Notes under the pieces: generated by a model
The model's input: only the letters and a program-made list of their open reading frames with translations
Database searches by the model: none
What the model was told of the DNA's origin: nothing
Shown here: positions 1 to 64,000 of the stretch, piece by piece
Layout: each line of letters opens with the position of its first letter
Position numbering within the stretch: the first letter of the stretch is position 1
Made by a program: the position numbers and the translations under genes
Assembly (NCBI GenBank): GCA_036141575.1
Contig: JAYZXF010000017.1
Span: 78,077-142,076 of the forward strand
DNA from: Pseudomonadota bacterium
GTDB taxonomy: Bacteria; Pseudomonadota; Alphaproteobacteria; UBA2136; JAPKEQ01
Direction of reading: 5' to 3'
Length of the DNA: 64,000 nt

Positions 1-732
1 TTTATTGATCATCAATCCAGTGGTTTGCAGTCTGCTGCGTTTATTAACCATGACACAAAAAAGGTGATTATTGGTTTTGCATGCCTCAATGAGGCAAACG
101 CAACAGGCATTAAAGAAGCTTATGAAGCTGTTGGTAAAAATAGCCTCACTCAGGTAGAGATGGCGACACTTGAAGTACAGTACGCTATTGCAAACCTGAA
201 ACGTCATGCAGAAACAAAAGATTACGATATTGTGATTGCAGGGCAAAGCCTTGGCGGAAATGTGGCGAGCGGTATTGGTATGGAAGTGCTGAAACAGTTT
301 GATGGCGTTGAAATTCATAGCTATGACCCGCCAGTACTCCGTGTGAAGCCAAATTCTGCAACGCATATGGATCCATCTCTCCATAAAACATATGTGATTG
401 AAGGCAGTATTATTTCAGCAGAAGGTAGCTTTACAGACCGTGCAGGCCAGCTGCTTGGTCATGTAGATAAGGGTGCCAGTCGTGTAGGGACAGAAATTAT
501 TCTACCCGCAGCAGAATTACCAGAAGGTTCTTTAGAGTGGCGCATTGCTGAACGATTTAGAAAAGCCAACCCAATGGCGCGTTATAATGAGCATACTGCT
601 GGCTCTTTATTTGATGCTGCTTCGCGTGCCCATATTACCGGGCAAGAGCTCAAGGTCAATATCCATGAAATTGATATGGAAACAGAGCGTGATAGAGAAG
701 ACGCCATGGTAGAAATGGGTGCAAGGGGTTGA
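1..732 (+). CDS. alpha/beta-hydrolase, lipase class 3-like (5' end outside window)
   Basis: Frame is open from base 1 (FIDHQSSG...). GxSxG nucleophile elbow in 'DYDIVIAGQSLGGNVA'. The TTG at 25 has no RBS, so the true start is probably upstream of the window. Confidence 0.6.
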   Translation, partial: FIDHQSSGLQSAAFINHDTKKVIIGFACLNEANATGIKEAYEAVGKNSLTQVEMATLEVQYAIANLKRHAETKDYDIVIAGQSLGGNVASGIGMEVLKQFDGVEIHSYDPPVLRVKPNSATHMDPSLHKTYVIEGSIISAEGSFTDRAGQLLGHVDKGASRVGTEIILPAAELPEGSLEWRIAERFRKANPMARYNEHTAGSLFDAASRAHITGQELKVNIHEIDMETERDREDAMVEMGARG

Positions 733-818
733 TCGTCTAAGCAATCATTCATATACCTTTTATATAACTGTATAAGACTCTCTTCGTTCCTTTCCTTATC
801 TAAGCGAGGTAACTTCCT

Positions 819-1184
819 ATGTCTGCTATTCTTGATCGTGCTGCACAGATGAATTGGAATATTCAGGATATCAATCTGGTTGGCGCGTCCTTCAACCAGA
901 TTCAGGCTTACTGGGGCCAAGATCTTCTGGCTCATGAACACACTTTTCCTGAGCGCCCGTTCGGCTGGAACGTGCATCTGCTCAAGTATGTTTTCACGCA
1001 CAGCAACTACCACAATGCCGTGAATGCGTTGCGCTACATGGTACGCTGCGGCTTGGTTGTTGATTGCGGGAACGGCCAAATCCGCTCTGCATCTGGCAGT
1101 GCTACGCGGGATTTTCTGAACACGATGGTTGGCGCGCCGCCACCGCTTCAAGGCTCAGGCGTTCAGCCAGCACAAATGCACTAA
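819..1184 (+). CDS. hypothetical protein (121 aa)
   Basis: ATG ORF with 'gagg' about 10 nt upstream. Followed by hairpin 1196-1216. Visibly GC-richer than its flanks. Confidence 0.5.
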   Translation: MSAILDRAAQMNWNIQDINLVGASFNQIQAYWGQDLLAHEHTFPERPFGWNVHLLKYVFTHSNYHNAVNALRYMVRCGLVVDCGNGQIRSASGSATRDFLNTMVGAPPPLQGSGVQPAQMH

Positions 1185-1195
1185 CGATGCAAAAA

Positions 1196-1216
1196 GGCTC
1201 CCCCAAATGGGGAGCC
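1196..1216. terminator. bidirectional rho-independent terminator
   Basis: GGCTCCCC-caaat-GGGGAGCC between convergent genes. Confidence 0.7.
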
Positions 1217-1232
1217 TTCTGCATGTGATCGA

Positions 1233-1637
1233 TTATCCTTCTGTTTTGTGCATCTTTTGAGTGATGCTATCTTTCAGAAGTTTGTAAATTTCAGCAACCA
1301 TGCGAATGCTGATCTTTTGGTCATCAGAGCGATTGTCATTATCGCTGATGATATCTGCGCTATTTTGCCAGTGCATATGGGTTTTGCTGGTTTCATGGAG
1401 CATGCTGGCCACATCTGCGCGTTTGATTTCAAAAATAGGCGCAACGTCCAGCGGATCGCCACCTGAGAGCAAGTAAACCTCAAGGGTTTGTCTGAGTGTC
1501 AGCATGGCAGCCGCAGCGTTGGCTTGATTGCTTTCATTGCCATATTTATGGCGCCAAAGCACACGCATCAGGTCTGTTGCGCGGCGCCTTTCAATATGCA
1601 TATGCAGAGAGTTGAGCATAATTGTGGGTTGAGTCAT
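1233..1637 (-). CDS. hypothetical protein
   Basis: ORF 1233-1667. The first in-frame ATG is at 1637 (MTQPTIML...) and the codon at 1667 is TTG. The start is uncertain. Ends at the shared hairpin 1196-1216. Confidence 0.45.
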   Translation of the reverse strand: MTQPTIMLNSLHMHIERRRATDLMRVLWRHKYGNESNQANAAAAMLTLRQTLEVYLLSGGDPLDVAPIFEIKRADVASMLHETSKTHMHWQNSADIISDNDNRSDDQKISIRMVAEIYKLLKDSITQKMHKTEG

Positions 1638-1774
1638 TGGAAAGTCCGTACAATGAGGAAACGTCAAAAGAGATGTGGTGTGGGCTGAATGTAACGGCCT
1701 TTGGCTCTTGCAGCAACTTCTTTTCCTGAAAACAAAATCACCCCACGTAAAACGCAGGGTGAAAAATCGATTTT

Positions 1775-2488
1775 TTAAGGGTAGATCTGATCTCTGAAAT
1801 ATTCACGAACAATCGAGACAATTTCAGCTTTCAGGTTCCAGTAGGACTTAACCTGCGGATTGCTTTCTGCCTCTGCATGTGCACGGCAATTGCGAACCAG
1901 ATCCAGCAAGTTTGTCAGCAGTTCATTCGGCGTATCGCCAGGAACATTCATCATGTTCACCAGCTTTTCAGCGCTTCCTGCGGTGGAGATAAAGCTCTCT
2001 AGCCGTGAGCGAGCCTTCTTGAGGCTCCAAATACTGCCATCAATGTCCAGTTCAGGGTTATGACCATCCTCAAAGTGTCTGAGGAAGGTGGTCATGTATT
2101 GATCCTGCATCTGGGTGCTTTCAGGCTCTTTATCGGCATTCTCATCAAAGATGGTAATGGTAAAGCCAAGCACCATACCCAGATCCACAAGGTCTTGGAT
2201 AATGGTATTGCACACCTTCAGGTTTTGCGTATCGCCCATATAGGCAAGTGCCATTTGCTTTTCCAGCATCAGGCTGAGAGAACCATACAGAAAATTCACA
2301 GCATCAGGGTCACCAGCAAACGGGTTGGTTTCGCCTTTTTCATGGCTTGCGACCAGTGTGTCCAGCGCCTTTCTTGCAGATTGGCGTTTCAAGGACGCGG
2401 TACCCATTTGATCGTGGTAGAACTCTATGGCAGCATCGCCAAGGCGTTCAAAAACCAAGTTTGTCAGTTCAAAGAGGTTTTGAGACAT
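1775..2488 (-). CDS. hypothetical acidic helical protein (237 aa)
   Basis: ATG at 2488 with 'gaaagg' upstream. Lies 11 nt after the stop of gene 2500-2877, so probably the same operon. Hairpin plus T-run downstream. Confidence 0.6.
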   Translation of the reverse strand: MSQNLFELTNLVFERLGDAAIEFYHDQMGTASLKRQSARKALDTLVASHEKGETNPFAGDPDAVNFLYGSLSLMLEKQMALAYMGDTQNLKVCNTIIQDLVDLGMVLGFTITIFDENADKEPESTQMQDQYMTTFLRHFEDGHNPELDIDGSIWSLKKARSRLESFISTAGSAEKLVNMMNVPGDTPNELLTNLLDLVRNCRAHAEAESNPQVKSYWNLKAEIVSIVREYFRDQIYP

Positions 2489-2499
2489 CTGAAAACCTT

Positions 2500-2877
2500 T
2501 CAGGAAGGATCAAAGATAGAGGAAAGGCGGCATGATTCATCATAGTAATCACACAGCTTTTTAAAGAAGCTTAGCAGCTTGTTATAGAGAGACTCGCCAC
2601 AGGTTCCCGGAGGGGGGAGCACTTTGAGTGTTTCACCAATCACTTGGACCATAAGCCCGATGCGTTCAATGTTGGTTCGGAACTCATCGTCTTTTTCAAA
2701 CATATGCTCAAACGCAGGATGTTTGGCTTTCAGTGCAAGCGCTTTATCCATTTTTACAATGGCCAAGTCCAGTTTCAAGCTCGCAACGCTAAAATCCTCA
2801 GCTTTGATGAGGGTGAGTGACTCTCCCCAGAGTTCAATAGACTCTGCAGCAATAGCCATAATGTCAGTGGTTGACAT
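2500..2877 (-). CDS. hypothetical protein (125 aa)
   Basis: ORF 2500-2889. The ATG at 2877 has GAGG 7 nt upstream and the ATG at 2889 has none. Promoter-like TTGACG-17-TAGGGT at 2928-2956. Confidence 0.55.
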   Translation of the reverse strand: MSTTDIMAIAAESIELWGESLTLIKAEDFSVASLKLDLAIVKMDKALALKAKHPAFEHMFEKDDEFRTNIERIGLMVQVIGETLKVLPPPGTCGESLYNKLLSFFKKLCDYYDESCRLSSIFDPS

Positions 2878-2927
2878 GGTGGGCCTCATAAGTTGGAGAA
2901 AAAGAAAAACAGATATTGAATAAAGCC

Positions 2928-2956
2928 ACCCTACGAGTGGAAAATGTATACGTCAA
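2928..2956 (-). promoter_or_regulatory. shared promoter-like motif TTGACGTATAC-N-TAGGGT
   Basis: On the minus strand: TTGACG (2951-2956), 17-nt spacer, TAGGGT (2928-2933). Upstream of 2500-2877. Confidence 0.45.
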
Positions 2957-2963
2957 ATGAAAA

Positions 2964-2985
2964 GCAGCCCTTGAAAAAGGGCTGC
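2964..2985 (-). terminator. rho-independent terminator
   Basis: GCAGCCCTT-gaaa-AAGGGCTGC, A/T-flanked. Confidence 0.75.
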
Positions 2986-2999
2986 TTCGAAAAATCGAT

Positions 3000-3419
3000 T
3001 TATTTGCCTCCAGGGTTCAGCAGACCAGTCAGAAAGTTTTCAAAAATTTTCTGTTGTTGGGCCACATAGGCCTGAGCCAGCATGCCGGCCATCACAGACA
3101 TGTTCTTCAGCTGCTGCAGTTGTGCAGAACCGAGGCCATTGGCTTTGACGGTTTTTTCGAAGTCTTCAGCGAACTCGTTCACAGCGGCTTTGGCTTCTTC
3201 AAACATTTCCAGTGGCGAACGCGGACCTTGCGCCAGAGCTTTCATCAGCTCAAGGAAGTCAACATCGTCACGCTTCAGATACTCTTCCAGCAGAGCAATC
3301 AGCTCTTCTGAGGTGGTATTGGCGGCTTCAAATTCGCCTTCGCTACCATGTTCCGTCATGCGGCGGGTTGTCTCTTGAATAGCTTCCAAAAGCTCTTCAT
3401 TTGTGCGGGTATCAGTCAT
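3000..3419 (-). CDS. hypothetical acidic helical protein (139 aa)
   Basis: ATG at 3419 preceded by GGAG. Terminator 2964-2985 directly downstream. Confidence 0.6.
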   Translation of the reverse strand: MTDTRTNEELLEAIQETTRRMTEHGSEGEFEAANTTSEELIALLEEYLKRDDVDFLELMKALAQGPRSPLEMFEEAKAAVNEFAEDFEKTVKANGLGSAQLQQLKNMSVMAGMLAQAYVAQQQKIFENFLTGLLNPGGK

Positions 3420-3449
3420 CAAACTCTCCAGTCAATGGGGTGAGGGAAA

Positions 3450-3474
3450 CAGGCTCTTACTTGTTAAGAGCCTG
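3450..3474 (-). terminator. rho-independent terminator
   Basis: CAGGCTCTTA-cttgt-TAAGAGCCTG. Confidence 0.7.
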
Positions 3475-3481
3475 AACAGAT

Positions 3482-3883
3482 TTAGCCAATGCCGTTGGCT
3501 TCCAGGAAGGCGTCGTAGTATTTGGCGCGCTCTTCAAACAGGGCTTTGGTCAAAATCACAAGCAGCTGCATGGTGCTATTAACCACCTGCAGTTCAGCTT
3601 CGCCAGCTTCGCCTCTGGCCTGCAGTTTTGCTTTTTCTTCTGCATATTCTGGCAGGAGGTATTCCAGCTGTTGCAGAACCTCAAAAGCTTCACCACTGAA
3701 AACGGTTTGTGCAAGGTTCGAGACGGTGGTATTGGGCAGAGCTACATACTCCTGACAAAGTGCAACCAAATTGGCCAGAGGCTCAATTGCGCCAGCATCA
3801 TCGTCGCGTTCTGCAGCAGCCATCATATTGGAGGCTTCCACTTGAATTTTTGCCATCAGCAGTTCAGGGGATTGTTCAGACAT
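3482..3883 (-). CDS. hypothetical acidic helical protein (133 aa)
   Basis: ATG at 3883 preceded by GGAG (spacing about 7). Terminator 3450-3474 downstream. Confidence 0.6.
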   Translation of the reverse strand: MSEQSPELLMAKIQVEASNMMAAAERDDDAGAIEPLANLVALCQEYVALPNTTVSNLAQTVFSGEAFEVLQQLEYLLPEYAEEKAKLQARGEAGEAELQVVNSTMQLLVILTKALFEERAKYYDAFLEANGIG

Positions 3884-3921
3884 AAGAATCTCCATTGTCT
3901 AAAAAAAGGGAAGGGTGATAG

Positions 3922-3950
3922 ATCAAAATCACCCCTGTTGTATACGCCAA
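3922..3950 (-). promoter_or_regulatory. related promoter-like motif TTGGCGTATAC
   Basis: On the minus strand: TTGGCGTATAC (-35 at 3945-3950), 17-nt spacer, TTTGAT (3922-3927). Upstream of 3482-3883. Confidence 0.3.
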
Positions 3951-4029
3951 GGTGTTGCATTGTCAAACTTAAATGGGAAATGAAAAACAAAAAAGCTCCC
4001 CAAATTGGGAAGCTTTGCTTTCGAGTGAT

Positions 4030-4263
4030 TTAGAAGGACTGGCCAATGGCTTTGGAAAGCGTGATGGTGTTTTCAGTCTGCTGCTGGATGAGTGCTGCAG
4101 CCAGCTTGGCTGGTGGCGTTGGTGCAAAGTTCACCATCAGGGCACTGCATTGACGCATAGGCGTAAAAACAAGTTGTTCTTGCGCTTGCCGTGTTACGTT
4201 GGCGTAAGCCTGCGTGTAAGTATGCATGGCTTGAAGAGTACCCAAAGGCGTAAATAGAGTCAT
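4030..4263 (-). CDS. hypothetical small protein (77 aa)
   Basis: ATG with 'gagagg' upstream. Hairpin 3994-4014 right after the stop. Preferred over the overlapping ORFs 3973-4257(+) and 4073-4462(-). Confidence 0.45.
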   Translation of the reverse strand: MTLFTPLGTLQAMHTYTQAYANVTRQAQEQLVFTPMRQCSALMVNFAPTPPAKLAAALIQQQTENTITLSKAIGQSF

Positions 4264-4380
4264 AGAACCTCTCTGTAAAACGGTATGGTGGGTTGTTAGG
4301 AGCGCAGAAAGTAGGGGAAAGCAGGAGATCTGTCAATATATAAAAACAGCCCCCTTGCGAGAGCTGTCTTTGATTTCGAT

Positions 4381-4953
4381 TTAACCGAGGCCTTGGCCTT
4401 CTTCTGGCCAGAGGCGTGCACTGGCGCGGTCGCAGTTGCCAACATGGGCTGCAAGCGGGCAAGAGACACGGTGGGTGTTGGTGTAATCATCACCTTCACC
4501 ATGGGTATATTTCAACGCGTTCCACTCATTATCAGTCAGTTCAAAATCATAAGTTTTCATGAGCTCAAGAATGATACGCTTCTTAATGAATTCCCAATAT
4601 TTTGGAACAACATGTTGAAGCTCTGTATGCCAGTGTGCCACGCGCGGATCAGTAGGGTCTGCAAATTTGAAGATCTTCTCAATGTCATGGAAGAAAAACG
4701 TAACCGCAGCACTGCCTTTGGTAAAAGGCAGTGGACGAATCTGTTCCATGCCGTCATAGGTCACATCGTTAATGCGAAGGCCTTCTGCAATATGGTCTGC
4801 ATAGCCGCCAGGCCAAGCTTGGTGGTTATGGGTAGAGCCTGGAGCAGTATGGAAGAGGTCGTGGAAATCACGGTAAATTTGCAAGAGGACATTCTGGCGC
4901 GGATCATTGATCTGCTGAATGAGCCCTTTAAGCTTTGTGTCTAACAGAGACAT
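4381..4953 (-). CDS. HD-domain phosphohydrolase-like protein
   Basis: 'GGYADHIAEGL' followed by 'FFFHDIEKIFK', the H...HD metal-binding pattern of the HD superfamily. AAGGAG lies 6 nt before the ATG at 4953. Confidence 0.65.
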   Translation of the reverse strand: MSLLDTKLKGLIQQINDPRQNVLLQIYRDFHDLFHTAPGSTHNHQAWPGGYADHIAEGLRINDVTYDGMEQIRPLPFTKGSAAVTFFFHDIEKIFKFADPTDPRVAHWHTELQHVVPKYWEFIKKRIILELMKTYDFELTDNEWNALKYTHGEGDDYTNTHRVSCPLAAHVGNCDRASARLWPEEGQGLG

Positions 4954-5034
4954 AAGCATCTCCTTGTATAAAACGTGTTCAAAGATTGAAGAGTTCTTTT
5001 TTTATATCGTGGCTTTAAACATGTGGCAATGAAA

Positions 5035-5058
5035 AAGCCCCTTTATAGGAAGGGGCTT
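5035..5058 (-). terminator. rho-independent terminator
   Basis: AAGCCCCTT-tatagg-AAGGGGCTT. Confidence 0.75.
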
Positions 5059-5107
5059 TATCTCGATTTAGCAGTACTGCGTATGGTCTCCTAAGGTAAG
5101 GGTGGGG

Positions 5108-5461
5108 TTAGCCGCGGGCCAGCTCAAGGAACGTGCGCATGGCTTCTGCCAGCGGGTTCAAACCAATCAGAGCACCAGGGTTCTCAGTTTTGGTTCTTTC
5201 AATCAGATCCTCAAGGCCTTTCAGGCCTTTTTCGCCGGTTGCCAAGGCATGTGCTGGCATACCAATCATAGTGGCAATCTCTTCAGCGCTCACTTCACCG
5301 CGGACAATCATGTTTTTCACTTCGGAAAACAGGCCAAGGGCGGCTTCTGCAGTTGCAGTGAGCATAGCAAGATTATCGGCTTTGAGTGCTTTACTGGCTT
5401 CACGTACAGCCATTTGGGCTGCACCAAGAAAGTTTTCAGCTTTAGCAAGATTCATATTCAT
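5108..5461 (-). CDS. hypothetical helical protein (117 aa)
   Basis: ATG at 5461 with GGAG upstream. Promoter-like TTGACG-17-TAGGGT at 5516-5544. Terminator 5035-5058. Confidence 0.6.
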   Translation of the reverse strand: MNMNLAKAENFLGAAQMAVREASKALKADNLAMLTATAEAALGLFSEVKNMIVRGEVSAEEIATMIGMPAHALATGEKGLKGLEDLIERTKTENPGALIGLNPLAEAMRTFLELARG

Positions 5462-5515
5462 AGGAATATCTCCTGAGAAAAAAGGAAAAAGAAACAGATT
5501 TATAAAACAGAGCTG

Positions 5516-5544
5516 ACCCTACGGGGCAGAGTCGTATACGTCAA
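5516..5544 (-). promoter_or_regulatory. shared promoter-like motif TTGACGTATAC-N-TAGGGT
   Basis: On the minus strand: TTGACG (5539-5544), 17-nt spacer, TAGGGT (5516-5521). Upstream of 5108-5461. Confidence 0.45.
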
Positions 5545-5576
5545 GCGTAATGCTGAAACTTGAAGATGATCAAAAT

Positions 5577-5603
5577 AATACCCAGCCATATAGGCTGGGT
5601 ATT
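5577..5603 (-). terminator. rho-independent terminator after the RbcS-like gene
   Basis: AATACCCAGCC-atata-GGCTGGGTATT. Confidence 0.75.
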
Positions 5604-5636
5604 TCAAGCTTAAGCTTTATTCCAAGAGATATGAAG

Positions 5637-5951
5637 TTAGTTCATTTCCAGTGGAATTTTCACAAGGAAGCTCTGACCGTATGTTTTCTTCTTCGGATCA
5701 AATCCGCTGAGTTTAACGTACGAGTACGGGAAGCGACGGCTGCAAGCATCAACCTGCGTCATCACCCAGCTCGCGCTGACTTCTTTGTGCTCTGGAATTG
5801 GCCAGATTTTCCAGTACACCTCTTCAGGTGTTGGTGCATCTGAGAACTCAATCATTGGCACTTGGCCTTCTGCAAGCATGTTTTGTGCTTGCATGTGCAC
5901 TTGGTTACTCGTCAGAGGCGGTAGGAATGAAAATGTTTCAAAACGTCTCAT
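5637..5951 (-). CDS. RuBisCO small-subunit-like protein (RbcS/CbbS family)
   Basis: 'RRFETFSFLPPL', 'YWKIWPIP', 'YVKLSGFD' and 'SFLV' match hallmark small-subunit motifs. Lies 15 nt downstream of the RbcL-like gene. Terminator 5577-5603. Confidence 0.85.
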   Translation of the reverse strand: MRRFETFSFLPPLTSNQVHMQAQNMLAEGQVPMIEFSDAPTPEEVYWKIWPIPEHKEVSASWVMTQVDACSRRFPYSYVKLSGFDPKKKTYGQSFLVKIPLEMN

Positions 5952-5966
5952 TGTTTTTATCCTTTC

Positions 5967-7670
5967 TTAGTCATCCAAACCTGGACGAGTGTCATCAGTT
6001 ACGGGTTTCAGTGGGGTTACAACTTTTGGCGCTGTTGTTGTTTCTTCAATCTTAGCACCTGTTGCTGCGTCACCTTTCACAACACCAAACAGGAAGGCTC
6101 CTTCGTTCCAGAATTCTAGAGCGGCTTTCAGTTCGCTGTTGTAGCGGGCTGCACGTTGTAGAATTGTACGACCGTCAACACTTAGGTTATGACCTTCACC
6201 ACGGGCTTGTGCAATGGCTTCAATCGCCGTACGGCAAGCTGTTGCACCGCTGCCTAGGCCCCAAGGGTGACCCATTACTGATCCACCACACTGGATGATC
6301 ATGTCATCGCCCATTGCGTCCATCAGGCGAGGGAAGTGCCATGGGTTGTGTCCACCACCCACAGCAGGCCATACAGTGGCACCACCTACAGAGGGTTGGT
6401 CAAACATGATACCTGTTTCAACAGATGTTTTTGGTGCATCTTCAACAAGCATATCAACAATACCTTTCACGTGACGGCGGTTACCCGTATCACCACGCAG
6501 TGGACTACCGATACTTACCATGTCACAACCTGTGAAGCGAAGAAGCTTCGCAATCAGGCCTTCTGTCATTGTTGCGCTCATGAGGCTACGTCCGCCCATG
6601 GCACCAATAATCACATCGTTGTTCTGACACCAGTTCACCATGCTTGCAAGAGCACTCCAGCCGACAGCAGAGCTATCAACAATCATCATGTTGATGCCAA
6701 GCTCTTTTGCATATTCTGCACGAGCTGTCATATCTTCAACTGTTGGGGCACTAATGTTCACAGCGTGGTATTTCACTTCGCCCGTTTCTTGCTGTGCAGC
6801 AAAGGCAGCTTCAGCCACAAAACGGAAGCGACGGCGCCAGCTATTGTCTGGCAGGCTGTGCATCATGGTTGGGTCGGCAGTCATATCTACACCGCCTTTA
6901 AGTGTTTCGTACACCGCACGGCCGTACATCTTAGGTGATAGGCCGTTCATTGGGCGCATTGTGCTACTTAGCAGTGGGCGACCGTACTTGCTGGCAAGGT
7001 CACGCATACCAATCACACCGTATGAAGGTGTTTTAAATGTACGTGCAAGCCCAACAGGAATGCGGGCATCAACAATACGTGCACCTGTAGATGTAATAGG
7101 GGCACTGATCACGCTAATAAGGCTGACCATAGAGCCTGCTTCTACCATTTCTTGTGGGATGATCAGGCTTACGTTAACTGTAGAGCTATCTACGCGCTTT
7201 GTTTCAAGCAGTTTTACTTGTGGCACTGTCTCGTGGTCTACAAGAGAACCTGTCCAGCTTTCCACCCAGTCACCGTTTGCTGCGCTTACAAGAAGGTTAC
7301 CGCATTCGTTTTGGCTGAATGTTGTGTTCTCGTACTGGTAGCTAACAAGGATGTCTTGTTCTGGGTTAAAGCCTTGGTCTTCCTTACGGCGACCACGTGA
7401 GTCTGGCTTTTCATCAGTCGTTGGGGCTGCTACGGCTGCAAATGATGTCGTGCCGCCTGTTAGGCTGTCTAGCGATACACCAAGAACCGTGGCGATTTTA
7501 ACCACGTTATCTAGAGAAGGGCTTACTTGTCCGCCAAGGATGCGTGAGAGCGTTGCCATCGACACACCAGACTGGCGAGACAGGTCAGATGCAGACATGC
7601 CGTTCTTTTCCAAAATCTTTTTTAGAGCCTCAGGTAGGTTGTAAGGGCTCTCTGTTGTTTTCTTTGTCAT
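5967..7670 (-). CDS. XRE-family HTH fused to a RuBisCO large-subunit-like (non-catalytic) domain
   Basis: N-terminal Cro/C1 HTH ('MSASDLSRQSGVSMATLSRILGG'), then collinearity with Form I RbcL ('KYGRPLL', 'YGRAVYETLKGG', 'CGGSVMGHPWG'). Catalytic motifs are replaced, e.g. DFTKDDE becomes DMTADPT at 6867-6896. The ATG at 7670 has 'aaggaaa' upstream. Confidence 0.85.
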   Translation of the reverse strand: MTKKTTESPYNLPEALKKILEKNGMSASDLSRQSGVSMATLSRILGGQVSPSLDNVVKIATVLGVSLDSLTGGTTSFAAVAAPTTDEKPDSRGRRKEDQGFNPEQDILVSYQYENTTFSQNECGNLLVSAANGDWVESWTGSLVDHETVPQVKLLETKRVDSSTVNVSLIIPQEMVEAGSMVSLISVISAPITSTGARIVDARIPVGLARTFKTPSYGVIGMRDLASKYGRPLLSSTMRPMNGLSPKMYGRAVYETLKGGVDMTADPTMMHSLPDNSWRRRFRFVAEAAFAAQQETGEVKYHAVNISAPTVEDMTARAEYAKELGINMMIVDSSAVGWSALASMVNWCQNNDVIIGAMGGRSLMSATMTEGLIAKLLRFTGCDMVSIGSPLRGDTGNRRHVKGIVDMLVEDAPKTSVETGIMFDQPSVGGATVWPAVGGGHNPWHFPRLMDAMGDDMIIQCGGSVMGHPWGLGSGATACRTAIEAIAQARGEGHNLSVDGRTILQRAARYNSELKAALEFWNEGAFLFGVVKGDAATGAKIEETTTAPKVVTPLKPVTDDTRPGLDD

Positions 7671-7840
7671 TAAATTTTCCTTATATGGTAGCGAGCTACC
7701 ATTACGGTTATTCATTTACCTATTAAATGTAGTATCGCACAGGCTGTGCTTTTGCACAAATGGAAATATTGCAGATGTGGAAGAATTTCAAGGGCTGAAA
7801 TCAAAAAAATATCAAAAAAATAAAGGTGACTTTGTTTTTG

Positions 7841-7868
7841 TTGACAAATTAAAGGTGGATTGTATGCT
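7841..7868 (+). promoter_or_regulatory. sigma70-like promoter for 7917-8381
   Basis: TTGACA (7841-7846), 16-nt spacer, TATGCT (7863-7868). Confidence 0.45.
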
Positions 7869-7916
7869 GCCCTGCAACATTTATCTTCTCTTTCTTTTTC
7901 TAGGAGTACTTAATCA

Positions 7917-8381
7917 ATGGTATTCAGCTTTCTTGAGCCGTTGCTGCCTTATGTTGGTTTGGGGTTTCAAATCTTTGGAATGTGGATTGCTGCCTCGTGG
8001 CTTATGGAGCAGGCCTTCCTTAAAGTAAACGCTTTTTATGAGGCCCGGCAGCCTGAAAGGGACAAAGAGCGCTACCGGAAAAGCTTAGACCATTTTGCCT
8101 GCTATGATGAAGACATTGTTTCTGGAAATGGTGAACACTACAACCGGTTAACCATTGTGGAGCAGATTACAAAAACGCCTCGTAAGCAGAATTCGCGTTT
8201 TAAGCCTGTTGTAACAGAGGTGCGCTATACGTTTCTGACCCTGGATGAATCCGAATGGTTTTGGGAGGAGACGATGGAAAAAATGACGGCAGAGTCAAAA
8301 CCATACTCTAAAGAGCGTGTTGAACGCATGCTCGCGCGTTATAAAGCTGGCAAAATTAGACATGTTGATGCTGCAAAATAA
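7917..8381 (+). CDS. hypothetical protein with N-terminal TM helix (154 aa)
   Basis: ATG preceded by 'aggag'. Sigma70-like promoter at 7841-7868. Confidence 0.6.
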   Translation: MVFSFLEPLLPYVGLGFQIFGMWIAASWLMEQAFLKVNAFYEARQPERDKERYRKSLDHFACYDEDIVSGNGEHYNRLTIVEQITKTPRKQNSRFKPVVTEVRYTFLTLDESEWFWEETMEKMTAESKPYSKERVERMLARYKAGKIRHVDAAK

Positions 8382-8510
8382 ACAGTATATGGCCCCCCTT
8401 TACAGGGCGGTCTTTTTCTTTTGTGGTTGACAGGTCTGGGAAATCCAGTATATTCGCCCATTCTGAAATACTTATTGAGTACCTGTTTACCTTTTTATTT
8501 GTCACCTGCT

Positions 8511-8657
8511 ATGGAGGATAACTTGCTAACACCTGTTGCATTTTGCGTTGGACTGGCTTTTGGATATTTCGTGCTTCCGCTTTTGCTTGCCGCTCGGGCT
8601 TTGCCTGACTCAAGCCTAAGCCTGATGCCCGAAAAGGACGAAGAAGGCACGCCTTGA
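8511..8657 (+). CDS. possible small membrane protein (48 aa)
   Basis: First ATG inside ORF 8421-8657. One hydrophobic helix. No clear RBS. Terminator about 8685-8706. Confidence 0.25.
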   Translation: MEDNLLTPVAFCVGLAFGYFVLPLLLAARALPDSSLSLMPEKDEEGTP

Positions 8658-8769
8658 TGCCTGTATGTGATTGAATCGAAATGGAAGTCGCCCTGTTGGG
8701 CGGCTTTTTTATTTGTGTTACGCTCTATAAGAAATCAGGTTGGTTATAAATGACTAAGGGAATATCTTA

Positions 8770-9582
8770 ATGAGACACACAGTATGGATTGCGTCGTTGG
8801 CGCTTTTGTGTGCAGTAAATGCGCAAGCTTCAGAAGGAATTGCAAGGCAAATTCAGTCTCTTAAAACAGCAATGGATGGGTTTGCAGCAACTGCAAGAGC
8901 GCAAATTGCGTCCAATACAGCGAGTATTACTGAAAACGTAAGAATTATTGACTCTTTTGAGACCTGTGCTGAAAGCGGGATGATGTATGCCCCTGATGAT
9001 GTGACAGCGAATGCAGATGGCTGTAAGCGCGTCACCTCAACACAAGCGCTCAATGAAATTGATGTGTCAAGCCAGCTTGTGGCAACAGGCCGGTGGCTAC
9101 ACCCTTATAACTTTAGTGAGCATTCATCAAATGGGTCTCCATCAAAACGTGGCCGTTCTTATGCGCAGATTTATCGTATTAATGATCCTGATAATTATAA
9201 CAACTACCTGATTTCTGGTAATCTTTTTGGTGGTGGTAGTCGTTCTCATGATGAGGGTCAGTTCAGTTGTTGGAATGCTAATACTTATGTAAAGATTGGT
9301 AGTGGTTGGGTTTCTACAAACGGTGATTCTATTAAAATTGAACAGCTTGCCAATGTGTCTAAAACGCGTGTGGCAGGCCATGTTTATAATGGCACATTCC
9401 AAAACCAAATTGCGATTGTAAAGCGTACATCTCATAGCTGTTATAATAACGGAGGGGATTTAAATATGGGAATGAAGGTTAATTACATTACGTATCACAA
9501 TGGTATGAATGCACGTGCATCTTATCATGATAGTGACTCGCGAGCTTCAACACTGCGTGTGACAAACATTATTGGTTTTTAA
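8770..9582 (+). CDS. secreted coiled-coil protein, 'EGxxRQxxSLK' family (F1)
   Basis: Signal peptide ...AVNAQA, then 'SEGIARQIQSLKTAMDGF', a Cys loop 'CAESGMMYAP...DGC', and a C-terminal domain paralogous to 12170-13015. Confidence 0.75.
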   Translation: MRHTVWIASLALLCAVNAQASEGIARQIQSLKTAMDGFAATARAQIASNTASITENVRIIDSFETCAESGMMYAPDDVTANADGCKRVTSTQALNEIDVSSQLVATGRWLHPYNFSEHSSNGSPSKRGRSYAQIYRINDPDNYNNYLISGNLFGGGSRSHDEGQFSCWNANTYVKIGSGWVSTNGDSIKIEQLANVSKTRVAGHVYNGTFQNQIAIVKRTSHSCYNNGGDLNMGMKVNYITYHNGMNARASYHDSDSRASTLRVTNIIGF

Positions 9583-9633
9583 ATTAATGGAAGTTCCTAT
9601 AAATAAGCATGAAATGGGAGGTTTATAGATTTC

Positions 9634-10206
9634 ATGAGTAAAGTATTTAAAGGGAGTGCAGCTGTTGGCGCTTTAATGGCGGCGACAAGTGCTGCTGCAC
9701 ATGACCACGACTTTCCGAACTTGAATTACGATGCCAATGCACCTGTGCCTGATGGCATGAGCGAGGTGTGCTCTCCAAGTGATCTGGAATACTTGCAGTG
9801 GCAAGCCAATGATTTTGTGGTTGATAATCAAGTTCAGTTTCAGCCTAAAGATGATGCGGCACAGGGCTATATGCAAGCTTATGCCGAGCTCCATGAAGGG
9901 GACAATGCATTTGAGGCTTATAAAGGTTATAGTGATCGTGCTTTTGAGCACTATAAAGAGTTTGATAATGTTGCTAAGCAGGTTGAGCGCGGCATGGTCA
10001 GCTATGATGAAGTAGATCAACAGATTCTTGGTCGTATTAATGAGCTTGGTCACCTTGAGCAGTTTTATATTAATTCTATTCAGGCTGAGAAGATTGCAGC
10101 AAACTTTGAAATGCAGTACGGCGAGGGGTCTTTTGCCCGTTACGCTGGTATGCAGGTTGAAGTGGAGCTTGGAGAGCTCAACTGCGATATTGAAGCTGAG
10201 CGCTAA
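9634..10206 (+). CDS. secreted acidic hypothetical protein (190 aa)
   Basis: Signal-peptide-like N-terminus 'GSAAVGALMAATSAAA'. Terminator 10224-10245. Confidence 0.6.
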   Translation: MSKVFKGSAAVGALMAATSAAAHDHDFPNLNYDANAPVPDGMSEVCSPSDLEYLQWQANDFVVDNQVQFQPKDDAAQGYMQAYAELHEGDNAFEAYKGYSDRAFEHYKEFDNVAKQVERGMVSYDEVDQQILGRINELGHLEQFYINSIQAEKIAANFEMQYGEGSFARYAGMQVEVELGELNCDIEAER

Positions 10207-10223
10207 AGGATTTATCTAAAAAA

Positions 10224-10245
10224 AAGCCACCCCGAAGGGTGGCTT
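10224..10245. terminator. bidirectional terminator
   Basis: AAGCCACCC-cgaa-GGGTGGCTT with A-run and T-run flanks. Confidence 0.8.
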
Positions 10246-10275
10246 TCTTTATTTACGTCGATTTGCTTTGGCGTT

Positions 10276-10851
10276 TTAGTCGTTGTTGCCGAATGGGTTG
10301 ACGCCGCCATCTTCACCAGTCTCGAAAGTCTGGCTGGTTGCGGCGCTGACCACCGGAGCACAGACGCTGCCGGGCTCTTTTTGCTTCGGGTCGACCTTGG
10401 CCGGGAAGTTCATCAGGCCGTAGACCAGGTTGCCGGGGAATTTCTCCAGCGAGTTGGTGTAGGCGACGCACTTGTCAATCAGCAGTTTCTGCGCATTGGC
10501 GAAGGTGGTCCGGCCGATTTCGATCTGATCCTGAATGGTTTTGTACAGGGTCATGTCGACTTCGGGGTTGTCTTCGGTCAGGGCCAGCAGCAGGGCGCTG
10601 GCACCGCCATCACCGTAGCGGTTCTGGAGTGCACCAGAAATCACTTCTGCGACCGCGTCCTTGTAGGCATCGGCCACGCCAGCGGATTCGGTCACCGACT
10701 GAGCGAACGCGTTGTATTTGATTTTGTTTTCATCGTAGGTGCCCATGATGCCATTCTCATGGCTGATGCCGGTGTTGTACGTGGAAATGGCCACGCCACC
10801 TGCCAGAGCCAGAGGGACTGCGACGATTGCTGCGATAATAAGACCTTTCAT
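10276..10851 (-). CDS. membrane-anchored protein, distant LemA-like
   Basis: ATG at 10851 (MKGLIIAAIV...) with GGAG 7 nt upstream. N-terminal TM helix. The C-terminal 'RTTFANAQKLLIDKCVAYTNSLEKFPGNL' resembles the LemA tail pattern (weak). GC-rich. Confidence 0.55.
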   Translation of the reverse strand: MKGLIIAAIVAVPLALAGGVAISTYNTGISHENGIMGTYDENKIKYNAFAQSVTESAGVADAYKDAVAEVISGALQNRYGDGGASALLLALTEDNPEVDMTLYKTIQDQIEIGRTTFANAQKLLIDKCVAYTNSLEKFPGNLVYGLMNFPAKVDPKQKEPGSVCAPVVSAATSQTFETGEDGGVNPFGNND

Positions 10852-10942
10852 GATGATTCTCCATGATGTGAAAGGTTGAGAAGGAAGGGTGAAAGCTTGG
10901 CCGGAAAACCGCCCAAGCAAGTATTATATTTCCTGTGTGCTC

Positions 10943-11998
10943 CTAGAGGAAACGCACGTCGTTGCGATGGAAGTAACGGGTTAGACCGAGACTTGCGCCC
11001 ATCCCAACAAGGAAAAGCATGACCAGAGCCCATGTTGGTGGGTTGATCTGGGATTTGAGGTAGGCAAACTGTTTCATCTGTGGGCGTACAAAGTGTGCGT
11101 CCACCTCTTCGGAGATGGCGTGCACAATTGCATGCGGGTCAGAAATAGTGCCAATGTTTTGAAGTTCATCACGCAGATACACTGCCATTTCTTCGTTGCC
11201 GTATCCGCCAGCCCAAGTGAGCACATGGGCCCAATTGATAGTGTCGGTTGCGTCAACACTCAGAATAACCACCACATCATTCTTGTTGAGACCATCCCAT
11301 GCGGCTTCAACTTTGAAGACATATTCACGGGATTTCTCTGTGGTGATGATCAGGTTCACGTTGGCCTGTTTACTTGGGCCAAGGTGAATCAGTTCCTGAT
11401 TCAGCAGATCTTGCCAGTGGTCAGCATCTTTCAAGCTGAAGCCTGAAGTCAGCACCCGGTGTGCACGGTAGTAGTCGAACACGCGTGGGTACTCAGGCAC
11501 GTCGGCCAGATGCTCATAGTCCAGCATTTGCGTTTTGTAGAGGCTGCCGTTGGCGGCCTGTACGTAGTTATCATAGGTGTGCTCAGTTGCAGCAGGTTCA
11601 CCAATAACCACTTCCGTGAAACGGGGTGGCTCTTTGGTTCCCTGACGGTTGATACGCCGAATGTTGAAGTCGCCAACATTGGTGTAAACACGCCAGTCAT
11701 AGTCGTGAGAGTGCTCATAGCATGTTTGGCAGGTCTGTTTACCGTCTTTGTCGGTGACACAATTGCATTGGTAGCTGTGTTCGCAGGAAACGCGAACACG
11801 CTTTTTGTCTGCAATTGAGCCGTTCCAAATTTCGGTATCAGCCATCATGCCTTTTTCGGTCAGCTTGTAGCCGCCAAAAACCAGCGCTGTCACGAGAACG
11901 AGCTGCATGAGGATTTCTTGCCAGTTCAGGTCATACTTCAATGCTTTTGCAATGAGAGGTGTGAGAAGGGGCAAGAGAAGAAGCCATGCAAGATACAT
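10943..11998 (-). CDS. membrane protein with Cys-rich extracytoplasmic region (351 aa)
   Basis: AAGGAG RBS. N- and C-terminal TM helices. Cys cluster 'SCEHSYQCNCVTDKDGKQTCQTCYEH'. Confidence 0.65.
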   Translation of the reverse strand: MYLAWLLLLPLLTPLIAKALKYDLNWQEILMQLVLVTALVFGGYKLTEKGMMADTEIWNGSIADKKRVRVSCEHSYQCNCVTDKDGKQTCQTCYEHSHDYDWRVYTNVGDFNIRRINRQGTKEPPRFTEVVIGEPAATEHTYDNYVQAANGSLYKTQMLDYEHLADVPEYPRVFDYYRAHRVLTSGFSLKDADHWQDLLNQELIHLGPSKQANVNLIITTEKSREYVFKVEAAWDGLNKNDVVVILSVDATDTINWAHVLTWAGGYGNEEMAVYLRDELQNIGTISDPHAIVHAISEEVDAHFVRPQMKQFAYLKSQINPPTWALVMLFLVGMGASLGLTRYFHRNDVRFL

Positions 11999-12169
11999 GT
12001 GTTTTCTCCTTAAAATGTACGAAAGATTACAGTAGTGATGAAATTGTGATCATCCCTTTAATGAAATTCAAGGTTTTGGGTGTTTTTTTTAGGAGATATG
12101 AGCTTGTGTGTTAACCTATAAGAGAAAGCAGGGTTATAAAAAAGAGGGGTCCCTTACAAAGTGAGGCAT

Positions 12170-13015
12170 ATGCTTAAAGTATCAGCATTAACTGCTGTGT
12201 GTGTGATTGGAATCGTGAATTATGTGCAAGCGAGTGAAGGAATTGCTCGTCAAGTACAAGCCTTAAAGTCCTCTATGGATAGTTTTGCTGCGACTGCTCG
12301 TGCTCAGCTTGCTGCTCAGGCGGTAAGCATTACAGAGAATGTACGTATGATTGACGCTTTTAAAACCTGTGCAGATAAAAACATGCTGTATACGCCTGAA
12401 AATCAGGCGGCAGATGTGGATGGCTGTTCTGCGATGTCTGGCTCTGGGGAAGTAAATGAAATTGATATGGCAACAGAGGTTGTGCCAACAAACCAATATT
12501 TTAATGTGGAACATGGCAGGGAGCAAACTGGAGGCGGTGGAGTAACTCGTGGCTCTCCTGCACGTATCTATCAGATTAATGACTCTGGAAATTATCAAAC
12601 ATATCAAGTTGTCGGTAATATCCGAGGCTGGGGTTGGCAATGGGATGATGAAGATCATGCTTATGACCATTGTTATGCTTATCAGCCTTATGTGAAAATT
12701 GGCGGGAGATGGCATGTCTCTGACTCTGATACTGTGACAATCCGTACTGTTGCAAACCAAAATAAAACCATTCTAAATGGCCGTATGGTGAATGGAAGTT
12801 TTGATAAAAGAATAGCTGTTGCTAAAGGAACAGCTTTCAGATGTGGTCGTCGTGGGGATACAAATGCTTTATATCAGATTTTTAATGATATGCGTAAGAG
12901 CCATGTGACTTGGTCTGATGCTTTAGCTTCTGGTCAAAGGGCTTGTTCTCATCATGACCCTCTTAATTGCAGAAATAGTGCATCGCTTGGTATACACTAT
13001 ATTGTTGGCTATTAA
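12170..13015 (+). CDS. secreted coiled-coil protein, 'EGxxRQxxSLK' family (F2)
   Basis: ATG at 12170 with GAGG upstream (the ORF track starts at GTG 12161). Signal peptide, 'SEGIARQVQALKSSMDSF', Cys loop 'CADKNMLYTP...DGC'. Full-length paralog of 8770-9582. Confidence 0.75.
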   Translation: MLKVSALTAVCVIGIVNYVQASEGIARQVQALKSSMDSFAATARAQLAAQAVSITENVRMIDAFKTCADKNMLYTPENQAADVDGCSAMSGSGEVNEIDMATEVVPTNQYFNVEHGREQTGGGGVTRGSPARIYQINDSGNYQTYQVVGNIRGWGWQWDDEDHAYDHCYAYQPYVKIGGRWHVSDSDTVTIRTVANQNKTILNGRMVNGSFDKRIAVAKGTAFRCGRRGDTNALYQIFNDMRKSHVTWSDALASGQRACSHHDPLNCRNSASLGIHYIVGY

Positions 13016-13114
13016 GTTAAAAATTAAAAAAGAACTACCCAATTTTAAAAAACGCCTTTAGGTTAGAGATATCTTAAATCTTCTTTAATGTTTCCTAACT
13101 GACGAGGCGTTATC

Positions 13115-14146
13115 ATGCGCTATACAGTTCCTGCTGGGCGCAATGAAGCGCCCTATGCCCTATGGCATGAAAAAAGCATACAGGCGCGAAGCTGGTATTT
13201 AGCTTTAGGTATGATGTATCCCGTGATTATATGTATTGCCCTTGGGCTGCATGGCGGGGTAGGAACCTTTATGAGTGCCATTTTCTACGCAGTCTTGCTT
13301 TTTGGTGTTTCTCGCTTTCAAGCCTATAAAACGGTGCGCTCAGCACCTGAAGAATTTGCGCGTAAGGCTATTCCTGAAACCTCACCTCAATATCGTCAGG
13401 CTCTCCTTATGATTGAGGAGCTTTGCCAGCGTGCAGGTGTGGATTGGAGGCCTCAGCTTATTGTGTTTGAAAGTGAAGGCTTTGACGGTTTTGCAAGCCA
13501 TCCCCCTGGACGGGACCCCTATATTATCCTGAGTACAGGTGCTTTTCTTTATGGGAAGAGAAGTGTACGTGCTGTGATCGCTCATGAGCTGTCTCATATG
13601 CTGCACGGGGATATGACCCTTGTTGAGAGGGCAACCATCCTGCATATGGTGACAATGGCTATGCTTGCTCTTATTTTGTCTGTTCCAATGGCTATGGCTG
13701 GTGGAGAGTCTGCTGACAGTGTTTTCTTTCTTGTGTTTTTATTGGGGTTTACCTTCATCTATTTACGTGGATTGAAGATTGCGCTCAATACGCACTCACG
13801 CTACCGAGAGTATTTGGCTGATGGTGGTGCTGCCGCTTTAATTGGCTGGGAAAACCGTATGGATATGGCGGTTGCACTGCACTGGACTTTTGTTGCCTTT
13901 AAAGAGCTTCTGAAAAAGAAGGTGAGGCAAGGGCAGCTCTACAAAGATTTCCGTCACCCTCAAACTGGGGCACCCCCTAGAGAAGGATGGCTTGAAGACA
14001 TGCAACAAAAAGCGCTGGATGCGATTGATGAAATGGAGGAAACCTCTTCCATTATGAATACGCACCCAACCAATAAAGAGCGCTATGCTGCGCTCGATAT
14101 TACCGAAGACGAGCTGAAGCAAGCTCTTGAGGATCATGCGCTATAA
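13115..14146 (+). CDS. M48-family (HtpX-like) zinc metalloprotease, membrane
   Basis: HExxH motif 'AHELSHMLHGD' flanked by TM helices. Terminator 14156-14177. Confidence 0.7.
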   Translation: MRYTVPAGRNEAPYALWHEKSIQARSWYLALGMMYPVIICIALGLHGGVGTFMSAIFYAVLLFGVSRFQAYKTVRSAPEEFARKAIPETSPQYRQALLMIEELCQRAGVDWRPQLIVFESEGFDGFASHPPGRDPYIILSTGAFLYGKRSVRAVIAHELSHMLHGDMTLVERATILHMVTMAMLALILSVPMAMAGGESADSVFFLVFLLGFTFIYLRGLKIALNTHSRYREYLADGGAAALIGWENRMDMAVALHWTFVAFKELLKKKVRQGQLYKDFRHPQTGAPPREGWLEDMQQKALDAIDEMEETSSIMNTHPTNKERYAALDITEDELKQALEDHAL

Positions 14147-14155
14147 AAAATCGAG

Positions 14156-14177
14156 AAGCCCCCTGTGTTGGGGGCTT
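14156..14177 (+). terminator. rho-independent terminator
   Basis: AAGCCCCC-tgtgtt-GGGGGCTT followed by TTT. Confidence 0.8.
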
Positions 14178-14326
14178 TTTATTTGCGCGCTGCTGAAGTT
14201 TTTTTTAAATAGTTTTTTTCATTGAAAGGTATAGAGCGGCTCTGTAAAGTTGACGCATTCTATAGAAAATATGTCTTCCGTTTTCTTATCCTTGATCTGA
14301 GGTGTTTCTATTTTTGTGAGGTCATT

Positions 14327-14827
14327 ATGCTTAAGACCTGTCTGCGCGGCTTTTTGCTGCTCTCTTTTCTTGTTCTGTCTGCTTGTGCCGTCGCTATTCC
14401 TGAAGAAGACTGGTATATCACTCTTGCCAAACGCAATACACAAAACGGTGTTGTTACCATTACTGAAGATGATGGTGGGCTGGTTTATCCGCGTATTCAT
14501 TACATTGAAAATGTGATTGAGGCCCGTAACCAAAGTGTACGTATTATTGCACCTGAATGCATTTCGGCTTGTACGATGTATCTTGGGGTCAGCAATGTGT
14601 GCACTGCGCCTTATACTCGCTTTATGTTCCATGGCCCTTGGGATAGTTCAGTAGCTAACTATACTGAAACGCCTGCATTTCAGCATACGTCACGTGCCAT
14701 TGCACGTTACTATCCAGCGCCTATCCGTAGAGCCTTTATGAAAAGTTATCGTCATTTGGGACCCTATGAGTTTCATACAATTACGGGCGAAGAGCTTATT
14801 GCCGCAGGGCATATAAGAGCCTGCTAG
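14327..14827 (+). CDS. lipoprotein, unknown function
   Basis: ATG at 14327 with GAGG 6 nt upstream. Lipobox-like 'FLVLSAC'. Confidence 0.6.
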   Translation: MLKTCLRGFLLLSFLVLSACAVAIPEEDWYITLAKRNTQNGVVTITEDDGGLVYPRIHYIENVIEARNQSVRIIAPECISACTMYLGVSNVCTAPYTRFMFHGPWDSSVANYTETPAFQHTSRAIARYYPAPIRRAFMKSYRHLGPYEFHTITGEELIAAGHIRAC

Positions 14828-14843
14828 ATGAATCGAACACAAC

Positions 14844-14867
14844 AAAGCCTCCCAAATGGGAGGCTTT
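14844..14867. terminator. bidirectional terminator
   Basis: AAAGCCTCCC-aaat-GGGAGGCTTT. Confidence 0.8.
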
Positions 14868-14886
14868 GCTTTATCGATGAAAAGAG

Positions 14887-15465
14887 TTACATGCGGAAGC
14901 GGGTTGCTTCTTTCACTGTGCCGTAGACCCATTGGAACCACATGATGCCAGCCAGAGCCGGCAGAACCCAGTCCATTTCATTGGTGATAGCGTCAGCATG
15001 AACATGGCCAGATGCGGTGGTCAGCCAAAAGGCAAACAAGCCTGCCATCAGGTAGAGCTCATTGGGCTCCATGGCACGCACGGCGGTAATTGCACTGGTA
15101 AGCGCAATGGCGCCAATCCAGATCATAGCAAAGATACCAGCGTTTCCGAAGGTGTTCAGCATGTAGCCAGTACCAAAGTAACCTGCAACACTGATCGCGA
15201 TGGTCAGCAAAAAGCGCAGGCCCAGATTCTCCAGACGGGTAATCTTGGCAATCAGGCGGGCAGCACTGCCAACAACCCAGTCCCAGCCGATCAGAAAGAT
15301 GGTTGGAACCAGCTCGCCAGATGTTTTGTGGCTGGTGGTTGGGCGTTCTTCATCCAGTGTGGTATTGCCGACCAAACGGTCAAATAGGATGAACGCGCCG
15401 ATGATCAGGCCCACAAGAAGGAGCACAAAAAGGAAGGGGTTTGAGAAAATCACAACAGACCTCAT
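14887..15465 (-). CDS. polytopic membrane protein (192 aa)
   Basis: Five or six hydrophobic helices. TTGACA-17-TATACA promoter-like sequence upstream. Shares terminator 14844-14867. Confidence 0.6.
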   Translation of the reverse strand: MRSVVIFSNPFLFVLLLVGLIIGAFILFDRLVGNTTLDEERPTTSHKTSGELVPTIFLIGWDWVVGSAARLIAKITRLENLGLRFLLTIAISVAGYFGTGYMLNTFGNAGIFAMIWIGAIALTSAITAVRAMEPNELYLMAGLFAFWLTTASGHVHADAITNEMDWVLPALAGIMWFQWVYGTVKEATRFRM

Positions 15466-15569
15466 AGGTTAGGGAAGCGTTAATTCAGATGATAGATACT
15501 TTTTGTATACGTATTATGTATTTAAATGTCAAGGGGAGGTGAGAAAACAAATAAAATCAGAAAAATCTA

Positions 15570-15598
15570 TTGACTTTTTATCCTACTTCACCTAAATA
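15570..15598 (+). promoter_or_regulatory. sigma70-like promoter for rplM-rpsI
   Basis: TTGACT (15570-15575), 17-nt spacer, TAAATA (15593-15598). Confidence 0.45.
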
Positions 15599-15704
15599 CA
15601 CAGAACATGTGCGAAAACCCTAGCTTTTTAGGGGTATAAGAAATTATATAAGTGGCACAAAAAATATTTGTTAAAACGACCATTATAAAAGAGTAAAGAC
15701 CGTC

Positions 15705-16169
15705 ATGAAACTGACTGAAAGTTTGAAACCTGCAAACGCTGAAAACAACTGGTACGTTGTTGACGCGACTGATGTGCCTCTAGGCCGTCTATCAACTGTA
15801 ATCGCATCACACCTACGTGGTAAGCATAAGCCTAGCTTCACTTCACACGTTGACTGTGGCGACAACATTGTTGTTGTAAACGCTGAGAAAGTACGTCTTA
15901 CAGGCCGTAAGATGGGCACAATGGAATTCTTCTGGCACACAGGCTTCCCAGGTGGAATCAAATCTGTGATCGCAGGTAAAGAACTTGAAGGTAAGCACCC
16001 TGAGCGTGTTGTTCAGCGTGGTGTGAAGCGTATGCTTCCAAAAACTAAGCTTGGTCGTGCTCAGTTTGGTCGTCTATACGTGTACGCGGGTACTGAACAC
16101 CCACATACTGCACAAAAACCTGAAACTCTTGATGTAGCCGGCATGGTTGCTAAGAAAAACCACAAGTAA
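15705..16169 (+). CDS. rplM: 50S ribosomal protein L13
   Basis: 'WYVVDATDVPLGRLSTVIASHLRGKHKPSFTSHVDCGDNIVVVNAEKV' is the canonical L13 sequence. Confidence 0.97.
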   Translation: MKLTESLKPANAENNWYVVDATDVPLGRLSTVIASHLRGKHKPSFTSHVDCGDNIVVVNAEKVRLTGRKMGTMEFFWHTGFPGGIKSVIAGKELEGKHPERVVQRGVKRMLPKTKLGRAQFGRLYVYAGTEHPHTAQKPETLDVAGMVAKKNHK

Positions 16170-16184
16170 GCGGGGAATAAGTAA

Positions 16185-16610
16185 ATGAGCATTGCACAAA
16201 ACATTAAAGCCGCTAACAAAAAAGCTGGTAAGTTTTACTCAACGGGTAAGCGTAAAGACGCTGTCGCTCGTGTATGGCTAACTAAAGGTAAAGGTGAAGT
16301 GACAATTAACGGTCGCTCTATGGAAACTTACTTTGGTCGTCCAGTATCTCGTATGATTGTTAGCCAACCTTTCCAAACTGTGGAAATGGAAGGCAAATTT
16401 GATGTGAACGTAAACGTACACGGTGGTGGTCTATCTGGCCAAGCTGGTGCAATCCGTCACGGTATCACTAAAGCGCTTATCGAATACGATGAGAGCCTAC
16501 GTCCAGCACTTAAAGCACGTGGCTTTATCACTCGTGACTCTCGTGTTGTTGAGCGTAAGAAATACGGTCTTAAGAAGGCTCGTCGTAGCCCTCAGTTCTC
16601 GAAGCGTTAA
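16185..16610 (+). CDS. rpsI: 30S ribosomal protein S9
   Basis: '[12 protein letters not shown]', '[19 protein letters not shown]', and a C-terminal '[12 protein letters not shown]'. Confidence 0.97.
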
Positions 16611-16634
16611 TCTTTCGAGACCGACACATTCAAA

Positions 16635-16655
16635 AACCTCCGCACTGCGGGGGTT
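16635..16655 (+). terminator. terminator after rplM-rpsI
   Basis: CCTCCGC-act-GCGGGGG followed by TTTTTTG. Confidence 0.75.
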
Positions 16656-16745
16656 TTTTGTTGCTTAAATATTTTCATTTGTATACAGTGTGGAAGATTT
16701 CATCTTTATCTGACTTTTTTCTCGACTCTAACGGAGGATATATCC

Positions 16746-16994
16746 ATGTCGAATCTTTGGACCCTTGTTGAAAAACAAGAAGCCCGTGCCACAAACCCCA
16801 ACCGTACCCGCGCTGAAGAACTGATCAGCCATGGCCAAAAAACGGGGCGCCTGTCCAACTCGGACTACCGTGACCTGAAGAGCGCACTGCGTTCTGGCAA
16901 TCTGTGCTATGAAGATTTCGGTGTTCACAAAGGCAATGTGAATGACTGGAATGCACGCTGGATGGGCGAAAACGGCTGTGGTCCTCGCGACTAA
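16746..16994 (+). CDS. hypothetical small protein (82 aa)
   Basis: ATG preceded by 'acggagga'. GC-rich relative to flanks. Terminator 17017-17042. Confidence 0.5.
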   Translation: MSNLWTLVEKQEARATNPNRTRAEELISHGQKTGRLSNSDYRDLKSALRSGNLCYEDFGVHKGNVNDWNARWMGENGCGPRD

Positions 16995-17016
16995 GCTGTG
17001 CGTAATCGAAAAAAAG

Positions 17017-17042
17017 AACCCCGTAGCTTATGCTGCGGGGTT
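17017..17042. terminator. bidirectional terminator
   Basis: AACCCCGTAGC-ttat-GCTGCGGGGTT (one G-U pair). Confidence 0.75.
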
Positions 17043-17055
17043 TCTTCTTGTCGTT

Positions 17056-17580
17056 TTATTTTCCGCGCACGTGAATGATGCGGATAATGGATGTGTCGCT
17101 CAGATCAGAGACATCGCCAAGCGACATGACTTGGCGCCGAATGAGGTTTCGAAGAAGTTCTTCTTCTTTATAGCTCACATCAATGAAAGGGTTGTGGCTG
17201 CTTCCAGCTTTGAAAAAAGTGCCGCCATATTGGTTGTCTTTGAGGGCAATATAAAAATATTTATGAGTCGCCGATTTCAAAAACTTCATTTCTTCAGATG
17301 TAAAGGGCACCAGTTCAATGCCGTTGTCCTTAGATTTTTCTGCCATGGCTTGCATGTAGCTTTTACCCTCTACCACACGGCAGATATTGGGTTTAAGTGC
17401 GCTATAGCCAGCGTTAATGACATCGCACAGTGCTTGCCACTCTCTCGGCGGAATGGGTTTAAGTTCATCGCCTTTGTGGGCATCGCGGTAATAACCGTGC
17501 TCTTCATTCACAAAGTAGAAACGCTGATGCGTATAAATGCGGGCGTAAACCAAAAGGGCGTCGTTGTTGAGTCGTTTCAT
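17056..17580 (-). CDS. hypothetical protein, 'WQxLC' paralog family (A)
   Basis: ATG at 17580 (MKRLNNDAL...) with GGAG upstream. Motif 'REWQALCDVI'. One of three tandem paralogs. Confidence 0.6.
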   Translation of the reverse strand: MKRLNNDALLVYARIYTHQRFYFVNEEHGYYRDAHKGDELKPIPPREWQALCDVINAGYSALKPNICRVVEGKSYMQAMAEKSKDNGIELVPFTSEEMKFLKSATHKYFYIALKDNQYGGTFFKAGSSHNPFIDVSYKEEELLRNLIRRQVMSLGDVSDLSDTSIIRIIHVRGK

Positions 17581-17676
17581 GGAGAGGCTCCAGAGAAAAA
17601 GAAAATCAAAGATATGAGTTGCCTTATTTTTACAAGGAGTAGAGAGGCTTGGCAAGGTGTTTCCTGCAAAACAAAA

Positions 17677-17692
17677 CAGCCCCGAAGGGCTG
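17677..17692 (-). terminator. rho-independent terminator
   Basis: CAGCCC-cgaa-GGGCTG. T-run on the minus strand. Confidence 0.7.
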
Positions 17693-17703
17693 TTTAGGTT
17701 CGT

Positions 17704-18276
17704 TTATTGGTCCCAGTAGACCCGCTGGTGCGGTTCTTGGCTCCAATAGTCTTCAAATGTGCCACCTGTATGGAGCAGGCCACGTTTGACGAGCTGCTGA
17801 ATGCCTTGTATCTCTGTGGGAGAAAGCTGGCTTTCGCGACGGCGAGGGGAACCTTCCTCTACCTCATAAAACCAGTGATAAATGCCCGTTTCCGGCTGAA
17901 AAATGAGAGCGCTTGCTTCACGGTGCTGAATGGCACGCAGAAGAGGAATCACGTTCTGTTCTTCTTTGCTGAAGGCGCGAGGGGTCACAAATGGTTCAGG
18001 GTTTGCGTGGATATAGTTCCCCAAAATAACCTGAAAAAGGGGCAGGCCTTCTACGTAACGGCCTTTTGTTGAGAGGGTTGTGAGTGCGTTACAAGCAAAG
18101 GCTTCGCACAGCACTTGCCAGTCTCGCAGGCTAATAGCAGGCAGTTTGGATTCACCAAGATGACCCTGCTTTTTAGGCTGGTTGATGTAAACGCCATGTG
18201 AGACTGTGATGAAGAATTGAACATCCATCTCATGGATGCGCTTCACCATTTCAGCAACCGCTTGAGATTGAGACAT
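17704..18276 (-). CDS. hypothetical protein, 'WQxLC' paralog family (B)
   Basis: ATG at 18276 (MSQSQAVAEM...). Motif 'RDWQVLCEAF'. Own terminator 17677-17692. Confidence 0.6.
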   Translation of the reverse strand: MSQSQAVAEMVKRIHEMDVQFFITVSHGVYINQPKKQGHLGESKLPAISLRDWQVLCEAFACNALTTLSTKGRYVEGLPLFQVILGNYIHANPEPFVTPRAFSKEEQNVIPLLRAIQHREASALIFQPETGIYHWFYEVEEGSPRRRESQLSPTEIQGIQQLVKRGLLHTGGTFEDYWSQEPHQRVYWDQ

Positions 18277-18364
18277 GTGAGATCCTTTCAGAAAAGGGAG
18301 GGAGATGTAAGATGTTGGGATTGTATTCAGTTTGGTGGTGTTATGCAAGTACACAAATGAAAAA

Positions 18365-18380
18365 CAGCCCCGAAGGGCTG
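18365..18380 (-). terminator. rho-independent terminator
   Basis: The identical CAGCCC-cgaa-GGGCTG hairpin. T-run on the minus strand. Confidence 0.7.
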
Positions 18381-18392
18381 GTAATAATCGCT

Positions 18393-19121
18393 TCAATCAT
18401 CTGCCGTCCAGAACGAAAAGATGCTCTGAGCTTCGAGGTGATAGTAAGGGGTCTTTTCACCAAGGGTGACAACGCCTTTATCAATCAGGCTTTGTAGAAT
18501 GACCATTTCATTCTCATCAAAGTCAAGCTCAACGCCCCAGTCGCCTGCAAACCAAACACCATGGTAGGGTTTGTTGTCTCTCCATTTATGGATCAGGCAG
18601 CAGGCATTCATATGCTCTGATGTAGAGTAAGCGTCATGGTCTTCCATGAGGTGAGAGGTGTCTTCGCCTGCATCCTCTGCGGCGTAGTACTCCTTAATGC
18701 ACCCCCGCTTAACATGCTGACCAGCAGGGAAGTGCCGTACGCGCGGGCCTGCGCCTGTCATGGCTTTAAGGAGCATGATCTCATCATTGCTGAGAGCTGT
18801 TGGCGAGGCTGGAGGCGGCGTTTCGGGCCTGTCGAGCGCGGACGCCTCAAGAATTTGATAGAATGTGGCGCCTTGCTCTTTCATGAGGCTAAGCTTCCAG
18901 TTACTATTTAAATGGGCGCGACCATCAGAGATGATTTTGCAGAGAAACTGCCACTCTTCAAGTGTAACGGGGAGTAGGTCGTCTTCATTGACGGGCACAT
19001 TTTCTTGGGTGTTCTGTGCAGCAAGTTTATATGCTCTTGTGTCTGACACAAAGTAGTAGCACAGCTGTTTTTCAATGCTGGCAACAATGTACTCTTCAAG
19101 GGCGATGCCTGAAAGTTTCAT
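18393..19121 (-). CDS. hypothetical protein, 'WQxLC' paralog family (C)
   Basis: Motif 'EEWQFLCKII'. Own terminator 18365-18380. Confidence 0.6.
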   Translation of the reverse strand: MKLSGIALEEYIVASIEKQLCYYFVSDTRAYKLAAQNTQENVPVNEDDLLPVTLEEWQFLCKIISDGRAHLNSNWKLSLMKEQGATFYQILEASALDRPETPPPASPTALSNDEIMLLKAMTGAGPRVRHFPAGQHVKRGCIKEYYAAEDAGEDTSHLMEDHDAYSTSEHMNACCLIHKWRDNKPYHGVWFAGDWGVELDFDENEMVILQSLIDKGVVTLGEKTPYYHLEAQSIFSFWTADD

Positions 19122-19257
19122 AAGAGAGCCTCCAAAAGAAAAAGGGAAAAGATAGATTTTGTGTATCCCTTTGTTACCTGAGAGGTTTTATTTTGCCAAG
19201 TGAATTATTTGAAAATGAGCATGGAAAAATCGGCATAGTTTGTGTATCATCCGGCTC

Positions 19258-20031
19258 ATGGCATACCACATTACCATCTTCACACAAGATAACACCAGCA
19301 GAGGCGGGCGTCATTTTAAGATCCGTAAACCTTTGTTTTGGATATGCTTAATGCTGTTTTTGGTGCTGCCATCTCTGGCGCATTACACAATTATTTTCCA
19401 CATTATGCCAACGTACGCCGTTAAAAAGGCGCAGGGTATGGAAGAAGAGATTACAGGCCTAGCCAGTGGTGTATATACTCTGGAAGAAGAGAACACTCTT
19501 CTAAAGGCGAGGCTCAAGAGCATTACAACAGAGCTTGAAGAAGAGCAGGCTGTACGTAGTGAGCTTGCAGCCCGCATTGCCATTGCTGAAAATGCGCGTT
19601 CATCTTTTGCCAATAAAGCCCAGCAGCTTGAGCAAGAAGTGATTGATCTACGTGCCAGCACCAAGTTTTACGAAGATATTCTAAACCCATCAGAAACAGT
19701 GGGTGAGCTTCAATGTTATAACATTACCACCAGTCTGAATAAGGGAACGCTTAAGTATGGCGTCAATTTCCTCCATCAAAACCAGAACAATACAACGTCT
19801 AAAAAATATAAAATTGTTGTCAATGTGATGAGTGGTGTGAAAGCATCAGATCTTGAAAATATGGAAATTCAAGACGGCGATGATGTGAAAGAAGTGAAGT
19901 TCAAGAAGTCTTACACAATGAAGGGCAGTCTCGATGTGACTTTGCCTGATAATAAGCTCCGCATGCTTGATGTGCGTGCTTACAAAGATGGGACAAATGA
20001 GCTTGTCGGTCATTGCTGGAAAGCTTTCTAG
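19258..20031 (+). CDS. membrane-anchored coiled-coil protein
   Basis: First ATG in ORF 19240-20031. One TM helix ('LFWICLMLFLVLPSLA') then a heptad-rich segment. The start is uncertain. Confidence 0.55.
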   Translation: MAYHITIFTQDNTSRGGRHFKIRKPLFWICLMLFLVLPSLAHYTIIFHIMPTYAVKKAQGMEEEITGLASGVYTLEEENTLLKARLKSITTELEEEQAVRSELAARIAIAENARSSFANKAQQLEQEVIDLRASTKFYEDILNPSETVGELQCYNITTSLNKGTLKYGVNFLHQNQNNTTSKKYKIVVNVMSGVKASDLENMEIQDGDDVKEVKFKKSYTMKGSLDVTLPDNKLRMLDVRAYKDGTNELVGHCWKAF

Positions 20032-20129
20032 CATATATAAAAATCATCTTTTACACGCTTCATTGCTTATGTATTGGTCCATACATGGCGCTCTTTATCC
20101 TGCAAAAATTGCTTTTTTATATATGCTAG
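20028..20129. repeat. perfect 16-bp inverted repeat pair
   Basis: CTAGCATATATAAAAA (20028-20043) and TTTTTATATATGCTAG (20114-20129), 70 nt apart. The left arm contains the TAG stop of 19258-20031. Confidence 0.8.
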
Positions 20130-20140
20130 AAATATATTAA

Positions 20141-20345
20141 AAGAAGTCTTCGTGGTGCTTCATAAACGAGTGCGTAGTGAAGCGGAGCCAAAACCTTAAG
20201 AGGTTTTGAGCGGTTTAAAGCATTTAAAAATAAGGCGGAGCATTATTTTTGAAAGTAAGGGGTTTAAACCAAGACCATGCTTTGCGAGTTATCGCCTTTT
20301 TGGAGCAGCGTAGCGAATGAAAAAAGCGAGAACATGAAGCAAAGA
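20141..20345. repeat. structured intergenic repeat family, copy A
   Basis: Roughly 80% identical by eye to B 58370-58545 over about 180 nt. Hairpin 20188-20208. Confidence 0.75.
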
Positions 20346-20467
20346 ATTAAGAAATCTCTGATTGGAATTTATCCGCATATTTGCTATATTAAGAAGGTTA
20401 AGGGACGCGCATTCTGTAGCGTTCTTGGGGAAAAATAACAATTATAATGCGTTAAGGGAAACACTTC

Positions 20468-21058
20468 ATGTGGCCATTTAAGAAGAAAGAGAACACAGGC
20501 TCACTCGACATTGTAGAAGAGCCAGGTCTACACGACGGACACTGCTATATGGCAGGGAGCATGCGTGTAACCGGTGATGTTGTCTTTTCTGGTACATTCC
20601 GTATTGACGGCCGTATTGACGGTAAAGTTGGCGTACATGCAGGTAAAAACGGCTCTGTGATCCTCTCTAAAGGGTCTGTTGTTAATGGCCCTGTGCAGTG
20701 TAGCAATTTGGTGTGTGACGGTGCAATCCTTGGCGATGTAAATGTTTCTGGACGCTTAGAGTTACGTGCAAGCGCAGTCATCCGCGGTTCTGTACAGTAT
20801 GGTTCAATCCACATTGCTGAAGGGGCTCGCCTAGAAGGTCGTTGTGTTCAGCATAGCTCAATTGCTAAAAACTCTGGCCCTGTTCTGCAAAAGAAAGCGC
20901 CAACGCATGGCGGTTTTGAAAAGGCAGCAGAACAGCTTTCACAGCAAACACCTCGCGTGGTTGCAGGAACATCTCTAAATACACAAGAAACGCAGCAGAA
21001 AACGGCTTCAACAGCTGAAGCGCCAGCAAGTTTCCTGAAAAAAGCGCAGAATTCTTAA
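20468..21058 (+). CDS. bactofilin (polymer-forming cytoskeletal protein)
   Basis: Repetitive beta-helix pattern 'VTGDVVFSGTFRIDGRIDGKV...NGPVQCSNLVCDGAILGDVNVSGRLELRASAVIRGSVQYGSIHIAEGARLEG', typical of the bactofilin/DUF583 fold. Confidence 0.8.
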   Translation: MWPFKKKENTGSLDIVEEPGLHDGHCYMAGSMRVTGDVVFSGTFRIDGRIDGKVGVHAGKNGSVILSKGSVVNGPVQCSNLVCDGAILGDVNVSGRLELRASAVIRGSVQYGSIHIAEGARLEGRCVQHSSIAKNSGPVLQKKAPTHGGFEKAAEQLSQQTPRVVAGTSLNTQETQQKTASTAEAPASFLKKAQNS

Positions 21059-21061
21059 AAT

Positions 21062-21580
21062 ATGGCGTTTATCCTACCATTCAAGGGAACGCTTCCAGCT
21101 ATTGATGAAACAGCTTACGTGGCGCCAAGTGCCACAATTGCGGGTGATGTCCACATTGGGGCAGGGACCAGCATTTGGTTTAATGTTGCCATTCGTGGTG
21201 ATGTGCATCATGTGCGTATTGGTGAAAACGTAAACATCCAAGATGGCACGGTTTGCCATGTAACAAACAAAAAGTTCTCTCTTGAAATTGGTGACCGTGT
21301 CACGGTTGGGCATGGCGCTATCTTGCATGGCTGTGTGCTTGAAGAGGAATCATTTGTTGGTATGGGTGCAATTGTTATGGATGGAGCGCGTGTAGAAAGT
21401 GGTGCTATGGTTGCTGCTGGTGCACTCGTTAGCCCGGGTAAGGTTGTTAAAAAGGGCGAGCTTTGGAGTGGAATGCCAGCGAAAAAGATGCGTGATATGA
21501 CACAAGATGAGATTGACTATCTTCCTTGGTCAGCTGAGCATTACAGGGTGCTTGGTGCTCAATATAAGTCTGAAAGCTAA
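21062..21580 (+). CDS. gamma-carbonic-anhydrase-like / hexapeptide-repeat protein
   Basis: 'AYVAPSATIAGDVHIGAGTSIWFNVAIRGDVHHVRIGENVNIQDGTVCH' follows the left-handed beta-helix YrdA/PaaY pattern. Confidence 0.85.
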   Translation: MAFILPFKGTLPAIDETAYVAPSATIAGDVHIGAGTSIWFNVAIRGDVHHVRIGENVNIQDGTVCHVTNKKFSLEIGDRVTVGHGAILHGCVLEEESFVGMGAIVMDGARVESGAMVAAGALVSPGKVVKKGELWSGMPAKKMRDMTQDEIDYLPWSAEHYRVLGAQYKSES

Positions 21581-21685
21581 AAAGACTTAAAGTTTAAATA
21601 CTTTACCCTGTCAGGAATGGCAGGGTTTTGCTTTTTCTACACACTATAAATACTCAGGGTAGTTAGGTTTAGGAGGAATCTGCAC

Positions 21686-22255
21686 ATGCGTGATCAAAAT
21701 GGATACAGATCCGTAAAAGGAGAAATGGTCGTTGGATTTACCAACGACGGTAAGATGTATTCTACTCCTTTTAAGGAACATGACCCAAACTATGTTGGGC
21801 TTTCACATGAGGATAAAACAAGAGAACGTTACGTTGTGACGTTTAAAGAGCATGAAGATGGTAAGCTTGTTGTAAATTCACTTACACGTGACGATGCCTA
21901 TACAGATGAGATTAAAGCAGCCTTTGCAAGAGGTGAGGCCACAGAGCGTGATGTTGAGTATCATGTTAAGCCTGAAGGAAAAGAAATTCATGGTATGCTC
22001 CTTAAAGAAGGTCATGAAATTACCATGGTAGATCCAGATAAAGCAGGGGATTACCAAGCACAGCGAGAATTCGATGAAATGCGCGCAGATTTTAGTCAGT
22101 CACAGGAAGCTTTCGGTGAAAAAGTCCCTGTCACTGTAGATATGAATGAAATGGTTGTGACTCAATCACGCCAACAGTGGAGTGAAAGGGTGCACGGTAC
22201 AGAAGACCGTGATGCTGGTAACCAGCCAACTCGAGAATTTGAACAGTCTATGTAG
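21686..22255 (+). CDS. hypothetical acidic protein (189 aa)
   Basis: ATG with 'aggagg' upstream. Shares the module 'EDGKLVVNSLTRD' with the next gene. Confidence 0.55.
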   Translation: MRDQNGYRSVKGEMVVGFTNDGKMYSTPFKEHDPNYVGLSHEDKTRERYVVTFKEHEDGKLVVNSLTRDDAYTDEIKAAFARGEATERDVEYHVKPEGKEIHGMLLKEGHEITMVDPDKAGDYQAQREFDEMRADFSQSQEAFGEKVPVTVDMNEMVVTQSRQQWSERVHGTEDRDAGNQPTREFEQSM

Positions 22256-22276
22256 GCCTTAGGGAGGAACAGTAAA

Positions 22277-23194
22277 ATGTCTGAAAAGCACACAATGGTT
22301 TTTGAAAGAGATCTGGATAACGGAACTTTTGAAGCTTTGCACAAAGGTACAATGGAGCAGCGCGCAAAAGCGACTGAAGGTCAGGCTATGTCTGCTGCTG
22401 ATGCTCCAAACAAAGATACCTATTACATTACTGGTTCTAAAGGTGAGGATGGTGCATTTGTTATTGATGAAATTCATCGCTCTGGTGCATCTACAGTACG
22501 TTTTGCTCAACGCATGCAAGCTGATGAAGGCCTAAGCCAAGACCGTAGAAATGAAGAGTTTGAAGCTTATACACATCCAGAACATGTTGATGTTGAAGGT
22601 GTACGTTTTTCTGTTGGTGGCCCCATGTCTGGTGAGGTAAAGGACCTTGAACTTGCGACCTCTGACAGAGCGTATAAAACATTTGAAAATGCGGAGAAGT
22701 ATCTAGAGACTGCTGCCGTACATATTAACCATGGTGTTGGTGAAGCAGTACATGCGAATCAAAAAGCAGAGCGAGAGGCACCTGGACATGTATTTGAGAA
22801 GCAAATTGCATTTGGTCTAGAGCAAGATGGCCAGCTGTTTGCTGAAGAAGTATATAGCCAAGATCATATGCCTGGTAGAGATGAGTGTATGATGCAGCTT
22901 GGAAGAGATCATGACGGTCAAGTTGTTGTGACTCAGCTTTCTCGTAAAAGTGCTGTTTCAGGTGAGGAACCTCAGCTACAAGATTCAGTACATTTTATGG
23001 GGCAAAAGTTTGAGGTCGGCCAGCCGGTTGGAGAGCTAGAAGCGCATGGTAACTTTAGCCCGGAGCAAGCTGAAAAAGTACAGGCAGTGATGACGAATAT
23101 GCGTCATAGCTACATTCGTACAACAGGTGAAGCCCCAGAGCTTAAGCCGGGACGTGAGATGGAAATGCAAGTTGACGACGGTATGTCTCGTTAA
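22277..23194 (+). CDS. hypothetical acidic protein (305 aa)
   Basis: ATG with 'gggagg' upstream. Modules 'EDGAFVIDEIHRS' and 'HDGQVVVTQLSRK'. Terminator about 23208-23232. Confidence 0.55.
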   Translation: MSEKHTMVFERDLDNGTFEALHKGTMEQRAKATEGQAMSAADAPNKDTYYITGSKGEDGAFVIDEIHRSGASTVRFAQRMQADEGLSQDRRNEEFEAYTHPEHVDVEGVRFSVGGPMSGEVKDLELATSDRAYKTFENAEKYLETAAVHINHGVGEAVHANQKAEREAPGHVFEKQIAFGLEQDGQLFAEEVYSQDHMPGRDECMMQLGRDHDGQVVVTQLSRKSAVSGEEPQLQDSVHFMGQKFEVGQPVGELEAHGNFSPEQAEKVQAVMTNMRHSYIRTTGEAPELKPGREMEMQVDDGMSR

Positions 23195-23321
23195 TATCAA
23201 AATATTCAAAAGGCCTGCTCGTCAGGCCTTTTTTACGCCGAGAAGCTATTGCTTGCGTCAATGGCACTTTAGGCGTACCCTTTTAACCAATAATTTTTAA
23301 CAAGAAGAAGGCACATCTCTT

Positions 23322-24377
23322 ATGGATAAAGCAGCTCTTAAAACCACCGCAGATAATCTGGTGAAATCAGGAAAAGGTATTCTTGCCGCTGATGAAAGCA
23401 CAGGCACAGCTGGTAAGCGCCTTGCGAGCATTGGTATGGAAAACACAGAAGATAACCGTCGTGCAATGCGCGATCTATTCTTTAGCACAAGCGGTGCAGC
23501 TGAATACATTAGTGGTGTAATTCTATTTGATGAGACTCTTCGTCAAGAACGCCTAGACGGCAAAATGACATTTGCAACAGATATGATGGCGCATGGTGTC
23601 ATTCCAGGTATTAAAGTTGACCAAGGTCTAGAAGATGCTTTTAAGCCGGGTGAAAAAGTAACAAACGGCCTAGATGGTTTACCTGAGCGTTTGGCTGAGT
23701 ACTTTGAGCTGGGTGCACGTTTTGCCAAGTGGCGCAGCGTATTTAGCATTACAGATACGCTGCCAAGTGCTGAGTGTGTTGAAGAAAACTGTGACCGCCT
23801 CGCGCGCTACGCAAAAATGTGCCAGCAGGCGGGTATTGTGCCAATCGTTGAGCCTGAAATGCTGATGGATGCCGCAGATGCTGTTCATACAATTGACCAA
23901 GCTTACGCAGCAACAACACGTGTGCATAAAGCACTCTTTGCTAAACTTAAAGAGCATGGTGTTTACCTTGAAGGTGTTCTGCTAAAGCCGAGCATGGTCA
24001 TTGAAGGTCATGTGTGCGACGTGTGCGCGACAACGCAGCAAGTGGCAGAGATGACTGTTAAATGCCTGAAGGAAAGCGTGCCTGCAGACGTTGCTGGTGT
24101 TGTGTTCCTATCTGGTGGTCAAACAGATATCCAAGCAACTGAGCACCTGAACTTGATGAACAAACTTGATGGTGACCTACCTTGGCCACTCAGCTTCTCT
24201 TACGGACGTGCACTTCAAGGTGCGGCTCTACAAGCTTGGGGCGGACGTGATGATGCTGTTGAAAACGCGCGTGCAACATTCCTGCACCGCGCTAAAATGA
24301 ACAGCCTAGCCACAAAAGGCCTGTACACTGCAGATAAAGAAGACGGCCTTTGCCTTGGCAAATGTGCGTGCGCTTAA
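23322..24377 (+). CDS. fba: fructose-bisphosphate aldolase, class I
   Basis: 'ILAADESTGTAGKRL', 'IVPIVEPE', 'LEGVLLKPSMV' (Schiff-base Lys context), 'FLSGGQ' and 'SFSYGRALQ' are collinear with class I aldolases. Confidence 0.95.
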   Translation: MDKAALKTTADNLVKSGKGILAADESTGTAGKRLASIGMENTEDNRRAMRDLFFSTSGAAEYISGVILFDETLRQERLDGKMTFATDMMAHGVIPGIKVDQGLEDAFKPGEKVTNGLDGLPERLAEYFELGARFAKWRSVFSITDTLPSAECVEENCDRLARYAKMCQQAGIVPIVEPEMLMDAADAVHTIDQAYAATTRVHKALFAKLKEHGVYLEGVLLKPSMVIEGHVCDVCATTQQVAEMTVKCLKESVPADVAGVVFLSGGQTDIQATEHLNLMNKLDGDLPWPLSFSYGRALQGAALQAWGGRDDAVENARATFLHRAKMNSLATKGLYTADKEDGLCLGKCACA

Positions 24378-24515
24378 GTTCTTAAAGAACACAGAAAAGG
24401 GGCCTCATGGGGCTCCTTTTTTATGAATAGCATTTCAGTTTGACAGCGTCGTAGTGAATCTTTACGATGAGGGTGTATCTCAATCTAATTCTTTCTTTTT
24501 CTAAGGACTAACCTC

Positions 24516-24902
24516 ATGCCTTTAGGTTTTGAACGGTGGGAAGACGCGACGCTAGAGCAGCTTTATGAAGCGATTATGACGTATTTTGACGTAGTGCTCA
24601 AAGAGGCTGAAGAGCTTGACTTTGAAATATTTAGCGTAAGCGAAGACGGAGCTGTGACCCATAAAGGGACCACCACTTTAAATTTGATGTTTGTTTGCCT
24701 TGCTGTAGACGTGCTGCGTAAACATCACCAGATGAGCAGTGCCAGTGTGGCTCATGCTCTGAGTGATCTTGGTTATAAGCCGTGCCGCGAGGCCGTGCTC
24801 AAACTCATTGATGCTTATGATGGTGACGGTGTTGAATCAGAGTTCAAAGTAAGCCGTGATCGCGTATTTGACGTGGCACGCCTTTTGAGCTCTGCAGACT
24901 AA
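24516..24902 (+). CDS. hypothetical protein (128 aa)
   Basis: ATG ORF. Terminator 24911-24934. Confidence 0.5.
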   Translation: MPLGFERWEDATLEQLYEAIMTYFDVVLKEAEELDFEIFSVSEDGAVTHKGTTTLNLMFVCLAVDVLRKHHQMSSASVAHALSDLGYKPCREAVLKLIDAYDGDGVESEFKVSRDRVFDVARLLSSAD

Positions 24903-24910
24903 ATCGAGAA

Positions 24911-24934
24911 AAGCCCCTTTTGTGTAAGGGGCTT
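24911..24934 (+). terminator. rho-independent terminator
   Basis: AAGCCCCTT-ttgtgt-AAGGGGCTT followed by TTTG. Confidence 0.8.
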
Positions 24935-25015
24935 TTTGTTTGACGTTACATGAGTGGCTCGCTATGTTGAAATCAATTCTGATCTCTTATCTTTTGTTTT
25001 CAAGGAGTTTTTCTG

Positions 25016-25381
25016 ATGCAGTTTTCACTTCCTCAGAAGATTAAATTCGCACTTTTTGACCGTAAAGGCAAAAAGGCGGCTAAACGTATCCAAGTGTTGT
25101 GTGAGACAACAATGGATTTGTATAAATCTGGCCCGGGTCATGATAAGGGCATGTTCTTCGTTATGAGTACTATGGGTTTATCTCATGCTGTTGCTGTGCT
25201 GAGAGCTCGCTTTGGTGATGATGAATCCTTGCGTATGTTACGTGCCCAGAGCTATGCCATTGACGGTGATGATGTGGACAAGATTATTGCCACCTTGGAC
25301 GGTGTAAAAGAAGGTAATGCGGAGCGTGAGGCCATTGTGATAAACCTGACGTTTTTGCGTAGTGCCTTTAATGGGCAGTAA
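25016..25381 (+). CDS. hypothetical protein (121 aa)
   Basis: ATG with 'aaggag' upstream. Its stop overlaps the next start (TAATG). Confidence 0.5.
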   Translation: MQFSLPQKIKFALFDRKGKKAAKRIQVLCETTMDLYKSGPGHDKGMFFVMSTMGLSHAVAVLRARFGDDESLRMLRAQSYAIDGDDVDKIIATLDGVKEGNAEREAIVINLTFLRSAFNGQ

Positions 25382-25764
25382 TGGAGGGTCGTATCCAAGA
25401 ACGCCATGTGAAGGCGCTGATCCATTGCGCCAATGAAGCGTTTCGTCTCGCGAAGCAGCATCATTATAGGTTTTTCATCCCGCCTTACAAAGACACGCAA
25501 GCCCTCATGCATTTGCATTTTGTGCCTTTCTTTTATGAAGGGGCAGTCAACATTATGGGTGAAGCATTTGTAGAGAAGGAGCTTGCGATTTGTTTCCAGT
25601 ATCGGGGCAAAGACGTGAAGACCTTCAAAAGAGCTTATCAACGCCATCTGGAAGAGTTTCCTGATAAAGAAACACCAGAAGCTATTGCTGCGGCATATGA
25701 AGCCTTAAACCTGCTTGGAGCTGTTCTTCAGTCTCCCCATCGAAAGAAAAAGTCCCGTCAGTAG
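25381..25764 (+). CDS. hypothetical protein (127 aa)
   Basis: Translationally coupled to 25016-25381. A hairpin overlaps its stop. Confidence 0.5.
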   Translation: MEGRIQERHVKALIHCANEAFRLAKQHHYRFFIPPYKDTQALMHLHFVPFFYEGAVNIMGEAFVEKELAICFQYRGKDVKTFKRAYQRHLEEFPDKETPEAIAAAYEALNLLGAVLQSPHRKKKSRQ

Positions 25765-25788
25765 CGGGACTTTTTAAATTTTGAAGGC

Positions 25789-26373
25789 TTAGAACTCTTC
25801 AGGCATGTCATCTGTGAGTGAGTCCATCATCGGCTCATTCATTGGTTCCATCATCGGCTCCATCATTGAGTCCATGTGAGTATCCATAGAAACTTTATCA
25901 GGTGTAAGACCTGTCATTTCCATCATGCTGTCTTCCATCATTTTAAGCTCTTTACTGATTTCTTCCATTTGCTCGCTTACGTCTTCGCCGCGTGCTTCAG
26001 CTTCTTCAAGCTCTTTTGCTTTTATAGCAAGTTCATCAAGAACCTTCATCATGTCGTCAACAATGCTCAGGCTGCTGTTCAGTTCATCTAGGCTACCTTG
26101 TAGGTTATCTAACTGTGGGCCACCAATGGCGTCTAGGCTAATTGGAGCAGGGATTTCATTGTTCATGTAAACGCTTTGTTTTGCTTCAAGCTGGCCAAGA
26201 GATTTTGAGAAAATATCAAGGTTAGACTCAAGGCGGGTAATTTCTTGCTGAGCAATTTCAATTTTTACTTTCTGGCTCATCATTGTGAAGAGCAGGTAAG
26301 CGACCGCAATTGAAAGTGCCAGAATAATCACAGATACAATATTAATTTGGCGCTTTTCTGATTCGTAAGACAT
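25789..26373 (-). CDS. membrane-anchored coiled-coil protein with Met-rich acidic tail
   Basis: N-terminal TM helix 'INIVSVIILALSIAVAYLLF', a coiled coil, and a C-terminal 'MDSMMEPMMEPMNEPMMDSL'. Confidence 0.55.
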   Translation of the reverse strand: MSYESEKRQINIVSVIILALSIAVAYLLFTMMSQKVKIEIAQQEITRLESNLDIFSKSLGQLEAKQSVYMNNEIPAPISLDAIGGPQLDNLQGSLDELNSSLSIVDDMMKVLDELAIKAKELEEAEARGEDVSEQMEEISKELKMMEDSMMEMTGLTPDKVSMDTHMDSMMEPMMEPMNEPMMDSLTDDMPEEF

Positions 26374-26485
26374 GGTTTATGTTCTTTTTCTTGTTCAAAA
26401 TTAGGTTTGTTACCATACTAGTAAAAACGAATTTTCTTAAAAGAACAAGCGCCAATAGATAAATTGGCCAAGGGGAGAGATAAAA

Positions 26486-26818
26486 ATGCTACTCACAACA
26501 ACACCTTATGTTGAAGGTTACACCATTCGCCGTTACGGCCCAATGGTAGCCAGTGAAGCGGTCATGGGTACCAACCTGTTTAAGGATTACTTTGCAAAAG
26601 TACGTGATATTGTTGGTGGACGCTCTGGTGCGTTCCAAAATGCTCTTGCAGATGCGCGTGAATCTATTCTTCATGAAATCCAAGTGCAGGCTCAGCAATC
26701 TGAGTGTAACGCCATTATCGGTATTGATATTGACTACGGTGAGGTATCAGGTGGTGATAAGACAATGCTTCTTGTTGCTGCAACAGGTACAGCGGTTTAC
26801 ATTGAGCCGATTACTTAG
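26486..26818 (+). CDS. ybjQ: YbjQ/UPF0145 family protein
   Basis: 'TTTPYVEGYTI...VVGGRSGAF...NAIIGIDIDY...LLVAATGTAV' follows the UPF0145 pattern. Confidence 0.8.
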   Translation: MLLTTTPYVEGYTIRRYGPMVASEAVMGTNLFKDYFAKVRDIVGGRSGAFQNALADARESILHEIQVQAQQSECNAIIGIDIDYGEVSGGDKTMLLVAATGTAVYIEPIT

Positions 26819-26827
26819 TTTTTTGTA

Positions 26828-27100
26828 GCTTGCTTCCTGTCTTTTATTTTTCAAATATAAAATTTGTAAAATAAAATTCAACGCAAGCTAGAGTCTTGGT
26901 TTAAAACCTTCCTTGTAAAAACAGTACTCCGTCCTGCTTTTAGCTTTTTTAAACCGCCCAAAACGCCTGAACGTTTTGGTTCGGCTACTCGCCTCACACT
27001 CTCATAGGCCAACACTTCTATTGTGTCCTAGTACTTTGCGGAGCAAAGCGCAGCCGGCGCTTAAGGGCGCCGAGCGCAAAGGTACAAAGTAGGGTAAGCT
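26828..27100. repeat. structured intergenic repeat family, copy C
   Basis: Hairpin 26842-26876. Segment 26958-27040 is the reverse complement of B 58331-58409. Hairpin CCAAAACG/CGTTTTGG at 26958-26979. Confidence 0.75.
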
Positions 27101-27295
27101 GCAGAGCAGCCGTGCCTTTGCAAGATATAAATAAGGTGTTAAATGGCAGGCAGTGTGTCTGTGCGCAGGGCACCGCCTCAACCTGACAGGCCGAGAGTCA
27201 AGAAAGGAAAAAATAACCAAAACAGCTCTTGTCACTTAGGCAGATACACGTTAGTTTATTCCACATTCAAAAGTTTCAAAAATAAGGGATAAGTC

Positions 27296-27544
27296 ATGCA
27301 TATCGAGTCTGATCACGATAGACAAAAAGTAAAAGAATATTTCAAGCAAGCGCTGAACGTAAACCGCAGTGTTGAAGAAGCAAAAGCTGAACTGAAAGAT
27401 ATTCTAGACGTTCTTAACGAACAGCATGAAATCAAGCCATCAATTGCACGTAAAGTGATTAAAGCTATGGAGAAGGGCAACATGCCTGAGATCCGCCATC
27501 AGAACGAACAGTTCGAAGATCTTTACCAAGCAGTGATTCGCTAA
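27296..27544 (+). CDS. hypothetical small helical protein (82 aa)
   Basis: ATG with 'aaggga' upstream. Terminator 27567-27589. Confidence 0.5.
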   Translation: MHIESDHDRQKVKEYFKQALNVNRSVEEAKAELKDILDVLNEQHEIKPSIARKVIKAMEKGNMPEIRHQNEQFEDLYQAVIR

Positions 27545-27566
27545 GGTTGAATTGATCTTGACTTAA

Positions 27567-27589
27567 AAAGGCGCCACATTGGCGCCTTT
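27567..27589. terminator. bidirectional terminator
   Basis: AAAGGCGCC-acatt-GGCGCCTTT. Confidence 0.8.
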
Positions 27590-27608
27590 TTAAATGCGAC
27601 ATATCCCT

Positions 27609-27902
27609 CTATTGTAGTGGTATGCATGAGGATCCATTAAAAAGCATGCCATTATTGGCACATGAGTGAGAATGGCTCTGATTACTCGAGATGCGATCAG
27701 CATCAGCTCTCAAACTTGAGAGTTCTGTATCTAAGACATCAAGCTGACCTGCCAGCACGGTCTTCCAGCTTTTTAGAGCAATACTGAGCGTATTCACTTG
27801 TCTTGAAAGGTTTTCTGTTTCTGCTTTTTGTGCAAGGGCGTCTGCAGGGAATGCCAGCAGTGCCGGTGCTGTAAGTAGAATAAAGGCTTTCTTGAGTTTC
27901 AT
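27609..27902 (-). CDS. secreted minimal member of the 'xxSRQxxxL' coiled-coil family (F8)
   Basis: ATG at 27902 (MKLKKAFILL... signal peptide). 'ENLSRQVNTLSIALKSW', coiled coil, and it ends right after the Cys loop 'CANNGMLFNGSSC'. Confidence 0.6.
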   Translation of the reverse strand: MKLKKAFILLTAPALLAFPADALAQKAETENLSRQVNTLSIALKSWKTVLAGQLDVLDTELSSLRADADRISSNQSHSHSCANNGMLFNGSSCIPLQ

Positions 27903-27916
27903 ATCATGCACTCTTT

Positions 27917-28579
27917 TTAGCATTGCGTGCCGCTTGTGCAGCTTGCAGTTGGGTTTGAGATATTATTTGTATTGGCGTAGTTTAGATAATTGACTGTTTC
28001 TTCCACAGACATAGCACCTGTTGTGGCTTCATTAGAGCCTGCAATATGTTGGCGCACTTCTGCAGCGGCTTGCGCTGCTGTCATGCCTGAACCTTGAAGT
28101 CTGTCCATCTCACCTTGCCAAAAATGTGCTCCAGCTTGGTCTGGTGCGCGGCCGAGCTCATCGCTATAAATTGCGCAAAGCTCAGGTGATGCTGTGCATG
28201 TGTTTTGTGTTGGAGTTGGTGCTGAGGCAACAGTTGGTGCTGAAGCTGATGGGGCAGGCGCTGCGCTGGCTGTTGGTAGCCCTATGCAGTGCGAACCATT
28301 ATAAAGCATATGGCTGTTGGCACAGTCATATGCATTACTTTGTTGCTGAAGCAATCTATCTGCCTCTGTTCTCAATCCCGAAATACTATTGCTGAGTGCT
28401 GTAAGCTCACTGTTTACATTTTGACGAAAGCCGTCAATGGTATTTCTAAGTGAGCCAACTTGCCTAGAAACACCCTCAACAGGCGTGAGCTGTGCTTGAG
28501 ATTCTAGCGTTGTAAGTAGTAGTGTTGGTGTAATAGCAAGTAATGCTTTTCTAAGTAATGCTTTTCTGTTTTTTGACAT
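27917..28579 (-). CDS. secreted coiled-coil family member with DUF4214-like C-terminus (F7)
   Basis: Signal peptide, 'VEGVSRQVGSLRNTIDGF', Cys loop 'CANSHMLYNGSHC', an Ala/Pro linker, then 'IYSDELGRAPDQAGAHFWQGEM' (DUF4214-type motif). Confidence 0.7.
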   Translation of the reverse strand: MSKNRKALLRKALLAITPTLLLTTLESQAQLTPVEGVSRQVGSLRNTIDGFRQNVNSELTALSNSISGLRTEADRLLQQQSNAYDCANSHMLYNGSHCIGLPTASAAPAPSASAPTVASAPTPTQNTCTASPELCAIYSDELGRAPDQAGAHFWQGEMDRLQGSGMTAAQAAAEVRQHIAGSNEATTGAMSVEETVNYLNYANTNNISNPTASCTSGTQC

Positions 28580-28801
28580 ATCTAACCCCTAATAGTTCCT
28601 TAAGGTCTTATAGGTGCCACAACAACTATAGGTATCACTTTGCTGACAGTGTGAAATTTTATAAATAGTACATGTGTTGTGCTATTTTAAAGCTTGCTAT
28701 ACAAAATTCTCTCATGTATATGTTGAAGTACGCATAAAAACGCTCTATTGTGAGCACACTAAATTTTGGTTTCTAAAGATATATAAAAAAGAAATAACCA
28801 T

Positions 28802-29917
28802 ATGAGCTTAACATTTGGATTTGTAAAAGAAACAGCAAAAGGCGAGTGCCGTGTGGCGATGACGCCTGAAGGCATTGGTAAGCTTCTTAAAAGCTACCCA
28901 GACGCAAAGGCTGTGATTCAAAAAGGTGCCGGTGAGGGCGCAGATTTTTCTGATGACGCTTACAAGAAGGCAGGCGCGATTCTTGTTGCCAGCGCAGACG
29001 ATATCTACGCGACATCTGACATTGTGGTGCGCGTAACGCCACCAGCAATGGGTGTGGCTGCACAAATGAAAAAAGGTGCACTTCTACTTGGTAACCTAGA
29101 CCCATTTAACAGCACGAAGCTTTTTGCAGCTCTTGCTAAAAATAAAGTGAACGCGCTGTCTATGGAGCGCATTCCACGCACAAGCCGTGCACAGGCAATG
29201 GACACGCTATCGTCTCAGGCCTCACTTGCAGGCTACCGTGCGGTTATTGAAGCCTCTAGCCTCTACAAAGGCTACTTCCCACTGATGATGACCTCAGCGG
29301 GGAGCTCTCGCCCAGCAAACGTGATTGTGCTAGGTGTGGGTGTTGCGGGCCTTCAAGCCATTGCAACAGCGCGCCGCCTTGGTGCTGCTGTACAAGCGTT
29401 TGACGTACGCCCTGAAGTGAAAGAGCAGGTAGAAAGCCTTGGCGCTAAGTTTATTGATATTGACCTTGGTGAAGATGGTTCAGGTGAGGGCGGTTACGCC
29501 AAAGAGCTGAGCGCTGATGCCAAAGCAAAACAGCAAGCGGCTCTACAAGAGGTTCTGAAGAAGGCTGACGTTGTTGTGACAACAGCGCTGATTCCAGGCC
29601 GTGAAGCCCCTGAGCTGATTACAGAAGACACTGTAAAAGGTATGAAGGACGGTAGCATTATTGTAGATATGGCTGCTGCTGCAGGCGGTAACTGTAAGCT
29701 GACTGAAGCAAACAAAATTGTGATTCGCCATGGTGTTAGCCTTGTGGGTCACACTAACTACCCAAGCATGGCGGCAACGGATGCCAGCCACTTCTACGCA
29801 GGTAACGTACTGAACCTTATGGCGCTCCTTGTGAAGGATGGCCGTCTGGTTTACGACCGTGAAGACGATATTGTTGATGCGGCTCTGAGCGTGTTTGAAG
29901 GGAAGGTGGAATCATGA
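28802..29917 (+). CDS. pntAA: NAD(P) transhydrogenase subunit alpha part 1
   Basis: AlaDH/PNT fold with Rossmann motif 'VIVLGVGVAGLQAIATARRLGA'. Collinear with PntAA. Confidence 0.93.
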   Translation: MSLTFGFVKETAKGECRVAMTPEGIGKLLKSYPDAKAVIQKGAGEGADFSDDAYKKAGAILVASADDIYATSDIVVRVTPPAMGVAAQMKKGALLLGNLDPFNSTKLFAALAKNKVNALSMERIPRTSRAQAMDTLSSQASLAGYRAVIEASSLYKGYFPLMMTSAGSSRPANVIVLGVGVAGLQAIATARRLGAAVQAFDVRPEVKEQVESLGAKFIDIDLGEDGSGEGGYAKELSADAKAKQQAALQEVLKKADVVVTTALIPGREAPELITEDTVKGMKDGSIIVDMAAAAGGNCKLTEANKIVIRHGVSLVGHTNYPSMAATDASHFYAGNVLNLMALLVKDGRLVYDREDDIVDAALSVFEGKVES

Positions 29918-30351
29918 TGATGCCTTGGTATTTCTTTGCAAGCTGGGCTGTTGTTGGTATTGCCATCTTTAACATTGCAGCAAAAAGCATTACAGGCCTT
30001 ACGCCAGCGCTGTTTAACATGCTCTACAGTGGTGTGGTGCTACTTGTGTCTATTAGCTACTTTGCGTTTAGACACTTTACAGGTGAGGCACCGTTTAACG
30101 TGCCAACAGATGCAAAAAGCTGGATGTATGTGATTCTTGCTGGTGTGGGTGTAAACATGATTAACCTTGGTTATGCCGAAATGTATGGCCGTGGTGTTGA
30201 AATTAGTATCGGTGCCAATGCCATTATTATGGCCAGCCTCGTAACCGCCACTCTTATTGGTGTATTTGTATTTAAAGAGCAACTGTCGATGATGAAAGGC
30301 CTTGGTTTATTCCTTGGTGTCATCGCCCTTATTTGCTTCATGAAAGGATAG
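29914..30351 (+). CDS. small polytopic membrane protein inserted in the pnt operon (EamA/DMT-like, weak)
   Basis: ATGA overlap with the pntAA stop. Its stop lies 2 nt before the pntAB ATG. Four or five hydrophobic helices. Confidence 0.6.
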
Positions 30352-30353
30352 AG

Positions 30354-30677
30354 ATGATGGAACTTTCAATGCTAACCGTACTGATTATGGTTTTTGTTCT
30401 GGCCTGCTTTATTGGTTACTTTGTTATTTGGAATGTAACGCCAGCGCTTCACACGCCGCTTATGGCTGTAAGTAATGCCATTAGTGGTATCGTTATTGTG
30501 GGTGCCATTCTGGTGGCAGGTACAGTGGTTTACACAGATGCTCAAGTGATGGGTATCGAGCTTTACAAAATTATCGGTTTCCTAGCGGTCTTCTTTGCAA
30601 GCATTAATATTTTTGGCGGCTTTACAGTCACGCGCCGCATGCTTGCGATGTTTAAATCTAAGTCAAAACCACGCTAG
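30354..30677 (+). CDS. pntAB: NAD(P) transhydrogenase subunit alpha part 2
   Basis: '[23 protein letters not shown]' and '[14 protein letters not shown]' are canonical PntAB motifs. AAGGA RBS. Confidence 0.9.
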
Positions 30678-30689
30678 GACATGGCTGCA

Positions 30690-30790
30690 AATGATCGCTT
30701 GCTCCACTTCCGTTGCTCATGTATCTCAAATACACTGCGCTACGGCTCTCGCAAGCCCTCATTTTCGCTCATGCCTACCATATTTTGAAA
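30690..30790. repeat. possible degenerate family copy (E) in the pntAB-pntB spacer
   Basis: 'gcttgctcc...tcaaata' and 'cgctacggctc' resemble copies C/D and B. Weak. Confidence 0.3.
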
Positions 30791-30824
30791 TGAAATTAAT
30801 ATTAAACTGAAAAGTTAATTTGAT

Positions 30825-32240
30825 ATGCTAAATAGTTATTTTGAAACAATTAAAAACACTTTAAATCTAAATGCAGATGCCTTTGCGCTGCTGTATCTAG
30901 CTTGTGGTGTTCTCTTTATTCTTGGCCTGAAAGGTCTCTCACACCCACGCAGTGCTCGCCGTGGTAACTTGCTTGCGATGCTCGGTATGGGCCTTGCGAT
31001 TCTCACAACGCTGATGCATCCAAGTGTCACTGACTACACATGGATCGTTGCGGGTATTGTTGCTGGTGCCATTGTGGGTGTGCCGATTGCCCTTAAAATT
31101 AAAATGACCTCTATGCCGCAGCTTGTGGCAATCCTCAACAGCTTTGGTGGTCTTGCTGCAGCCCTTATTGGTATCGGTATGCACTTTGCGCTGGCTGGTG
31201 ACACAGCAGGGGACCGCACAGAGATCTTTATGGGTGCATGGATTGGTCTACTTACATTCAGTGGTTCTATCATCGCTTTCTCTAAGCTGAGTGGCTACAT
31301 GAAGAGCGCAGCGATTACCTTCCCAATGCAGCACGTGTTTAACCTACTTGTTGGTTTTGCGATGATTGCAACGGGTGTGCTCTACATTCAGCACGGTGAT
31401 GTCAACATGCTGTACGCATTTGCAGCCATCGCTTTTGTACTTGGTATTCTCATTATTATTCCAATCGGTGGCGCAGATATGCCAGTGGTTGTGAGCCTTC
31501 TCAACAGTTATAGTGGTTGGGCAGCTGTGGCAACAGGCTTCACGCTTGAAAACACGCTTCTTATCATCACTGGTTCTGTTGTCGGGTCTTCTGGTGCCAT
31601 CCTGACGTACGTAATGTGTAAAGCGATGAACCGTAGCTTCTTTAACGTTCTGCTTGGCGGTTTTGGTGCTGACGATGATGCAGGCGCAGCAGCTATGGCG
31701 ACAGGTGGTACAGTTAAGCAAGCCAGCGCAGACGATGCAGCCTTCATGATGGAAAACGCAAACAGCGTGGTTGTTGTACCGGGTTACGGTATGGCGGTGG
31801 CGCAAGCACAGCATGCTCTACGTGAGGTGATGGATATTCTGGATGAGAAGAACATTAAAACACGCTTTGCCATTCACCCTGTTGCGGGTCGTATGCCAGG
31901 GCATATGAACGTTCTTCTCGCTGAAGCAGATGTACCATATGAGAATGTGGCTGAAATGGATAATATCAACGCAGACTTCTCAACAACAGATGTTGTGTTG
32001 GTAGTGGGTGCAAACGATGTTGTGAACCCTGACGCCAAAAATGTGAAGAGCAGCCCACTATACGGTATGCCGATTCTTGAAGCGTACAAAGCGAAGACAG
32101 TTTACGTTGTAAAGCGTAGCATGAACGCAGGTTACGCAGGCGTAGATAACGCACTCTTTACAATGGATAACACCTCTATGATCTTTGGAGACGCCAAGGA
32201 AGTTGCAGAACGCCTTGCCGCCGCTCTTAAGATGAACTAG
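30825..32240 (+). CDS. pntB: NAD(P) transhydrogenase subunit beta
   Basis: 'VVVPGYGMAVAQAQH', 'FAIHPVAGRMPGHMNVLLAEA' and 'VLVVGANDVVNP'. Confidence 0.95.
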   Translation: MLNSYFETIKNTLNLNADAFALLYLACGVLFILGLKGLSHPRSARRGNLLAMLGMGLAILTTLMHPSVTDYTWIVAGIVAGAIVGVPIALKIKMTSMPQLVAILNSFGGLAAALIGIGMHFALAGDTAGDRTEIFMGAWIGLLTFSGSIIAFSKLSGYMKSAAITFPMQHVFNLLVGFAMIATGVLYIQHGDVNMLYAFAAIAFVLGILIIIPIGGADMPVVVSLLNSYSGWAAVATGFTLENTLLIITGSVVGSSGAILTYVMCKAMNRSFFNVLLGGFGADDDAGAAAMATGGTVKQASADDAAFMMENANSVVVVPGYGMAVAQAQHALREVMDILDEKNIKTRFAIHPVAGRMPGHMNVLLAEADVPYENVAEMDNINADFSTTDVVLVVGANDVVNPDAKNVKSSPLYGMPILEAYKAKTVYVVKRSMNAGYAGVDNALFTMDNTSMIFGDAKEVAERLAAALKMN

Positions 32241-32256
32241 AGAGATACAAAAGAAA

Positions 32257-32280
32257 AAGCCCCTGCAATAGCGGGGGCTT
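32257..32280. terminator. terminator after pntB
   Basis: AAGCCCCTGC-aata-GCGGGGGCTT. Confidence 0.75.
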
Positions 32281-32703
32281 TTATCGATCTTCAATGATCC
32301 AGAAAAATTTAGCAATTTCTGGAATCGGTTGGCCAAGGAGGCGTCTTTCAATGATGTGATCTGGCGCGTGCCCACTTATTCCAAAGAAATGGCAGGCGTC
32401 AAAATAGCCCATAAATCTAAGAATAAGAAGATGCCCAACAAACAAAAAGAAAGAGGGGACAATAAAAACCATAAGGAGTGCTTCACTATACCCAACAAGG
32501 AGGCTAGAAAAAATAAGCATCACCAGCAAAACACCTTCACCATAGGTTTTATATTTGCGAACTTCGAGGCCTTTTCGAATGGTCTTTTTATATTCAGGGA
32601 TTTTATCCCACATAAGGATTGCTCCTGAGACTTGGAAAAGGAAAACATATTTGAATGACTCGAGTGTAGGGGAGATAGGCTGGAATGAAAAGGGGAAAAG
32701 CAA
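32281..32703 (-). CDS. possible membrane protein (up to 140 aa)
   Basis: AT-rich ORF with two or three hydrophobic segments. Start is unclear. The antisense ORF 32329-32628 competes with it. Confidence 0.35.
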   Translation of the reverse strand: MLFPFSFQPISPTLESFKYVFLFQVSGAILMWDKIPEYKKTIRKGLEVRKYKTYGEGVLLVMLIFSSLLVGYSEALLMVFIVPSFFLFVGHLLILRFMGYFDACHFFGISGHAPDHIIERRLLGQPIPEIAKFFWIIEDR

Positions 32704-32743
32704 AACACCCCGCTTTTAGGCGGGATGTTCTGGTTGTCGAGTG

Positions 32744-33022
32744 TCAGGCGATGGCCCGGGCGATGGCAAATACATTGTAGTAATGCGGAATATCATACTG
32801 TTTGCACAGGGCATCTGCACGATTCCTAACGTGCATGAACTTGAGGTTCATGGCGAGTGCGGCCAAACCGGCAATCACAGCAATAGAGTTGTTGAAGCCC
32901 ATGAAGCTCAGAGCCACACTGATGGTCGCAATAACCACCAGAATGTAGGCGACAGTTTGAAACAGAACGCCTTTGGCGATGGCGCGACGATCTTCCATGG
33001 GGATGGGGTGTGCGTTGGACAT
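32744..33022 (-). CDS. small 2-TM protein, 'LCK..GI.P' paralog family (P1)
   Basis: ATG at 33022 with AAGGAGG 5 nt upstream. Two TM helices. Tail 'ALCKQYDIPHYYNVFAI'. Confidence 0.65.
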   Translation of the reverse strand: MSNAHPIPMEDRRAIAKGVLFQTVAYILVVIATISVALSFMGFNNSIAVIAGLAALAMNLKFMHVRNRADALCKQYDIPHYYNVFAIARAIA

Positions 33023-33151
33023 GTTGTCCTCCTTTTGAAAACGGTGCACTGAGTGAGAAAGTACCTATCATATGGTGATAGTTCTTTGAGAATTCAAGAC
33101 TTTCATAGATAGCAACACCCCACATAAATGCGGGGTGTTGTAGAAGTTCGC

Positions 33152-33430
33152 TTATTTGGATGTGCTTTTGATGACAGCAAAAACGTTCCAGTGGGGCTTG
33201 ATGCCGCGCTCTTTGCAGAGTTGGACGTATTTCCGGTCATTGCGGTGCGCATCCATTTTGATGCAAAGCGCGACGCCAATGATGAAATAGGGCAGGTACT
33301 GGTAGTAAATGCCGAACATCCAGTTGCTGAGCAGGTAGAACAGGGTAAAGCCGACCAGCGCGTAGTACATCAACAGGGTGCGAACACCTTTATTGAGCAC
33401 TTTGCGCTCAGACTTCGTGAGCTTAGCCAT
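33152..33430 (-). CDS. small 2-TM protein, paralog family (P2)
   Basis: Tail 'QLCKERGIKPHWNVFAV'. N-terminal 'LNKGV'. Clear paralog of P1. Confidence 0.65.
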   Translation of the reverse strand: MAKLTKSERKVLNKGVRTLLMYYALVGFTLFYLLSNWMFGIYYQYLPYFIIGVALCIKMDAHRNDRKYVQLCKERGIKPHWNVFAVIKSTSK

Positions 33431-33442
33431 AGGGATGATCCT

Positions 33443-33751
33443 TTAAAGCTTGATGCGAAAGGCTTTTACACCTTGCCAGATTGTGAGCACAGGGTTCCAA
33501 CCATACGTTTTGCATACAGAAAAGAAGTCTGTCATGGTGAAAACGCATGCAGTGACAGTGCTCAAGGCGATGGCAAGCGTGATAGTGTTAATCTTCAGGG
33601 CTTCCCAAATGCTTAAATCTGCAATGAAGCACATGTACAGCATTGAGATTACTGTCACAATGCACATTGCATGGATAGAAGCGGCAAAAGCAAATAACCC
33701 TTGCTTGAAAGCCTTGAACTCATCTTGCGAGAGAACTTCAGAGAGTTGCAT
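33443..33751 (-). CDS. small 2-TM protein, paralog family (P3)
   Basis: 'FKQGL' N-terminal motif and tail 'SVCKTYGWNPVLTIW'. Lies 12 nt upstream of P2. Confidence 0.6.
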   Translation of the reverse strand: MQLSEVLSQDEFKAFKQGLFAFAASIHAMCIVTVISMLYMCFIADLSIWEALKINTITLAIALSTVTACVFTMTDFFSVCKTYGWNPVLTIWQGVKAFRIKL

Positions 33752-33873
33752 GAGTTATCCTTTCAGGATGAAAACGGTGAACAGAATAGGTCGTATGCAA
33801 TATATGGTTCTTAAAATCTTTGTTTTCAAGCCTATAAAAGCAAAACACCCCCGAAGGGGTGGCTTGCTCGCTT

Positions 33874-34158
33874 TTATAGCCAGTTTGGAAGACCAAACTT
33901 ACGGAACAAAATTGCAAGATTTTCATTCCCTTTAAGGCCATACTCTTGGCAAGCTTCTTTAAAAAAGATGCTGCGGAGTTTCCAGTGGAAGAAAGCGAGT
34001 TGCGCAGCGATGCATAGCAGGATGGTCAGTGTTGCGGTAAGGCTCAACAGACCGAAGTAATTGCCAGCCACCATCATGGCACTCAGCGCAGAGCTGAACA
34101 TAAACTGCATAATTTTCAACTCAATTCCTTGTTGGATGGAGCTTTCAGTAATTGTCAT
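33874..34158 (-). CDS. small 2-TM protein, paralog family (P4)
   Basis: ATG at 34158 with GAGG 6 nt upstream. 'IQQGI' and tail 'EACQEYGLKGNENLAIL'. Confidence 0.55.
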   Translation of the reverse strand: MTITESSIQQGIELKIMQFMFSSALSAMMVAGNYFGLLSLTATLTILLCIAAQLAFFHWKLRSIFFKEACQEYGLKGNENLAILFRKFGLPNWL

Positions 34159-34286
34159 AACTGTCCTCAACGGTAAACAGGGTGATTTTATTAAATTATG
34201 GTTATGGTTTATGATTTTTCAATGTGAGGTAGCAGAATCTTTTTGAGTTGTGCTAAACTTTGCCAACTAAAAAAGAAAGAATAAAT

Positions 34287-34601
34287 ATGTCTCTCAAGCT
34301 GGTTTACACAACATGTAGCGCACAAGATAACCCTCATGCATGGGCAGAGGACCTCATTGGCCAAGGCCTTGCGGCTTGCGTAAATATTTTGCCAACGGTC
34401 GATAGTGTTTACATGTGGCAAGGCCAAGTGGCTGATGCCCAAGAACGCCCATTGATTATTAAAACACGTGCTGATAAGATCGCGGCGCTGGAAAATGAGA
34501 TCAAACGACTCAGCCGTAATGAAAACCCAGCCTTCATGATTTTAGATATGACAGCAGGAGAGGAATTTGGCACATGGATGCATCAGGTATTGGGTTCATA
34601 G
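34287..34601 (+). CDS. cutA: divalent-cation tolerance protein CutA
   Basis: 'LVYTTCS...LIGQGLAACVNILPTVDSVYMWQGQV...PLIIKT' follows the CutA1 pattern. ATG at 34287. Confidence 0.85.
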   Translation: MSLKLVYTTCSAQDNPHAWAEDLIGQGLAACVNILPTVDSVYMWQGQVADAQERPLIIKTRADKIAALENEIKRLSRNENPAFMILDMTAGEEFGTWMHQVLGS

Positions 34602-35059
34602 ACCAGCTTGTACTGCAAGGCTTTTTTAGAGGGACAATCGTAGCAGCGACTCTCATTATACTTTGCACATTTGTGCATTTCTATACGTTTGCATCACTTA
34701 ATAAAGTGTTGAAAAAGATTGAGAAGAAGCATCACCTTAAGCAAACACTTGTTTTGCTCTTCGCACTCTTTTTCGCGCATAGCATTCAGGTTTGGTTATT
34801 CGCTGGCGGTTATATGATACTGATCAACGGTTTTGAAATTGGCCATTTTGTGACAGAGAGTGGTGATATGTATCACGCAGGCTTTGTTGATGCGTTGTAT
34901 TACTCTATCGTGACTTATACCTCTCTTGGCTTTGGGGATATTATTCCAACACAGGCAGTGCGCCTTCTTACAGGAATTGAGGCCTTGCTTGGTCTCTTGA
35001 TGATTGCTTGGTCAGCATCGTTTACATACATCTCTATGGAAAAACGCTGGCGCAACTAA
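34574..35059 (+). CDS. two-TM potassium channel (Ion_trans_2-like)
   Basis: Selectivity filter 'TYTSLGFGD' between two TM helices. Overlaps the cutA 3' end by 28 nt. Confidence 0.8.
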   Translation: MDASGIGFIDQLVLQGFFRGTIVAATLIILCTFVHFYTFASLNKVLKKIEKKHHLKQTLVLLFALFFAHSIQVWLFAGGYMILINGFEIGHFVTESGDMYHAGFVDALYYSIVTYTSLGFGDIIPTQAVRLLTGIEALLGLLMIAWSASFTYISMEKRWRN

Positions 35060-35085
35060 GCGTAGAAGCTAAAAAAGAAGAGCAA

Positions 35086-35676
35086 TTATTGCTCTTCTTT
35101 TTCAGCCTTATCAAGATCAGGATTATAATTTGTAATACTAAACAGCTTTTTAGCAAGCTCAGGAGAGCAGGGCACAACATCACCAGATGCGATAAACTTC
35201 TTCAGTTTATCCTTGGCAATTTCAAGTGTTGGTGAGTTAGAAATCAGTTTTGTGAAGACCATGTTCTGCAGCTCGTTGAAGCGCTTTGTCATCACGTGAC
35301 CCGCATACTCAAGCAGTTTAATAGCGATCATTGGGTGTTCGCTACGAATCTTCAGGAAGTCATCATACTCAAGCATAAAGTACTTGGCTTGACGGCTGAC
35401 CAGAATGGTTGCGTTACGCTCTTGTTGAAGTAGAAGGTTACCTTCTCCAAGCAGAAGAGGGGCTTCAAGGCTGGCAACTTTAAGGGCCGCAAGGCGGTTA
35501 GAATATTGAACTTTACGGTAAATTTCATAGTTACCACTAATCAGAAAATAGAGGTCACGATCTGTCTGACCATATTCGATCAGAATAGACCCCACTGGGG
35601 CGGTCTTCGCTTTAAAGTACGGCTTTAGAATTTGTCCTTCTTCTGGAGTAAGGCCTGGTATGAGCTTTTCAAGCAT
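35086..35676 (-). CDS. cyclic-nucleotide-binding domain protein
   Basis: cNMP-binding beta-roll pattern 'ILIEYGQTDRDLYFLISGNYEIY...LLGEGNLL...RNATILV'. No obvious HTH. Confidence 0.7.
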   Translation of the reverse strand: MLEKLIPGLTPEEGQILKPYFKAKTAPVGSILIEYGQTDRDLYFLISGNYEIYRKVQYSNRLAALKVASLEAPLLLGEGNLLLQQERNATILVSRQAKYFMLEYDDFLKIRSEHPMIAIKLLEYAGHVMTKRFNELQNMVFTKLISNSPTLEIAKDKLKKFIASGDVVPCSPELAKKLFSITNYNPDLDKAEKEEQ

Positions 35677-35886
35677 CTTGTTTTTCTATCCCGTATTCAA
35701 TTAACCTGCCCATGATATTATGTTTCTTTCTCCAAATATCCAAGTAAAAATTTTTAACCCTAAAGAGTGGTTGTGCCCTATATGCAACGGATTTTTGCGG
35801 TTTTCGTTGTCTAAGTGCTTGCCAAATATCAGACTTCGCTGCATATTGTTCTGACAAATAATACGAAATGAGTACTCTATTTTATT

Positions 35887-36465
35887 ATGACTGAAGATGT
35901 AATGACAATCCGCACCGAGCGGACACCTAACCCTAACAGCCTGAAATACAAGCTAGGTAAACTCATTTTGCCGGGCGGTAGCGCGAACTTTCCAACACCT
36001 GGAACAGCAGAACGCTCACCTCTTGCAAAGCGTTTGTTTACAGTGTCTGGCGTAACAGGTGTGTTTATTGGGAGTGATTTCTTCACCATTACAAAAGATG
36101 AAGAGTTTCTATGGCCGGCCATTAATGAAGGGATTGCTCCAGTCCTTGAAGAGTTCTTTGAGAGTGGGGACCCTGTACTGCAAGGTTCAGCGGAAGCACC
36201 AAAGCTAGAAGATATTGGCGATGGCGACGCGGACCCTGTTGTGATTTCTAAAATTAAAGAGCTGATTGATACGCAAGTGCGTCCTGCTGTGGCACAAGAC
36301 GGTGGTGACATTGTTTACCGTGGTTATGATGAAGGTATTGTTTACCTAGAAATGCATGGCGCATGTAGTGGTTGCCCAAGCTCTAGCGTAACGCTTAAGC
36401 AGGGGATTGAAACCATGCTTCAGCATCACTTGCCTGACGATGTGAAGGAAGTACGAGCAATTTAA
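35887..36465 (+). CDS. NFU1/NifU-type Fe-S cluster scaffold protein
   Basis: Nfu_N-like 'IRTERTPNPNSLKY' and NifU C-terminal domain 'VRPAVAQDGGDIVY...MHGACSGCPSSSVTLKQGIE'. Confidence 0.88.
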   Translation: MTEDVMTIRTERTPNPNSLKYKLGKLILPGGSANFPTPGTAERSPLAKRLFTVSGVTGVFIGSDFFTITKDEEFLWPAINEGIAPVLEEFFESGDPVLQGSAEAPKLEDIGDGDADPVVISKIKELIDTQVRPAVAQDGGDIVYRGYDEGIVYLEMHGACSGCPSSSVTLKQGIETMLQHHLPDDVKEVRAI

Positions 36466-36470
36466 AAAAG

Positions 36471-36484
36471 CGCCCTTGCGGGCG
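36471..36484. terminator. terminator after the NFU-type gene
   Basis: CGCCC-ttgc-GGGCG followed by T9. Confidence 0.7.
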
Positions 36485-36529
36485 TTTTTTTTTGAAAAGT
36501 TAATTTTTAAACTAAGCAAATAAAACAAG

Positions 36530-38041
36530 CTATCTTTCTATAGCTTGTTCTTGGTCTTCTAACCAATCTGAAACCCGTACAGAACCATCAGGATAAGCTT
36601 CCGCCATTGGAGTATGATAAAAGTAAACAGTCTCTTCTGGCGGTGCACCTTCTAAGCTTTCAAGCTGGCTTGTATCAAAGTCAAGGCATCCAGTAATATC
36701 TTGGGCAACACCTTTCAAATCACGAATATTGGTTTTGCCAGCATAGTAAGCGCCCTTGACTACCTGTGGTCCTCCTTCTAGAGACTCAAGTGGGGTACAA
36801 GAGCAATCAAAAGAGCCCTCAACAATTTCTGGGCAGCCTTTTAAGGTTGTAAGCTGTGTTTCTGACAGGTTCAAACCTTTATTGCGGACATCGCGCATAT
36901 CTGGTAGCTGCATAATCTGCTGGCCTTTGAGGTCAATCACATCTGGCACATGAATTGTACCGTCTTCATGCTCCGTGTAAGGCATCTGGAAGAAATCTAA
37001 AAACTCTTCAGCTGTACAAGCACCATGGCGAATATAAGAAGGGATGAGCTTTGCTTTTTCACCTGTGACTGGTGTGAGCGTTCCTTCATCATTTAGCTTA
37101 AACTCGCTGATTCCATCTGTTTGTATGTTATTGATCTTTTTAAAGCTGCCTGTTAGGCCTGCATTATGTTCTGCACAAAAAGCATCCATGGCTTTACAGA
37201 AGTACATATCACTAATGCCGTAATCCTTATCAGCCAGTAGAGCAACTTGGCCTTCATGGTTCATAAAAGGTTTCAGCAGGATGCGAGACCTGGGGTTATG
37301 AAGGTCAGGGTCGCTCTTTGTGGTTAGGTAAGCGATCATGCTGCCTTCTTCTGCGAGGGGAATCAGTTTATCTGCGTAACCATCTTCTGAGCGTTCATCA
37401 ATGCAGCTTGTCCAACGGCGTGCTGTGCTGGCGCGGGCGATGTCACCCGGGTTACGGCTTAAAACCACCATACCATCTTTTTGTAGACCGCCTGTCGCTT
37501 TAGACCAGTCTTTTAGGAGGTCATCTTCACCAAGGCGTCTGAGAAGTTTGCCAACTTTGGTATTGTTCTTACCGCCGTCATCTGTGGCAGTGCGCTCTTC
37601 CATGTTTGTTTCGTAGCCGTGCTCAGCAAGGGCGTCTGTTACTTTACGAGATGTGCGTGTCATGAAAGGTGAATCTTCCACCTCAAACTCAAAGTAAAGG
37701 CGGTCATTGCCTTCACCAAAGATTTTCTCAAGGTGAGGGGCGCGTGACATGGGCATATTGCGCACATGATTCAGCGTTTTAGATTCAATATTTTCTGGAA
37801 GGTCTGTTATTTCTTGCTGAATAGCCTCAGTGTCAAGTTCTGCCATAGATGTGAGGGCTTGAACCGAAGGAAGCTTGCCTCTGCTTTCTAAAAAAGCATC
37901 CGCATACGCGAGGCTGTAATCCATGAGGGCGTCTTTTTTCTCAGGAAAGTGAGCGCATGCCTCATCTACGCGGCGTTCAATTTCATCCGCGACCTCAAAA
38001 CCAAGAGCCGTAACCTCTCTGTTTTCTAAGGGTTTTTGCAT
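36530..38041 (-). CDS. hypothetical protein with C-terminal LRR-like ~22-aa repeats (503 aa)
   Basis: C-terminal 'LTTLKGCPEIVEGSFDCSCTPLESLEGGPQVVKGAYYAG...LESLEGAP'. The central domain is unknown. Confidence 0.6.
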   Translation of the reverse strand: MQKPLENREVTALGFEVADEIERRVDEACAHFPEKKDALMDYSLAYADAFLESRGKLPSVQALTSMAELDTEAIQQEITDLPENIESKTLNHVRNMPMSRAPHLEKIFGEGNDRLYFEFEVEDSPFMTRTSRKVTDALAEHGYETNMEERTATDDGGKNNTKVGKLLRRLGEDDLLKDWSKATGGLQKDGMVVLSRNPGDIARASTARRWTSCIDERSEDGYADKLIPLAEEGSMIAYLTTKSDPDLHNPRSRILLKPFMNHEGQVALLADKDYGISDMYFCKAMDAFCAEHNAGLTGSFKKINNIQTDGISEFKLNDEGTLTPVTGEKAKLIPSYIRHGACTAEEFLDFFQMPYTEHEDGTIHVPDVIDLKGQQIMQLPDMRDVRNKGLNLSETQLTTLKGCPEIVEGSFDCSCTPLESLEGGPQVVKGAYYAGKTNIRDLKGVAQDITGCLDFDTSQLESLEGAPPEETVYFYHTPMAEAYPDGSVRVSDWLEDQEQAIER

Positions 38042-38188
38042 GGCCCGTTTGTCCTTTTCCTCGGTTCCATAAGTAAATAAGAAGGAAAACTGCCTATTTC
38101 AAGGGCAAAGCAATAAAAACTGCACTTGAAAAAATGGCGGATAACTCCCATAATATAAGTTAATAAATAACTCAAGAGGGATGAGAAA

Positions 38189-38656
38189 TTGGCTCATATG
38201 GATAAGGGCGCTATCGACAGACGCGGACTAGATGAAAGTACAGTGAACAAGCTCACTGAGGCTTACCGTATGGGTTGGCTCCATAATGTCCTGTCTCGTA
38301 TTACTCCTCTTACAATGCGTCGTCGTGATGATTACCTTAACATGGCAGACCTGTTTATTGATACACCTGAAGCAGCTCACAAGCTGTTAGATCGCTTTGA
38401 TGCAGACCTAGAAATGTTCTGCTCAGTGGCAGAAATTCAAGTAACAGAGCACATGACAAGCAAAACGGTTTCAGATGAGCTGAAAGCGCACGTTGAACTC
38501 TACAACGACATTGCTGGTGTTCTTTACGGTAAGTTTAAAGGTGACGTTGAAAAGCGTGATCCTATTCAAAGTCTCGCAATGACGCCGATTACAACGGATA
38601 GCACAAACCCGTTTATTGCAGAATTCATGAAAGAGAAATTCCCGAAAAAAAATTAA
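38189..38656 (+). CDS. hypothetical protein (155 aa)
   Basis: TTG at 38189 has GAGGG 9 nt upstream. The alternative ATG is at 38198. Confidence 0.5.
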   Translation: MAHMDKGAIDRRGLDESTVNKLTEAYRMGWLHNVLSRITPLTMRRRDDYLNMADLFIDTPEAAHKLLDRFDADLEMFCSVAEIQVTEHMTSKTVSDELKAHVELYNDIAGVLYGKFKGDVEKRDPIQSLAMTPITTDSTNPFIAEFMKEKFPKKN

Positions 38657-38724
38657 ACGGCGCCTTTAAGCGAAGTTTTATGGTATCTGTCTCGTGTTGT
38701 GATAATAAACTCTGCGCTCAGATT

Positions 38725-38890
38725 TTTCTTTGCTTGCTTTCCATCTTTTATTTTTCAAACATAAAGTCCAATGCAAGCTCTTGGAAAGCGTGAAGCATTC
38801 AACAGCATGGGCATTTTCAAGATAACCTTCACGGGGGCTATCATTTTACAAATTTTACATTTGAAAAATGATAGGGTGAGAGTGAAGAAG
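38725..38890. repeat. structured intergenic repeat family, copy D
   Basis: The left part resembles the left of copy C ('gcttgctttccatcttttatttttcaaacataaa'). Hairpin 38827-38887 is the reverse complement of the B hairpin, with different complementary outer stems. Confidence 0.7.
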
Positions 38891-38895
38891 AATAA

Positions 38896-40164
38896 CTATC
38901 TAAAATATCTACCCGCATGCAGTGTGAGGCCAACACCGACACTCCCAAACGCATCACCTGTTACCACATGTGCATGTGGAAAAGGCTCAAGCAGGGCTGC
39001 ACGAATCATTGGGAGTTTTGTTGAGCCACCAGTGAGGAATACGCTTGAAATTTGTTCGGCTGTCACGCCTGCATCATCAAGAGTTTCCTGTACTGTACGC
39101 TGCAATGAGTCACACGAATCAGACAAGCTCGGGCGAAGGTGATTGTTGTTTGTTACAGGAACACTTAGGCCTTTTTCAACAAAGTTCATATCAAGAATAT
39201 TCTCATCAGATGCAGACAGGGCAATCTTGGTTTCTTCAACCTTCATGGCCAGCGTGTGGCCGCTTTCATCCTCAAGAACGTTCAAATAGCGTTCAAGCTT
39301 GTCAGGGTCTAATGCATGGTTGAGTGTGTCTTCAACAAGGCGTACTGTCTTTTGGTTATACAGCGTGTGAATTTTTGGCCATGTCGCCAGCGTAAAGAAC
39401 AGCCATGGCGCAATTTCAATATCTTTATCAGAAAACGGTGCACGCATAAGGCCTTTATGACCAAGCTCAGGCATTGCACACATCAGGCTGAGAGCTTTAT
39501 CAAAGTCTGTACCACCAATATGTACACCGTGGTTAGAAAGAATGTCTTCTGAGCGGTTCTCTTTGTGTTTATGCTCTGGTGACAGGCGAATCACTGTAAA
39601 GTCAGACGTACCACCGCCAAGGTCAATAATCAGAGCGAGTTCTTCTTTCTTGAGCGTATCTTCGTAAGTATAAGCAGCGGCCAGAGGCTCAGGCAGGAAG
39701 GTTACATCTTTAAAGCCTGTGCTTTTTACAATCTCTTCCAGCATGTTTTGCGCCTCAGCGTCAGCCTTAGCGTCCCCATCAATAAAGAAGACCGGTCGAC
39801 CAATAGTTGCACGCGTGAGCTCTTCACCTGCGGTGGTGTCTACATGCTTTTTAATGTCGGCAATAAAGCTCCCAAGAATATCTGTAAAGGCAACTTGGCG
39901 GTTTCCAATACGTGTGCTTTCACGGGCAAGGTCTGTCCCTAGAATACTTTTAAGAGCGCGCATAAAGCGTCCATCATCCCCGCGTGTGTAGGCTTTTACA
40001 GCTGATCGACCAAAGCTTCTTGTGCTGTCATCATCAATAAAAATGGCACTCGGAATAGTGTTTTCATCGCCTTCCAAGTTACAAAGTGTTGCTGTGCCGC
40101 CTGTGAATAGGCCTGCTGTTGAATTGGATGTGCCGAAATCAATACCGCAAACTGGGGACGTCAT
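38896..40164 (-). CDS. Hsp70-family actin-like ATPase (YegD-like)
   Basis: Phosphate-1 'GIDFGTSNS', phosphate-2 'IIDLGGGTSDFTVI', and adenosine motif 'VFLTGGSTKLPMI'. No substrate-binding domain. Confidence 0.85.
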   Translation of the reverse strand: MTSPVCGIDFGTSNSTAGLFTGGTATLCNLEGDENTIPSAIFIDDDSTRSFGRSAVKAYTRGDDGRFMRALKSILGTDLARESTRIGNRQVAFTDILGSFIADIKKHVDTTAGEELTRATIGRPVFFIDGDAKADAEAQNMLEEIVKSTGFKDVTFLPEPLAAAYTYEDTLKKEELALIIDLGGGTSDFTVIRLSPEHKHKENRSEDILSNHGVHIGGTDFDKALSLMCAMPELGHKGLMRAPFSDKDIEIAPWLFFTLATWPKIHTLYNQKTVRLVEDTLNHALDPDKLERYLNVLEDESGHTLAMKVEETKIALSASDENILDMNFVEKGLSVPVTNNNHLRPSLSDSCDSLQRTVQETLDDAGVTAEQISSVFLTGGSTKLPMIRAALLEPFPHAHVVTGDAFGSVGVGLTLHAGRYFR

Positions 40165-40188
40165 TTGATAAGCCTTTCTTTGGAAAGC

Positions 40189-40527
40189 ATGGAAACTATC
40201 AAAGTTTCAGGCGTTTGTCATGAGAAAGTTCTTAAAAACGGTGAAGACTTCTTCTTTGAAGTGCCCAAGCACCCTGCCAACAAAATGTTTGCAGATCGCT
40301 TGCAGCACCTTGGCTTTGAGCGTTCCCCTCTGATTGCTCATGACGATTGTGATCGGTTCTATATGCCTGAAGGCACAGACTTGGCGCAAGTCACGCTGGA
40401 ATATCAGGAATACTTCAAAGCTGGCGAAGCGCCGACACCAGCCATTGTTCCACTGGGGCACTTGTCGCCCACGGTACAGGATAAGTCTCGTGGTATGGAT
40501 GTCGAAGACTGGCCGCCTGAGAATTGA
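40189..40527 (+). CDS. hypothetical protein (112 aa)
   Basis: First ATG of ORF 40165-40527. Terminator 40545-40571. Confidence 0.45.
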   Translation: METIKVSGVCHEKVLKNGEDFFFEVPKHPANKMFADRLQHLGFERSPLIAHDDCDRFYMPEGTDLAQVTLEYQEYFKAGEAPTPAIVPLGHLSPTVQDKSRGMDVEDWPPEN

Positions 40528-40544
40528 TTTGAAAACGAAAATAA

Positions 40545-40571
40545 AGGCACCCCGTCAGAAACGGGGTGTCT
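40545..40571 (+). terminator. rho-independent terminator
   Basis: AGGCACCCCGT-cagaa-ACGGGGTGTCT followed by TTATTTTT. Confidence 0.75.
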
Positions 40572-40624
40572 TTATTTTTGTGGGGGACTCATAAACCTTT
40601 AAGGTTGTAAGGGAGGTTCCTGTA

Positions 40625-41143
40625 ATGGGAGAAACTTTAGGCTATATATCACTTATCCTTTATGTAGTCGCATTATTATTTCATAAGCCACGCCATAGCT
40701 TTATTTGCTTTATTATCGCGAATCTCTTCTTTATTGCACAATGTATTGTTTCAGAAATGTATGTTGCAGTTATGGGACCTATTGGGCTAACAGCTCTTAC
40801 TGTCTTTATTTTAAATGTTAAGAAGAAAAATTGGACTGCTTATGTAAAAGGTTATGCAACTTTTACTGTATGTGTTGGGGTGTATTTTGCGTCTAGTGTA
40901 AGTGAGTATATTGTTGTAAGTGCTATGTGTATAGATGCTCTATCTCGCCTAGGTAGAGACCATTTTTACCTATTTAGAACCTTGTCTTCTTTAGGAAATA
41001 TACTATGGTTTACATCTTTTTACATAGAGGGAGTAACTTCTATTATGTTGATGAGCGCTTTGATGGTTTCTTTAAATGTGATTTATATGGTCAGACATGC
41101 GTTGAGAGATGAGGTGCTCTTTAAGCAAAAGGTAAATGAATAA
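40625..41143 (+). CDS. polytopic membrane protein in an AT-rich segment
   Basis: Five hydrophobic helices. 60-nt lines hand-counted at 27-37% GC. Confidence 0.55.
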   Translation: MGETLGYISLILYVVALLFHKPRHSFICFIIANLFFIAQCIVSEMYVAVMGPIGLTALTVFILNVKKKNWTAYVKGYATFTVCVGVYFASSVSEYIVVSAMCIDALSRLGRDHFYLFRTLSSLGNILWFTSFYIEGVTSIMLMSALMVSLNVIYMVRHALRDEVLFKQKVNE

Positions 41144-41268
41144 AAGCATGAGATGTTTTTGCACCTCTATTCAATTTGAAAACATTTATTTTAGAGTGAG
41201 ATACCTGTAAGTTTTATATTTATAGTATACTACATAAATAGATGTAAACGTTTATGAGGTAATTTTTT

Positions 41269-42108
41269 ATGAGGTTATTTGCAATTGTATGTATGTGTTG
41301 CGCACTGTTTGTCAGTGTGGCAGCCGTTTCTCAAACACGTGCAGGTGAAGGACTTTCACGCCAACTTCAATCTGTAAAATCAATGCTTGAGAGTTTCCGT
41401 AGCCATATAGATGGTGAAATCGCTCGTGTGGATAGTGAAATTAATACAGTGGATAGCAGAGTAGATGCTGCAAATACTAGAATGGATACCATGGACGGTC
41501 GTATGGATGGTATAGACACTCAGATTGGTGGCCTAAACTCGAGTATTAATTCACACGATAACCGTATTACAGCCCTAGAAAATGGGGAAACAGGTGTGCA
41601 AGTTTACAGAAACTGTGCACAACGTAATGTGACATGGGGCAGTGGAAATTGCCGAGGTACGCAGGGGCCCATTCCTCATGGCACAAGTATAACGGTTAGA
41701 GACACCGTTCAAGGTGATATTTGTACAAATAGATATCAATATGTTGGCTATGCTGTGTATAGTTGTAATGATGGTGTGGTAACGCGTAACGGGCAAGCTT
41801 GTCAGCGAACAGATTTCTACAATGAAAATCTATGTGAATCTGGCAGTGGTGGCGATAGCTATGCAAACTGTCAAGGTACAACAAGGACATGGTCAGAAAC
41901 GTATAATGGTCTAACTTCAACCTGTTCTGGATCAATTGGTTCTGTGCCACATGGTACAACCGCTACAGCAACAGACCCTAGAACTGGTTGTGACCGTCGA
42001 GACTTCACAGGTGGATCATCGACTTGGCTATGTGATAATGGTACTCTCAGAAGACAAGGTACTGCAACATGTAGAACCTGGGGCAGCTGGGGTAGCGACT
42101 GTCGATAA
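41269..42108 (+). CDS. secreted coiled-coil family member with 2 x 4-Cys modules (F3)
   Basis: Signal peptide, 'GEGLSRQLQSVKSMLESF', an Lpp-like repeat 'VDSEINTVDSRVDAANTRMDTMDGRMD', and Cys modules at 41614-41802 and 41869-42072. Ends in 'DCR'. Confidence 0.75.
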   Translation: MRLFAIVCMCCALFVSVAAVSQTRAGEGLSRQLQSVKSMLESFRSHIDGEIARVDSEINTVDSRVDAANTRMDTMDGRMDGIDTQIGGLNSSINSHDNRITALENGETGVQVYRNCAQRNVTWGSGNCRGTQGPIPHGTSITVRDTVQGDICTNRYQYVGYAVYSCNDGVVTRNGQACQRTDFYNENLCESGSGGDSYANCQGTTRTWSETYNGLTSTCSGSIGSVPHGTTATATDPRTGCDRRDFTGGSSTWLCDNGTLRRQGTATCRTWGSWGSDCR

Positions 42109-42288
42109 TTGAATAAATGAAAGCAGAAAAGGAGGGCACATGCCCTCCTTTTTGCAACAGGGGATATATTTATTTTTCTTGAAGTATCAATGTATTGCAA
42201 TTTTTACTCACCTATTTGTCAGGGATATGTTTATTTAAAGTTGTGGTTATATATATAAATAAAATGTGATTTATAAAAGGGGTTTAAA

Positions 42289-43374
42289 ATGAGAGCTTTT
42301 CCGATAGTAATGATTTTATCCTGTTTAGTTTTACTAACAGGCGTAGCTGGTGCGCAGAGCACGCGCTCTGGTGAAGGTATTGCAAGGCAGTTAATGTCTG
42401 TTAAAAGTATGATTGAAAATTTTGCTGATAACATCCGCACACGTGTGCAGACCGTTGAAAATGAAATGGATGCGGTAGAAACACGTATGGATACAGTGGA
42501 AGCTGATGTTGCAAGCGTACTTGCAACCGTTGCAACACATGAAACACGGTTGAGCTCGCATGATTCATCTCTATCTGGCCATGGTCGCCGTATTCGAGCA
42601 CTCGAAGAGCGCGAGCCAACAGGTGGTGGAGGTAGTACAGCACCAACACCAAGTGCGTGTAACGGTAGAAACATGTCATGGGGAGGGGGATGTAGTGCTT
42701 ATGTACAATCTCTACCTGATGGGGGTGCTGTCGTTCTGAGAGATCAAGTTGCTGGTGATGTATGTACAAATAGACAGCAGTATGTTGGTCAAGTTCGTGT
42801 GGCTTGTAACAATGGTCAAATTTCTACAAAGAACGCCTCTTGTGAGCTGAGAAACGTTTATAACGCAACTCAGTGTAGTGGTGGCACAACACCAACACCG
42901 AAGAAGAGATGTGCAGCAAAAGATGTGAGCTGGAAGAACAATGCTGGTACAGTCACATGTCGTGGTAGAATTGTTGCAGCTGATCATGATTCAACACGTC
43001 GTGTAACATTTGATAACAACAATACAAAACCTGGTGGAAAACGTATTACTGGTGCAGCAAACTTTATTTGTGACAACGGTGTGTTCAAACGTACATCTAA
43101 GAACTGTAAAGAAACTGTTAACCCTGAGCCTCCTAAGCCTTGTGCAGGCAAGTCTGTGAGTTGGACTAGTAATGGTGTTACATGTCGAGGAACTGTTTCG
43201 AATACGCCACATGGTTTAACTTCAAGTGTAACAGACCCTAACCGAACACGAGAGTGTGAGAACATTATAGATACAACAGGTAGCGCAAGCTTCAGGTGTA
43301 CAAATGGATCGTTCAAGAAGGTCTCTGGCTCTTGCAGGCAGGTACGGAGTCGTCGAACAGGTGACTGTCGATAA
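42289..43374 (+). CDS. secreted coiled-coil family member with 3 x 4-Cys modules (F4)
   Basis: Signal peptide, 'GEGIARQLMSVKSMIENF', a coiled coil, and three Cys modules between 42658 and 43335. Ends in 'DCR'. Confidence 0.75.
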   Translation: MRAFPIVMILSCLVLLTGVAGAQSTRSGEGIARQLMSVKSMIENFADNIRTRVQTVENEMDAVETRMDTVEADVASVLATVATHETRLSSHDSSLSGHGRRIRALEEREPTGGGGSTAPTPSACNGRNMSWGGGCSAYVQSLPDGGAVVLRDQVAGDVCTNRQQYVGQVRVACNNGQISTKNASCELRNVYNATQCSGGTTPTPKKRCAAKDVSWKNNAGTVTCRGRIVAADHDSTRRVTFDNNNTKPGGKRITGAANFICDNGVFKRTSKNCKETVNPEPPKPCAGKSVSWTSNGVTCRGTVSNTPHGLTSSVTDPNRTRECENIIDTTGSASFRCTNGSFKKVSGSCRQVRSRRTGDCR

Positions 43375-43434
43375 GGACTCTATAAAAGAAAGCGGCGCAA
43401 GAGCGCCGCTTTTTTGTAACTCGAACGGCTCGCT

Positions 43435-43992
43435 TTATTTACATGGATCTGATGAGTAAGAACAAACTGGATTAGAAATAACAAAGTCACCATTACGACA
43501 AGTTACTGTAGCAGAGCCTGAAATATGGTTACCACAACGTGGGCGTGGGTGGGTAACTGTTGCAGTATCACCTTCATTGGCACCCCATGCAGTACTTGTA
43601 CATGTTGGATTACCATAGGCACCAGTCCATTGCACAGGTCTGCTTGTACAGCCAGACACTGTTCCAGAGCTGCCTGTCATATCATCGTGGGAAACGCAGC
43701 CTCGTCCATCTGCATCTGGGTGTGTTGGCCAGTGAATGCTTGGATCACCAGATGTATTGATACATGCTGTTCGTTGGTTCTCTCGTGTTTCAAGATTTGT
43801 TACACTGTTTTCAACGTTTGTCATGCGGGGTCTCATATCATTTGCAAATGCTTCCATCATATTTTTAAGAGATGTAAGCTGTCTGCTGATACCTTCACTT
43901 GTACGTGTCTGTGCATCAGAGTTAGAAATAACGATGAGGGATGCTGTTGTGAGAATTGCCGTAAAAATGAGGCAAGATTTTTTCAAATTCAT
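43435..43992 (-). CDS. secreted coiled-coil family member with 1 x 4-Cys module (F5)
   Basis: Signal peptide, 'SEGISRQLTSLKNMMEAF', loop 'CINTSGDPSIHWPTHPDADGRGC', and one Cys module. Ends in 'DPCK'. Confidence 0.72.
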   Translation of the reverse strand: MNLKKSCLIFTAILTTASLIVISNSDAQTRTSEGISRQLTSLKNMMEAFANDMRPRMTNVENSVTNLETRENQRTACINTSGDPSIHWPTHPDADGRGCVSHDDMTGSSGTVSGCTSRPVQWTGAYGNPTCTSTAWGANEGDTATVTHPRPRCGNHISGSATVTCRNGDFVISNPVCSYSSDPCK

Positions 43993-44104
43993 AATCTTTA
44001 TCCTTTACTTTTACCGGTTGATGCTACGCCTGTGTATGGGGGTGGTCAAATTAAAAAATGAAAAAGACCTAGAAAAATCTAGGCCTTATCACGTTTAAGT
44101 TGTT

Positions 44105-45106
44105 TTATTGAGGTTCACCATTATGCTCTTTAGAGAGTGGGTATTTTCCTTTTTTGTCTGGAATAGAGCCGTGGACAAGAATACCGTTTGCATAGTAAGT
44201 GTGGTCACCATCTAGCATAAGGTTGTAGAGGCGGCGGTCTTCTTCTTCCTGTGGGACAATCATGATGGATTCAATAAGCTGACGCTTGCCTTGTGCCATA
44301 ATGAGTGTTTGGCCAATTTCAAGCTGACCAATGTTACCAGAAAGTTGGTCGTAAGCTTCTTTCTCAGCCATATCTGGGTTAAGGGCCTTCCAGCCGTCTG
44401 TTGTCATAAGAGGGTGGTTATCTGTTGTAAAGGCAGTTTCACCGTTAATCTCAATAAGGTGCTGGTTTTTACCTTTGCGCAGAAGAGGGCGGTCAAGGTC
44501 TAGCACGGTGTTAATTGCACCGTCACGGCCCATCAGCTTATCACCAATTTTAACTTTATGAATTTCAAGGTCACTACCATCCGCCATAAGTACTTTTGTT
44601 TCAGCCGTAAAGCATGAGCCGCGGCAAACTGCTGCACAATTTTCCATACTATTAGGCGTTAGGTTTGTATTACAGCGGCAGGCACATCTCCACCCCACCC
44701 AAACTTGGTCGCTTGGGCATGTAGGAGGCGTGTAGGTGCCACCACCTGTTGGGCCTTCAATATCTGTATGTGTTACACAGTTATTGCTATCAGCATCTGG
44801 ATGGTTTGGCCAATACAGGCTTGTTGTTGATCTGTTATGGCAGAACGTTTGCCTATTAATAACTGTCTGGAGGTCTGAAATATCCGTTTGTGCTGTTGAG
44901 AGCTGTGTTTCTAGAGTGCTAATTCTAGAGCTCATGCCAGTAGACATGCTTTCCATCATGTTTTTAAGGGAGAGAACTTGCCTTGAAAGTGCTTCACCCG
45001 CACTTGTTTGTGCCCATACATTGGCAGCTAAAATGATTGTGCAAAGAGAGAGAAAGATTGCAATGGATTTAAGTATTTTACCCTTGAAAAACATAGTGGC
45101 CACCAT
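44105..45106 (-). CDS. secreted coiled-coil family member with C-terminal Hint/BIL domain (F6)
   Basis: 'AGEALSRQVLSLKNMMESM', loop 'CHNRSTTSLYWPNHPDADSNNC', then Hint blocks 'CFTAETKVLMADG', 'TTDNHPLMT' and 'HTYYANGILVHGS'. The start is at 45106 or 45094. Confidence 0.75.
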   Translation of the reverse strand: MVATMFFKGKILKSIAIFLSLCTIILAANVWAQTSAGEALSRQVLSLKNMMESMSTGMSSRISTLETQLSTAQTDISDLQTVINRQTFCHNRSTTSLYWPNHPDADSNNCVTHTDIEGPTGGGTYTPPTCPSDQVWVGWRCACRCNTNLTPNSMENCAAVCRGSCFTAETKVLMADGSDLEIHKVKIGDKLMGRDGAINTVLDLDRPLLRKGKNQHLIEINGETAFTTDNHPLMTTDGWKALNPDMAEKEAYDQLSGNIGQLEIGQTLIMAQGKRQLIESIMIVPQEEEDRRLYNLMLDGDHTYYANGILVHGSIPDKKGKYPLSKEHNGEPQ

Positions 45107-45197
45107 ATGTAGTTGTTAATTATTAACAATAGCTTATGCATACCTGCACAAAGGGTCAATATTTTTTATATAGAGTAGAAAAAGAAAGAGAGAAGCG

Positions 45198-45527
45198 TTA
45201 CTTCTTGATACTGACAACAAGACTGTTTGTCGGTGCATCTTTAAGCTCTTCTTCAAGGACGATGTTTGTCTTGAGTTTGCCCTCAAGGATGTCGCGTAGC
45301 ACGATCAGGCGCTCAATAGATGTATTACGATCAGTATCATCAGGAAGGGCAACCATAAAGTAATCTGCTTTTTGCTCTTTTGCAGCCTTTAGGAATGCAC
45401 GCAGAGACTTTGCATCATCCTGTGCCACCCAGTGGTTGCTCTTTTGATATTGAAGCGTGTAAGACTCAGCAAAAGAAACAAAAGGAGCCAGCACCAGAAC
45501 AGTCAGTAAAGTGAATGTACGTTTCAT
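45198..45527 (-). CDS. small secreted protein (109 aa)
   Basis: Signal peptide 'MKRTFTLLTVLVLAPFVSFA'. Confidence 0.55.
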   Translation of the reverse strand: MKRTFTLLTVLVLAPFVSFAESYTLQYQKSNHWVAQDDAKSLRAFLKAAKEQKADYFMVALPDDTDRNTSIERLIVLRDILEGKLKTNIVLEEELKDAPTNSLVVSIKK

Positions 45528-45565
45528 ATGCGGTGGCTCCTTGTTTTTATTCTTTAAATCCAGTG

Positions 45566-47452
45566 TTATAGCGCGTTCAGACGGAAGTCTGGACCAAACA
45601 CCTGGCGGAGTAGGTTGCCGTTTGGCTTCACACTCGCTTCAGCGCGCTTTTTAACAATATACTGGAATTCAAGGTCTTGACGCAAGCTTGCAGATAGCTG
45701 CTGTTGCATGGCTTCAACTTGAGAGGCCGTTGGGTTTGGCGTATTTTTAGCGTTTAGCTTAAGCAGAGCGTAGCCTGTAGGCGTTGCAACAGGGGTTGCG
45801 TAAAACTCATTTGCATCGAGGCTAAACAGCTTAAGTAGAGCTGCCGCGTTCACCCACTGAGGTGCATTTGTACGGCTGCGCGTTACACCCATCACAGTAT
45901 CAAGAGGCTTTGTCAGGTTTAGTTCACGCTCAACCTGAGCAAATGTCTTACCTGCTTTAAGGTCGCTCAATGCTTTGTTTGTTGTACGCAGTAGCTTTTC
46001 TGTACGTGCTTCATCCTGAAGGGTATCAATAATATCAATTTGAGACTCTTCAAAAGATTTTGTACGGCTTGGCGTTACAGCTGTTACATGCACAACATGT
46101 AGAACGCTCTCATCTGTAATAGGGTCAGATACATCGCCATTATTGAGGTTGAAGATTTCATCACGTACCACAGCAGCAAGTTCACGCTCTGCTTGAGTAA
46201 TGCTATCAACTTTAGTCACTTCAAGGTTAAGGGCTTCTGCAATAGCGGCAACACTTTGGCCTTCAAGAACCATGGCATCAATTTCGTTCAGTGCATTGTC
46301 AAACGCGTTTGCAGCTTTATCTTCAGACATCATCGCAATGATCTCTTCACGTACGTCTGCAAGGGCAGGGATAGCCGGCGCTTTCACTTCTGTCACTTCA
46401 ATAAGGTGGAAACCAAATGGTGTTTCAACTGGCTCAGATACCATGCCTGTTTCTAGAGAGAAGGCTGCATCAGCAAATTCAGCAACCATGTCATCACGTT
46501 TGAAGAAACCTAGGTCACCGCCTTTAGCTTTACTAATTGGGTCATTACTGAATTCAGTTGCAAGTTCAGCAAAGTCAGAGCCATCTTTAAGTTGTTGGTA
46601 TAGCTTTTCAGCTTCAACGTAGTCAGATACAAGAATATGACGTGCTTTACGCTCTTCTTCAGTTGTAAAGTCTGTTTTGTTGGCTTCGTAGTAAGCCACA
46701 AGCTCTTCTTCAGGGATGTCTATACCTTCAGCAAGCATGTCGTAAGAAAGAGTGATCACATCAGCGCTACGCATTTCAGGTACAACAAATGAAGCTGTGT
46801 ACTTGTTGTAGTACTCACGTTGAGCATCTTCAGTTGGCACGTCTACGTCTTTAATATCAGCTGTGTTGATGTAAAATACGCTGAGGTCTAGGCTTTCTAG
46901 GCCTGTTTTAGCCAGCTGTGCAGCTGTCTGCTCTGAAACAGGTAGGTTTAGAAACGCACCACTCATAAGAGACTTGGTGAGGTCTTTACGGATTTGCGCT
47001 TCAAAGCTTTCAGTTGTGTAGCCTTGCGCACGAACCAGGTTTTTATACACAGTTGCGTCAAACTCACCGTTTTCGCCGTTAAATGCGCCTGTGTTTACAA
47101 TGCTGTTGTGCAGCTGTTGGTTTGAAACACGCAGGTCAAGGTCGCTCGCAGCACCTGTAATGAGGGTATCTGTAATCAGGCTCTCTAGAACTTGTCTATC
47201 AATGCCAGCAGCGCTAATAAGCTGTGGCTCAAGCTTACGACGGTATTGTTTTTCAAGCGCCTGTACGCGATCTCTAAACTGGCGGTTTACGTCGTAAACA
47301 GAAATGCCTTCACCATTCACTTCAACAGCTGTTGTGTTGTTTGCGCCTGTGAAAAAGTCACTTGCACCCCAAGCCACAAAGCTAAGAGCCAGAATAATAA
47401 GGAAGGCTTTAAAGAAATTTGAATTTGAACTATTGCGTAGAGCTTCTAGCAT
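45566..47452 (-). CDS. ppiD: periplasmic chaperone / peptidyl-prolyl isomerase PpiD
   Basis: ATG at 47452 (MLEALRNSSN...). N-terminal TM anchor. Parvulin motif 'ARHILV...GGDLGFF...FGFHLIEV'. The upstream ORF extension to 47572 is rejected. Confidence 0.85.
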   Translation of the reverse strand: MLEALRNSSNSNFFKAFLIILALSFVAWGASDFFTGANNTTAVEVNGEGISVYDVNRQFRDRVQALEKQYRRKLEPQLISAAGIDRQVLESLITDTLITGAASDLDLRVSNQQLHNSIVNTGAFNGENGEFDATVYKNLVRAQGYTTESFEAQIRKDLTKSLMSGAFLNLPVSEQTAAQLAKTGLESLDLSVFYINTADIKDVDVPTEDAQREYYNKYTASFVVPEMRSADVITLSYDMLAEGIDIPEEELVAYYEANKTDFTTEEERKARHILVSDYVEAEKLYQQLKDGSDFAELATEFSNDPISKAKGGDLGFFKRDDMVAEFADAAFSLETGMVSEPVETPFGFHLIEVTEVKAPAIPALADVREEIIAMMSEDKAANAFDNALNEIDAMVLEGQSVAAIAEALNLEVTKVDSITQAERELAAVVRDEIFNLNNGDVSDPITDESVLHVVHVTAVTPSRTKSFEESQIDIIDTLQDEARTEKLLRTTNKALSDLKAGKTFAQVERELNLTKPLDTVMGVTRSRTNAPQWVNAAALLKLFSLDANEFYATPVATPTGYALLKLNAKNTPNPTASQVEAMQQQLSASLRQDLEFQYIVKKRAEASVKPNGNLLRQVFGPDFRLNAL

Positions 47453-47566
47453 GAGTATGTACCCTAATTTTTTATCTTGTTTCAGTAGCTTCTTATGAAA
47501 AGCCGTGGCATGATGCCAACGTTTATAAAAAAATACAACGCCAAACAATAAAAAAGGTGCAAAAAC

Positions 47567-48337
47567 GTGCAAGATTTTGTGAGACCTCTGCTCGCTGGAA
47601 ACTGGAAGATGAACGGAAACGTTGGCTTTTGGCGCCAGCTGACAAGAGATATTGCAGAAACAACGCTTGATTTTGATACCTTAGATATGATGGTGGCTCC
47701 ACCGTTTGTTGGTCTTGGCACAGTCTCAGATGAAATTTCAATGAACATGGGCACAAGCCTTGCTCTTGGTGTGCAAAACATTCATGCCGAGAAAGAGGGG
47801 GCTTACACGGGGGAAACCTCTCTACCGATGCTACGCGACTTTAAAGTCTCTTACGCCATTGTTGGCCATAGTGAGCGCCGTGAAATGTTTGGAGAGAGCA
47901 GCATTGATGTGGCAACCAAAGCTCGTGCGTCTCTTATGGCTGGTGTCAAACCTGTTGTGTGTATTGGTGAGCCGCTCTCTATCAAAGAAGGCGGTAAAAC
48001 AGAAGATTACATTCTGCATGAACTTGCAGAAAGCTTGCGTGGTGTGTTTATTCGCAGTGCAGATGATTTGGTTGTCGCTTATGAACCTGTATGGGCCATT
48101 GGCAGCGGGCACGCAGCAACACCGCATGATATTGCGCCAGTTATGCTGTCTATCCGCAATTACCTTATTAGCAAATATGGTGAAATGGGCTCTGGCGTAC
48201 GTATTCTATATGGTGGTTCAGTTAAGCCTGAAAACACTGAAGAGCTGATGGCGGTGCCAAATCTAAACGGCTTCCTTGTGGGTGGCGCAGCATTGAAATC
48301 AGAAAGTTTTCTTGGCATTGCTGAGAAAATGCGTTAA
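47567..48337 (+). CDS. tpiA: triosephosphate isomerase
   Basis: 'LLAGNWKMNG', 'AIVGHSERR', 'VAYEPVWAIGSG' and 'ILYGGSV'. GTG start. Confidence 0.95.
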   Translation: MQDFVRPLLAGNWKMNGNVGFWRQLTRDIAETTLDFDTLDMMVAPPFVGLGTVSDEISMNMGTSLALGVQNIHAEKEGAYTGETSLPMLRDFKVSYAIVGHSERREMFGESSIDVATKARASLMAGVKPVVCIGEPLSIKEGGKTEDYILHELAESLRGVFIRSADDLVVAYEPVWAIGSGHAATPHDIAPVMLSIRNYLISKYGEMGSGVRILYGGSVKPENTEELMAVPNLNGFLVGGAALKSESFLGIAEKMR

Positions 48338-48413
48338 AAAACAAACCGACTTATATAGATAAGAGATAAAAAATTAGCCTAAAACGGCAGAATAAAAGGA
48401 TTTAGAGAACATC

Positions 48414-48818
48414 ATGCTTTACGATATTCTTATGCTAGCTCAAGTTATTATTGCAGCTTTTCTTGTGATTGTAATTCTCCTACAACGTAGCGACGGTGGT
48501 ATGGGTGCCCTTGGTGGTGAAGGTGGCGGCGCGCTTATGAGCGGTAAAGCTGTTGGTGACACTCTGACACGCGTAACAACATGGCTTGGTGTAGCGTTTA
48601 TGGGTATTTGCCTTGTTCTTGCAACACAAAGCAGCGGTAAAGGCGCTGAAAGCAGTGTTGTTGACGCAATGGTCGCTGAAGAAGCTGCTATGGAAGAGAA
48701 GTCAATGACGCCAACTATTCCAGCAGCAGTAACAGACGCTGCCACTGATGCGAAGGACGCAATCGGTGGCCTACTAGAAGGCGCTGAAGCAGCTCCACTG
48801 AACCCAGTTGATCAGTAA
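48414..48818 (+). CDS. secG: preprotein translocase subunit SecG
   Basis: 'IAAFLVIVILLQRSDGGMG...LTRVTTWLGVAFMGICLVLA'. Conserved tpiA-secG synteny. Confidence 0.85.
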   Translation: MLYDILMLAQVIIAAFLVIVILLQRSDGGMGALGGEGGGALMSGKAVGDTLTRVTTWLGVAFMGICLVLATQSSGKGAESSVVDAMVAEEAAMEEKSMTPTIPAAVTDAATDAKDAIGGLLEGAEAAPLNPVDQ

Positions 48819-48845
48819 TTTTCTTTAAAAGACGAGGGATACACA

Positions 48846-49646
48846 ATGGCAACTCCAAAACTCGTCGATTTTTACGAAAAGAAATATGAAAATGAAGCAG
48901 GTCGGGATTACACAATCCCGACCTTTGATTTGGTTAAAAACCCACATAACCGTTTTGAAGCTACAGTGGATGCTATCCACAAGCACTTTAAAGGCGGTAA
49001 AATTCTAGAAGTGGGTGCAGGTAGCGGTATCGTTGCCTCAAGCCTTCTTAAAACAGGTTTAGAGTTTGAGAGTTACACGCTTTCAGATCTCTCTTCTCCA
49101 CGTATTGAAGCCGCGAAGCAAGCCATTGGTGATGAGCGCTTTACAACGGCTGTACTGGACGTAGAAGGGGATAATTGGCCATTTAAAGAAGATGAAAAGT
49201 TTGACTGCATCCTTGTTGTAGCCCTTATTGAGCATCTGATTGACCCAATCAGTGCGATGAGCCGCCTGCGTAATCACCTGAGTGAGGACGGCTTTATGTA
49301 CGTTCTTACGCCTAACGTGGCCCGCTGGGTGAAGCGTATTCGCCTGATGGGAGGATATTTCCCAGCAACGGCAAGCCGTGATGAAGGCCTCACAACATAT
49401 GACGGCAAGCCTGTAAGCTTGCATGATGAAGGACACATCCATTATTTCACATATCGCTCTCTTGATAAGCTGCTCACCCAATATTGTGGCTTTTCTCACA
49501 CAGTGAAGGCGCCATACTTTGAGGGGACCCGTATGGGACCTAAAGGATTTGAGTCATTTATGGCACGTCTATGGCCTGAGATGTTTGCAGAACTTGCCCT
49601 TGTCGCTTACAATAAAGCCAATGGGGAAGAGTCTGAAACAGCTTAG
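48846..49646 (+). CDS. class I SAM-dependent methyltransferase
   Basis: Motif I 'ILEVGAGSGIVA' and post-I acidic 'LSD'. Rossmann-like layout. Confidence 0.75.
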   Translation: MATPKLVDFYEKKYENEAGRDYTIPTFDLVKNPHNRFEATVDAIHKHFKGGKILEVGAGSGIVASSLLKTGLEFESYTLSDLSSPRIEAAKQAIGDERFTTAVLDVEGDNWPFKEDEKFDCILVVALIEHLIDPISAMSRLRNHLSEDGFMYVLTPNVARWVKRIRLMGGYFPATASRDEGLTTYDGKPVSLHDEGHIHYFTYRSLDKLLTQYCGFSHTVKAPYFEGTRMGPKGFESFMARLWPEMFAELALVAYNKANGEESETA

Positions 49647-50175
49647 TCTATTACTGGGAGCATCTGCTCTCCTTTCTGGCTGTTTTCTCCTGCCACAAGA
49701 AACTATTCAAACCCGTAACAACTTTGGTAACTATAACCATGCACGCGATACATTTGATCGTGTAGTTCTTGGTTATACCAGTCGTGATGATCTTGAAATG
49801 TTTGGTTTTGCGCCTGGGCGTGCAGCAAACGTCCATGTGTTGAACTATTTGCAAGTGGCAAACCGTTTAAGTCCGTTACTACGTGGTAACCTGCCGTACG
49901 GGGTTCAACAGTGTTTTAAAGCACAAGACCATTGCCAAGCTTATGTGGTTTCTGTCAACGATATCAATAAGAGACGTTACGGTAACCCAGCGTTTGACCT
50001 TATGAATTTCCAACGTAAAACCCGTACAACAGGGTGGAAAATGGAAGCGATGTTTGTGATGGTTGGCGATATTGTTGTGCATAAGAGTTGGGATGGTACG
50101 CCTGAAATTGAAGAGTACCGTAAACGTACAAACCCACTGGGTCCTTTCCAGAACGCCAGGGGGCTTATTCGTTAA
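49621..50175 (+). CDS. lipoprotein, paralog pair member 1
   Basis: ATG at 49621, lipobox 'ALLSGC'. Shares 'NRLSPLL...YVVSVNDI..RYGN...KSWDGTP...NPLGP' with 50186-50752. Confidence 0.65.
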   Translation: MGKSLKQLSLLLGASALLSGCFLLPQETIQTRNNFGNYNHARDTFDRVVLGYTSRDDLEMFGFAPGRAANVHVLNYLQVANRLSPLLRGNLPYGVQQCFKAQDHCQAYVVSVNDINKRRYGNPAFDLMNFQRKTRTTGWKMEAMFVMVGDIVVHKSWDGTPEIEEYRKRTNPLGPFQNARGLIR

Positions 50176-50185
50176 TCTTTAGGGC

Positions 50186-50752
50186 TTAAGTGCCTGGAAT
50201 CAATCCACCTACATTTTGCATAGGGCCAAGCGGTTTCACTTTTTTCTCGTACGCCTTAATAGATGGCGTTCCGCTCCAGCTTTTATAGACAACGATGTCA
50301 TCTACAAAGAGCAGTGTACTTGAGGCTTTCCAGCCTGAAATCTCTGTATTACGCCTAAATGCGAGGAAATCGACAACAATATTACCGTATCGATCACGTT
50401 GAATATCACTCACATCAACAACGTAACCAACACATTTCAGCTCTGCATCGAGGCATTTTTTAACACCTTTTGGTAGTTTGCTCTGGAATAGAGGGCTCAT
50501 GCGGTTAATCACGTCTACATAATTGAGAATCTCTATATTGGGAAGATTATCTAAATCAATATCAAAATTTAAGAAATCAGCTTTTGAAGTTTTATCCACT
50601 TCAATAAGGTCATACGCGGCTTTTGCCGCTTCATAGCTTTCCCAAATGCTATCGGTATGTGTGCTTTGTTGAGGAAGTACTCCTCTACAACCCGTAATAG
50701 AAAGGCCTAAAATCAAACACATAGCCAAACGGCTTGTTAAATACCTCTGCAT
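50186..50752 (-). CDS. lipoprotein, paralog pair member 2
   Basis: Lipobox 'LSITGC'. 'NRMSPLF...YVVDVSDI..RYGN...KSWSGTP...KPLGP'. Convergent with its paralog. Confidence 0.65.
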   Translation of the reverse strand: MQRYLTSRLAMCLILGLSITGCRGVLPQQSTHTDSIWESYEAAKAAYDLIEVDKTSKADFLNFDIDLDNLPNIEILNYVDVINRMSPLFQSKLPKGVKKCLDAELKCVGYVVDVSDIQRDRYGNIVVDFLAFRRNTEISGWKASSTLLFVDDIVVYKSWSGTPSIKAYEKKVKPLGPMQNVGGLIPGT

Positions 50753-50848
50753 ATAGCATTTTCTCCCTCTTATTCTACAATCTTATGTATGTGAACAAAA
50801 ATGGTTCTATATATGTCATTTTGGCACAGTGCTTGTATGTAAAATCAC

Positions 50849-52951
50849 GTGATGGCTATAAAAAGAACAAGAAATATCGTCCTAAGCGCTGTTTTAACGG
50901 CGGTTTTCTTGCATTCTGAAAGCCTTTACGCACAAAATTTCCCAGATAGCGCTCGTACAGAAAGCATTCTAAAGAGCTTAGAGCCTGTCAAAACACCTGA
51001 TGCAGACCTTGAGAGAAGCACGCTTCCAGATAAACCTGAGCCTATAGCCACACAACCAAAGGCACAGGAAAAGTCTGACAGCGAGCCACAAAAGGCTGAT
51101 ACAAAAGATGAAAAACTTCCTGACGTAGAGACAGAGGATATCAGTAGCGGTCTTGGTATCGCCAAAATTCAAAAAGCTGTGCCGTCTGAGCCTGAGTTTG
51201 AGGTAAAAACCATTGAGGTGAAGGGAAGTACTGTATTTGATGAGCGGGCACTTCGTCCATACCTTGCTGCGATGGAAGGAGACTGGCAAACCTTGTCTAA
51301 ACTTAAAGGCCTAGCCGACACACTGACACGCTTGTACCAATCTGAAGGGTACATTTTGTCGCGTGTGGTGGTGCCAGCGCAGGAAATTACATCTGGCCAC
51401 GTTGTTCTACAAGCGGTGGAAGGCAGCATTCAAGATATTCACTTTGTGGGTGATCTCCCAGAAGAGGGACGCTTGATCCAGAAGTATGCAGAAGAAATTA
51501 AAAAGTCAGTGCCTCTTAACATTAAGCAACTTGAGCGCTCAACGCTTCTTATGAATGACCTACCGGGTCTGAGCGCAAAGGCGGTACTTAGCCCTGCAAA
51601 AGATGTGACACAGCGTTTTGAAACGGGTGTAGATACAACGCAGCAAAGCTATAAGCTTCGTCAAACGCTCAAAGCGATGGGGCTTACTGAAAACCAAATT
51701 GGTAACTATGTGGATATTGTTGGCGCTGTACAGGCTGCTAATGTGAAGCAAGTTCAAGCGACAGACCTATCTCTCATCCTGCAAGGTATGGGTATTCCTG
51801 ATAACCAACGTAAGATTCTTGTAAAGAAAGCTGTTGAAGCTTCAGACCGTAACCGCTTGCAAAGCAATACACAGCAAGTGACAGAAGCACTCGTGTCTCT
51901 ATCTGACCTCAATATTTACATTGAGAGCAAAGAGAAAACAGCAAGCCTAGCCATTGATAACTTCGGAACCAAGTTTGTGGGCCCAATTCAAGTGACGGGT
52001 GCGCTGAGTATTGCCCATGACGATGAGGCCCGTAGTGAAACCTCTCTAGGCTTTAGTACATCTGCTGATATGAAAGAGATGAAGTTTGGTGAAATTAAGC
52101 ACAAACGCCAAATTGGCGATAAAGGAACCACTGTAGAAGGGACATACAGTATTGCACGCTCTGAGCCGGGCAGCACGCTTGCTGACCTTGAGTTTGAAAG
52201 TGCATCTGATGTAATTGGCGTAACGGTAGAACATCCTGTAATCCGTAGCCGTAGTAAAAACCTAAAGGTTCGTGCCACAGCTGATGCGCGTAGCAGTGAG
52301 GTGAAAACACTTGGTGACCGCTTTAGTAAAGATACCACGCGTAGTGTGCGCCTTGGTGCAACATATGACTTTGCTGATGAGTACAAAGGAATCAACCTTA
52401 TTGATGTGGAATTGAGTAAAGGCCTAGATATTCTTGGTGGTGACGATAGATCAACAACGTCACGTGCAGATGGCCAGCAGGACTACACAAAGGTTGCTGC
52501 TCAGCTTTCGCGTCTGCAACGACTTGGTAAGTTTACCAACCTTCTCGCCACTGTACGCGGTCAGTATGCCTTTAACCCACTTCTAGCGAGTGAAGAGTTT
52601 AGCTTTGGTGGCGCGTCTCAGGGGCGTGGATTTGACCCAGCAGAGCTTACGGGTGACCATGGTATTGGCGGTACACTACAGCTTTCGTATGACTTGCCAA
52701 TGTGCCGTAAGTGCCTGAAAGATATTAGTATGTACGGTTTCTATGATGCGGGTATGGTCTGGGAAGAAAATGGCGGTACTGGTGATGATAGAAGCTTTGC
52801 TTCAAGTGCGGGTCTTGGTGCAAGTATGAACTTTACAGATAAGCTTAGCGGTAAGATTGAGTTTGCCAAGCCTTTGGTTGGTTCGCGTGGCAATGATAGC
52901 GAAGATGCAAAAGCACCTGTGGTGTTAATGCGCCTAAAAGGACAATTATAA
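50849..52951 (+). CDS. two-partner secretion outer-membrane transporter (ShlB/FhaC/HecB family TpsB)
   Basis: Signal peptide. POTRA 'IEVKGSTVF...LYQSEGYILSRVVVPAQEITSGHVVLQAVEG'. C-terminal beta-barrel. Directly upstream of tpsA. GTG at 50849 or ATG at 50852. Confidence 0.85.
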   Translation: MMAIKRTRNIVLSAVLTAVFLHSESLYAQNFPDSARTESILKSLEPVKTPDADLERSTLPDKPEPIATQPKAQEKSDSEPQKADTKDEKLPDVETEDISSGLGIAKIQKAVPSEPEFEVKTIEVKGSTVFDERALRPYLAAMEGDWQTLSKLKGLADTLTRLYQSEGYILSRVVVPAQEITSGHVVLQAVEGSIQDIHFVGDLPEEGRLIQKYAEEIKKSVPLNIKQLERSTLLMNDLPGLSAKAVLSPAKDVTQRFETGVDTTQQSYKLRQTLKAMGLTENQIGNYVDIVGAVQAANVKQVQATDLSLILQGMGIPDNQRKILVKKAVEASDRNRLQSNTQQVTEALVSLSDLNIYIESKEKTASLAIDNFGTKFVGPIQVTGALSIAHDDEARSETSLGFSTSADMKEMKFGEIKHKRQIGDKGTTVEGTYSIARSEPGSTLADLEFESASDVIGVTVEHPVIRSRSKNLKVRATADARSSEVKTLGDRFSKDTTRSVRLGATYDFADEYKGINLIDVELSKGLDILGGDDRSTTSRADGQQDYTKVAAQLSRLQRLGKFTNLLATVRGQYAFNPLLASEEFSFGGASQGRGFDPAELTGDHGIGGTLQLSYDLPMCRKCLKDISMYGFYDAGMVWEENGGTGDDRSFASSAGLGASMNFTDKLSGKIEFAKPLVGSRGNDSEDAKAPVVLMRLKGQL

Positions 52952-53016
52952 ACAACTGACAGGCGGAAACATTAATAAAACCGCTTATAAGAACTTAAGG
53001 AAAGTAAAACATTAAC

Positions 53017-56000
53017 ATGCTGAAAATGTTGAGGGAAAGTAAGAGTCTAACGGCCCGTTATATCCGTGGTCTGCTTTCTGCTGTGCTGACATTTTCACCG
53101 GTACTTTCTTATGCTGGCCCAACTGGCGCGGCAGTTCAAAGTGGCAATATCATTATTTCTCAGCCAGATGCAGCAAGTACACTTATCCAGCAAGGTACCC
53201 ATAAAGGGATCATTAACTGGCAAGACTTTTCCATTGGTGCAGGTGAGAGTGTTCAGTTCCAAGTGCCTTCAGCTCAGGCAAAAACATTAAACCGTGTAAT
53301 CGGTCATAATGTTTCTGATATCCAAGGCGCACTCAGCAGTAATGGACAGCTTTATCTTGTAAACCCGAACGGGGTGATCTTTGGGGCTGGCTCTCGCGTA
53401 GATGCGGCAGGCCTCCTGGTTACAACTTCTAATGTTTCAGATGAAGATTTCCTAAATAACTTTTTGAATTTACAAGAGGCTTCTGAAGGTTCTGCCATTG
53501 TGAACAATGGTGATATCTCGATTAAAGATGGCGGCTTTGCCTTGCTTGTTGCCCCACAAGTGGTGAACAACGGAACCATTATTGCGCGCTTTGGTAAAGT
53601 GGGTATTGGTGCAGGTTCTAAAGGAACCATTGATCTTTATGGTGATGGGTTGATTCAGTTTGAACCATCAAGCGATGTTGCAAATCTTGTGAATAACGGC
53701 GTCATTCGCGGTGGTTATGTAGAGCTAACCGCAGCAGATGTAGACGCCCTCCTTAAAGGTGTTGTGCGTGTAAACGGTTTTGTAAGTGCAGACCATGTGG
53801 TGATTGAAGGGGGCGAAAACTCTATTGTACGCCTGAATGGTTCAGTCATAGCGCAGCGTGAAGCTGAGCAAATTGGTGGTCGCGTAGATGTACTGGGTGA
53901 CCTAGTTTCTCTACTTGAAAATACTGATATTGATGTTTCTGGTGAACTTGGCGGTGGTCAAGTCCATGTGGGTGGAGACTACCAAGGTAAAGGTACGCTT
54001 AAAACAGCTACAACTACATATATGACTGCAGGCGCAGAGATTGATGCCAGTGCTATCCGTATGGGTGATGGTGGTAAAGTGATTCTTTGGGCTGATGGCA
54101 CCACACACTTTGCAGGCGATATTGTCGCGACTGGTGGTTCTGATGGCGGTGATGGTGGTTTTGTTGAAACCAGTGGTAAGGGGCAACTTGCCTACCGTGG
54201 TGCAGTGGATGTAACTGCTGAAAATGGTGATATTGGTTCACTGCTTCTTGACCCTGAAAATATTACAATTTCATCTGATCCATTTACACCAACTGATCTG
54301 GCAGGTGGTGTGTATTGGTTTGACCCAAGCGCCGTTGGTGGTGTGAACACAACGGGTAGCAATGTGACTCAGATTAATGACCTGATTCCAGGCGTGGGTG
54401 GTTCTAATAACGCCACGCAAGGCTCTGCAGCTCTTCAAGCTGAACTTGTAGCAGCAGGCCTTAACGGTCGTGATGCGCTCGATTTTGATGGCGCAGATGG
54501 TTATGACATGGCCAACAATGCATCTATCAACACCTCAGGAAGTACCGACCGTATTATCCTCATTGCCTTTAGAACAGGCGCAGACGTAACAAGCCAGCAG
54601 TACCTGTATGAGCAGGGTGGTGGCTCTAACGGTTATGGTATGTATATTGAGGCAGGGCAACTTGTTGTCGCGGGTTGGCGTAACAGTAGCGGTAGCTGGA
54701 ACAACTACGCAACAACTGCAGTTACACCAAATACCACTTACGTGGCAGGTTTAAACCTAGATAACAACACCATGAGTGCATGGGTAAACGGCGATAAGTT
54801 CCAAACATATAACAACACCAATGGCCAAAATGCCCATAGTGGTGGTATTGACCTCGGTCGTAACGGAGATACCCGTGACGCTTCAGGGAGCCTTGGCGCT
54901 TGCTGTAACTTCCTTGGTCAGATAGGTGAAGTAATTCAGTACAACACAGCCGCAACAGATGCTGAAATGCAGGAAGTGTCTCAGTATCTTGCGCTTCAGT
55001 GGGGTGCAACGCTAGATTCACCAGGCACAGATTACACAATTTCACTTGAGAACCTAGAGGCACAGCTTGCTGGCGCAAACATTACCCTTCAGGCTGAAGA
55101 TAACATCACCATTGATGATATTGCTGATGATAGCCTAGACCTTGCCATGGACGGCACAGGCAGCTTTACACTGATTGCTGATAATGATGCAGACGGTGTG
55201 GGTACCATTAGTATGGACGCCTCAGACGCCATTGTGACCCAAGGTGGTGATATCACCATGACGGGTGCCGTGATTGATGTGAATAATATTACAAGTAACG
55301 GCGGTGACGTAACACTCAGCGCAACAGCAGCCCTTACAGCCGATGTAATTAATGCCGGTGCAGGTAACATTGCCCTGACAGCTGACAGCAATAACGATAG
55401 CGCAGCTGTGGCTCTTACAACGTCTGATCTGACTGCTGATGGCATTACGCTAACTGGTGGGTCGGATAATGATGATATTCTCAACCTCTCTGGCACCATT
55501 AGCAGTGGAGCGGGGGGCTTAAGTCTCAATAATTTTGCAAGTGGTGACCTCGATAACGCCACAATTGATACAAATGGCCAAGCCTTTAACAGTGCCATTA
55601 ACTTTACGCTAAGCGGCGCAGGGGTAAGTACGATTCAAACTGGCGGTGGTGATATTACGCATTCTGGAACCTTTGATGGTACGGAAGGACTTATTTTAAA
55701 CGCTGGCGCTGGTAATATTGACCTCAGTGGTGCAGCTGGTGGTGGTACAGCTCTAACCAGCCTCACAGCAACAGGTTCTACTATTCAGCTGGATGATGTG
55801 ACAACGGTTTGGCATCAAAACTATACGGGTGCAACCACAACCAATGGCGACCTTGCTGCCACGGGTGCAGGTAATGTGCGCTTTGTAAATAATGTTACGT
55901 TGGGTGCGGATACCAACATCACAACCAATACTGGAGATATTGACTTTGGCGGCACGGTTGATGGTGGGCAAGCGCTTGTGCTAAATTCGACATCTGGTGA

Positions 56001-57291
56001 TTTGATTACGACAGGTGACTTTGGTGGCGGTGCAGCACTGACATCTTTGAATGTGGGCACAGCCAATGCCGACCTACAAGAAGTGACAACAACGGGCGGC
56101 ATTACAGTTTCTGGTATTACAACATATAACGATGACCTTAACGCTGGCGGCGCATTAAATCTATCAGGTACAGGTACGCTTGCTGCTGATACAGTCTTCC
56201 AAAGTACGGGCGGCGGTATTGTAACGCTTGGCGGCACTCTTAATGGTGCCCAAAACCTAACGGTTACAACAGGTGGGCTTTTAAATCAGGGCGCAACAAT
56301 TGGGGGCGGTACACGCCTTACAAGCCTTACTTTAAATGGAGCAAACACACAGCTTACCGGTGATATCTACACAGCGAATGCTCTCAGCTTTGGCCTGAAT
56401 ACCAACCTTGGTGCACGTGTGGACTCTCTAGATACGGTCATATTTAACAACGCCCTAACGCTTGCGGGTGCAAGTACTGTTGTAGGAGCTAATGGTATTA
56501 CCTTTAACGATACCGTTAATGGGGCACAAGATCTAACTGTAGAAAGTTCAGCAGGTGACATTAGCTTTGCAGGTAATGTGGGGAATAGTTCTGCCCTGAA
56601 TACGCTGACAATTACAGATACAGGCAACCTTACATTTGGTGCCGATGTGACCCTTGCAGCGCTTGACCAGCAAGCTGGCCGTGCAACAACAAGCCTTGGC
56701 TCTAACTTTAACAGTACTGGTAACGTAGATATTCTTGGTGTGAATATTAATGGTGATATTCTCAGCGCTGGGGATGTGATGTTTAATGTAACAGGGAGCG
56801 TCACAGGTCAATTGTTTGCAAACAGCTTTGCACTCCAAGCAGAAAACAGTGACCAAACCGGTGAAGTGAATAGTATTGGCGGCTTGGATGCTCTAAAAGA
56901 GATTCAGTTTACGCAGTTTGGTGCAGGCCCACACTTGTTTAACGGCTTTATTCTACCGTATGAAACCATTATTCAAGCCACATCTACTGGATATGAAACA
57001 ACGCAAATTAACCGTGCGGGTCGCTCGCTATCTGGTGGCTTTGTAAGAACCATTTCAGATCTACCAGATCTTGAGATTCTTAAGAGTGCAGGGCGTGCAC
57101 GTGTAAGCCGCATTGCGCCAACAGATGCCAGCTTTGCTAAACTTGCTCTAGGTTCAGATAATAGCCTCGTTGTGAACCCTTTCCTTATGGACTTTAGAAG
57201 TGTGGATATTGAACCTGGCACAGAGCTCTTCTATAACCCATACCCATACCTAGAAAAGAGCGTGTGGAACTGGCTCTCTTACAGAGACTAA
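53017..57291 (+). CDS. filamentous-haemagglutinin-like TpsA exoprotein with internal LamG-like domain
   Basis: TPS domain 'INWQDFSIG...LNRV...LSSNGQLYLVNPNGVIFG', beta-helix repeats, and a ConA/LamG-like insert around aa 480-650 ('LYEQGGGSNGYGMYIEAGQLVV'). Confidence 0.88.
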   Translation: MLKMLRESKSLTARYIRGLLSAVLTFSPVLSYAGPTGAAVQSGNIIISQPDAASTLIQQGTHKGIINWQDFSIGAGESVQFQVPSAQAKTLNRVIGHNVSDIQGALSSNGQLYLVNPNGVIFGAGSRVDAAGLLVTTSNVSDEDFLNNFLNLQEASEGSAIVNNGDISIKDGGFALLVAPQVVNNGTIIARFGKVGIGAGSKGTIDLYGDGLIQFEPSSDVANLVNNGVIRGGYVELTAADVDALLKGVVRVNGFVSADHVVIEGGENSIVRLNGSVIAQREAEQIGGRVDVLGDLVSLLENTDIDVSGELGGGQVHVGGDYQGKGTLKTATTTYMTAGAEIDASAIRMGDGGKVILWADGTTHFAGDIVATGGSDGGDGGFVETSGKGQLAYRGAVDVTAENGDIGSLLLDPENITISSDPFTPTDLAGGVYWFDPSAVGGVNTTGSNVTQINDLIPGVGGSNNATQGSAALQAELVAAGLNGRDALDFDGADGYDMANNASINTSGSTDRIILIAFRTGADVTSQQYLYEQGGGSNGYGMYIEAGQLVVAGWRNSSGSWNNYATTAVTPNTTYVAGLNLDNNTMSAWVNGDKFQTYNNTNGQNAHSGGIDLGRNGDTRDASGSLGACCNFLGQIGEVIQYNTAATDAEMQEVSQYLALQWGATLDSPGTDYTISLENLEAQLAGANITLQAEDNITIDDIADDSLDLAMDGTGSFTLIADNDADGVGTISMDASDAIVTQGGDITMTGAVIDVNNITSNGGDVTLSATAALTADVINAGAGNIALTADSNNDSAAVALTTSDLTADGITLTGGSDNDDILNLSGTISSGAGGLSLNNFASGDLDNATIDTNGQAFNSAINFTLSGAGVSTIQTGGGDITHSGTFDGTEGLILNAGAGNIDLSGAAGGGTALTSLTATGSTIQLDDVTTVWHQNYTGATTTNGDLAATGAGNVRFVNNVTLGADTNITTNTGDIDFGGTVDGGQALVLNSTSGDLITTGDFGGGAALTSLNVGTANADLQEVTTTGGITVSGITTYNDDLNAGGALNLSGTGTLAADTVFQSTGGGIVTLGGTLNGAQNLTVTTGGLLNQGATIGGGTRLTSLTLNGANTQLTGDIYTANALSFGLNTNLGARVDSLDTVIFNNALTLAGASTVVGANGITFNDTVNGAQDLTVESSAGDISFAGNVGNSSALNTLTITDTGNLTFGADVTLAALDQQAGRATTSLGSNFNSTGNVDILGVNINGDILSAGDVMFNVTGSVTGQLFANSFALQAENSDQTGEVNSIGGLDALKEIQFTQFGAGPHLFNGFILPYETIIQATSTGYETTQINRAGRSLSGGFVRTISDLPDLEILKSAGRARVSRIAPTDASFAKLALGSDNSLVVNPFLMDFRSVDIEPGTELFYNPYPYLEKSVWNWLSYRD

Positions 57292-57305
57292 GTACAGAAC
57301 ATGCG

Positions 57306-57329
57306 AAAGCCACCCCGAAGGGTGGCTTT
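57306..57329. terminator. bidirectional terminator after tpsA
   Basis: AAAGCCACCC-cgaa-GGGTGGCTTT. Confidence 0.8.
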
Positions 57330-57342
57330 CTTTTTATATCGC

Positions 57343-58062
57343 TTACGCCGCCTGAGCGTGCATGCTGTCGAAGTGTTCTTTGCGCAGATATTCCAGCAGC
57401 GGCCCGAAGACGTGGTCTCCATAGGTCGTGCGGTTCTCTGAGTTGGAACGGACGGCATCGTGCACCAGATGGCAAGCTTCCAGGCGTGCTTGGACGTGAG
57501 GCTTGCGATCTTTGGCGTTGTAGATGCACTCATCATCAGAGCTCAACTGTTGTGTGTAACGGCTGTAAGCCGTCATCACGAAGTTGAAGCGCTGACGCAT
57601 CATGTACGACATCATGGGGTTGGCCAGATGCACCATGGCATCAGCAACCCAGTCGGCGAACATGAAGGGAATGGTGTGGTCGTTGCGGCTGATCAGGTTC
57701 TCGTACTTGTCGAGGTGTGCGGCCATGGCGGCATCAACGCGTTTCTGTTCAGCAAGCAAGCGCGCCCGACGGGTGTCTTCATTCTCTTGCATGTCATCTG
57801 CAATTTGTGCGCAGATAGCATTGGAGAGGGGAGACGGGGTTGGCACCACAGTGGGCATCGACAGCCGGCGCAGTGCGGCCATGATTTGGCGTTTGGTATT
57901 ATCCGGAACGCTCATGGCGTTATAGAACACTTCAACACCGTAGTAGGTGAAGGTTGCGGTGTTCTCCGGCAACTGCGTAACAGCCTGTTTGGCTTCCTCC
58001 AGAAGTTCATCCAGAGCGCGCTGAGTTTGGCCGTAGCCAGACCAAAGTTTCATGAGAGCCAT
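57343..58062 (-). CDS. hypothetical protein (239 aa), GC-rich
   Basis: Long ORF with a GGAGG-type RBS ('caggaggccgct' before the ATG). A 60-nt line hand-counted at 57% GC. Confidence 0.55.
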   Translation of the reverse strand: MALMKLWSGYGQTQRALDELLEEAKQAVTQLPENTATFTYYGVEVFYNAMSVPDNTKRQIMAALRRLSMPTVVPTPSPLSNAICAQIADDMQENEDTRRARLLAEQKRVDAAMAAHLDKYENLISRNDHTIPFMFADWVADAMVHLANPMMSYMMRQRFNFVMTAYSRYTQQLSSDDECIYNAKDRKPHVQARLEACHLVHDAVRSNSENRTTYGDHVFGPLLEYLRKEHFDSMHAQAA

Positions 58063-58159
58063 AGCGGCCTCCTGTGTCTAAAGTGAAGTTAAAGATAGTT
58101 CTAGTGAATAAATTATGGTGATGGTGAGGTGTTTATTCAAGATGTGTTGTTTTTTTACT

Positions 58160-58545
58160 CTTCACTTTCATTCCACCATTTTTCAAATTTAAAATTTGTA
58201 AAATGGTGGACCCCGTGAAGTAAGTCTTGGTGCGCAAGTTTTTAAGTATTTTAGGTCTGCTTACATCCCTAAAATAGCTCTTGTGCACCGCCGTAGCGTC
58301 TGAACGCTACGGCTCGCTTTTTCAGCTCGCGAAGTACTAGGAGATAACAGAGATATTGGCCTGATAGAGTGTGAGGCGAATAGCCGAGCCAAAACCTTAA
58401 GAGGTTTTGAGCGGTTTGAAGCAGTTAAAAATAAGACAGAGGATTATTTTTACTATAAATGCTTTAAACCAAGACTGTACTTTGCGGGCTATCGTCTTTT
58501 TGAAGTAGTGAAACGAATGAAAAAAGCGAGAGCGTAAAGCAAAGA
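58160..58545. repeat. structured intergenic repeat family, copy B (longest)
   Basis: AT-rich hairpin 58173-58209 inside the outer stem CTTCAC/GTGAAG (58160-58220). Hairpin GCCGTAGCG-tctgaa-CGCTACGGC. Hairpin 58389-58409. Internal 9-bp inverted repeat 58223-58231 / 58468-58476. Homologous to copies A, C and D. Confidence 0.8.
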
Positions 58546-58601
58546 GAGAAAAAGAGAGTCTAGGAAGCGCCAAGGTGCAGGCTTGATCTCCAACATATAA
58601 A

Positions 58602-58626
58602 AAAGCCACGCAATTGGCGTGGCTTT
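58602..58626 (-). terminator. terminator after the DEAD-box helicase
   Basis: AAAGCCACGC-aattg-GCGTGGCTTT. Confidence 0.8.
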
Positions 58627-58645
58627 TTCTGGGGTTTAGGAACCG

Positions 58646-60676
58646 TTAGTTAAACACAGCAGTTGGGCCTTTGGCACCTGTGCCGCCTTTAAAACGTGCT
58701 TTTTTGAAAGCTGCGTTTGAGCCAGCGCCTTTGCTACCTTTAAAGCTACCGCCTTTGCCCTTAAATGGCTTGTTGCCAGCAGATGAACGATCATCGCCAT
58801 CACGCTTATTGAAGCCACCGCTCATGCGCTTACCAGCTGGTGTACCGCGTCCGCGTGTACCGTAAGTGCGTGCGCCATCATCCTTTTTGAATGGGCTCTT
58901 TTTACGTGTTGAGTCTGTTTGCGTCATGCGCTTCTTCTGCTTGTCGTGCATTTTAGCTGGTGCGCGAGACTCACTGCGATCTTCTCCGAAAGAACGGTTA
59001 CCATCGCGGTCGCCGAAGCTGCGCTTCTTGTCGCCGTAAGAGCGGTTACCATCGCGGTCGCCAAAGCTGCGCTTCTTATCGCCGAAAGAGCGGTTACCAT
59101 CGCGGTCGCCAAAGCTGCGCTTCTTGTCGCCGAATGAACGGTTGCCATCACGGTCACCAAAGCTGCGCTTCTTGTCGCCGAATGAACGGTTGCCATCGCG
59201 TTCGCCAAAGCTACGCTTCTTGTCACCGTATGAACGGTTGCCATCACGGTCACCAAAGCTGCGCTTCTTGTCACCGTAAGAGCGGTTGCCATCGCGGTCA
59301 CCAAAGCTACGCTTCTTATCACCGAAGTCGCGCTTGTTACCAAACTCACGCTTGTCGCCAAAGTCGCGCTTTTCAAATGAACGCTCACCATCTTTACGGA
59401 AGCTCTTACGCTCGCCGTCTTTTTTGAATGAACGTCTGTCATCTCTATCGCCGAAGCTACGCTTCTTATCGCCGTATGAATCACGGTTACCATCTTTAGC
59501 GCCGTAGCCGCCTTTGCGGTGTGATTTTGCCTTACGATCTTGGAATGTACGCTCTTTGCGAGGCTTAGATGTTGGTGCGTTAGATGTTTCACCACCCCAT
59601 ACAAGGCGTTCAATTGCTTTCCACTTGCCGTTTTCTTTCTTGGTAATGTACGCCAGAGCGTGACCCGTAGCACCGGCACGTGCTGTACGGCCAATACGGT
59701 GGATGTAATCTTCTGGGCATTGTGGAAGGTCATAGTTAATCACGTGCTGAATGTGAGGAATATCAAGACCACGTGCCGCAACGTCTGTTGCCACAAGGAT
59801 TTGGTATTTCTCTTTTCTGAATGCATCTGTTACGCGCTCACGTTTGTTGTGACGAAGGTCACCGTGGATTGCAGCTGCTTTAAAGCCTTCTTTCTTCAGC
59901 TTATCAGCCATGCGCTCAGTGCCGTACTTTGTCTTTACGAACATGATGATTGAGCCTTCACGGCCTGAGAGTTCACCAAGCAGGTCGTCGTACTTCTCAG
60001 CATCAGTCACGCGTTTTGTTTGGTGATCAATGTTTTCAGCAGGCTTTGTTGTTGCGCCAATGGCAATACGCTCAGGGTTGTTGAGGTAGTTCTTCGCAAG
60101 AGACATGATGTTCTTTGGAAGTGTTGCACTAAATAGAAGCGTTTGGCGCTCGGCTGGCATGTGGCTCACAATTTCTTCAATCTGAATGCTGAAGCCCATG
60201 TCGAGCATGCGGTCTGTTTCATCAAGAACCAGGAAGTGGCAGTTGTTAAGCTTGAGGCTGCGACGGTTCAGGTGGTCGTTAATACGGCCTGGTGTACCAA
60301 CAATAATACGTGGACGGAATGAAAGGCTTTTCAGCTGTTTGTGCATAGAGTCACCACCAATAAGTAGGCATGTGTTAATGCCAGAGCGGTGAGGGAGGAA
60401 GCCTTTAATGTTGTCTTGTACCTGCGCGGCAAGTTCACGTGTTGGTGTCACAACAATAGCTGTGTCTTCTTCGTTTTCAAGGAGGTGGTTCACCATCGGA
60501 ATACCGAAAGCACCTGTTTTACCCGTACCTGTTTGGGCAGAACCAAGGATATCGCGACCTTGCATCGCGAAAGGAATTGTTTTTTCTTGAATTGGAGTTG
60601 GAGATTCAAAACCCAGTTTTGTTAGGGCATGAGTCAAATCTTCAGAAAGCCCAAGTTGGGCGAATGTTTGCGTCAT
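58646..60676 (-). CDS. DEAD-box RNA helicase (RhlE-like) with repetitive basic C-terminal tail
   Basis: Q-motif 'GFESPTPIQ', motif I 'AQTGTGKT', motif II 'DETD', 'SAT', and 'HRIGRTARAG'. The tail has 7 x 'GDKKRSFGDRDGNRS[YF]'. Confidence 0.92.
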   Translation of the reverse strand: MTQTFAQLGLSEDLTHALTKLGFESPTPIQEKTIPFAMQGRDILGSAQTGTGKTGAFGIPMVNHLLENEEDTAIVVTPTRELAAQVQDNIKGFLPHRSGINTCLLIGGDSMHKQLKSLSFRPRIIVGTPGRINDHLNRRSLKLNNCHFLVLDETDRMLDMGFSIQIEEIVSHMPAERQTLLFSATLPKNIMSLAKNYLNNPERIAIGATTKPAENIDHQTKRVTDAEKYDDLLGELSGREGSIIMFVKTKYGTERMADKLKKEGFKAAAIHGDLRHNKRERVTDAFRKEKYQILVATDVAARGLDIPHIQHVINYDLPQCPEDYIHRIGRTARAGATGHALAYITKKENGKWKAIERLVWGGETSNAPTSKPRKERTFQDRKAKSHRKGGYGAKDGNRDSYGDKKRSFGDRDDRRSFKKDGERKSFRKDGERSFEKRDFGDKREFGNKRDFGDKKRSFGDRDGNRSYGDKKRSFGDRDGNRSYGDKKRSFGERDGNRSFGDKKRSFGDRDGNRSFGDKKRSFGDRDGNRSFGDKKRSFGDRDGNRSYGDKKRSFGDRDGNRSFGEDRSESRAPAKMHDKQKKRMTQTDSTRKKSPFKKDDGARTYGTRGRGTPAGKRMSGGFNKRDGDDRSSAGNKPFKGKGGSFKGSKGAGSNAAFKKARFKGGTGAKGPTAVFN
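58988..59323 (-). repeat. 7 x 48-bp in-frame tandem repeat inside the helicase gene
   Basis: Units 58988-59035, 59036-59083, and so on to 59276-59323, each encoding GDKKRSFG[DE]RDGNRS[YF]. Degenerate relatives extend to about 59500. Confidence 0.9.
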
Positions 60677-60869
60677 ATCAATTTTCTTTCATGTGCGGCA
60701 GGATGTCTCCCTGCGGCATGTCTCAGTTTTGGGGTATGCGACCGAGAGCGAAAACGATTTTTATTAAGACGCAAGCGGTGGCATCAGTGGCATCTATTGC
60801 CGACTGGAATTATTTTTTGTTGAAGAAGGCGGGGGCACTTGCTCCCGCCTTTTCACAAAGGGAAACGAA

Positions 60870-61076
60870 TTAGTTTACCTGTAGGTTTGTCGCAGAAGTT
60901 TTGCCGCGACTCTCTTCAAGTTCAAATGATACTTTTTGACCATCTTCTAGAGTTTTCAGGCCAGCTTTTTCTAGAGCTGTAATGTGCACAAACACATCGT
61001 TGCCGCCGTCTTCAGGTTGAATGAAGCCGTAGCCTTTAGTTGTGTTAAACCATTTTACTGTGCCAGTTGTAGACAT
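60870..61076 (-). CDS. cspA: cold-shock protein (CspA family)
   Basis: '[31 protein letters not shown]'. Confidence 0.95.
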
Positions 61077-61261
61077 TATCTTAGTACTTTCTTTGCAGGA
61101 GAGGTATTTTCCTGCGGATCTTTAATTGATGAGTCTATTCTTGATCTTTTGGATTACCTTTACCCTGAGATCATTTTCCTAAAATAGGAGCCTGAAAAAA
61201 CTCTACTGACTCTGTGTATAGGCTATGTTGAATACAATTACAAGGGAGGAATGAAAATTAA

Positions 61262-61657
61262 TTATTCGCCCATGACAGAACTAATGAGTTCTACAACGCC
61301 AACAACGCCAAGCATATGGCCGTGTTCCGTTACAACAGGTAGGTGACGAATTTTATTTTTAGACATCAGAAGAAGAGCTTCTTGTGCGTCCGTTAAAGGC
61401 GGGGCAACAATCAAACTCTCTGTCATAATTTCATGAATGGAGATTTCGGCAGCTTCTTTACCAAACTTACCTACGGCTTTTACAATGTCGCTTTCGCTGA
61501 CCATGCCAACTAGGTCGCCGTTGTTTTCAGTTACAAGAATAGCCTTACGCTTCGTGTCCAGAAGTTTGTCGATAATATCGCTGAGCTTCTTATGCTCATT
61601 AATGGTCATCAGGCCCAGATTTTGTTTTTGGAGGACCTGGTCGAGAGTTGTACTCAT
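61262..61657 (-). CDS. CBS domain pair protein
   Basis: Two CBS repeats ('...AILVTENNGDLVGMVSESDIV...', '...IRHLPVVTEHGHMLGVVGVVEL'). Confidence 0.8.
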   Translation of the reverse strand: MSTTLDQVLQKQNLGLMTINEHKKLSDIIDKLLDTKRKAILVTENNGDLVGMVSESDIVKAVGKFGKEAAEISIHEIMTESLIVAPPLTDAQEALLLMSKNKIRHLPVVTEHGHMLGVVGVVELISSVMGE

Positions 61658-61665
61658 TGACGCGT

Positions 61666-61971
61666 TTACCTTTCTGCGCTTTTTACTTCGAGGGCATCAG
61701 CCATTCTTGTTATATCAGAAAATGAAATTTGTTTAACGCTGTCGTCGGCACGCTTTTCAATGTAGCCAATACCACGGCGGAAAATATCTTCTTTAAATTC
61801 TTTTAAAAGGGCGTCGCTTTTGCATTCAAACTGCATAATCCACCCGAATGGATTTTTATTACATTCTTCAAACCATGTACGAACAGGTGCATCAAAGCCA
61901 TGTTTGAACTCAACTTGAATAGTTTCAGTTCTTTCAACACGTTTGAGACGATTCCTGAAAACAGCTTCCAT
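61666..61971 (-). CDS. hypothetical protein (101 aa)
   Basis: ORF ending 8 nt upstream of the CBS gene start. Probably co-transcribed. Confidence 0.5.
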   Translation of the reverse strand: MEAVFRNRLKRVERTETIQVEFKHGFDAPVRTWFEECNKNPFGWIMQFECKSDALLKEFKEDIFRRGIGYIEKRADDSVKQISFSDITRMADALEVKSAER

Positions 61972-62151
61972 GCTTCGTTTTCGACCTTATTTAATTGAAT
62001 ACTCTGAAAGTGTAGCATCCCCTGACGGCATGACAATCTTTCCATATATATTTATGGGGGTAGAGAGTAATGAAAAACTCACGGTGTGTGTTATGTATGC
62101 AAAAAGCCCCTCGTTAGAGGAGCTTAATGCATTTTCGATTCCTGACAGGCT

Positions 62152-62868
62152 TTATTTGTTGCCAATCAGGCAGAGAAGCAAGATGAACTTGAAAGCATCA
62201 CTTTCAAAAACGCTGTCATCAATAGCGCCAATGATACCTGCGCCTGCAACGCATTCTTTCTGCTTGTCTGTCAGATTATTCCAACGCCCATAGTTGCCAC
62301 CTCGCTGTCTGCGATCGTAGCGACGGTCATAGCCAAGTTCACGAACTTCACCATTGCTGCAGTTGGTGGTATTGATCCGGCAGCTGGTGCGCACCTCATA
62401 GAGGTTGCCATTGCGACGGGCAAACTTGACCCACGCAGACTCACGGTTTCCGCGAATCCTATAATTGCGTTGGCTGATATAGCGGTCATCTGTATTGATG
62501 GGCTTGCGGGCCACGGTGCCGTTGCCAGTGTATGGCGTGGGCTCAGGTACAGATGTTGCGCCGCGAAGCTCTACCACGGTATTTTTGGCCGAACAGCGGC
62601 GGGGTTGGTCTAGTTGGCACCATGTGTAACGCTTGTAGCGAGACCCATTGGGACGCTCCCAAACAATATGCGCTGTTTCGTAGCGTTTGCCGTCTGTGGA
62701 GCTTCTGAACGTGCGATACCCTTCTTGCCGAATCAATTGGTGATTGGAATGAAGGCGCCAGTTGTAGATGCCGTTGTTGCCGATATTGGCGGCAGCACTT
62801 GTTGCAATGAATGCGGTTGCCAGGCTTGCAAGCACTGTGAGTGTTCTCAAAAAGCGCATGAAATGCAC
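62152..62868 (-). CDS. secreted hypothetical protein (238 aa)
   Basis: Signal peptide 'LRTLTVLASLATAFIATSAAA'. Arg/Tyr/Asn-rich body. Confidence 0.55.
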   Translation of the reverse strand: MHFMRFLRTLTVLASLATAFIATSAAANIGNNGIYNWRLHSNHQLIRQEGYRTFRSSTDGKRYETAHIVWERPNGSRYKRYTWCQLDQPRRCSAKNTVVELRGATSVPEPTPYTGNGTVARKPINTDDRYISQRNYRIRGNRESAWVKFARRNGNLYEVRTSCRINTTNCSNGEVRELGYDRRYDRRQRGGNYGRWNNLTDKQKECVAGAGIIGAIDDSVFESDAFKFILLLCLIGNK

Positions 62869-63021
62869 TCCTTTGTCTGAAAAATGAAAGAAGAGATAGG
62901 TGTATTTAAGAGTGTTATAGGCCTGAATACTCTTTTTTGCAAGGGCTTCGCAGATTGTGTGCCTATCTTCATCATAGGGTTACCTCAACCATATAGATGT
63001 AAGAAGATAGGGAGAATACAT

Positions 63022-64000
63022 ATGCCTGCTGTTGTTGTTGCGGCTGCTGGATACGCAGCTGCTCAAGGAGCTGCCGCTCTTGGACTCAGTGCAGCCACTG
63101 CTGCTTTTGCTGCTACTGCTGCCAGTACTGTGGTTGCAGCCTCTATGGCGCCAAGCAGAAGTGCATTAACTGGAAATCCTGGCCTTTCAACAACACTTAG
63201 AAGCAGCACCGAGAGCCATAAGGTGATTTATGGAACAGCCCGTACCGGTGGCGTGATTGTGCATATTAATACGGCAGATTCAACCGTGTACCCTGTTATG
63301 AATATAGAGGGGGAGGAAGAAGATTTCCTATATAAGCGTACCAACGGTATCCTTTATATGGTTGTGGCCTTTGCAGGCCATGAGGTTGAGAGTCTAGAGA
63401 CGATTTACCTTGATGGTATTCCCCTTACATTAGATGCAGAAGGAAATGTGACCAATACAGACTTTATTGGCCCAACAGATCAACATCTTGTGAATGTGAA
63501 GTTCTATACAGGGGAGAGTACTCAAACCGCAGATCCTGATATGATCCGTGATTTAGAGGAGTGGACAGACGCACACCGTCTGCAAGGTATCGCCTATGCC
63601 CGTATTAGACTTATCTATAATGATAAAGCCTACCCAAACGGTATTCCAAACATTACCGCTAAGATTAAAGGCAAGAAGCTTTATGACCCACGCACAGGCA
63701 GTACGGCTCACTCAGATAACTGGGCCCTTGCTGTAAGAGACTATCTAACGAACCCTACATATGGCCTTGGGTGTCATATCGATGAAATTCATGAAGACTC
63801 TATTATCGCCAGTGCAAATATCTCAGATGAGAGTATCCCCCTTAAAGAAGGAGGCACGATTAAGCGCTACACAGTGAATGGTGTTCTGGATACAGGGAAT
63901 ACACCGCTTATGCTCCTTGAAACTCTTACAGGGGCAGGTGCGGGTGCCTTGCCATATATTGATGGAACCTTCCGTGTGCTTGCTGGGGTATATGATATGC
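63022..64000 (+). CDS. phage tail / host-specificity (protein J, Phage-tail_3-like) protein, 3' end outside window
   Basis: My own translation; the ORF is absent from the track because it runs off the window. 'agggag' RBS. Ala-rich hydrophobic N-terminus, then 'VIYGTARTGGVIV', 'IYLDGIPL', 'WTDAHRLQGIAYARIRL', 'NITAKIKGKKLYDPRTG' and 'NWALAVRDYLTNPTYGLG'. Confidence 0.7.
   Translation, partial: MPAVVVAAAGYAAAQGAAALGLSAATAAFAATAASTVVAASMAPSRSALTGNPGLSTTLRSSTESHKVIYGTARTGGVIVHINTADSTVYPVMNIEGEEEDFLYKRTNGILYMVVAFAGHEVESLETIYLDGIPLTLDAEGNVTNTDFIGPTDQHLVNVKFYTGESTQTADPDMIRDLEEWTDAHRLQGIAYARIRLIYNDKAYPNGIPNITAKIKGKKLYDPRTGSTAHSDNWALAVRDYLTNPTYGLGCHIDEIHEDSIIASANISDESIPLKEGGTIKRYTVNGVLDTGNTPLMLLETLTGAGAGALPYIDGTFRVLAGVYDM

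What the first reader, a model, noticed from the sequence alone, without database searches (positions are those of the whole stretch)
5637..7670. XRE-HTH fused to a catalytically dead, Form-I-like RuBisCO large subunit, in one operon with a conserved RbcS-like small subunit
CDS 5967-7670 (-) opens with a textbook Cro/C1-type HTH, about aa 12-66 counted from the ATG at 7670 ('LPEALKKILEKNGMSASDLSRQSGVSMATLSRILGGQVSPSLDNVVKIATVLGVSL'). A Pro/Ala/charged linker follows. The rest is a full-length body collinear with Form I RbcL ('DILVSYQY', 'KYGRPLL', 'YGRAVYETLKGG', 'QQETGEVK', 'QCGGSVMGHPWG'). Every canonical catalytic motif I can align is replaced. TIKPK becomes TMRPM (K175/K177). GGLDFTKDDE becomes GGVDMTADPT at 6867-6896, losing the carbamylated K201 and the Mg ligands D203/E204. 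HIHRAMH becomes IIGAMGG (H294/R295/H298). GDHIHSGT becomes CDMVSIGS (H327). Fifteen nt downstream, CDS 5637-5951 is a clear small subunit ('RRFETFSFLPPL', 'YWKIWPIP', 'YVKLSGFD', 'SFLV'). Known RuBisCO-like proteins (Form IV) have no small subunit, and I know of no RbcL fused to a DNA-binding domain. No prk or other cbb genes lie nearby. An L/S pair that keeps its assembly features but not its chemistry, tethered to an HTH, suggests a repurposed particle, for example a metabolite-sensing regulator or a DNA-organising scaffold.
Basis: partly seen in the sequence, partly recalled or inferred. Interest (0 to 1): 0.92.

Follow-up and report, generated by a model that had tools for sequence, protein, structure and literature searches.

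The report
DNA-binding, carboxylase-dead RuBisCO with small subunit
An uncultured group of proteobacteria carries a Form I RuBisCO large subunit that has lost its CO2-fixing residues, is fused to a DNA-binding domain and still sits next to a small-subunit gene, so it most likely works as a self-regulating transcription factor, which I found described nowhere.

Summary
CDS 5967-7670 (-) encodes an XRE-type HTH (Pfam HTH_3, E 4e-13), a disordered linker and a full RbcL-like body (RuBisCO_large, E 3e-62; model matches Form I RbcL, target-normalised TM 0.85-0.91). CDS 5637-5951 (-) is a genuine RbcS homologue (E 1e-25).

The fusion is not an artefact. About 88 fused homologues exist in MAGs labelled Alphaproteobacteria or Proteobacteria. 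RbcS lies directly downstream in 27 of 29 informative loci. dN/dS is about 0.05 for both genes.

In all 89 members the carbamate lysine K201, Mg ligands D203/E204, K177, H294, H327 and K334 are replaced. T173, probably R295, and G380/G381/G403 (G404 in 81 of 89) are kept. K175 is always Arg. Family-specific invariant residues cluster at active-site positions. The pocket looks remodelled, not decayed.

New here: a 14-bp palindrome, TTSCATATATGSAA, lies just upstream of the gene in essentially every locus, with three copies at 7677-7782 in the window. This points to autoregulation.

Best reading (confidence about 0.55): a one-component XRE repressor whose dimerisation and effector-binding module is a carboxylase-dead Form I RuBisCO stabilised by RbcS. 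The ligand, the oligomeric state and DNA binding itself are untested.

The parts
5967..7670 (-). HTH-RbcL fusion gene (567 aa; NCBI MEC9292304.1)
   Evidence: ORF and sequence. Pfam HTH_3 plus RuBisCO_large. About 88 homologues share the architecture. The identical protein occurs on 6 contigs. dN/dS against L009 is 0.053.
7464..7625 (-). XRE/Cro-C1 type helix-turn-helix domain (aa 16-69)
   Evidence: Pfam HTH_3, E 4.2e-13, above the gathering score. AF2 pLDDT is about 90. The recognition-helix region SGVSxASLSRILSG is nearly invariant across the family. dN/dS is 0.018.
7377..7451 (-). Flexible Ala/Thr/Pro/Ser-rich linker (aa 74-98)
   Evidence: AF2 pLDDT is below 50. Across the family the linker is 12-35 aa long, median 23. 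dN/dS is 0.25, the most relaxed segment.
6084..7376 (-). RbcL-like body, both domains (aa 99-529); fold kept, carboxylase residues lost
   Evidence: Best PDB sequence hit is 7qsw, E 6e-88. The best 50 Foldseek PDB matches listed are all Form I-type RbcL chains (natural or reconstructed ancestor), target-normalised TM 0.85-0.91. Residue table over 89 members. dN/dS is 0.045.
6867..6896 (-). Former carbamate/Mg2+ motif: GGLDFTKDDE has become GGVDMTADPT
   Evidence: In the family K201 is C or A (never K, 0 of 89), D203 is P in 88 of 89, and E204 is T in 82 of 89.
5970..6083 (-). Disordered, variable C-terminal tail (aa 530-567)
   Evidence: AF2 pLDDT is below 50. Tail length in the family is 13-62 aa.
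5637..5951 (-). RbcS-like small subunit gene (104 aa), 15 nt after the L stop codon
   Evidence: Pfam RuBisCO_small, E 1e-25. Gapless 99-aa alignment to cyanobacterial RbcS. Present directly downstream in 27 of 29 informative loci. Hallmark motifs are conserved. dN/dS is 0.054.
5577..5603 (-). Intrinsic-terminator-like hairpin that ends the two-gene operon
   Evidence: 11-bp stem (6 G-C pairs) followed by a T-run.
7769..7782 (.). Operator-like palindrome, copy 3 (TTCCACATCTGCAA on the - strand)
   Evidence: Two mismatches to TTSCATATATGSAA. The site is conserved in L009 and L011.
7752..7765 (.). Operator-like palindrome, copy 2 (TTCCATTTGTGCAA on the - strand), 17 bp centre-to-centre from copy 3
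   Evidence: Tandem copies 17-21 bp apart recur in 10 of the 28 loci analysed.
7677..7690 (.). Operator-like palindrome, copy 1 (TACCATATAAGGAA on the - strand), overlapping the Shine-Dalgarno sequence
   Evidence: It overlaps the perfect palindrome ATGGTAGC-GA-GCTACCAT at 7685-7702.

Best explanation
The operon encodes a one-component, self-regulating transcription factor built from a Form I RuBisCO.

Shown here:
- The XRE HTH, linker and RbcL-like body form one conserved polypeptide.
- The residues needed for carbamylation, Mg2+ binding and carboxylation are gone in every member.
- A true RbcS homologue is co-transcribed in nearly all lineages.
- Both genes are under strong purifying selection.
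- A 14-bp palindrome (TTSCATATATGSAA) sits within about 120 nt upstream of the gene in essentially every lineage, often as two copies about two helical turns apart.

Inferred:
- The RbcL-like body still forms the antiparallel L2 dimer. That would present two N-terminal HTH domains with two-fold symmetry to one palindrome, as the C-terminal domain does for the 434 and lambda repressors.
- Higher-order assembly through RbcS (up to L8S8) would bring several HTH pairs together and allow cooperative binding to tandem operators, repressing the operon's own promoter and possibly other genes.
- The remodelled former active site keeps the phosphate-gripping backbone and T173/R295 and has gained invariant Arg, His, Ser and Cys residues. 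It would bind an anionic, probably phosphorylated, metabolite. Closure around that ligand would alter HTH geometry or availability.
- RbcS is retained because this L depends on it for solubility or assembly (entrenchment), not for catalysis.
For: - Architecture and family.
- Loss of K201, D203, E204, K177, H294, H327 and K334 in 89 of 89 members. K175 is always Arg. T173 (87 of 89), R295, G380, G381 and G403 are retained, and G404 is Gly in 81 of 89.
- Family-specific invariant residues fall at active-site or loop-6 positions (K175R, D203P, N207H, H327S, T330S, V331P, A340R, S379G, I382H, H383N, F402C).
- Purifying selection, dN/dS 0.02-0.05 for HTH, body and S.
- RbcS adjacent in 27 of 29 informative loci, with its conserved motifs intact.
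- Operator. A site with <=2 mismatches occurs upstream in 21 of 28 loci, and <=3 mismatches in 28 of 28, against 0.2-0.5% of control windows at <=2 mismatches. Of 34 sites in about 430 kb of loci, 30 lie just upstream of the L gene. The window has 5 sites where 1.24 are expected, three of them within 106 bp upstream of the start. An unbiased 6-mer test ranks ATATAT, TTCCAT and TTGCAT first. Tandem spacing is 17-21 bp.
- General precedent that XRE regulators are autoregulatory dimers binding palindromes: abstract of PMC12565409, listed.
- Fold retained, linker disordered.
Against: - No experiment of any kind exists. DNA binding, oligomeric state and ligand are all inferred.
- The consensus was first seen by eye in the same sequences used to score it. 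The 6-mer test and the control windows reduce this circularity but do not remove it.
- The outer TTG...CAA resembles CRP/FNR-type boxes, so another regulator could own the site.
- No regulon beyond the operon itself was found. Neighbouring genes are housekeeping synteny only.
- One subclade (L034, L035) has no RbcS gene within the flanks held, about 8 kb upstream and 5.6-8 kb downstream, so S may be dispensable.
- The invariant His and Cys gained in the pocket could mean new catalysis rather than sensing.
- No sigma-70 consensus promoter was detected on the minus strand near the sites.
Confidence: 0.55

Rival explanations
1. Bifunctional enzyme-repressor, in the manner of BirA, PutA or NadR. 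The remodelled pocket catalyses a new, metal-independent or differently metallated reaction on a phosphorylated substrate, and the HTH couples expression to that activity.
For: Pocket positions are invariant rather than decayed, including newly gained H271, H441, C461, S386, R239 and R399. Selection on the body is strong. The RuBisCO superfamily has repeatedly evolved new chemistry in the Form IV RLPs (established knowledge). Small enzyme genes (Nudix-like, deaminase-like, VOC-like) are inserted between L and S in some lineages.
Against: All three Mg2+/carbamate ligands and the general bases K175 (as Lys), H294 and K334 are absent in 89 of 89 members. To my knowledge the characterised RLP chemistries rely on that Mg2+/carbamate site (from memory, not tested here). 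No conserved metabolic neighbours point to a pathway. The inserted genes are heterogeneous and were identified only by eye.
Confidence: 0.17
2. Multivalent DNA-organising or scaffold particle. An L8S8-type hexadecamer carrying eight HTH domains bridges or wraps DNA, or scaffolds other proteins, with no small-molecule sensing. The upstream sites only provide feedback control of its abundance.
For: RbcS, the subunit that defines L8S8 assemblies, is retained. Tandem and distant operator copies occur (17 and 75 bp apart in the window). The linkers are flexible.
Against: Sites are essentially confined to the gene's own upstream region in the DNA examined, which does not fit a nucleoid-wide binder. 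Strong conservation of pocket residues would be unexplained. The oligomeric state is unknown.
Confidence: 0.15
3. The palindrome belongs to a different regulator, for example a CRP/FNR-type protein recognising TTG-N8-CAA. The fused HTH would then act in protein-protein contacts, as in RodZ, or bind other DNA.
For: The outer TTG/CAA of many copies resembles CRP/FNR boxes (my own comparison, not tested). XRE-type HTHs that bind proteins are known (RodZ; established knowledge).
Against: Half of the copies read TTCC...GGAA rather than TTGC...GCAA. The motif travels with this gene across highly diverged genomes and is almost absent elsewhere in about 430 kb. The recognition helix is nearly invariant, matching an invariant operator. 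Autoregulation is typical of the XRE family (abstract of PMC12565409, listed).
Confidence: 0.08
4. Artefact or decaying pseudogene: a mis-assembled or frameshifted join of an HTH gene and a degenerating rbcLS operon.
For: None beyond the unusual architecture.
Against: The same architecture occurs in about 88 clusters at 42-99% identity from many samples. The identical protein occurs on 6 independent contigs. dN/dS is about 0.05. The AF2 model is confident.
Confidence: 0.01

Closest known systems
Form I RuBisCO (L8S8), for example Synechococcus PCC 6301 (1rbl/1rsc) and the reconstructed ancestor of small-subunit-bearing Form I (7qsw)
   Same: Collinear RbcL fold, 34-38% identity, target-normalised TM 0.85-0.91. 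A cognate RbcS is encoded immediately downstream, with a gapless alignment to cyanobacterial RbcS. The family groups with Form I in the tree.
   Different: There is no carbamate lysine, no Mg2+ ligands and none of the catalytic K177, H294, H327 or K334; K175 is Arg. An N-terminal HTH and linker replace the first 25 or so RbcL residues. No CBB genes lie nearby. The NCBIfam Form I score (304) is below its cut-off of 438.
Form IV RuBisCO-like proteins (MtnW/YkrW enolase, OiaX and others)
   Same: RuBisCO-fold proteins that do not carboxylate RuBP and have altered active-site residues.
   Different: As far as I know RLPs have no small subunit, are not fused to DNA-binding domains and generally keep the K201/Mg2+ site. 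This family scores far better against Form I (304 bits) than against the MtnW (102) or OiaX (67) models, and it clusters with Form I rather than with the RLP-like outgroups.
Enzyme-derived effector domains in one-component regulators (MocR/GabR, ROK repressors NagC/Mlc, SorC/CggR, RpiR-SIS)
   Same: An HTH fused to a domain descended from a metabolic enzyme, which has lost or reduced catalysis and acts as the ligand-binding and dimerisation module. Autoregulation through palindromic operators.
   Different: The sensor here would be a RuBisCO large subunit, which I found described nowhere. It also comes with a separately encoded partner subunit (RbcS), which is unusual for such regulators. This is an analogy only; there is no homology.
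Phage 434 and lambda cI-type repressors (HTH_3 N-terminal domain plus C-terminal oligomerisation domain)
   Same: The same HTH superfamily (Pfam HTH_3, weak Phage_CI_repr; NCBIfam RstR-like at E 8e-9). 14-bp palindromic operators with AT-rich centres. Several tandem operators in the regulator's own control region.
   Different: The C-terminal module is RuBisCO instead of a LexA/S24-like domain. The locus is chromosomal and vertically inherited, with no phage context.
CcmM SSUL domains of beta-carboxysomes
   Same: The RbcS fold is kept for a non-catalytic, assembly-type role.
   Different: CcmM SSUL domains are repeats inside a scaffold protein that binds active RuBisCO. Here a free-standing RbcS accompanies an inactive L. 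The NCBIfam CcmM hit is insignificant (E 0.044).

Membership tests
Form I RuBisCO (functional carboxylase) | RbcL fold and family HMM | tested here: inconclusive
   Pfam RuBisCO_large passes (211 bits against a cut-off of 30), and the fold matches at target-normalised TM 0.85-0.91. The NCBIfam Form I subfamily model scores 303.9, below its curated cut-off of 438.
Form I RuBisCO (functional carboxylase) | Carbamylatable K201 with Mg2+ ligands D203 and E204 | tested here: not met
   K201 is A in the window protein and C or A in the family, never K in 89 members. D203 is P in 88 of 89. E204 is T in 82 of 89.
Form I RuBisCO (functional carboxylase) | Catalytic K175, K177, H294, H327, K334, and E60/N123 from the partner subunit | tested here: not met
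   Replaced by R, M, M, S, G, and S/P in the window protein, and replaced throughout the family.
Form I RuBisCO (functional carboxylase) | Cognate small subunit encoded alongside | tested here: met
   RbcS homologue 15 nt downstream. Adjacent in 27 of 29 informative loci.
Form I RuBisCO (functional carboxylase) | L8S8 quaternary structure | not testable with these tools
   Only monomer prediction was available, and no coordinates are returned.
Form I RuBisCO (functional carboxylase) | Calvin-cycle gene context (prk, cbb genes, carboxysome genes) | tested here: not met
   No such Pfam families among the called genes within +/-10 kb, nor among the 30 window ORFs scanned across. Related loci show housekeeping synteny only. 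Whole genomes were not examined.
Form IV RuBisCO-like proteins | Phylogenetic and HMM affinity to RLP clades | tested here: not met
   NCBIfam scores: MtnW 102 and 82 bits, OiaX 67, against Form I 304. The family groups with Form I in 81 of 100 bootstraps.
Form IV RuBisCO-like proteins | Homo-oligomer without a small subunit | tested here: not met
   A conserved RbcS gene sits in the operon.
XRE/Cro-C1 family one-component transcription regulators | HTH_3-type DNA-binding domain | tested here: met
   Pfam HTH_3 at 49.5 bits against a cut-off of 23. HTH_26 and HTH_31 also score above their cut-offs.
XRE/Cro-C1 family one-component transcription regulators | Palindromic operator in its own control region (autoregulation) | tested here: met
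   In silico only. The TTSCATATATGSAA palindrome is enriched upstream in 28 of 28 loci, with three copies in the window.
XRE/Cro-C1 family one-component transcription regulators | Demonstrated sequence-specific DNA binding and an effect on transcription | not testable with these tools
   Needs EMSA, footprinting or reporter assays.
XRE/Cro-C1 family one-component transcription regulators | C-terminal dimerisation or effector-binding domain | tested here: inconclusive
   The RbcL-like body has a fold that forms obligate dimers in all known RuBisCOs (established knowledge). Pocket residues are under constraint. Dimerisation and ligand binding were not tested.
RuBisCO small subunit (RbcS) | PF00101 match and hallmark motifs | tested here: met
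   90 bits against a cut-off of 27. RFETFSFLPPL, YW..WP, C..R.PY..R and SF motifs are conserved across 27 family members. Alignment to PDB RbcS at E 2e-21.

The most novel reading that the evidence does not exclude
The L and S proteins still assemble into a Form I-type L8S8 hexadecamer. It would display four two-fold-symmetric pairs of HTH domains around its equator. This would be a RuBisCO particle converted into a large, multivalent, metabolite-gated DNA-binding machine that binds tandem or distant operators cooperatively and loops or wraps DNA. The small subunit would be retained purely by structural entrenchment. It would be the first non-enzymatic, gene-regulatory use of the complete RuBisCO holoenzyme architecture.
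Probability: 0.25. Interest if true: 0.95.

Novelty: new variant of a known kind. Interest (0 to 1): 0.8.

Why it matters
RuBisCO is among the most studied of all enzymes. Its known non-carboxylating relatives (Form IV RLPs) are still enzymes, lack small subunits and branch away from Form I. This family would be the first lineage that descends from the small-subunit-bearing Form I stock, has shed the carboxylation chemistry, keeps its small subunit and has acquired a DNA-binding domain.

It offers three things:
- A natural experiment on why the small subunit is retained: entrenchment versus catalytic benefit.
- A new type of effector or oligomerisation module for one-component regulators.
- A warning for metagenomic carbon-fixation surveys. 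JGI annotates these proteins as 'ribulose-bisphosphate carboxylase large chain', so heterotrophs could be miscounted as CO2 fixers.

The predicted operator makes the hypothesis directly testable in vitro without culturing the organism.

Tried and rejected
- **Phage or plasmid origin.** blastn and tblastn against the phage collection found nothing. GC content is uniform at about 45-47%. The locus is chromosomal, near rpsI and rplM.
- **Function from neighbours.** The neighbours conserved across 30 loci are proS, lolCDE and dnaE upstream, glmM, ftsH and tilS downstream, and efp and an inositol-monophosphatase-like gene in another subclade. These names were assigned from the sequences by eye, not by HMM. 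This is lineage synteny, not a functional operon.
- **An RbcX-like chaperone between L and S, as in cyanobacteria.** Rejected. The intervening ORFs in some loci are heterogeneous: Nudix-like, deaminase-like, VOC-like and a membrane protein.
ATGGTAGC-GA-GCTACCAT overlaps operator copy 1. GCACAGCCTGTGC is not conserved in L009 or L011.
- **Structured RNA in the window.** No Rfam match at gathering threshold.
- **A regulon within the window.** The only other sites with <=2 mismatches are at 19853, inside an ORF, and at 35774, intergenic between a cNMP-binding-domain gene and an nfu gene. That number is expected by chance.
- **Literature.** Six full-text searches and four paper look-ups found no description of an HTH-RbcL fusion or of a non-catalytic Form I with a small subunit. 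Subscription-only papers are not covered.
- **Taxonomy finer than 'Alphaproteobacteria/Pseudomonadota bacterium'.** Not obtainable from record titles or cluster names.
- **Modelling of the L-S or L2 interface.** Not attempted. Only single-chain prediction without coordinates is available.
Full report
**1. Observation**

CDS 5967-7670 (-) encodes 567 aa. An AAGGA Shine-Dalgarno lies 7 nt before ATG 7670. Orthologues of about 92% identity start at the same MTKKTT, so the longer ORF from 7715 is not the real start. CDS 5637-5951 (-) encodes 104 aa and follows after a 15-nt spacer with its own AAAGGA. An 11-bp-stem terminator-like hairpin with a T-run at 5603-5577 closes a two-gene operon.

Pfam gives HTH_3 (aa 16-69, E 4e-13) plus RuBisCO_large (aa 219-521, E 3e-62) for the first protein and RuBisCO_small (E 1e-25) for the second. 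The RuBisCO_large_N model does not reach E <= 1 in this protein. PDB alignments nevertheless run from about aa 105 to 530 against residues of about 30 to 467 of Form I RbcL.

An AF2 model built on 36 family sequences has mean pLDDT 84. It shows a confident HTH (aa 8-73), a disordered linker (74-98), a confident body (99-529) and a disordered tail (530-567). Foldseek matches Form I RbcL at target-normalised TM 0.85-0.91 and about 2.1 A rmsd.

**2. It is a real, conserved family, not an artefact**

The identical protein is encoded on six contigs from different samples. One is a 1.26-Mb chromosome contig of MAG GCA_035092365.1, near rpsI and rplM. NCBI lists it as MEC9292304.1, 'RuBisCO large subunit C-terminal-like domain-containing protein [Pseudomonadota bacterium]'.

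A search of 5.8 billion proteins returned about 88 clusters with the same HTH-plus-RuBisCO architecture at 42-99% identity. Scores then drop sharply to ordinary RbcL at 35-38% identity. An exhaustive HMMER scan of 1.84 billion representatives shows the same gap: 564-370 bits for five family representatives, then 275 bits for canonical Form I.

Thirty species-representative genomes carry the gene, all of them MAGs. Most are titled Alphaproteobacteria or Proteobacteria bacterium; a few carry what look like automatic labels such as Magnetococcales or Pseudomonadaceae. They come from marine, pond, groundwater, sludge and hospital-sink samples.

GC content around the locus is unremarkable, and nothing matches phage records. 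Against the orthologue in L009 (dS about 1), dN/dS is 0.053 for L and 0.054 for S. Within L it is 0.018 for the HTH, 0.25 for the linker and 0.045 for the body.

**3. The small subunit**

By tblastn and a family HMM, an RbcS-like ORF lies directly downstream of L in 27 loci. In two more loci the contig ends first. Two loci of one subclade (L034, L035) have none within the flanks held, about 8 kb upstream and 5.6-8 kb downstream.

The window's S aligns without a gap over 99 residues to cyanobacterial RbcS (6lrr, 1rbl; E about 2e-21). Across the family the best-conserved segments are RFETFSFLPPL, YW..WP, C..R.PY..R and SF..K(T)P. These are the classical RbcS hallmark motifs. From memory of Form I structures, they include the residues that contact L. 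I did not test that.

In a few lineages an unrelated small gene sits between L and S: Nudix-like, deaminase-like, VOC-like or a membrane protein. None resembles RbcX.

**4. Active site**

I aligned 89 family members with Form IA and IC RbcL sequences from the same search and used spinach numbering.

| Position | State in the family |
|---|---|
| K201 | C or A; never K in 89 members |
| D203 | P in 88 of 89 |
| E204 | T in 82 of 89 |
| K175 | R in 89 of 89 |
| K177 | M, L or I |
| H294 | M or L |
| H327 | S in 89 of 89 |
| K334 | G in 81 of 89 |
| E60 | N, Q or S |
| N123 | A or S |

Without the carbamate and the Mg2+ ligands, carboxylation and oxygenation are not possible. The Mg-dependent enolisation used by RLPs also becomes implausible.

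Several positions are retained:
- T173 in 87 of 89 members.
- W66, D202, G380, G381 and G403. G404 is Gly in 81 of 89.
- An invariant Arg (R361). MAFFT aligns it with R295 after a two-residue insertion. HMMER puts it at H298. Either way an Arg persists at the end of strand beta-5.

Eighteen positions are invariant within the family but differ from Form I (the printed numbers need +4). Many are former active-site or loop-6 positions: K175R, D203P, N207H, H327S, T330S, V331P, A340R, S379G, I382H, H383N and F402C. The pocket has therefore been rebuilt and then frozen. That is the signature of a specific binding site, or of new chemistry, and not of decay.

**5. Relationship to known forms**

- NCBIfam scores are Form I 304 bits, Form III 180, MtnW-type RLP 102 and 82, Form II 71 and OiaX 67. 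The Form I to Form III ratio of 1.7 resembles a genuine Form I (1.9). Form III-like outgroups give about 1.0.
- All of the best 60 PDB sequence hits listed are RuBisCO large chains that crystallise with a small subunit (Form I and reconstructed Form I-type ancestors). The top hit is the reconstructed ancestor of small-subunit-bearing Form I (7qsw, 299 bits). Cyanobacterial IB follows at about 293, then IA at 250-268 and red-type at 197-245.
- In an NJ tree of 70 sequences and 397 columns, the family is monophyletic (100 of 100 bootstraps). The sampled Form I sequences (IA plus IC-like) are monophyletic (100 of 100). The two are sisters in 81 of 100, and the family never nests inside either Form I subgroup.

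There are caveats. NJ is a simple method, the family sits on a long stem, and IB, ID, I', I'' and I-alpha were not sampled. Together with the RbcS partner, the data indicate descent from the small-subunit-bearing Form I stock, near its base. This is not Form IV.

**6. A conserved operator (new)**

The HTH recognition region (SGVSxASLSRILSGQxNPSF) is almost invariant across the family, so one DNA target is expected. In the roughly 150 nt upstream of the L start codon, a 14-bp palindrome recurs with consensus TTSCATATATGSAA.

- The best site within 200 nt upstream has <=2 mismatches in 21 of 28 loci and <=3 in all 28. That includes three perfect matches.
- At <=2 mismatches only 0.5% of shuffled sequences and 0.2% of 1,983 other 203-nt windows from the same loci qualify.
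- Of 34 sites with <=2 mismatches in about 430 kb of loci, 30 lie immediately upstream of the true L start.
- An unbiased 6-mer presence test compared these regions with the upstream regions of 277 other genes. It ranks ATATAT (p 7e-7), TTCCAT (5e-6) and TTGCAT (8e-6) first.
- In the 64-kb window there are five sites where 1.24 are expected, and none of 100 shuffles reaches five. Three cluster at 7677-7690, 7752-7765 and 7769-7782.

In the window, copies 2 and 3 are 17 bp apart centre to centre. Copy 1 lies 75 bp further on and overlaps the Shine-Dalgarno.

About half of the loci have two or more copies. Adjacent copies 17-21 bp apart, roughly two helical turns, occur in 10 of the 28 loci analysed. 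XRE-family regulators are typically autoregulatory dimers on palindromes (abstract of PMC12565409, listed). The 14-bp layout with an AT-rich centre recalls 434-type operators (my own knowledge).

**7. Mechanism proposed**

Sections 1-6 above are shown. What follows is inferred.

All known RuBisCO-fold proteins are built from antiparallel L2 dimers. As I recall Form I structures, the N-termini of the two chains emerge on the same outer face, related by the dimer two-fold axis. A 12-35-residue flexible linker would let the two HTHs sit on one palindrome.

The RuBisCO body would then play the role of the C-terminal dimerisation domain of the 434 and lambda repressors. If S still drives (L2)4S8 assembly, several HTH pairs would be held together. 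That would explain tandem operators two turns apart through cooperative binding.

The rebuilt pocket retains the phosphate-binding backbone glycines, T173 and R295, and has gained Arg, His, Ser and Cys residues. It would bind an anionic, probably phosphorylated, effector. In RuBisCO, ligand binding orders loop 6, the C-terminal tail and the N-terminal segment. The same closure could be transmitted to the adjoining linker and HTH.

S may be retained because L became dependent on it for solubility or assembly. That dependence was reconstructed experimentally for early Form I by Schulz et al. 2022 (Science 378:155), which I know of only from memory and from the reference list seen. I put 0.55 on this overall reading.

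**8. Rivals**

- A bifunctional enzyme-repressor with new chemistry (0.17). The invariant His and Cys gained in the pocket keep this alive.
- A non-sensing multivalent DNA or scaffold particle (0.15).
- The palindrome belongs to another regulator and the HTH does something else (0.08).
- Artefact or pseudogene (0.01), refuted.

**9. Context gives no pathway clue**

The neighbours conserved across loci are proS, lolCDE, dnaE, glmM, ftsH, tilS, efp and an inositol-monophosphatase-like gene. I assigned these names from the sequences by eye, not by HMM. They reflect vertical inheritance at a fixed chromosomal position in one lineage.

The immediate neighbours in the window have no Pfam hits. No prk, cbb or carboxysome families appear within +/-10 kb or among the 30 window ORFs scanned across. 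Whether these genomes carry a real RuBisCO elsewhere could not be checked.

**10. Novelty**

Six full-text searches and four paper look-ups found no description of an RbcL fused to a DNA-binding domain, or of a non-catalytic Form I-type L with its own S. The look-ups included recent superfamily-wide surveys. Databases carry the proteins under automatic names, including 'ribulose-bisphosphate carboxylase large chain' at JGI.

In kind, it is a one-component XRE regulator with an enzyme-derived module. That principle is known from MocR/GabR, ROK, SorC and RpiR regulators. The module, a Form I RuBisCO with its small subunit, is unprecedented as far as I could find. I therefore rate it a new variant of a known kind, of high interest to RuBisCO and regulation specialists alike. 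The L8S8 DNA-binding particle is the more radical reading, and my evidence does not exclude it.

Noticed in passing
P0180, P0212, P0229, P0214 (distant hits): Other RuBisCO-fold fusion proteins exist in metagenomes: TIR_2 + RuBisCO (P0180, 583 aa), IF-2B/MtnA-like isomerase + RuBisCO (P0212, 742 aa), RuBisCO + APH-type phosphotransferase (P0229, 1265 aa), and AAA_25 + partial RuBisCO_large (P0214). Domains were checked with Pfam. The TIR fusion hints at a defence or signalling role.
   Followed up: partly
L018 9683-10081; L028 9692-10096; L022 9592-10086; L025 9657-10022; L019 2174-2710: In some lineages a small unrelated gene is inserted between HTH-rbcL and rbcS: Nudix-like, CMP/dCMP-deaminase-like, VOC/glyoxalase-like or a membrane protein. 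The assignments were made by eye from motifs and were not HMM-tested. None is RbcX-like.
   Followed up: partly
L034 and L035 (subclade of P0083/P0086, MAGs labelled Magnetococcales MED694 and UBA2136): This deep subclade of the family has the HTH-RbcL gene and the upstream operator but no RbcS-like ORF within the flanks held, about 8 kb upstream and 5.6-8 kb downstream. L035 also has an operator-like site just downstream of the L gene, at 9687.
   Followed up: partly
window 35774-35787: An operator-like site, TGCCCTATATGCAA (2 mismatches), lies in the intergenic region between a cNMP-binding-domain gene (35086-35676, -) and an Nfu/NifU Fe-S scaffold gene (35887-36465, +). About one such site per window is expected by chance.
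   Followed up: partly
window 50849-57291 (+): A two-partner secretion pair: a ShlB/FhaC-type POTRA/Omp85 transporter (700 aa) followed by a 1424-aa exoprotein with a TPS domain.
   Followed up: no
window 44105-45106 (-): A 333-aa protein with Hint/intein-like domains (Hom_end_hint, PT-HINT).
   Followed up: no
window 3000-5461 and 7917-12000: Nearly all immediate neighbours of the operon are ORFs with no Pfam match, apart from a weak LemA hit. More widely, many called genes in this MAG region have no family assignment.
   Followed up: no
window 7800-7821: A perfect tandem direct repeat, ATCAAAAAAAT x2, lies in the divergent intergenic region. It is next to a sigma-70-like promoter match on the + strand (TTGACA-16-TATGCT, 7841-7868) that faces ORF 7917-8381.
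   Followed up: no
window 23322-24377 (+): A class I fructose-bisphosphate aldolase gene (Pfam Glycolytic, E 3e-126) lies about 16 kb from the operon. It is the only sugar-bisphosphate enzyme seen in the window. No link to the operon is evident.
   Followed up: no

Follow-up and report, generated by a model that had tools for sequence, protein, structure and literature searches.

A Clade-Specific Six-Letter Motif, A[A>C]TCGA, Lies 5' of Intrinsic-Terminator Hairpins in Fast-Evolving Alphaproteobacterial Genes

Introduction

Why should the same six letters stand in front of one terminator hairpin after another? In the 64-kb stretch of DNA analyzed here (the window), an initial annotation drew attention to the hexamer AATCGA, which recurs between stop codons and terminator hairpins, and offered for it such roles as a conserved terminator-upstream element, a restriction or methylation site, and a DNA-uptake-like signal. 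The end of a bacterial 3'-UTR is usually seen as a sequence-independent hairpin followed by a U-tract. To our knowledge, the 3'-end binders ProQ/FinO and Hfq read shape and composition and not a defined word, and the tagging of a transcript class at its 3' end is known so far from organelles and eukaryotes. Our search of the literature gave no report of AATCGA or of any other bacterial sequence word next to terminators. We ask here how the hexamer is placed and specified, which lineages and genes carry it, and in which molecule it is probably read.

Results

Position of AATCGA in the Window

The abundance of AATCGA in the window is ordinary: both strands together hold 19 copies, and dinucleotide shuffles gave 22.45 ± 5.38. 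An unbiased scan of all 4096 hexamers in the interval from the stop codon to +40 nt placed AATCGA at rank 1, with 10 genes observed and 0.46 expected (p = 7e-11). What is unusual is solely where the hexamer stands, its overall count being no higher than expected. The non-randomness suspected in the initial annotation was confirmed, and the enrichment holds against the k-mer background, the comparison that had been proposed as its refutation.

All 12 AATCGA coordinates reported at the outset were found to be exact; in every case a stop codon stands on one side of the copy and a GC-rich hairpin with a T-run on the other. Five are on the + strand and seven on the − strand, all of them in a single replichore with uniform GC skew. 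There are 13 motif units in the window, including one with the variant ACTCGA, and each has a GC-rich stem with a ΔG of −13 to −25 followed by a T-run, as is characteristic of intrinsic terminators. The units, and the ATCGAT that faces the flagged site, are as follows.

1188–1234, − strand: AATCGA unit; the motif (1229–1234) shares two A's with the TAA stop of gene 1233–1667 (TAATCGA); gap of 5 nt; hairpin 1188–1223, ΔG −25.0.
1738–1772, − strand: AATCGA unit; the motif (1767–1772), palindromic AAATCGATTT, lies 3 nt past the stop of gene 1775–2488; hairpin 1738–1762.
2961–3000, − strand: AATCGA unit, TAAATCGA; the motif (2995–3000) starts on the last stop base of gene 3000–3422; hairpin 2961–2988.
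3985–4026, − strand: ACTCGA variant unit; the motif (4021–4026) lies past gene 4030–4263; hairpin core 3992–4016.
4342–4381, − strand: AATCGA unit; TAAATCGA overlaps the stop of gene 4381–4959 (HD-domain family); hairpin 4342–4371.
5034–5068, − strand: AATCGA unit; the motif (5063–5068) lies 40 nt past the stop of gene 5108–5461; hairpin 5034–5059.
8674–8707, + strand: AATCGA unit; the motif (8674–8679) lies 16 nt past the stop of gene 8421–8657; hairpin 8684–8707.
10222–10263, − strand: AATCGA unit; the motif (10258–10263) lies 12 nt past the stop of gene 10276–10920; hairpin 10222–10247, bidirectional and common to gene 9634–10206, whose side has no motif.
14149–14178, + strand: AATCGA unit; the motif (14149–14154) lies 2 nt past the stop of the M48 peptidase gene 13115–14146 and abuts hairpin 14155–14178.
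14831–14868, + strand: AATCGA unit (the flagged site); the motif (14831–14836) lies 3 nt past the TAG stop of gene 14222–14827; bidirectional hairpin 14843–14868.
14873–14878, − strand: ATCGAT on the far side of hairpin 14843–14868; CATCGA in the sense of gene 14887–15465, in the expected place, off-consensus, and of a form that is not enriched.
17004–17043, + strand: AATCGA unit; the motif (17004–17009) lies 9 nt past the stop of the small gene 16746–16994; hairpin 17016–17043, common to the convergent gene 17056–17655.
24902–24936, + strand: AATCGA unit; TAAATCGA overlaps the stop of gene 24516–24902; hairpin 24909–24936.
62104–62140, − strand: AATCGA unit; the motif (62135–62140) lies 11 nt past the stop of gene 62152–62868; hairpin 62104–62125.

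About one-third of the gene-end terminator hairpins of the region have AATCGA, occasionally ACTCGA, on their 5' side and inside the transcript. The motif had been described as present at many genes, but its distribution is not uniform: it is found at 11 of 25 terminators in 1–25 kb and at 0 of 21 in 25–62 kb (Fisher p = 3.6e-4, curated count). The copy at 62135–62140 is the sole AATCGA–terminator site outside of 1–25 kb. Terminator-like sites as such occur in the window at ~1.6–2.3 times the shuffle expectation. An Rfam search of the window gave no family, and a search of it for tRNA and tmRNA gave none.

Spacing, Orientation, and Consensus

The motif was initially placed within 0–25 nt after the stop codon. 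It does follow the stop, at a distance of −2 to +40 nt, and the spacing that is tight is the gap from motif to hairpin (0–11 nt, mode 4–6). The predicted mean unpaired probability was 0.65 for the motif versus 0.52 for the preceding 20 nt.

At the terminators of tandem genes (n = 52, four species) the motif was found 22 times sense-upstream of the hairpin, 0 times sense-downstream, and 0 times antisense-downstream (binomial 5e-7); there were 2 antisense-upstream copies, both palindromic. This 22:0:0 sidedness, together with the use of both DNA strands within one replichore, indicates that the orientation follows transcription and not replication or the symmetry of the hairpin. The frequency of the motif is 22/52 for tandem pairs and 11/35 for convergent pairs. 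An activator site for the downstream promoter was considered and rejected, as the motif is equally frequent at convergent pairs, which are without a downstream promoter. The idea that the motif extends the stem or pairs past the U-tract was also rejected; the block that is conserved downstream, TTTGAC, belongs to the following promoter as its −35 element.

In the clade, 35 of 55 AATCGA copies (64%) and 7 of 18 ACTCGA copies stand before a terminator. For the other 14 NN-TCGA forms, and for AATCAA, AATTGA, and AATCGG/T/C, this fraction is at most 25% and mostly below 10%. Each of the six positions is specified, giving A[A>C]TCGA, with ACTCGA as the one real variant. The ATCGAT sites at 14873–14878 and 32283–32288, originally counted as variants, are CATCGA and GATCGA, respectively, when taken in gene sense. 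Only 2/19 and 1/11 of the clade's copies of these two forms precede terminators; not being enriched there, the forms are not supported as members of the motif family. The hairpin first delimited as 14844–14867 had been credited with one copy on each side. The copy at 14831 stands, and the far one is rightly placed but has the off-consensus form CATCGA. A longer consensus, TAAATCGA, was rejected as well: the preference for T-A at positions −2/−1 comes mostly from sites that really overlap a stop codon and fades at those that do not.

Conservation and Clade Restriction

AATCGA is the top hexamer after stop codons in the window and in the related loci L083, L090, and L097, and in L094 it precedes a terminator in 4 of 6 copies. 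The association with terminators is specific to one uncultured alphaproteobacterial clade, in which it was found in four species, and is absent from sister lineages. Outgroup alphaproteobacteria have 1 of 14 copies before terminators, unrelated genomes (1.33 Mb) 13 of 518, and 34 further lineages 4 of 241; the fraction is 64% in the clade versus 2.5% elsewhere (~1.6 Mb; Fisher p = 5e-31). Loci from a contig scan with S9, in which the relatives among the matches listed were all at ≤63% identity and mostly from Firmicutes, served as the negative control. A metagenome scan with an alignment of the HD protein gave at least 34 loci, with none from the clade among the matches listed. The early label of a conserved terminator-upstream element is supported for a motif that is non-random, runs in the direction of the transcript, has been kept in four species, and is confined to a single clade.

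In four species the orthologs of gene 24516 all have an unchanged AATCGA, even though their stop codon is TAA in some and TGA in others, the end of the coding sequence has diverged, and the hairpin in L094 is unrelated. The orthologs of gene 4381–4959 likewise keep the motif while its surroundings change, with AATCGA in L083, L090, and L094 and ACTCGA in L097. The site orthologous to 1767–1772, at L083:3260, has kept AATCGA, and the ACTCGA of the window at 4021–4026 is AATCGA in the L083 and L090 orthologs. The comparisons at genes 24516 and 4381–4959 point to purifying selection on the motif, independent of structure. Turnover is also seen. The motif of the M48 peptidase gene is found in L090, L097, and L089 and has been lost in L083 and L091 (AAATTAAAA); at this gene L090 has TAAATCGAAAGG versus TAAATTAAAAGG in L083. 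At gene 3482, L083 has TAATCGA versus TAACCGA in L090. Such gain and loss between close relatives implies that selection per site is weak or that the element is individually dispensable.

Marked Genes and Coding Sequences

The motif marks fast-evolving, lineage-specific genes and not housekeeping ones. A common protein class among the marked genes was looked for and rejected, since the products include acidic cytoplasmic proteins as well as membrane and secreted ones. PHROGs and PADLOC searches with the ORFans gave no phage or defence similarity except for one weak PHROG of unknown function. Motif-bearing and motif-less terminators have a ΔG of −17.5 versus −16.8, with equal U-tracts and equal distances from stop to hairpin, and the motif is therefore not a termination crutch that compensates for weak terminators.

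Within the ORFs of the window, the corrected gene set contains 0 sense and 5 antisense copies of AATCGA, and the crude gene set has 1 sense copy versus 6.6–8.4 expected (P about 0.003). The ORFs of three species contain 3 sense copies versus 9.0 expected (P = 0.014), with antisense copies at expectation. When the expectation is taken from a Markov model of maximal order it is only 1.7 sense copies and the avoidance vanishes, since the 5-mers are rare too. The avoidance of AATCGA on the sense strand of ORFs is only moderately significant, and it is the pattern expected from a signal that is active in mRNA.

Discussion

The interpretation that we favor, although we put it at a little short of an even chance, is that A[A>C]UCGA is a single-stranded RNA tag in the 3'-UTR, read by a clade-specific protein beside the terminator hairpin. 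We infer action at the RNA level, a protein as the reader, and control of stability or processing as the outcome. The motif would be a sequence-specific cis element of the mRNA that is transcribed, untranslated, and single-stranded, 0–11 nt 5' of the intrinsic-terminator hairpin. A protein confined to the clade would read A[A>C]UCGA base by base, and the motif and the foot of the hairpin would together form a composite binding platform that combines a geometry of the FinO/ProQ type with a strict sequence reader. The bound factor would then set the 3'-end fate of the region's class of fast-evolving, lineage-specific transcripts. It might do so by shielding the 3' end or by cutting away the protective hairpin, in which case the motif would be a class-marking endonuclease site, as GGAG is for T4 RegB. 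The processing or cleavage site named in the initial annotation would fall under this second option and may still apply. The choice between A and C at position 2 does not resemble wobble pairing, and this favors a protein over a guide RNA as the reader. It counts against the model that the distance from the motif to the GC core of the stem varies by ~11 nt, more than a rigid composite site for a protein would lead one to expect. Among the ~60 proteins of the 64-kb window that were scanned, no FinO/ProQ, KH, S1, PPR, PIN, or MazF-like domain was found.

On geometry alone, a same-strand co-transcriptional reading is also compatible with the motif. The hexamer, as non-template DNA or as nascent RNA, would be recognized by RNA polymerase or by a NusG/RfaH/sigma-like factor before the hairpin forms, and would tune pausing, termination efficiency, or read-through. 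We consider this unlikely, though it is the best of the alternatives. It predicts the observed orientation and side just as the RNA tag does, and it too would lead one to expect that sense ORFs avoid the motif. There is precedent for short non-template-strand motifs at terminators; the NusG of B. subtilis reportedly acts there via the non-template-strand TTNTTT. Conditional read-through could couple neighbors in co-directional arrays such as that at 1233–5461 (− strand). However, motif-bearing terminators are neither weaker nor otherwise different, the distance from motif to stem varies, and the motif is found at 11/35 convergent pairs versus 22/52 tandem pairs even though read-through between convergent genes serves no downstream gene. 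The consensus of the elemental pause, G-10/Y-1/G+1, is not matched either, the −10-equivalent being G in only 3/34 sites.

It is improbable that the hexamer is a duplex-DNA site for a clade-specific DNA-binding protein, which could be an HTH-fused, dead RuBisCO or a nucleoid-associated or silencer-type protein. The nucleation motif of H-NS is TCGATAAATT, and AATCGA partially resembles it; the marked genes, lineage-specific and fast-evolving, are the usual targets of silencers. Each of the six syntenic clade loci that span the region has the gene for the HTH-pseudo-RuBisCO, whereas no copy of it was seen at the syntenic loci of outgroups (5–20 kb per genome); motif sites cluster within ~20–25 kb of the gene, and a multimeric RuBisCO scaffold with many HTH domains would suit dispersed half-sites. 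A duplex site would nevertheless leave unaccounted for both the 22:0:0 orientation and side at tandem terminators and an ORF avoidance that is confined to one strand. Conservation extends over no more than a 6-bp half-site, and there is no surplus of palindromic copies. In addition, the HTH gene has a conserved palindrome of its own, ATGGTAGC-TC-GCTACCAT (7685–7702), which lies between its promoter and Shine-Dalgarno sequence, is unrelated in sequence to the motif, and has the look of a typical XRE auto-operator. The HTH-fused RuBisCO pseudo-enzyme of this locus is of independent interest, and a search of the literature found nothing on an HTH-RuBisCO fusion.

It is also quite improbable that the hexamer is functionless, a by-product of mutation or insertion, or of the common descent of terminator modules in the manner of a miniature repeat. 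The fast gain and loss between close relatives and the presence of the motif at only ~1/3 of the terminators are what such an origin would give. The hairpins of motif units, however, show no closer kinship with each other (mean identity 0.60) than those of motif-less terminators do (0.57) or than pairs across the two classes (0.57), with no repeat family linking them. The motif is invariant at orthologous sites amid changed surroundings, and it reached the top rank independently in four species. Decaying copies would be expected to leave a halo of near matches, yet other variants at the two 5' bases or at the last base are not enriched.

We would give only a slim chance to an element that works in the opposite direction, in which UCGAUU, past the U-rich side of a bidirectional hairpin, strengthens antisense termination or acts as a roadblock. 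Most of the hairpins do have a short A-tract on their sense 5' side and are hence bidirectional, and an antisense polymerase would meet the complement of the motif 5–15 nt after leaving the stem, approximately at the point of release. The geometry mirrors that of the sense model. Copies of such an element in ORFs would be harmless or helpful, and yet that orientation is the depleted one and the reverse is at expectation. An A-tract is missing altogether from some sites (1767: AATCGAttttTCACCC), and the frequent fusion of the motif with the sense stop codon (TAAATCGA) would be meaningless.

A signal for DNA uptake or recombination, as suggested in the initial annotation, is very improbable. USS and DUS occur at terminators in the Pasteurellaceae and Neisseriaceae, and the proximity to terminators and the restriction to one clade resemble uptake sequences. 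The motif, on the other hand, shows no global excess (19 versus 22.45 copies), is depleted rather than abundant in ORFs, and marks just part of the region. It occurs in one orientation, outside of the stem and never as the inverted pair that makes a stem, and has only six informative bases, versus a core of ~9–12 for USS/DUS.

Least probable of all, and close to negligible, is a target of restriction-modification, of an orphan methyltransferase (TCGA, ATCGAT), or of CcrM. TCGA is contained in the motif and is among the rarer tetramers throughout this bacterial group, but TCGA and ATCGAT are at 1.06 and 0.93 of Markov expectation, with neither avoidance nor excess specific to the palindromes. 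On the 5' side of TCGA the informative positions continue asymmetrically (A, A/C), GANTC, as GAATC or GACTC, arises only where G precedes the motif (5/34 sites), and a signal that is specific for one strand and one side (22:0:0) cannot be explained by such a site. An IHF site (WATCAA-N4-TTR), pairing with the anti-SD tail of 16S rRNA, complementarity to the tRNA T-loop (UUCGAUU), an ECF-type −10/−35 element or antisense promoter, an integron attC, IS200/IS605, or group IIC intron target, and a stop-codon read-through context were set aside by inspection or from background knowledge.

Comparison with Known Systems

The units resemble ordinary intrinsic terminators in having a GC-rich stem-loop and a T-run 0–45 nt past the stop codon, many of them bidirectional and common to convergent genes. 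They differ in that the canonical type has no sequence-specific 5' element beyond an optional A-tract, whereas here a strict hexamer is present at ~1/3 and is uncorrelated with terminator strength.

FinO-domain proteins bind the lower stem of a terminator and need single-stranded flanks 5' and 3' of it, and the sequence of the flank sets their specificity (PMC11912907, PMC12001967). AATCGA occupies the same 5' flank as the sites of ProQ, FinO, and RocC, with its gap of 0–11 nt and its predicted unpaired probability of 0.65. The known ligands, by contrast, show only a compositional preference for A-rich sequence, without an invariant hexamer. The resemblance to FinO sites may indicate a possible mode of working and not membership.

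Mitochondria are of alphaproteobacterial descent. The yeast mitochondrial dodecamer, or 3'-RPE, is a lineage-specific element of mRNA 3'-UTRs that is read by the PPR protein Rmd9, which defines and protects the 3' end (PMC11789488). It can be likened, by analogy only, to the present motif as a short lineage-specific 3'-UTR element of many mRNAs that sometimes overlaps or precedes the stop codon. The dodecamer, however, is organellar, 12 nt long, without an adjacent terminator hairpin, and carried by essentially all mRNAs, whereas the element described here has 6 nt, is associated with a hairpin, and belongs to a subset of genes.

USS/DUS share with the motif the character of a short clade-specific sequence near terminators; AATCGA differs in being without excess, in one orientation, outside of the stem, and depleted in ORFs. 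REPs have GTAG 5' of their stem and form hairpins in 3' intergenic regions. The similarity to REP/BIME (RAYT) elements lies in 3' intergenic hairpins that have a short conserved word on the 5' side of their stem, but REP copies have a common stem sequence, whereas here the stems are unrelated and the 5' element is A[AC]TCGA, with no GTAG. The proteins scanned in the 64-kb window include none with a RAYT (Y1 transposase) domain.

The RegB endoribonuclease of T4 cuts at GGAG, and mRNA interferases of the MazF type use sites of 3–7 nt. Such class-marking sites are short and strict RNA words at a set place in a class of transcripts, and are rare in coding sequence otherwise. AATCGA is comparably short and strict, and its avoidance in sense ORFs, although only moderately significant, may correspond to this rarity. 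A nuclease domain of the PIN or MazF-like type was not found among the ~60 scanned proteins of the window.

A strict six-letter word between stop codon and terminator in the fast-evolving genes of one lineage would be new, and would mean that bacteria could tag transcripts for common handling. A[AC]TCGA plus terminator offers a searchable handle for a hunt for the reader by phyletic profiling of metagenome-assembled genomes, for the question of how newly arisen genes come under control, and for analogous 3' words in other poorly sampled lineages. A bolder reading would be a dedicated recognition of mRNA 3' ends, in which a protein that reads A[A/C]UCGA by the hairpin imposes a common post-transcriptional fate on a class of new lineage-specific genes; we regard this as a real but rather unlikely prospect. 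In the most extreme version, the reader of A[A/C]UCGA would be the clade-defining, HTH-fused, catalytically dead RuBisCO particle from the center of the motif-rich zone. Such a recognition system would be the bacterial counterpart of the logic of the organellar 3'-RPE and Rmd9 or of the eukaryotic AAUAAA.

A Hexamer between Stop Codons and Terminators

The hexamer AATCGA was found between the stop codon and the terminator hairpin of a dozen genes in the window. The interval that was first flagged reads CTGCTAG ATG AATCGA acacaa CAAAGCCTCCCAAATGGGAGGCTTTG ctttATCGATgaaaag. The initial annotation had proposed a non-random element upstream of terminators, and all 12 of its AATCGA coordinates were exact. 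The 19 copies on both strands do not represent an excess relative to the 22.45 ± 5.38 copies in dinucleotide-preserving shuffles. Twelve of the 19 have a stop codon on one side and a GC-rich hairpin with a T-run on the other, read in the sense of the terminating gene. So that no eye-picked motif was judged, all 4096 hexamers were scored, on a crude gene map, for enrichment between the stop codon and +40 nt. AATCGA ranked first (10 genes versus 0.46 expected, p = 7e-11) and outranked GGGGCT, AAAGCC, and similar generic terminator words. The proposed enrichment over k-mer background was thus upheld, and since the hexamer is first in an unbiased scan without a global excess, the signal is positional and not compositional.

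Replication in Related Loci

Syntenic loci were collected through exact-protein look-ups. These comprised three further species of the clade (L083/L090/L091, which are mutually close; L094; and L097), a short contig of another member (L089), and the outgroup loci L092, L093, L095, L096, and L098. The whole evidence base is ~190 kb of one genomic neighborhood from four to five uncultured species. The nearest relatives of the ribosomal protein S9 are from uncultured organisms labeled "MAG: Alphaproteobacteria bacterium" (92%, 91%, and then 83–70% identity), with Rhodobacterales-type sequences next at ~69%. No Rfam families or tRNA genes were found in the window; many of its proteins have no match to any curated family, and some others occur only in Logan assemblies. 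A common gene order around rplM-rpsI is the hallmark of the clade; among its genes are an HTH-fused RuBisCO large-subunit homolog, a small-subunit gene, and many small Pfam-less genes. In the outgroups, the genes for S9, DUF6776, bactofilin, a hexapeptide protein, and an aldolase are directly adjacent, whereas the clade has inserted ORFans that separate them, at S9|DUF6776 and at hexapeptide protein|aldolase.

In the unbiased hexamer test, AATCGA was first in L083 (6/12, p = 2e-6), L090 (7/10, p = 2e-8), and L097 (9/13, p = 3e-10), and third in L091. A terminator follows four of the six copies in L094. No enrichment was found in L092, L093, L095, L096, or L098. A single detector was used for all groups, which required a stem with ΔG ≤ –10 plus a T-run no more than 22 nt after AATCGA. 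The first census of the clade gave 26 positives among 42 copies (62%), and the five clade loci including L097 gave 35 of 55. The corresponding values were 1/14 for outgroup alphaproteobacteria, 13/518 (2.5%) for unrelated genomes (1.33 Mb), and 4/241 for 34 further lineages (277 kb). The association of motif with terminator in the clade, relative to unrelated genomes, has a Fisher p of 5e-31.

Anatomy and Orientation of the Motif

Among the 16 NN-TCGA forms in the clade, only AATCGA (35/55) and ACTCGA (7/18) stand out as preceding terminators, with the remainder at or below 25% and mostly below 10%. The last-base variants AATCGG, AATCGT, and AATCGC and the internal variants AATCAA and AATTGA are at background level; specificity resides in all six positions. 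The flanks are merely A/T-rich, and the T-A at –2/–1 is largely due to fusions of the motif with the stop codon (TAAATCGA, TAACTCGA, and TAATCGA). The distance from stop codon to motif is –2 to +40 nt, and the gap from motif to the A-tract-extended stem is 0–11 nt, with a mode of 4–6. In one or two cases (the M48 gene of L089 and 19521 in L094), the motif lies within the final codons and the hairpin overlaps the gene end.

The hairpins of motif units are ordinary and mutually unrelated. Their mean pairwise identity is 0.60, compared with 0.57 for motif-less terminators and 0.57 across the two classes, and no repeat family connecting them was found. Terminators with and without the motif have median ΔG values of –17.5 and –16.8, respectively, and identical T-runs. 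The stop-to-hairpin distance, which likewise does not differ (11.5 nt with the motif versus 13 nt without), is so short that the hexamer fills about half of the 3′ UTR. Predicted RNA ensembles give the motif moderate accessibility, with a mean unpaired probability of 0.65 versus 0.52 in the preceding 20 nt.

At 52 terminators from four species, each lying between co-directional genes, the motif was found upstream of the hairpin 22 times in the sense orientation and twice in the antisense orientation, both of the latter being palindromic AATCGATT. None was found downstream of the hairpin in either orientation (22 versus 0, p = 5e-7). At convergent gene pairs, both genes may carry a copy, each on the respective gene's side (11 sense-upstream and 8 mirror copies). 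In the window, GC skew is uniformly positive along the stretch that carries five copies on the plus strand and seven on the minus strand, and thus the orientation follows transcription and not replication.

Within ORFs of the window, no sense AATCGA was found with corrected gene calls, and the crude gene set contained one versus 6.6–8.4 expected from synonymous-codon or codon-order shuffles (P about 0.003). Pooling three species gave 3 versus 9.0 expected (P = 0.014). Antisense copies are not depleted (7 versus 7.5 expected). A maximal-order Markov model expects only 1.7 sense copies, because the constituent 5-mers are also rare, and given this value the avoidance is suggestive but not conclusive.

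Genes Marked by the Motif

Of the 25 terminators in 1–25 kb, 11 have the motif in front of them, versus 0 of 21 in 25–62 kb (Fisher p = 3.6e-4); there is one further instance at 62 kb. In L097, the motif-rich zone runs at least 10 kb past the left edge of the window. Almost all of the marked genes are Pfam-less, the exception being the M48 peptidase gene (13115–14146, plus strand); gene 4381 belongs to a wider HD-domain family. The marked genes are fast-evolving (28–79% identity between species). The slow genes of the same stretch (83–94% identical), which encode the RuBisCO-like pair, L13/S9, DUF6776, bactofilin, the hexapeptide protein, and the aldolase, have motif-less terminators. This bimodal divergence of conserved genes and interspersed ORFans across 1–25000 was seen against L083, L090, L091, L094, and L097, with L092, L093, and L096 as outgroups. 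Similarity of the ORFans to phage or defense systems was not found. The motif-free 25–62 kb carries housekeeping genes (PntAB, NifU, SecG, TIM, PpiD, a DEAD-box helicase) and a two-partner secretion pair.

The AATCGA of gene 24516 (24516–24902, plus strand) is identical in four species, while the stop codon is TAA in some and TGA in others and the coding end diverges. The L094 ortholog retains AATCGA beside an unrelated hairpin. Apart from the motif, only one block is invariant: GTTTGAC, which is the –35 element of the promoter that follows. Orthologs of gene 4381 have a similar pattern, with ACTCGA in L097. At the M48 gene, the motif is present in the window, L090, L097, and L089, and AAATTAAAA is found on the same hairpin in L083 and L091. 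At gene 3482, L083 has TAATCGA, L090 has TAACCGA, and the window has no motif; at gene 18393, three relatives have the motif and the window has none. Such turnover occurs even between close relatives; the motif is thus kept as a feature of the class, with selection at each site being weak or dispensable.

Several further features were noted. An ACTCGA at 32737–32742 (minus strand), 4 nt before a strong hairpin (32701–32732), follows a possible 101-aa ORF (32744–33049, minus strand; uncertain gene call) and may be the sole motif unit of the otherwise motif-free 25–62 kb. TTGAC(A)-type –35 elements lie within a few bases after most terminators (e.g., 24943–24948 and 4331–4326, minus strand; GTTTGAC is invariant across species), so most small genes appear to be monocistronic with their own promoter and terminator. 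Gene 4381 (4381–4959, minus strand) is no ORFan: its ~190-aa family is widespread, with conserved H..HD..EK residues and 217 homologs, one of which has the JGI name "YhaM" 3′-5′ exoribonuclease, and the copy in outgroup L098 lies between gyrB and argS. Its product is possibly an RNA-end enzyme, which would be noteworthy within the motif array. The following were also found:

25–732, 8770–9582, and 12161–13015, plus strand: three Pfam-less paralogs with repeat families D2, D6, and D7 (copies 9050–9087 and 12453–12490 are 81% identical)
44105–45106, minus strand: Hint/intein-like domain protein (Hom_end_hint, PT-HINT)
50849–57291, plus strand: two-partner secretion pair, a TpsB-like 700-aa protein and a 1424-aa filamentous-haemagglutinin-type exoprotein
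59005–59119: three tandem 48-nt repeats, each with CGCGGTCGCC[GA]AAGCTGCG, in the C-terminal part of the DEAD-box helicase gene (58646–60676, minus strand), implying a repeated peptide module

An HTH-Fused RuBisCO Homolog

5967–7670, minus strand: RuBisCO large-subunit homolog with an N-terminal XRE-type HTH (best PDB match 7qsw_A, E = 7e-88)
5637–5951, minus strand: RuBisCO small-subunit gene, following the HTH-RuBisCO gene
7685–7702: perfect palindrome ATGGTAGC-TC-GCTACCAT, in the stretch separating the promoter of the HTH-RuBisCO gene from its Shine-Dalgarno sequence

The true start of the HTH-RuBisCO gene is the ATG at 7670–7668; the ORF list extends it to 7715. The protein is a pseudo-enzyme because catalytic residues are replaced: TIKPKLG is changed to TMRPMNG (K175, K177), LDFTKDDE to VDMTADPT (K201, D203, E204), and H294, H327, and K334 are missing as well. 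All syntenic clade loci covering the region have it, and it is 92–94% identical across the clade, while its neighbors drift to 28–79%. No paper on an HTH-RuBisCO fusion was found in the literature. The palindrome arms ATGGTA/TACCAT are kept in L083, L091, and L097, but not in L094; the palindrome is likely an auto-operator for the HTH protein or a 5′-UTR hairpin.

Proposed Function and Alternatives

Five properties, taken together, make recognition of the motif as RNA the best account of the data: a strict six-base specificity, with an A/C alternative that is unlike a wobble pattern; an obligate position close to the 5′ side of the hairpin, in sequence that is transcribed but not translated; ORF avoidance confined to the sense strand; independence from hairpin sequence and strength; and limitation to one clade and one gene class. 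We tentatively propose, at somewhat less than an even chance, that the motif is a single-stranded 3′-UTR element read by a clade-specific protein. This protein would recognize the hexamer base by base, next to the foot of the terminator hairpin, and once bound would either protect the 3′ end or cut the hairpin off. The main rival has the same strand being read co-transcriptionally by RNA polymerase or an accessory factor, and this we regard as unlikely. A DNA-binding site involving the HTH-pseudo-RuBisCO is more doubtful still. Its appeal is that the gene is found where the motif is found and lies centrally in the motif-rich zone, but it is contradicted by the strand and side specificity and by a different conserved palindrome upstream of the gene, in the position of an auto-operator.

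Two other readings in the initial annotation did not survive. A DNA uptake signal is contradicted by the lack of a global excess, the single orientation, the absence from stems, the depletion in ORFs, and the presence of only six informative bases. A restriction or methylation target is contradicted by an asymmetric signal and by TCGA (1.06) and ATCGAT (0.93) being at Markov expectation. TCGA is rare through base composition across the whole bacterial group, outgroups included, and its rarity therefore does not explain the positional effect. A CcrM site was rejected, as GANTC arises by chance only, when G precedes the motif; so were REP/BIME or other repeats (stems unrelated, GTAG absent), a helper for weak terminators (motif-bearing terminators are equally strong), and an activator site for the next promoter (the motif is as frequent at convergent pairs). 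Of the known families considered, DNA uptake sequences, restriction or methylation targets, CcrM sites, and REP/BIME elements each fail at least one testable defining feature. Separate from the motif, a maximal-order Markov model of the whole window shows a strong deficit of CCGG (observed/expected 0.56) and a moderate one of GATC (0.74), which may reflect restriction-avoidance pressure.

The motif is real, replicated, and sharply defined; the function proposed for the RNA element is what we infer from sequence. We rate the motif as lying outside the known kinds of element, and the literature yielded no description of a strict bacterial sequence word that lies between a stop codon and an intrinsic terminator. 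We know of no strict sequence word for the FinO-domain proteins, the family that provides the closest bacterial precedent for the geometry of the motif. These proteins bind the lower part of the terminator stem and require single-stranded sequence on each side of it, with the flank sequence tuning their binding (PMC11912907, PMC12001967). For the logic of the motif, the nearest precedent is the yeast mitochondrial dodecamer/3′-RPE, a lineage-specific 3′-UTR word whose dedicated reader, Rmd9, sets the 3′ end (PMC11789488).

Follow-up and report, generated by a model that had tools for sequence, protein, structure and literature searches.

A lineage-restricted orphan family of tandem paralogs in a hypervariable interval between rpsI and a DUF6776-bactofilin cluster

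Genes and signals at the locus

The window, by which we mean the whole stretch of 64,000 nucleotides analysed here, carries three tandem genes of one family, called A, B and C. Their neighbours are rplM, rpsI and the genes for a DUF6776 protein, a bactofilin, a hexapeptide protein and an aldolase. The array and its signals comprise the following features.

16746..16994, plus strand: gene X, convergent, 82 aa; not a family member, but in the same variable island
17016..17043, no strand: bidirectional intrinsic terminator common to A and the convergent 82-aa gene, found by the terminator scan; conserved in L001 and L020
17045..17345, minus strand: variable 3′ half of gene A
17056..17580, minus strand: gene A, 174 aa from its ATG; basic (pI 8.7), with two predicted winged-helix-like modules
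17581..17672, minus strand: promoter and leader of A (TTGCCA-18-AAAAAT, CT-rich leader, GGAG)
17673..17705, minus strand: terminator after B with a short 3′ UTR; copy 2 of the ancestral C terminator
17704..18276, minus strand: gene B, 190 aa from its ATG; near neutral (pI 6.2), with a short A-like architecture
18277..18360, minus strand: upstream region of B, with a CT-rich leader and AGGA
18361..18393, minus strand: terminator after C with a short 3′ UTR; copy 1 of the direct repeat
18393..19121, minus strand: gene C, 242 aa from its ATG; strongly acidic (pI 4.8, net charge -18)
19122..19257, no strand: divergent intergenic region between C and the DUF6776 gene, with the conserved blocks CTTGGCAAA ... 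GGTAACAAAGGGATA

The three minus-strand reading frames lie exactly where the original prediction had placed them (174, 190 and 242 aa), and its description of individually terminated tandem paralogs holds, since the terminator scan finds all three terminators and the BLASTP and hhalign scores are significant. Longer, TTG-started versions of A and B also appear in the ORF list. We prefer the ATG starts: a GGAG/AGGA Shine-Dalgarno site lies 6-7 nt before each of them, and they agree with independent gene calls and with the lengths of the orthologues. Each of A, B and C has a Shine-Dalgarno site and its own terminator; they are genuine paralogs, predicted to be transcribed separately, and their orphan family is restricted to one lineage. 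Gene X is the single-repeat version of a two-repeat protein of 167-188 aa in the relatives.

Exactly two copies of CAGCCCTTCGGGGCTG exist, at 17677-17692 and 18365-18380 (0.00 expected in shuffles), and each lies within one unit of a direct repeat of 33 nt (17673-17705 and 18361-18393; 82% identical, spaced by 688 nt). In all lineages, CAGCCCT[TA]CGGGGCTGTTTT is located 3′ of C, and the stretch from the 17673..17705 terminator to the ATG of A matches the C-to-A spacer of the relatives. The earlier suggestion that a terminator had been duplicated is thereby borne out, with the C terminator as the ancestral one. The hairpin of the third terminator (17016-17043) differs from the other two.

The promoter and leader of A are about 88% identical to those of L001, the sister genome, and of L018. 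Upstream of B, a candidate promoter (TTGCAT-17-TACAAT, 18348-18320) was picked by eye and falls below the threshold of the promoter scan. The region between C and the DUF6776 gene matches L001 at 57-58 of 60 positions, and its blocks are alignable even where the C proteins are only about 30% identical. A 15-nt inverted match links 16672-16686 with 18349-18363; about 0.3 such matches would be expected by chance, according to our estimate. The window has no Rfam hit and no tRNA gene, and no integrase gene lies near the array.

Range and predicted fold of the family

The similarity among the three genes withstands alignment statistics. Pairwise BLASTP gives E-values of 1e-5 (A-B), 1e-6 (A-C) and 4e-4 (B-C). 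With hhalign, the A-type and C-type profiles align over 152 columns (probability 98.6%, E = 7e-16), while B aligns with the A profile over its full length (E = 1.3e-8) and with the C profile at E = 8.5e-9. The motifs claimed as shared—F23, W48-Q49, L51-C52, an “S/T..E...L” helix and a C-terminal “L..LI..G” helix—are all present, with two reservations: the last motif in the A protein of the window ends in Q instead of G (LIRRQ), and two wider lineages have F[SK]xLS in place of WQxLC, so the motif after which the family was named is not universal. The sizes diverge through insertions, as had been proposed, mainly in the second module of C.

The family was originally called unknown, and no sequence match was found. 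A, B and C hit no Pfam or NCBIfam family at E ≤ 1, helix-turn-helix and winged-helix models included; PHROGs give nothing below E = 0.1, PADLOC gives 0 hits, and a 7-sequence profile matches no PDB sequence at E ≤ 10. An exhaustive search of 1.84 billion representatives yields about ten distinct relatives; the searches of 5.8 billion and 1.84 billion proteins return 6-7 hits. All of them are confined to one clade of marine alphaproteobacterial MAGs, an uncultured group, and every one occupies this same interval, with rpsI on one side and the DUF6776-bactofilin cluster on the other. Wider relatives come from the same clade only, with a 3-sequence profile against the 5.8 billion and 1.84 billion proteins and with a 10-sequence profile against the 5.8 billion, and a scan of GTDB genomes gives two MAGs, both of this clade. 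Two scans each of JGI metagenomes and of IMG/VR viral contigs return no relatives. A death or death-like domain was considered and rejected: the repeat protein P0009 (780 aa) matches six times, with an overall E of 8e-4, but only over a stretch of 34 residues around “DWEVFC”, a motif-level coincidence, and the death domain is an all-alpha six-helix bundle, whereas the module of this family is alpha+beta.

The AF2 model is confident (pLDDT 88), although built from just 7 sequences, and has a repeated H-EE-H-EE pattern that is also found in the N-terminal module of C. The protein is predicted to be cytoplasmic and to consist of an internal duplication of two winged-helix-like modules of ~85 aa, each with a helix, a beta-hairpin, a second helix and a beta-hairpin “wing”. 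The two putative specificity helices are in register (P = 0.009). The predicted modules lack helix 2, which is the middle helix of a helix-turn-helix and the second helix of the canonical three-helix core. In A, residues 1-88 form the module conserved among the relatives and residues 89-174 the hypervariable one. The N-terminal module of C resembles that of A; its second module is expanded, contains the conserved motifs Y.AE..GE[DE]T and W[FY].GDWG.E, and is poorly modelled. Foldseek finds no full-length fold match in the PDB (best E = 0.046, TM ≤ 0.22). Conservation falls mostly on hydrophobic core positions and on a helix capping box; this speaks against an enzyme, and the family has no conserved residues of catalytic type. 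The charges are split in all allele classes: every A-type is basic and every C-type acidic, with a net charge of -12 to -19 for C across every lineage.

Variation among close relatives

In the interval from rpsI to the DUF6776-bactofilin cluster, a hypervariable island that recombines, deeply divergent alleles of C and of the C-terminal module of A occur in near-identical backgrounds. Between the window and L001, the neighbouring genes are 97-99% identical, the bactofilin and DUF6776 genes among them, as compared to 68% for A and 83% for C. The corresponding dN values are 0.003-0.03 for the neighbours, 0.22 for A and 0.105 for C; the dN of the family is 10-70 times that of its neighbours. In the 3′ half of A (17045..17345), the roughly 90% DNA identity to L001 gives way to roughly 55% and dS reaches saturation, which makes this a mosaic or replaced segment. 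The break coincides with the domain boundary of A, and the same pattern is observed against L018.

In a second genome, L018, RplM and RpsI are as close to those of the window as in L001 (99.3% identical), yet C is only 29% and the C-terminal module of A only 21% identical, while the spacer and the N-terminal module of A are 84-90% identical, with sharp mosaic boundaries. The L018 sequence is a scaffold whose copy of A is interrupted by an N-gap, and only the junction of C with the N-terminal part of A is confirmed by a second assembly, L019. Both variable parts of L018 are nearest to the L003 type (56% and 52%), a hint that they travel together. This co-variation is based on four or five lineages, and it is not clear between the window and L001 (C 83%, C-terminal module of A 47%). 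Moreover, L016 has C without A, and the pairing is thus not obligatory.

The number of genes in the array also varies: the genomes have C alone, C and A, or, only here, C, B and A. Gene B is found only in the population of this genome and is absent from L001, L003-L013, L016, L018 and L021-L024. It lies between the two copies of the ancestral C terminator and is 23-28% identical to A and C in local BLASTP alignments of the N-terminal parts. This low identity rules out a recent in-place duplicate of A or C. For B, this leaves two origins: an ancient paralog that survives here alone, or a divergent cassette inserted by recombination at the terminator.

The family genes evolve rapidly, at omega values of 0.17-0.24 between the window and L001, and their reading frames are intact in about ten lineages. 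Ongoing hypermutation of the variable half of A, for example of a DGR-like kind, was rejected: a 97% identical allele differs by 10 synonymous and 6 non-synonymous changes, which is ordinary purifying selection. Among the neighbouring genes scanned, none was noticed that encodes a reverse transcriptase.

Possible roles of the array

What might these proteins do? The swapping of alleles among close relatives hints at a role in recognition or conflict, and our best guess, which we offer tentatively, is that they are non-enzymatic binding proteins that form a polymorphic cognate pair. The A, B and C types would all be binders, with A and C working together. The conserved N-terminal module of A may serve as a scaffold or a partner-docking unit, and specificity would be carried by its variable C-terminal module and by protein C. 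Basic A might bind nucleic acid or another acidic target, and acidic C might bind or antagonise A through like-with-like module contacts. Recombination at the conserved terminator would have brought in B, or kept it, as an additional divergent cassette. Many alleles could be kept by diversifying or frequency-dependent selection, as in self/non-self recognition, immunity or defence. Against such a pair stand the genome with C but no A, the lack of an effector adjoining the array together with the empty PADLOC search, and the possibility of explaining the fast evolution by relaxed constraint and exchange among relatives. With considerable doubt, we extend the scheme to an undescribed two-partner recognition or conflict system composed wholly of paralogous double winged-helix-like proteins, in which the C-terminal module of basic A holds the specificity, acidic C is the cognate binder or antagonist of A, cassettes are exchanged at conserved promoter and terminator anchors, and extras such as B are stacked in tandem.

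The genes could instead encode classical winged-helix transcription factors, as single-chain pseudo-dimers that regulate the DUF6776-bactofilin-hexapeptide operon or themselves. The C-terminal motif “L..LI.[KR]G” looks like the junction where, in winged-helix families, a recognition helix ends and the wing begins. The winged-helix-like fold hits are dominated by the MarR, ArsR, PadR and Fur regulators, A is basic, and C diverges from the DUF6776 operon across a shared, well-conserved control region of 136 bp. However, no helix-turn-helix model of Pfam or NCBIfam matches even at E = 1, the predicted modules lack the middle helix, and two such modules in one chain replace the homodimer of those regulators. 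The putative recognition helix of the N-terminal module, PREWQALCDVIN, is acidic and hydrophobic and poor in basic residues, and C is strongly acidic in every lineage. In addition, the control region still aligns where the C proteins are 29-34% identical; the intergenic DNA has changed far less than the proteins, contrary to the expectation for a repressor and its operator. A regulatory function is therefore unlikely in our view, though it keeps appreciable weight.

We consider it rather unlikely that these genes protect, as orphan immunity or antitoxin-like genes or as some other part of a defence island, against a toxin or phage factor encoded elsewhere. This explanation overlaps with the cognate pair, the main difference being that the partner lies outside the locus. 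As in polymorphic immunity and identity loci, such as the orphan immunity arrays of polymorphic toxin systems, tandem divergent paralogs (here each with its own promoter and terminator) occur as deep allelic classes in near-identical backgrounds, with a variable copy number and with cassette-like replacement bounded by conserved sequence. Such loci are marked by many divergent alleles and by cassettes exchanged between close relatives, and both are found here. With its small size, its acidity and its presumably cytoplasmic, non-enzymatic nature, C is like many immunity proteins of nuclease toxins. Unlike those loci, the array adjoins no toxin, nuclease, Rhs, CDI C-terminal domain, delivery or other effector gene, and a two-partner secretion pair in the window lies about 32 kb away. 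PADLOC, PHROG and Pfam give no hit to a described immunity family. The missing integrase and tRNA genes nearby and the lack of relatives on viral contigs also argue against this explanation. Rather than at the 3′ end of a toxin operon, the family occupies a fixed position in a housekeeping context, next to rpsI.

It is improbable that the proteins serve the bactofilin cytoskeletal module as adaptors or accessory factors, or that they are tandem winged-helix scaffolds like the KITE protein ScpB or ESCRT-II, with variability that reflects weak constraint. The array adjoins DUF6776-bactofilin in every lineage, and the size and predicted two-module layout are ScpB-like. However, the ribosomal proteins of all these genomes are 91-100% identical, and among relatives this close a common gene order says little about function; a partner 29% identical between equally close genomes is also difficult to square with bactofilin and DUF6776 at 97-99%. 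A literature search on DUF6776 returned nothing relevant. The family has no sequence similarity to KITE proteins (ScpB, MukE) or to Vps22/25/36 of ESCRT-II (no hit to SMC_ScpB, PF04079, at E = 1), and its predicted modules lack the second helix of the canonical three-helix core. No gene for an SMC ATPase or a kleisin, the partners of KITE proteins, was found among the scanned neighbours. To our knowledge, hypervariable alleles and a basic/acidic pair of paralogs are not KITE features.

Finally, that the reading frames are spurious or decaying pseudogenes in a variable intergenic region, as orphan status, high divergence and the lack of known domains could suggest, is effectively refuted and its probability close to nil, given omega well below 1, frames intact in about ten lineages, the Shine-Dalgarno sites and terminators, the confident AF2 model and the significant homology of the paralog profiles.

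If the pairing of A and C and diversifying selection are true, the array would be a compact new module of strain-level recognition, immunity or defence made of winged-helix-like binders only, and its allele classes within near-identical genomes would amount to a natural experiment in an uncultured group of marine alphaproteobacteria. If not, the family is still a clean case of an orphan with an internal duplication whose fold can be predicted with confidence. Even if the pairing is wrong, the locus shows a conserved intrinsic terminator as a possible recombination anchor for the gain and loss of gene units.

Three separately transcribed paralogs

A, B and C are real, separately transcribed paralogs, and their open reading frames lie where the original prediction placed them:

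17056-17580, minus strand: gene A, 174 aa
17704-18276, minus strand: gene B, 190 aa
18393-19121, minus strand: gene C, 242 aa

Each ATG is preceded at 6-7 nt by GGAG or AGGA, together with a CT-rich leader, and the starts agree with independent gene calls and with the orthologues. A terminator scan found one intrinsic-terminator-like hairpin after each gene, as expected from the proposed individual termination. The identical stems claimed for two of the three terminators correspond to the exact 16-mer CAGCCCTTCGGGGCTG, a UUCG-type tetraloop stem that the C and B hairpins have in common. This 16-mer occurs twice (0.00 expected from shuffles) and is enclosed by a 33-nt direct repeat with a spacing of 688 nt. 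The hairpin after A (17016-17043) is unlike the other two; it is bidirectional, and is common to A and a convergent 82-aa gene.

The proposed paralogy is significant both in pairwise BLASTP (E = 1e-5, 1e-6 and 4e-4) and in profile-profile alignments. With orthologues included, the A-type and C-type profiles align over 152 columns (probability 98.6%, E 7e-16), while B aligns over its full length with the A profile (E 1.3e-8) and over its N-terminal 96 columns with the C profile (E 8.5e-9). The predicted motifs are also real, although WQxLC is not universal, as F[SK]xLS replaces it in two C-type lineages, and window A has Q where the last motif ends in G elsewhere.

The family is a tiny orphan. 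A, B and C match no Pfam, NCBIfam, PHROG or PADLOC model even at E = 1, and the family profile matches no PDB sequence, in keeping with the claim of an unknown family. Only 6-7 proteins emerged when 5.8 billion proteins were searched by word index and 1.84 billion representatives exhaustively with HMMER; a richer 10-sequence profile added none, and scans of JGI metagenomes and IMG/VR yielded no relatives. Two further MAGs came from GTDB genomes (“Alphaproteobacteria bacterium ANT-120” and “uncultured Magnetococcales bacterium”). The sole outlier, the 780-aa repeat protein P0009, was rejected as a coincidence, its match being confined to the surroundings of a “DWEVFC” helix. The NCBI proteins of the window's MAG are within the searched database and A, B and C are their sole family matches, which sets the number of copies in the genome at three, within the limits of the MAG's completeness.

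Predicted fold and charge

The AlphaFold2 model of A, built from only seven sequences, is confident (mean pLDDT 88, pTM 0.81). The predicted elements are H6-16, E20-24, E29-33, H45-56, E61-70 and E73-79 in the first half, and H95-104, E109-114, E121-125, E132-134, H137-148, E152-159 and E164-171 in the second, so that a helix-hairpin-helix-hairpin unit occurs twice in tandem in the modelled A. Profile-profile comparison of the halves places the “EWQxLCxxI” and “E..L..LI.KG” helices in register (P = 0.009), lending modest sequence support to a putative internal duplication. In the model of C, the N-terminal module is recovered (pLDDT 80-92), whereas the expanded second module is not.

The original prediction saw a winged-helix resemblance in the C-terminal motif. 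The assignment now extends to both halves, weakly but consistently; the modules are nevertheless called winged-helix-like rather than canonical, because Foldseek gave no full-length match (best E 0.046, TM <= 0.22), and the prediction lacks the middle helix of the helix-turn-helix. The invariant positions lie mainly in the hydrophobic core, plus an S/T-x-x-E helix cap, and include no catalytic-looking constellation. Moreover, all A-types are basic (pI 8.4-9.6), B is near neutral, and all C-types are strongly acidic (pI 4.6-5.2, net -12 to -19), and this split between A- and C-types is kept despite the sequence divergence.

A hypervariable, mosaic locus at a conserved site

All relatives carry the family at one site, with rplM-rpsI, the small convergent gene, A and C, and, divergent from C, genes for DUF6776, bactofilin, a hexapeptide-repeat protein and a class-I aldolase. 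C+A is the arrangement in most lineages. C+B+A occurs only in the window's population, including the Logan assemblies L014 and L015, the former identical to the window base for base. In L016, C is the sole family member, and the slot of A instead holds an unrelated secreted Cys-repeat protein (10855-11577, plus strand; 240 aa, signal-peptide-like N-terminus, no Pfam match) containing two repeats of “DLCIGTYT...C.KC.GGA.GWKLVGSWDNDGGE.SGINFSSL...SLHNLVNLCA”.

In the relatives, C is followed by the terminator CAGCCCT[TA]CGGGGCTGTTTT and then a spacer matching the window's B-to-A spacer, which puts a copy of the ancestral C terminator on either side of B. B is thus a lineage-specific unit with terminator repeats at both ends. 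Its identity to A and C in local alignments, only 23-28%, rules out a recent duplication; B is either an old paralog that other lineages have lost via recombination of the two repeats, or a divergent cassette that entered at the terminator by recombination.

Evolutionary rates between the window and the sister genome L001
Neighbouring genes: protein identity 97-99%, dN 0.003-0.03, omega 0.02-0.06
A: protein identity 68%, dN 0.22, omega 0.24
C: protein identity 83%, dN 0.105, omega 0.17

The locus is hypervariable, mosaic and variable in copy number. Within A, the N-module is 89% identical to that of L001 (dS 0.39), the C-module 47% (dS saturated). The DNA identity steps from ~90% to ~55% at 17345, and does not recover before the rpsI terminator, on the far side of the convergent gene. 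Judged by RplM+RpsI (99.3% identical), L018 is as near to the window as L001 is, while its C is only 29% identical to window C and 56% to C of L003, a more distant lineage; the N-part of A is 84% identical to the window, the C-part 21% (52% to L003). At the DNA level, the L018 C-A spacer and A 5′ half match the window at 85-90%, whereas the C gene and A 3′ half are at background. Linkage of C to the A N-part is confirmed by a second assembly, L019, with the caveat that the remainder of L018 is scaffolded over an N-gap. A 97% identical A allele carries 10 synonymous versus 6 non-synonymous changes, indicating purifying selection within the allele class. The cassette-like diversity reflects old, recombining allele classes, not continuing hypermutation.

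Several features adjoin the family or lie elsewhere in the window:

5967-7715, minus strand: 582-aa ORF with an N-terminal Cro/C1-type HTH_3 domain (residues 31-84, E 4e-13) and a RuBisCO large-chain catalytic domain (residues 234-536, E 3.5e-62)
16746-16994, plus strand: gene convergent with A, another lineage-specific family within the same hypervariable island; single repeat “GK.S...[FY]..L.AL.KA..L.W.DF”, weak SHOCT-like DUF1707 match (E 0.1)
19122-19257: C-DUF6776 divergent control region with conserved blocks GATGATACACAAAC, TTTTTAAATAA, CTTGGCAAA and GGTAACAAAGGGATA
20045-20345: DUF6776-bactofilin spacer with ~200-300 bp lacking a counterpart in L001, in ~90% identical surroundings
21686-23194, plus strand: two adjacent acidic proteins (189 and 305 aa) without Pfam match; relatives have them at the same position, downstream of the hexapeptide-repeat gene
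50849-57291, plus strand: two-partner secretion pair, first a 700-aa ShlB/FhaC-type transporter with POTRA_2 and ShlB domains, then the 1424-aa TpsA with its TPS domain

Two-repeat versions of the convergent gene (167-188 aa) occur in L001 (10586-11152), L003 (3782-4285) and L018 (1452-2000). The control-region blocks are kept in L001, L003, L013 and L016, across lineages whose C proteins are only ~30% identical, and the alignment further points to 19258 (257 aa), rather than 19351, as the start of the DUF6776 gene. The HTH_3-RuBisCO combination is also called in L001 (17129-18832) and L016 (17831-19528), where the RuBisCO small subunit gene comes next; it may be a genuine HTH-RbcL fusion, or the start may have been called too far upstream.

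Candidate roles of the family

We propose that A, B and C are non-enzymatic binding proteins, and that A and C would form a cognate pair. Orphan-immunity genes would share the diversity signature, but are not our first choice, since no toxin adjoins the array and no known immunity family is matched. Classical repressors, the role suggested by a winged-helix resemblance, are less likely, because the control region that C shares with the DUF6776 gene is far better conserved than the proteins, C is highly acidic, and no helix-turn-helix is predicted. A bactofilin-adaptor role, also less likely, draws on gene order alone among close relatives and conflicts with the 97-99% conservation of bactofilin and DUF6776.

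The original observation is thus confirmed and its interpretation essentially supported. To it we add the probable internal duplication, the predicted winged-helix-like halves, the bounding of B by terminator repeats and the cassette-like alleles. A, B and C make up a new sequence family and appear to be an unusual variant of a tandem winged-helix-type protein. As binding proteins, A and C would bear specificity in A's C-terminal module and in C, the two co-varying, while A's N-module would serve as a conserved scaffold; the many alleles may be maintained by selection for diversity, as in recognition, immunity or defence.
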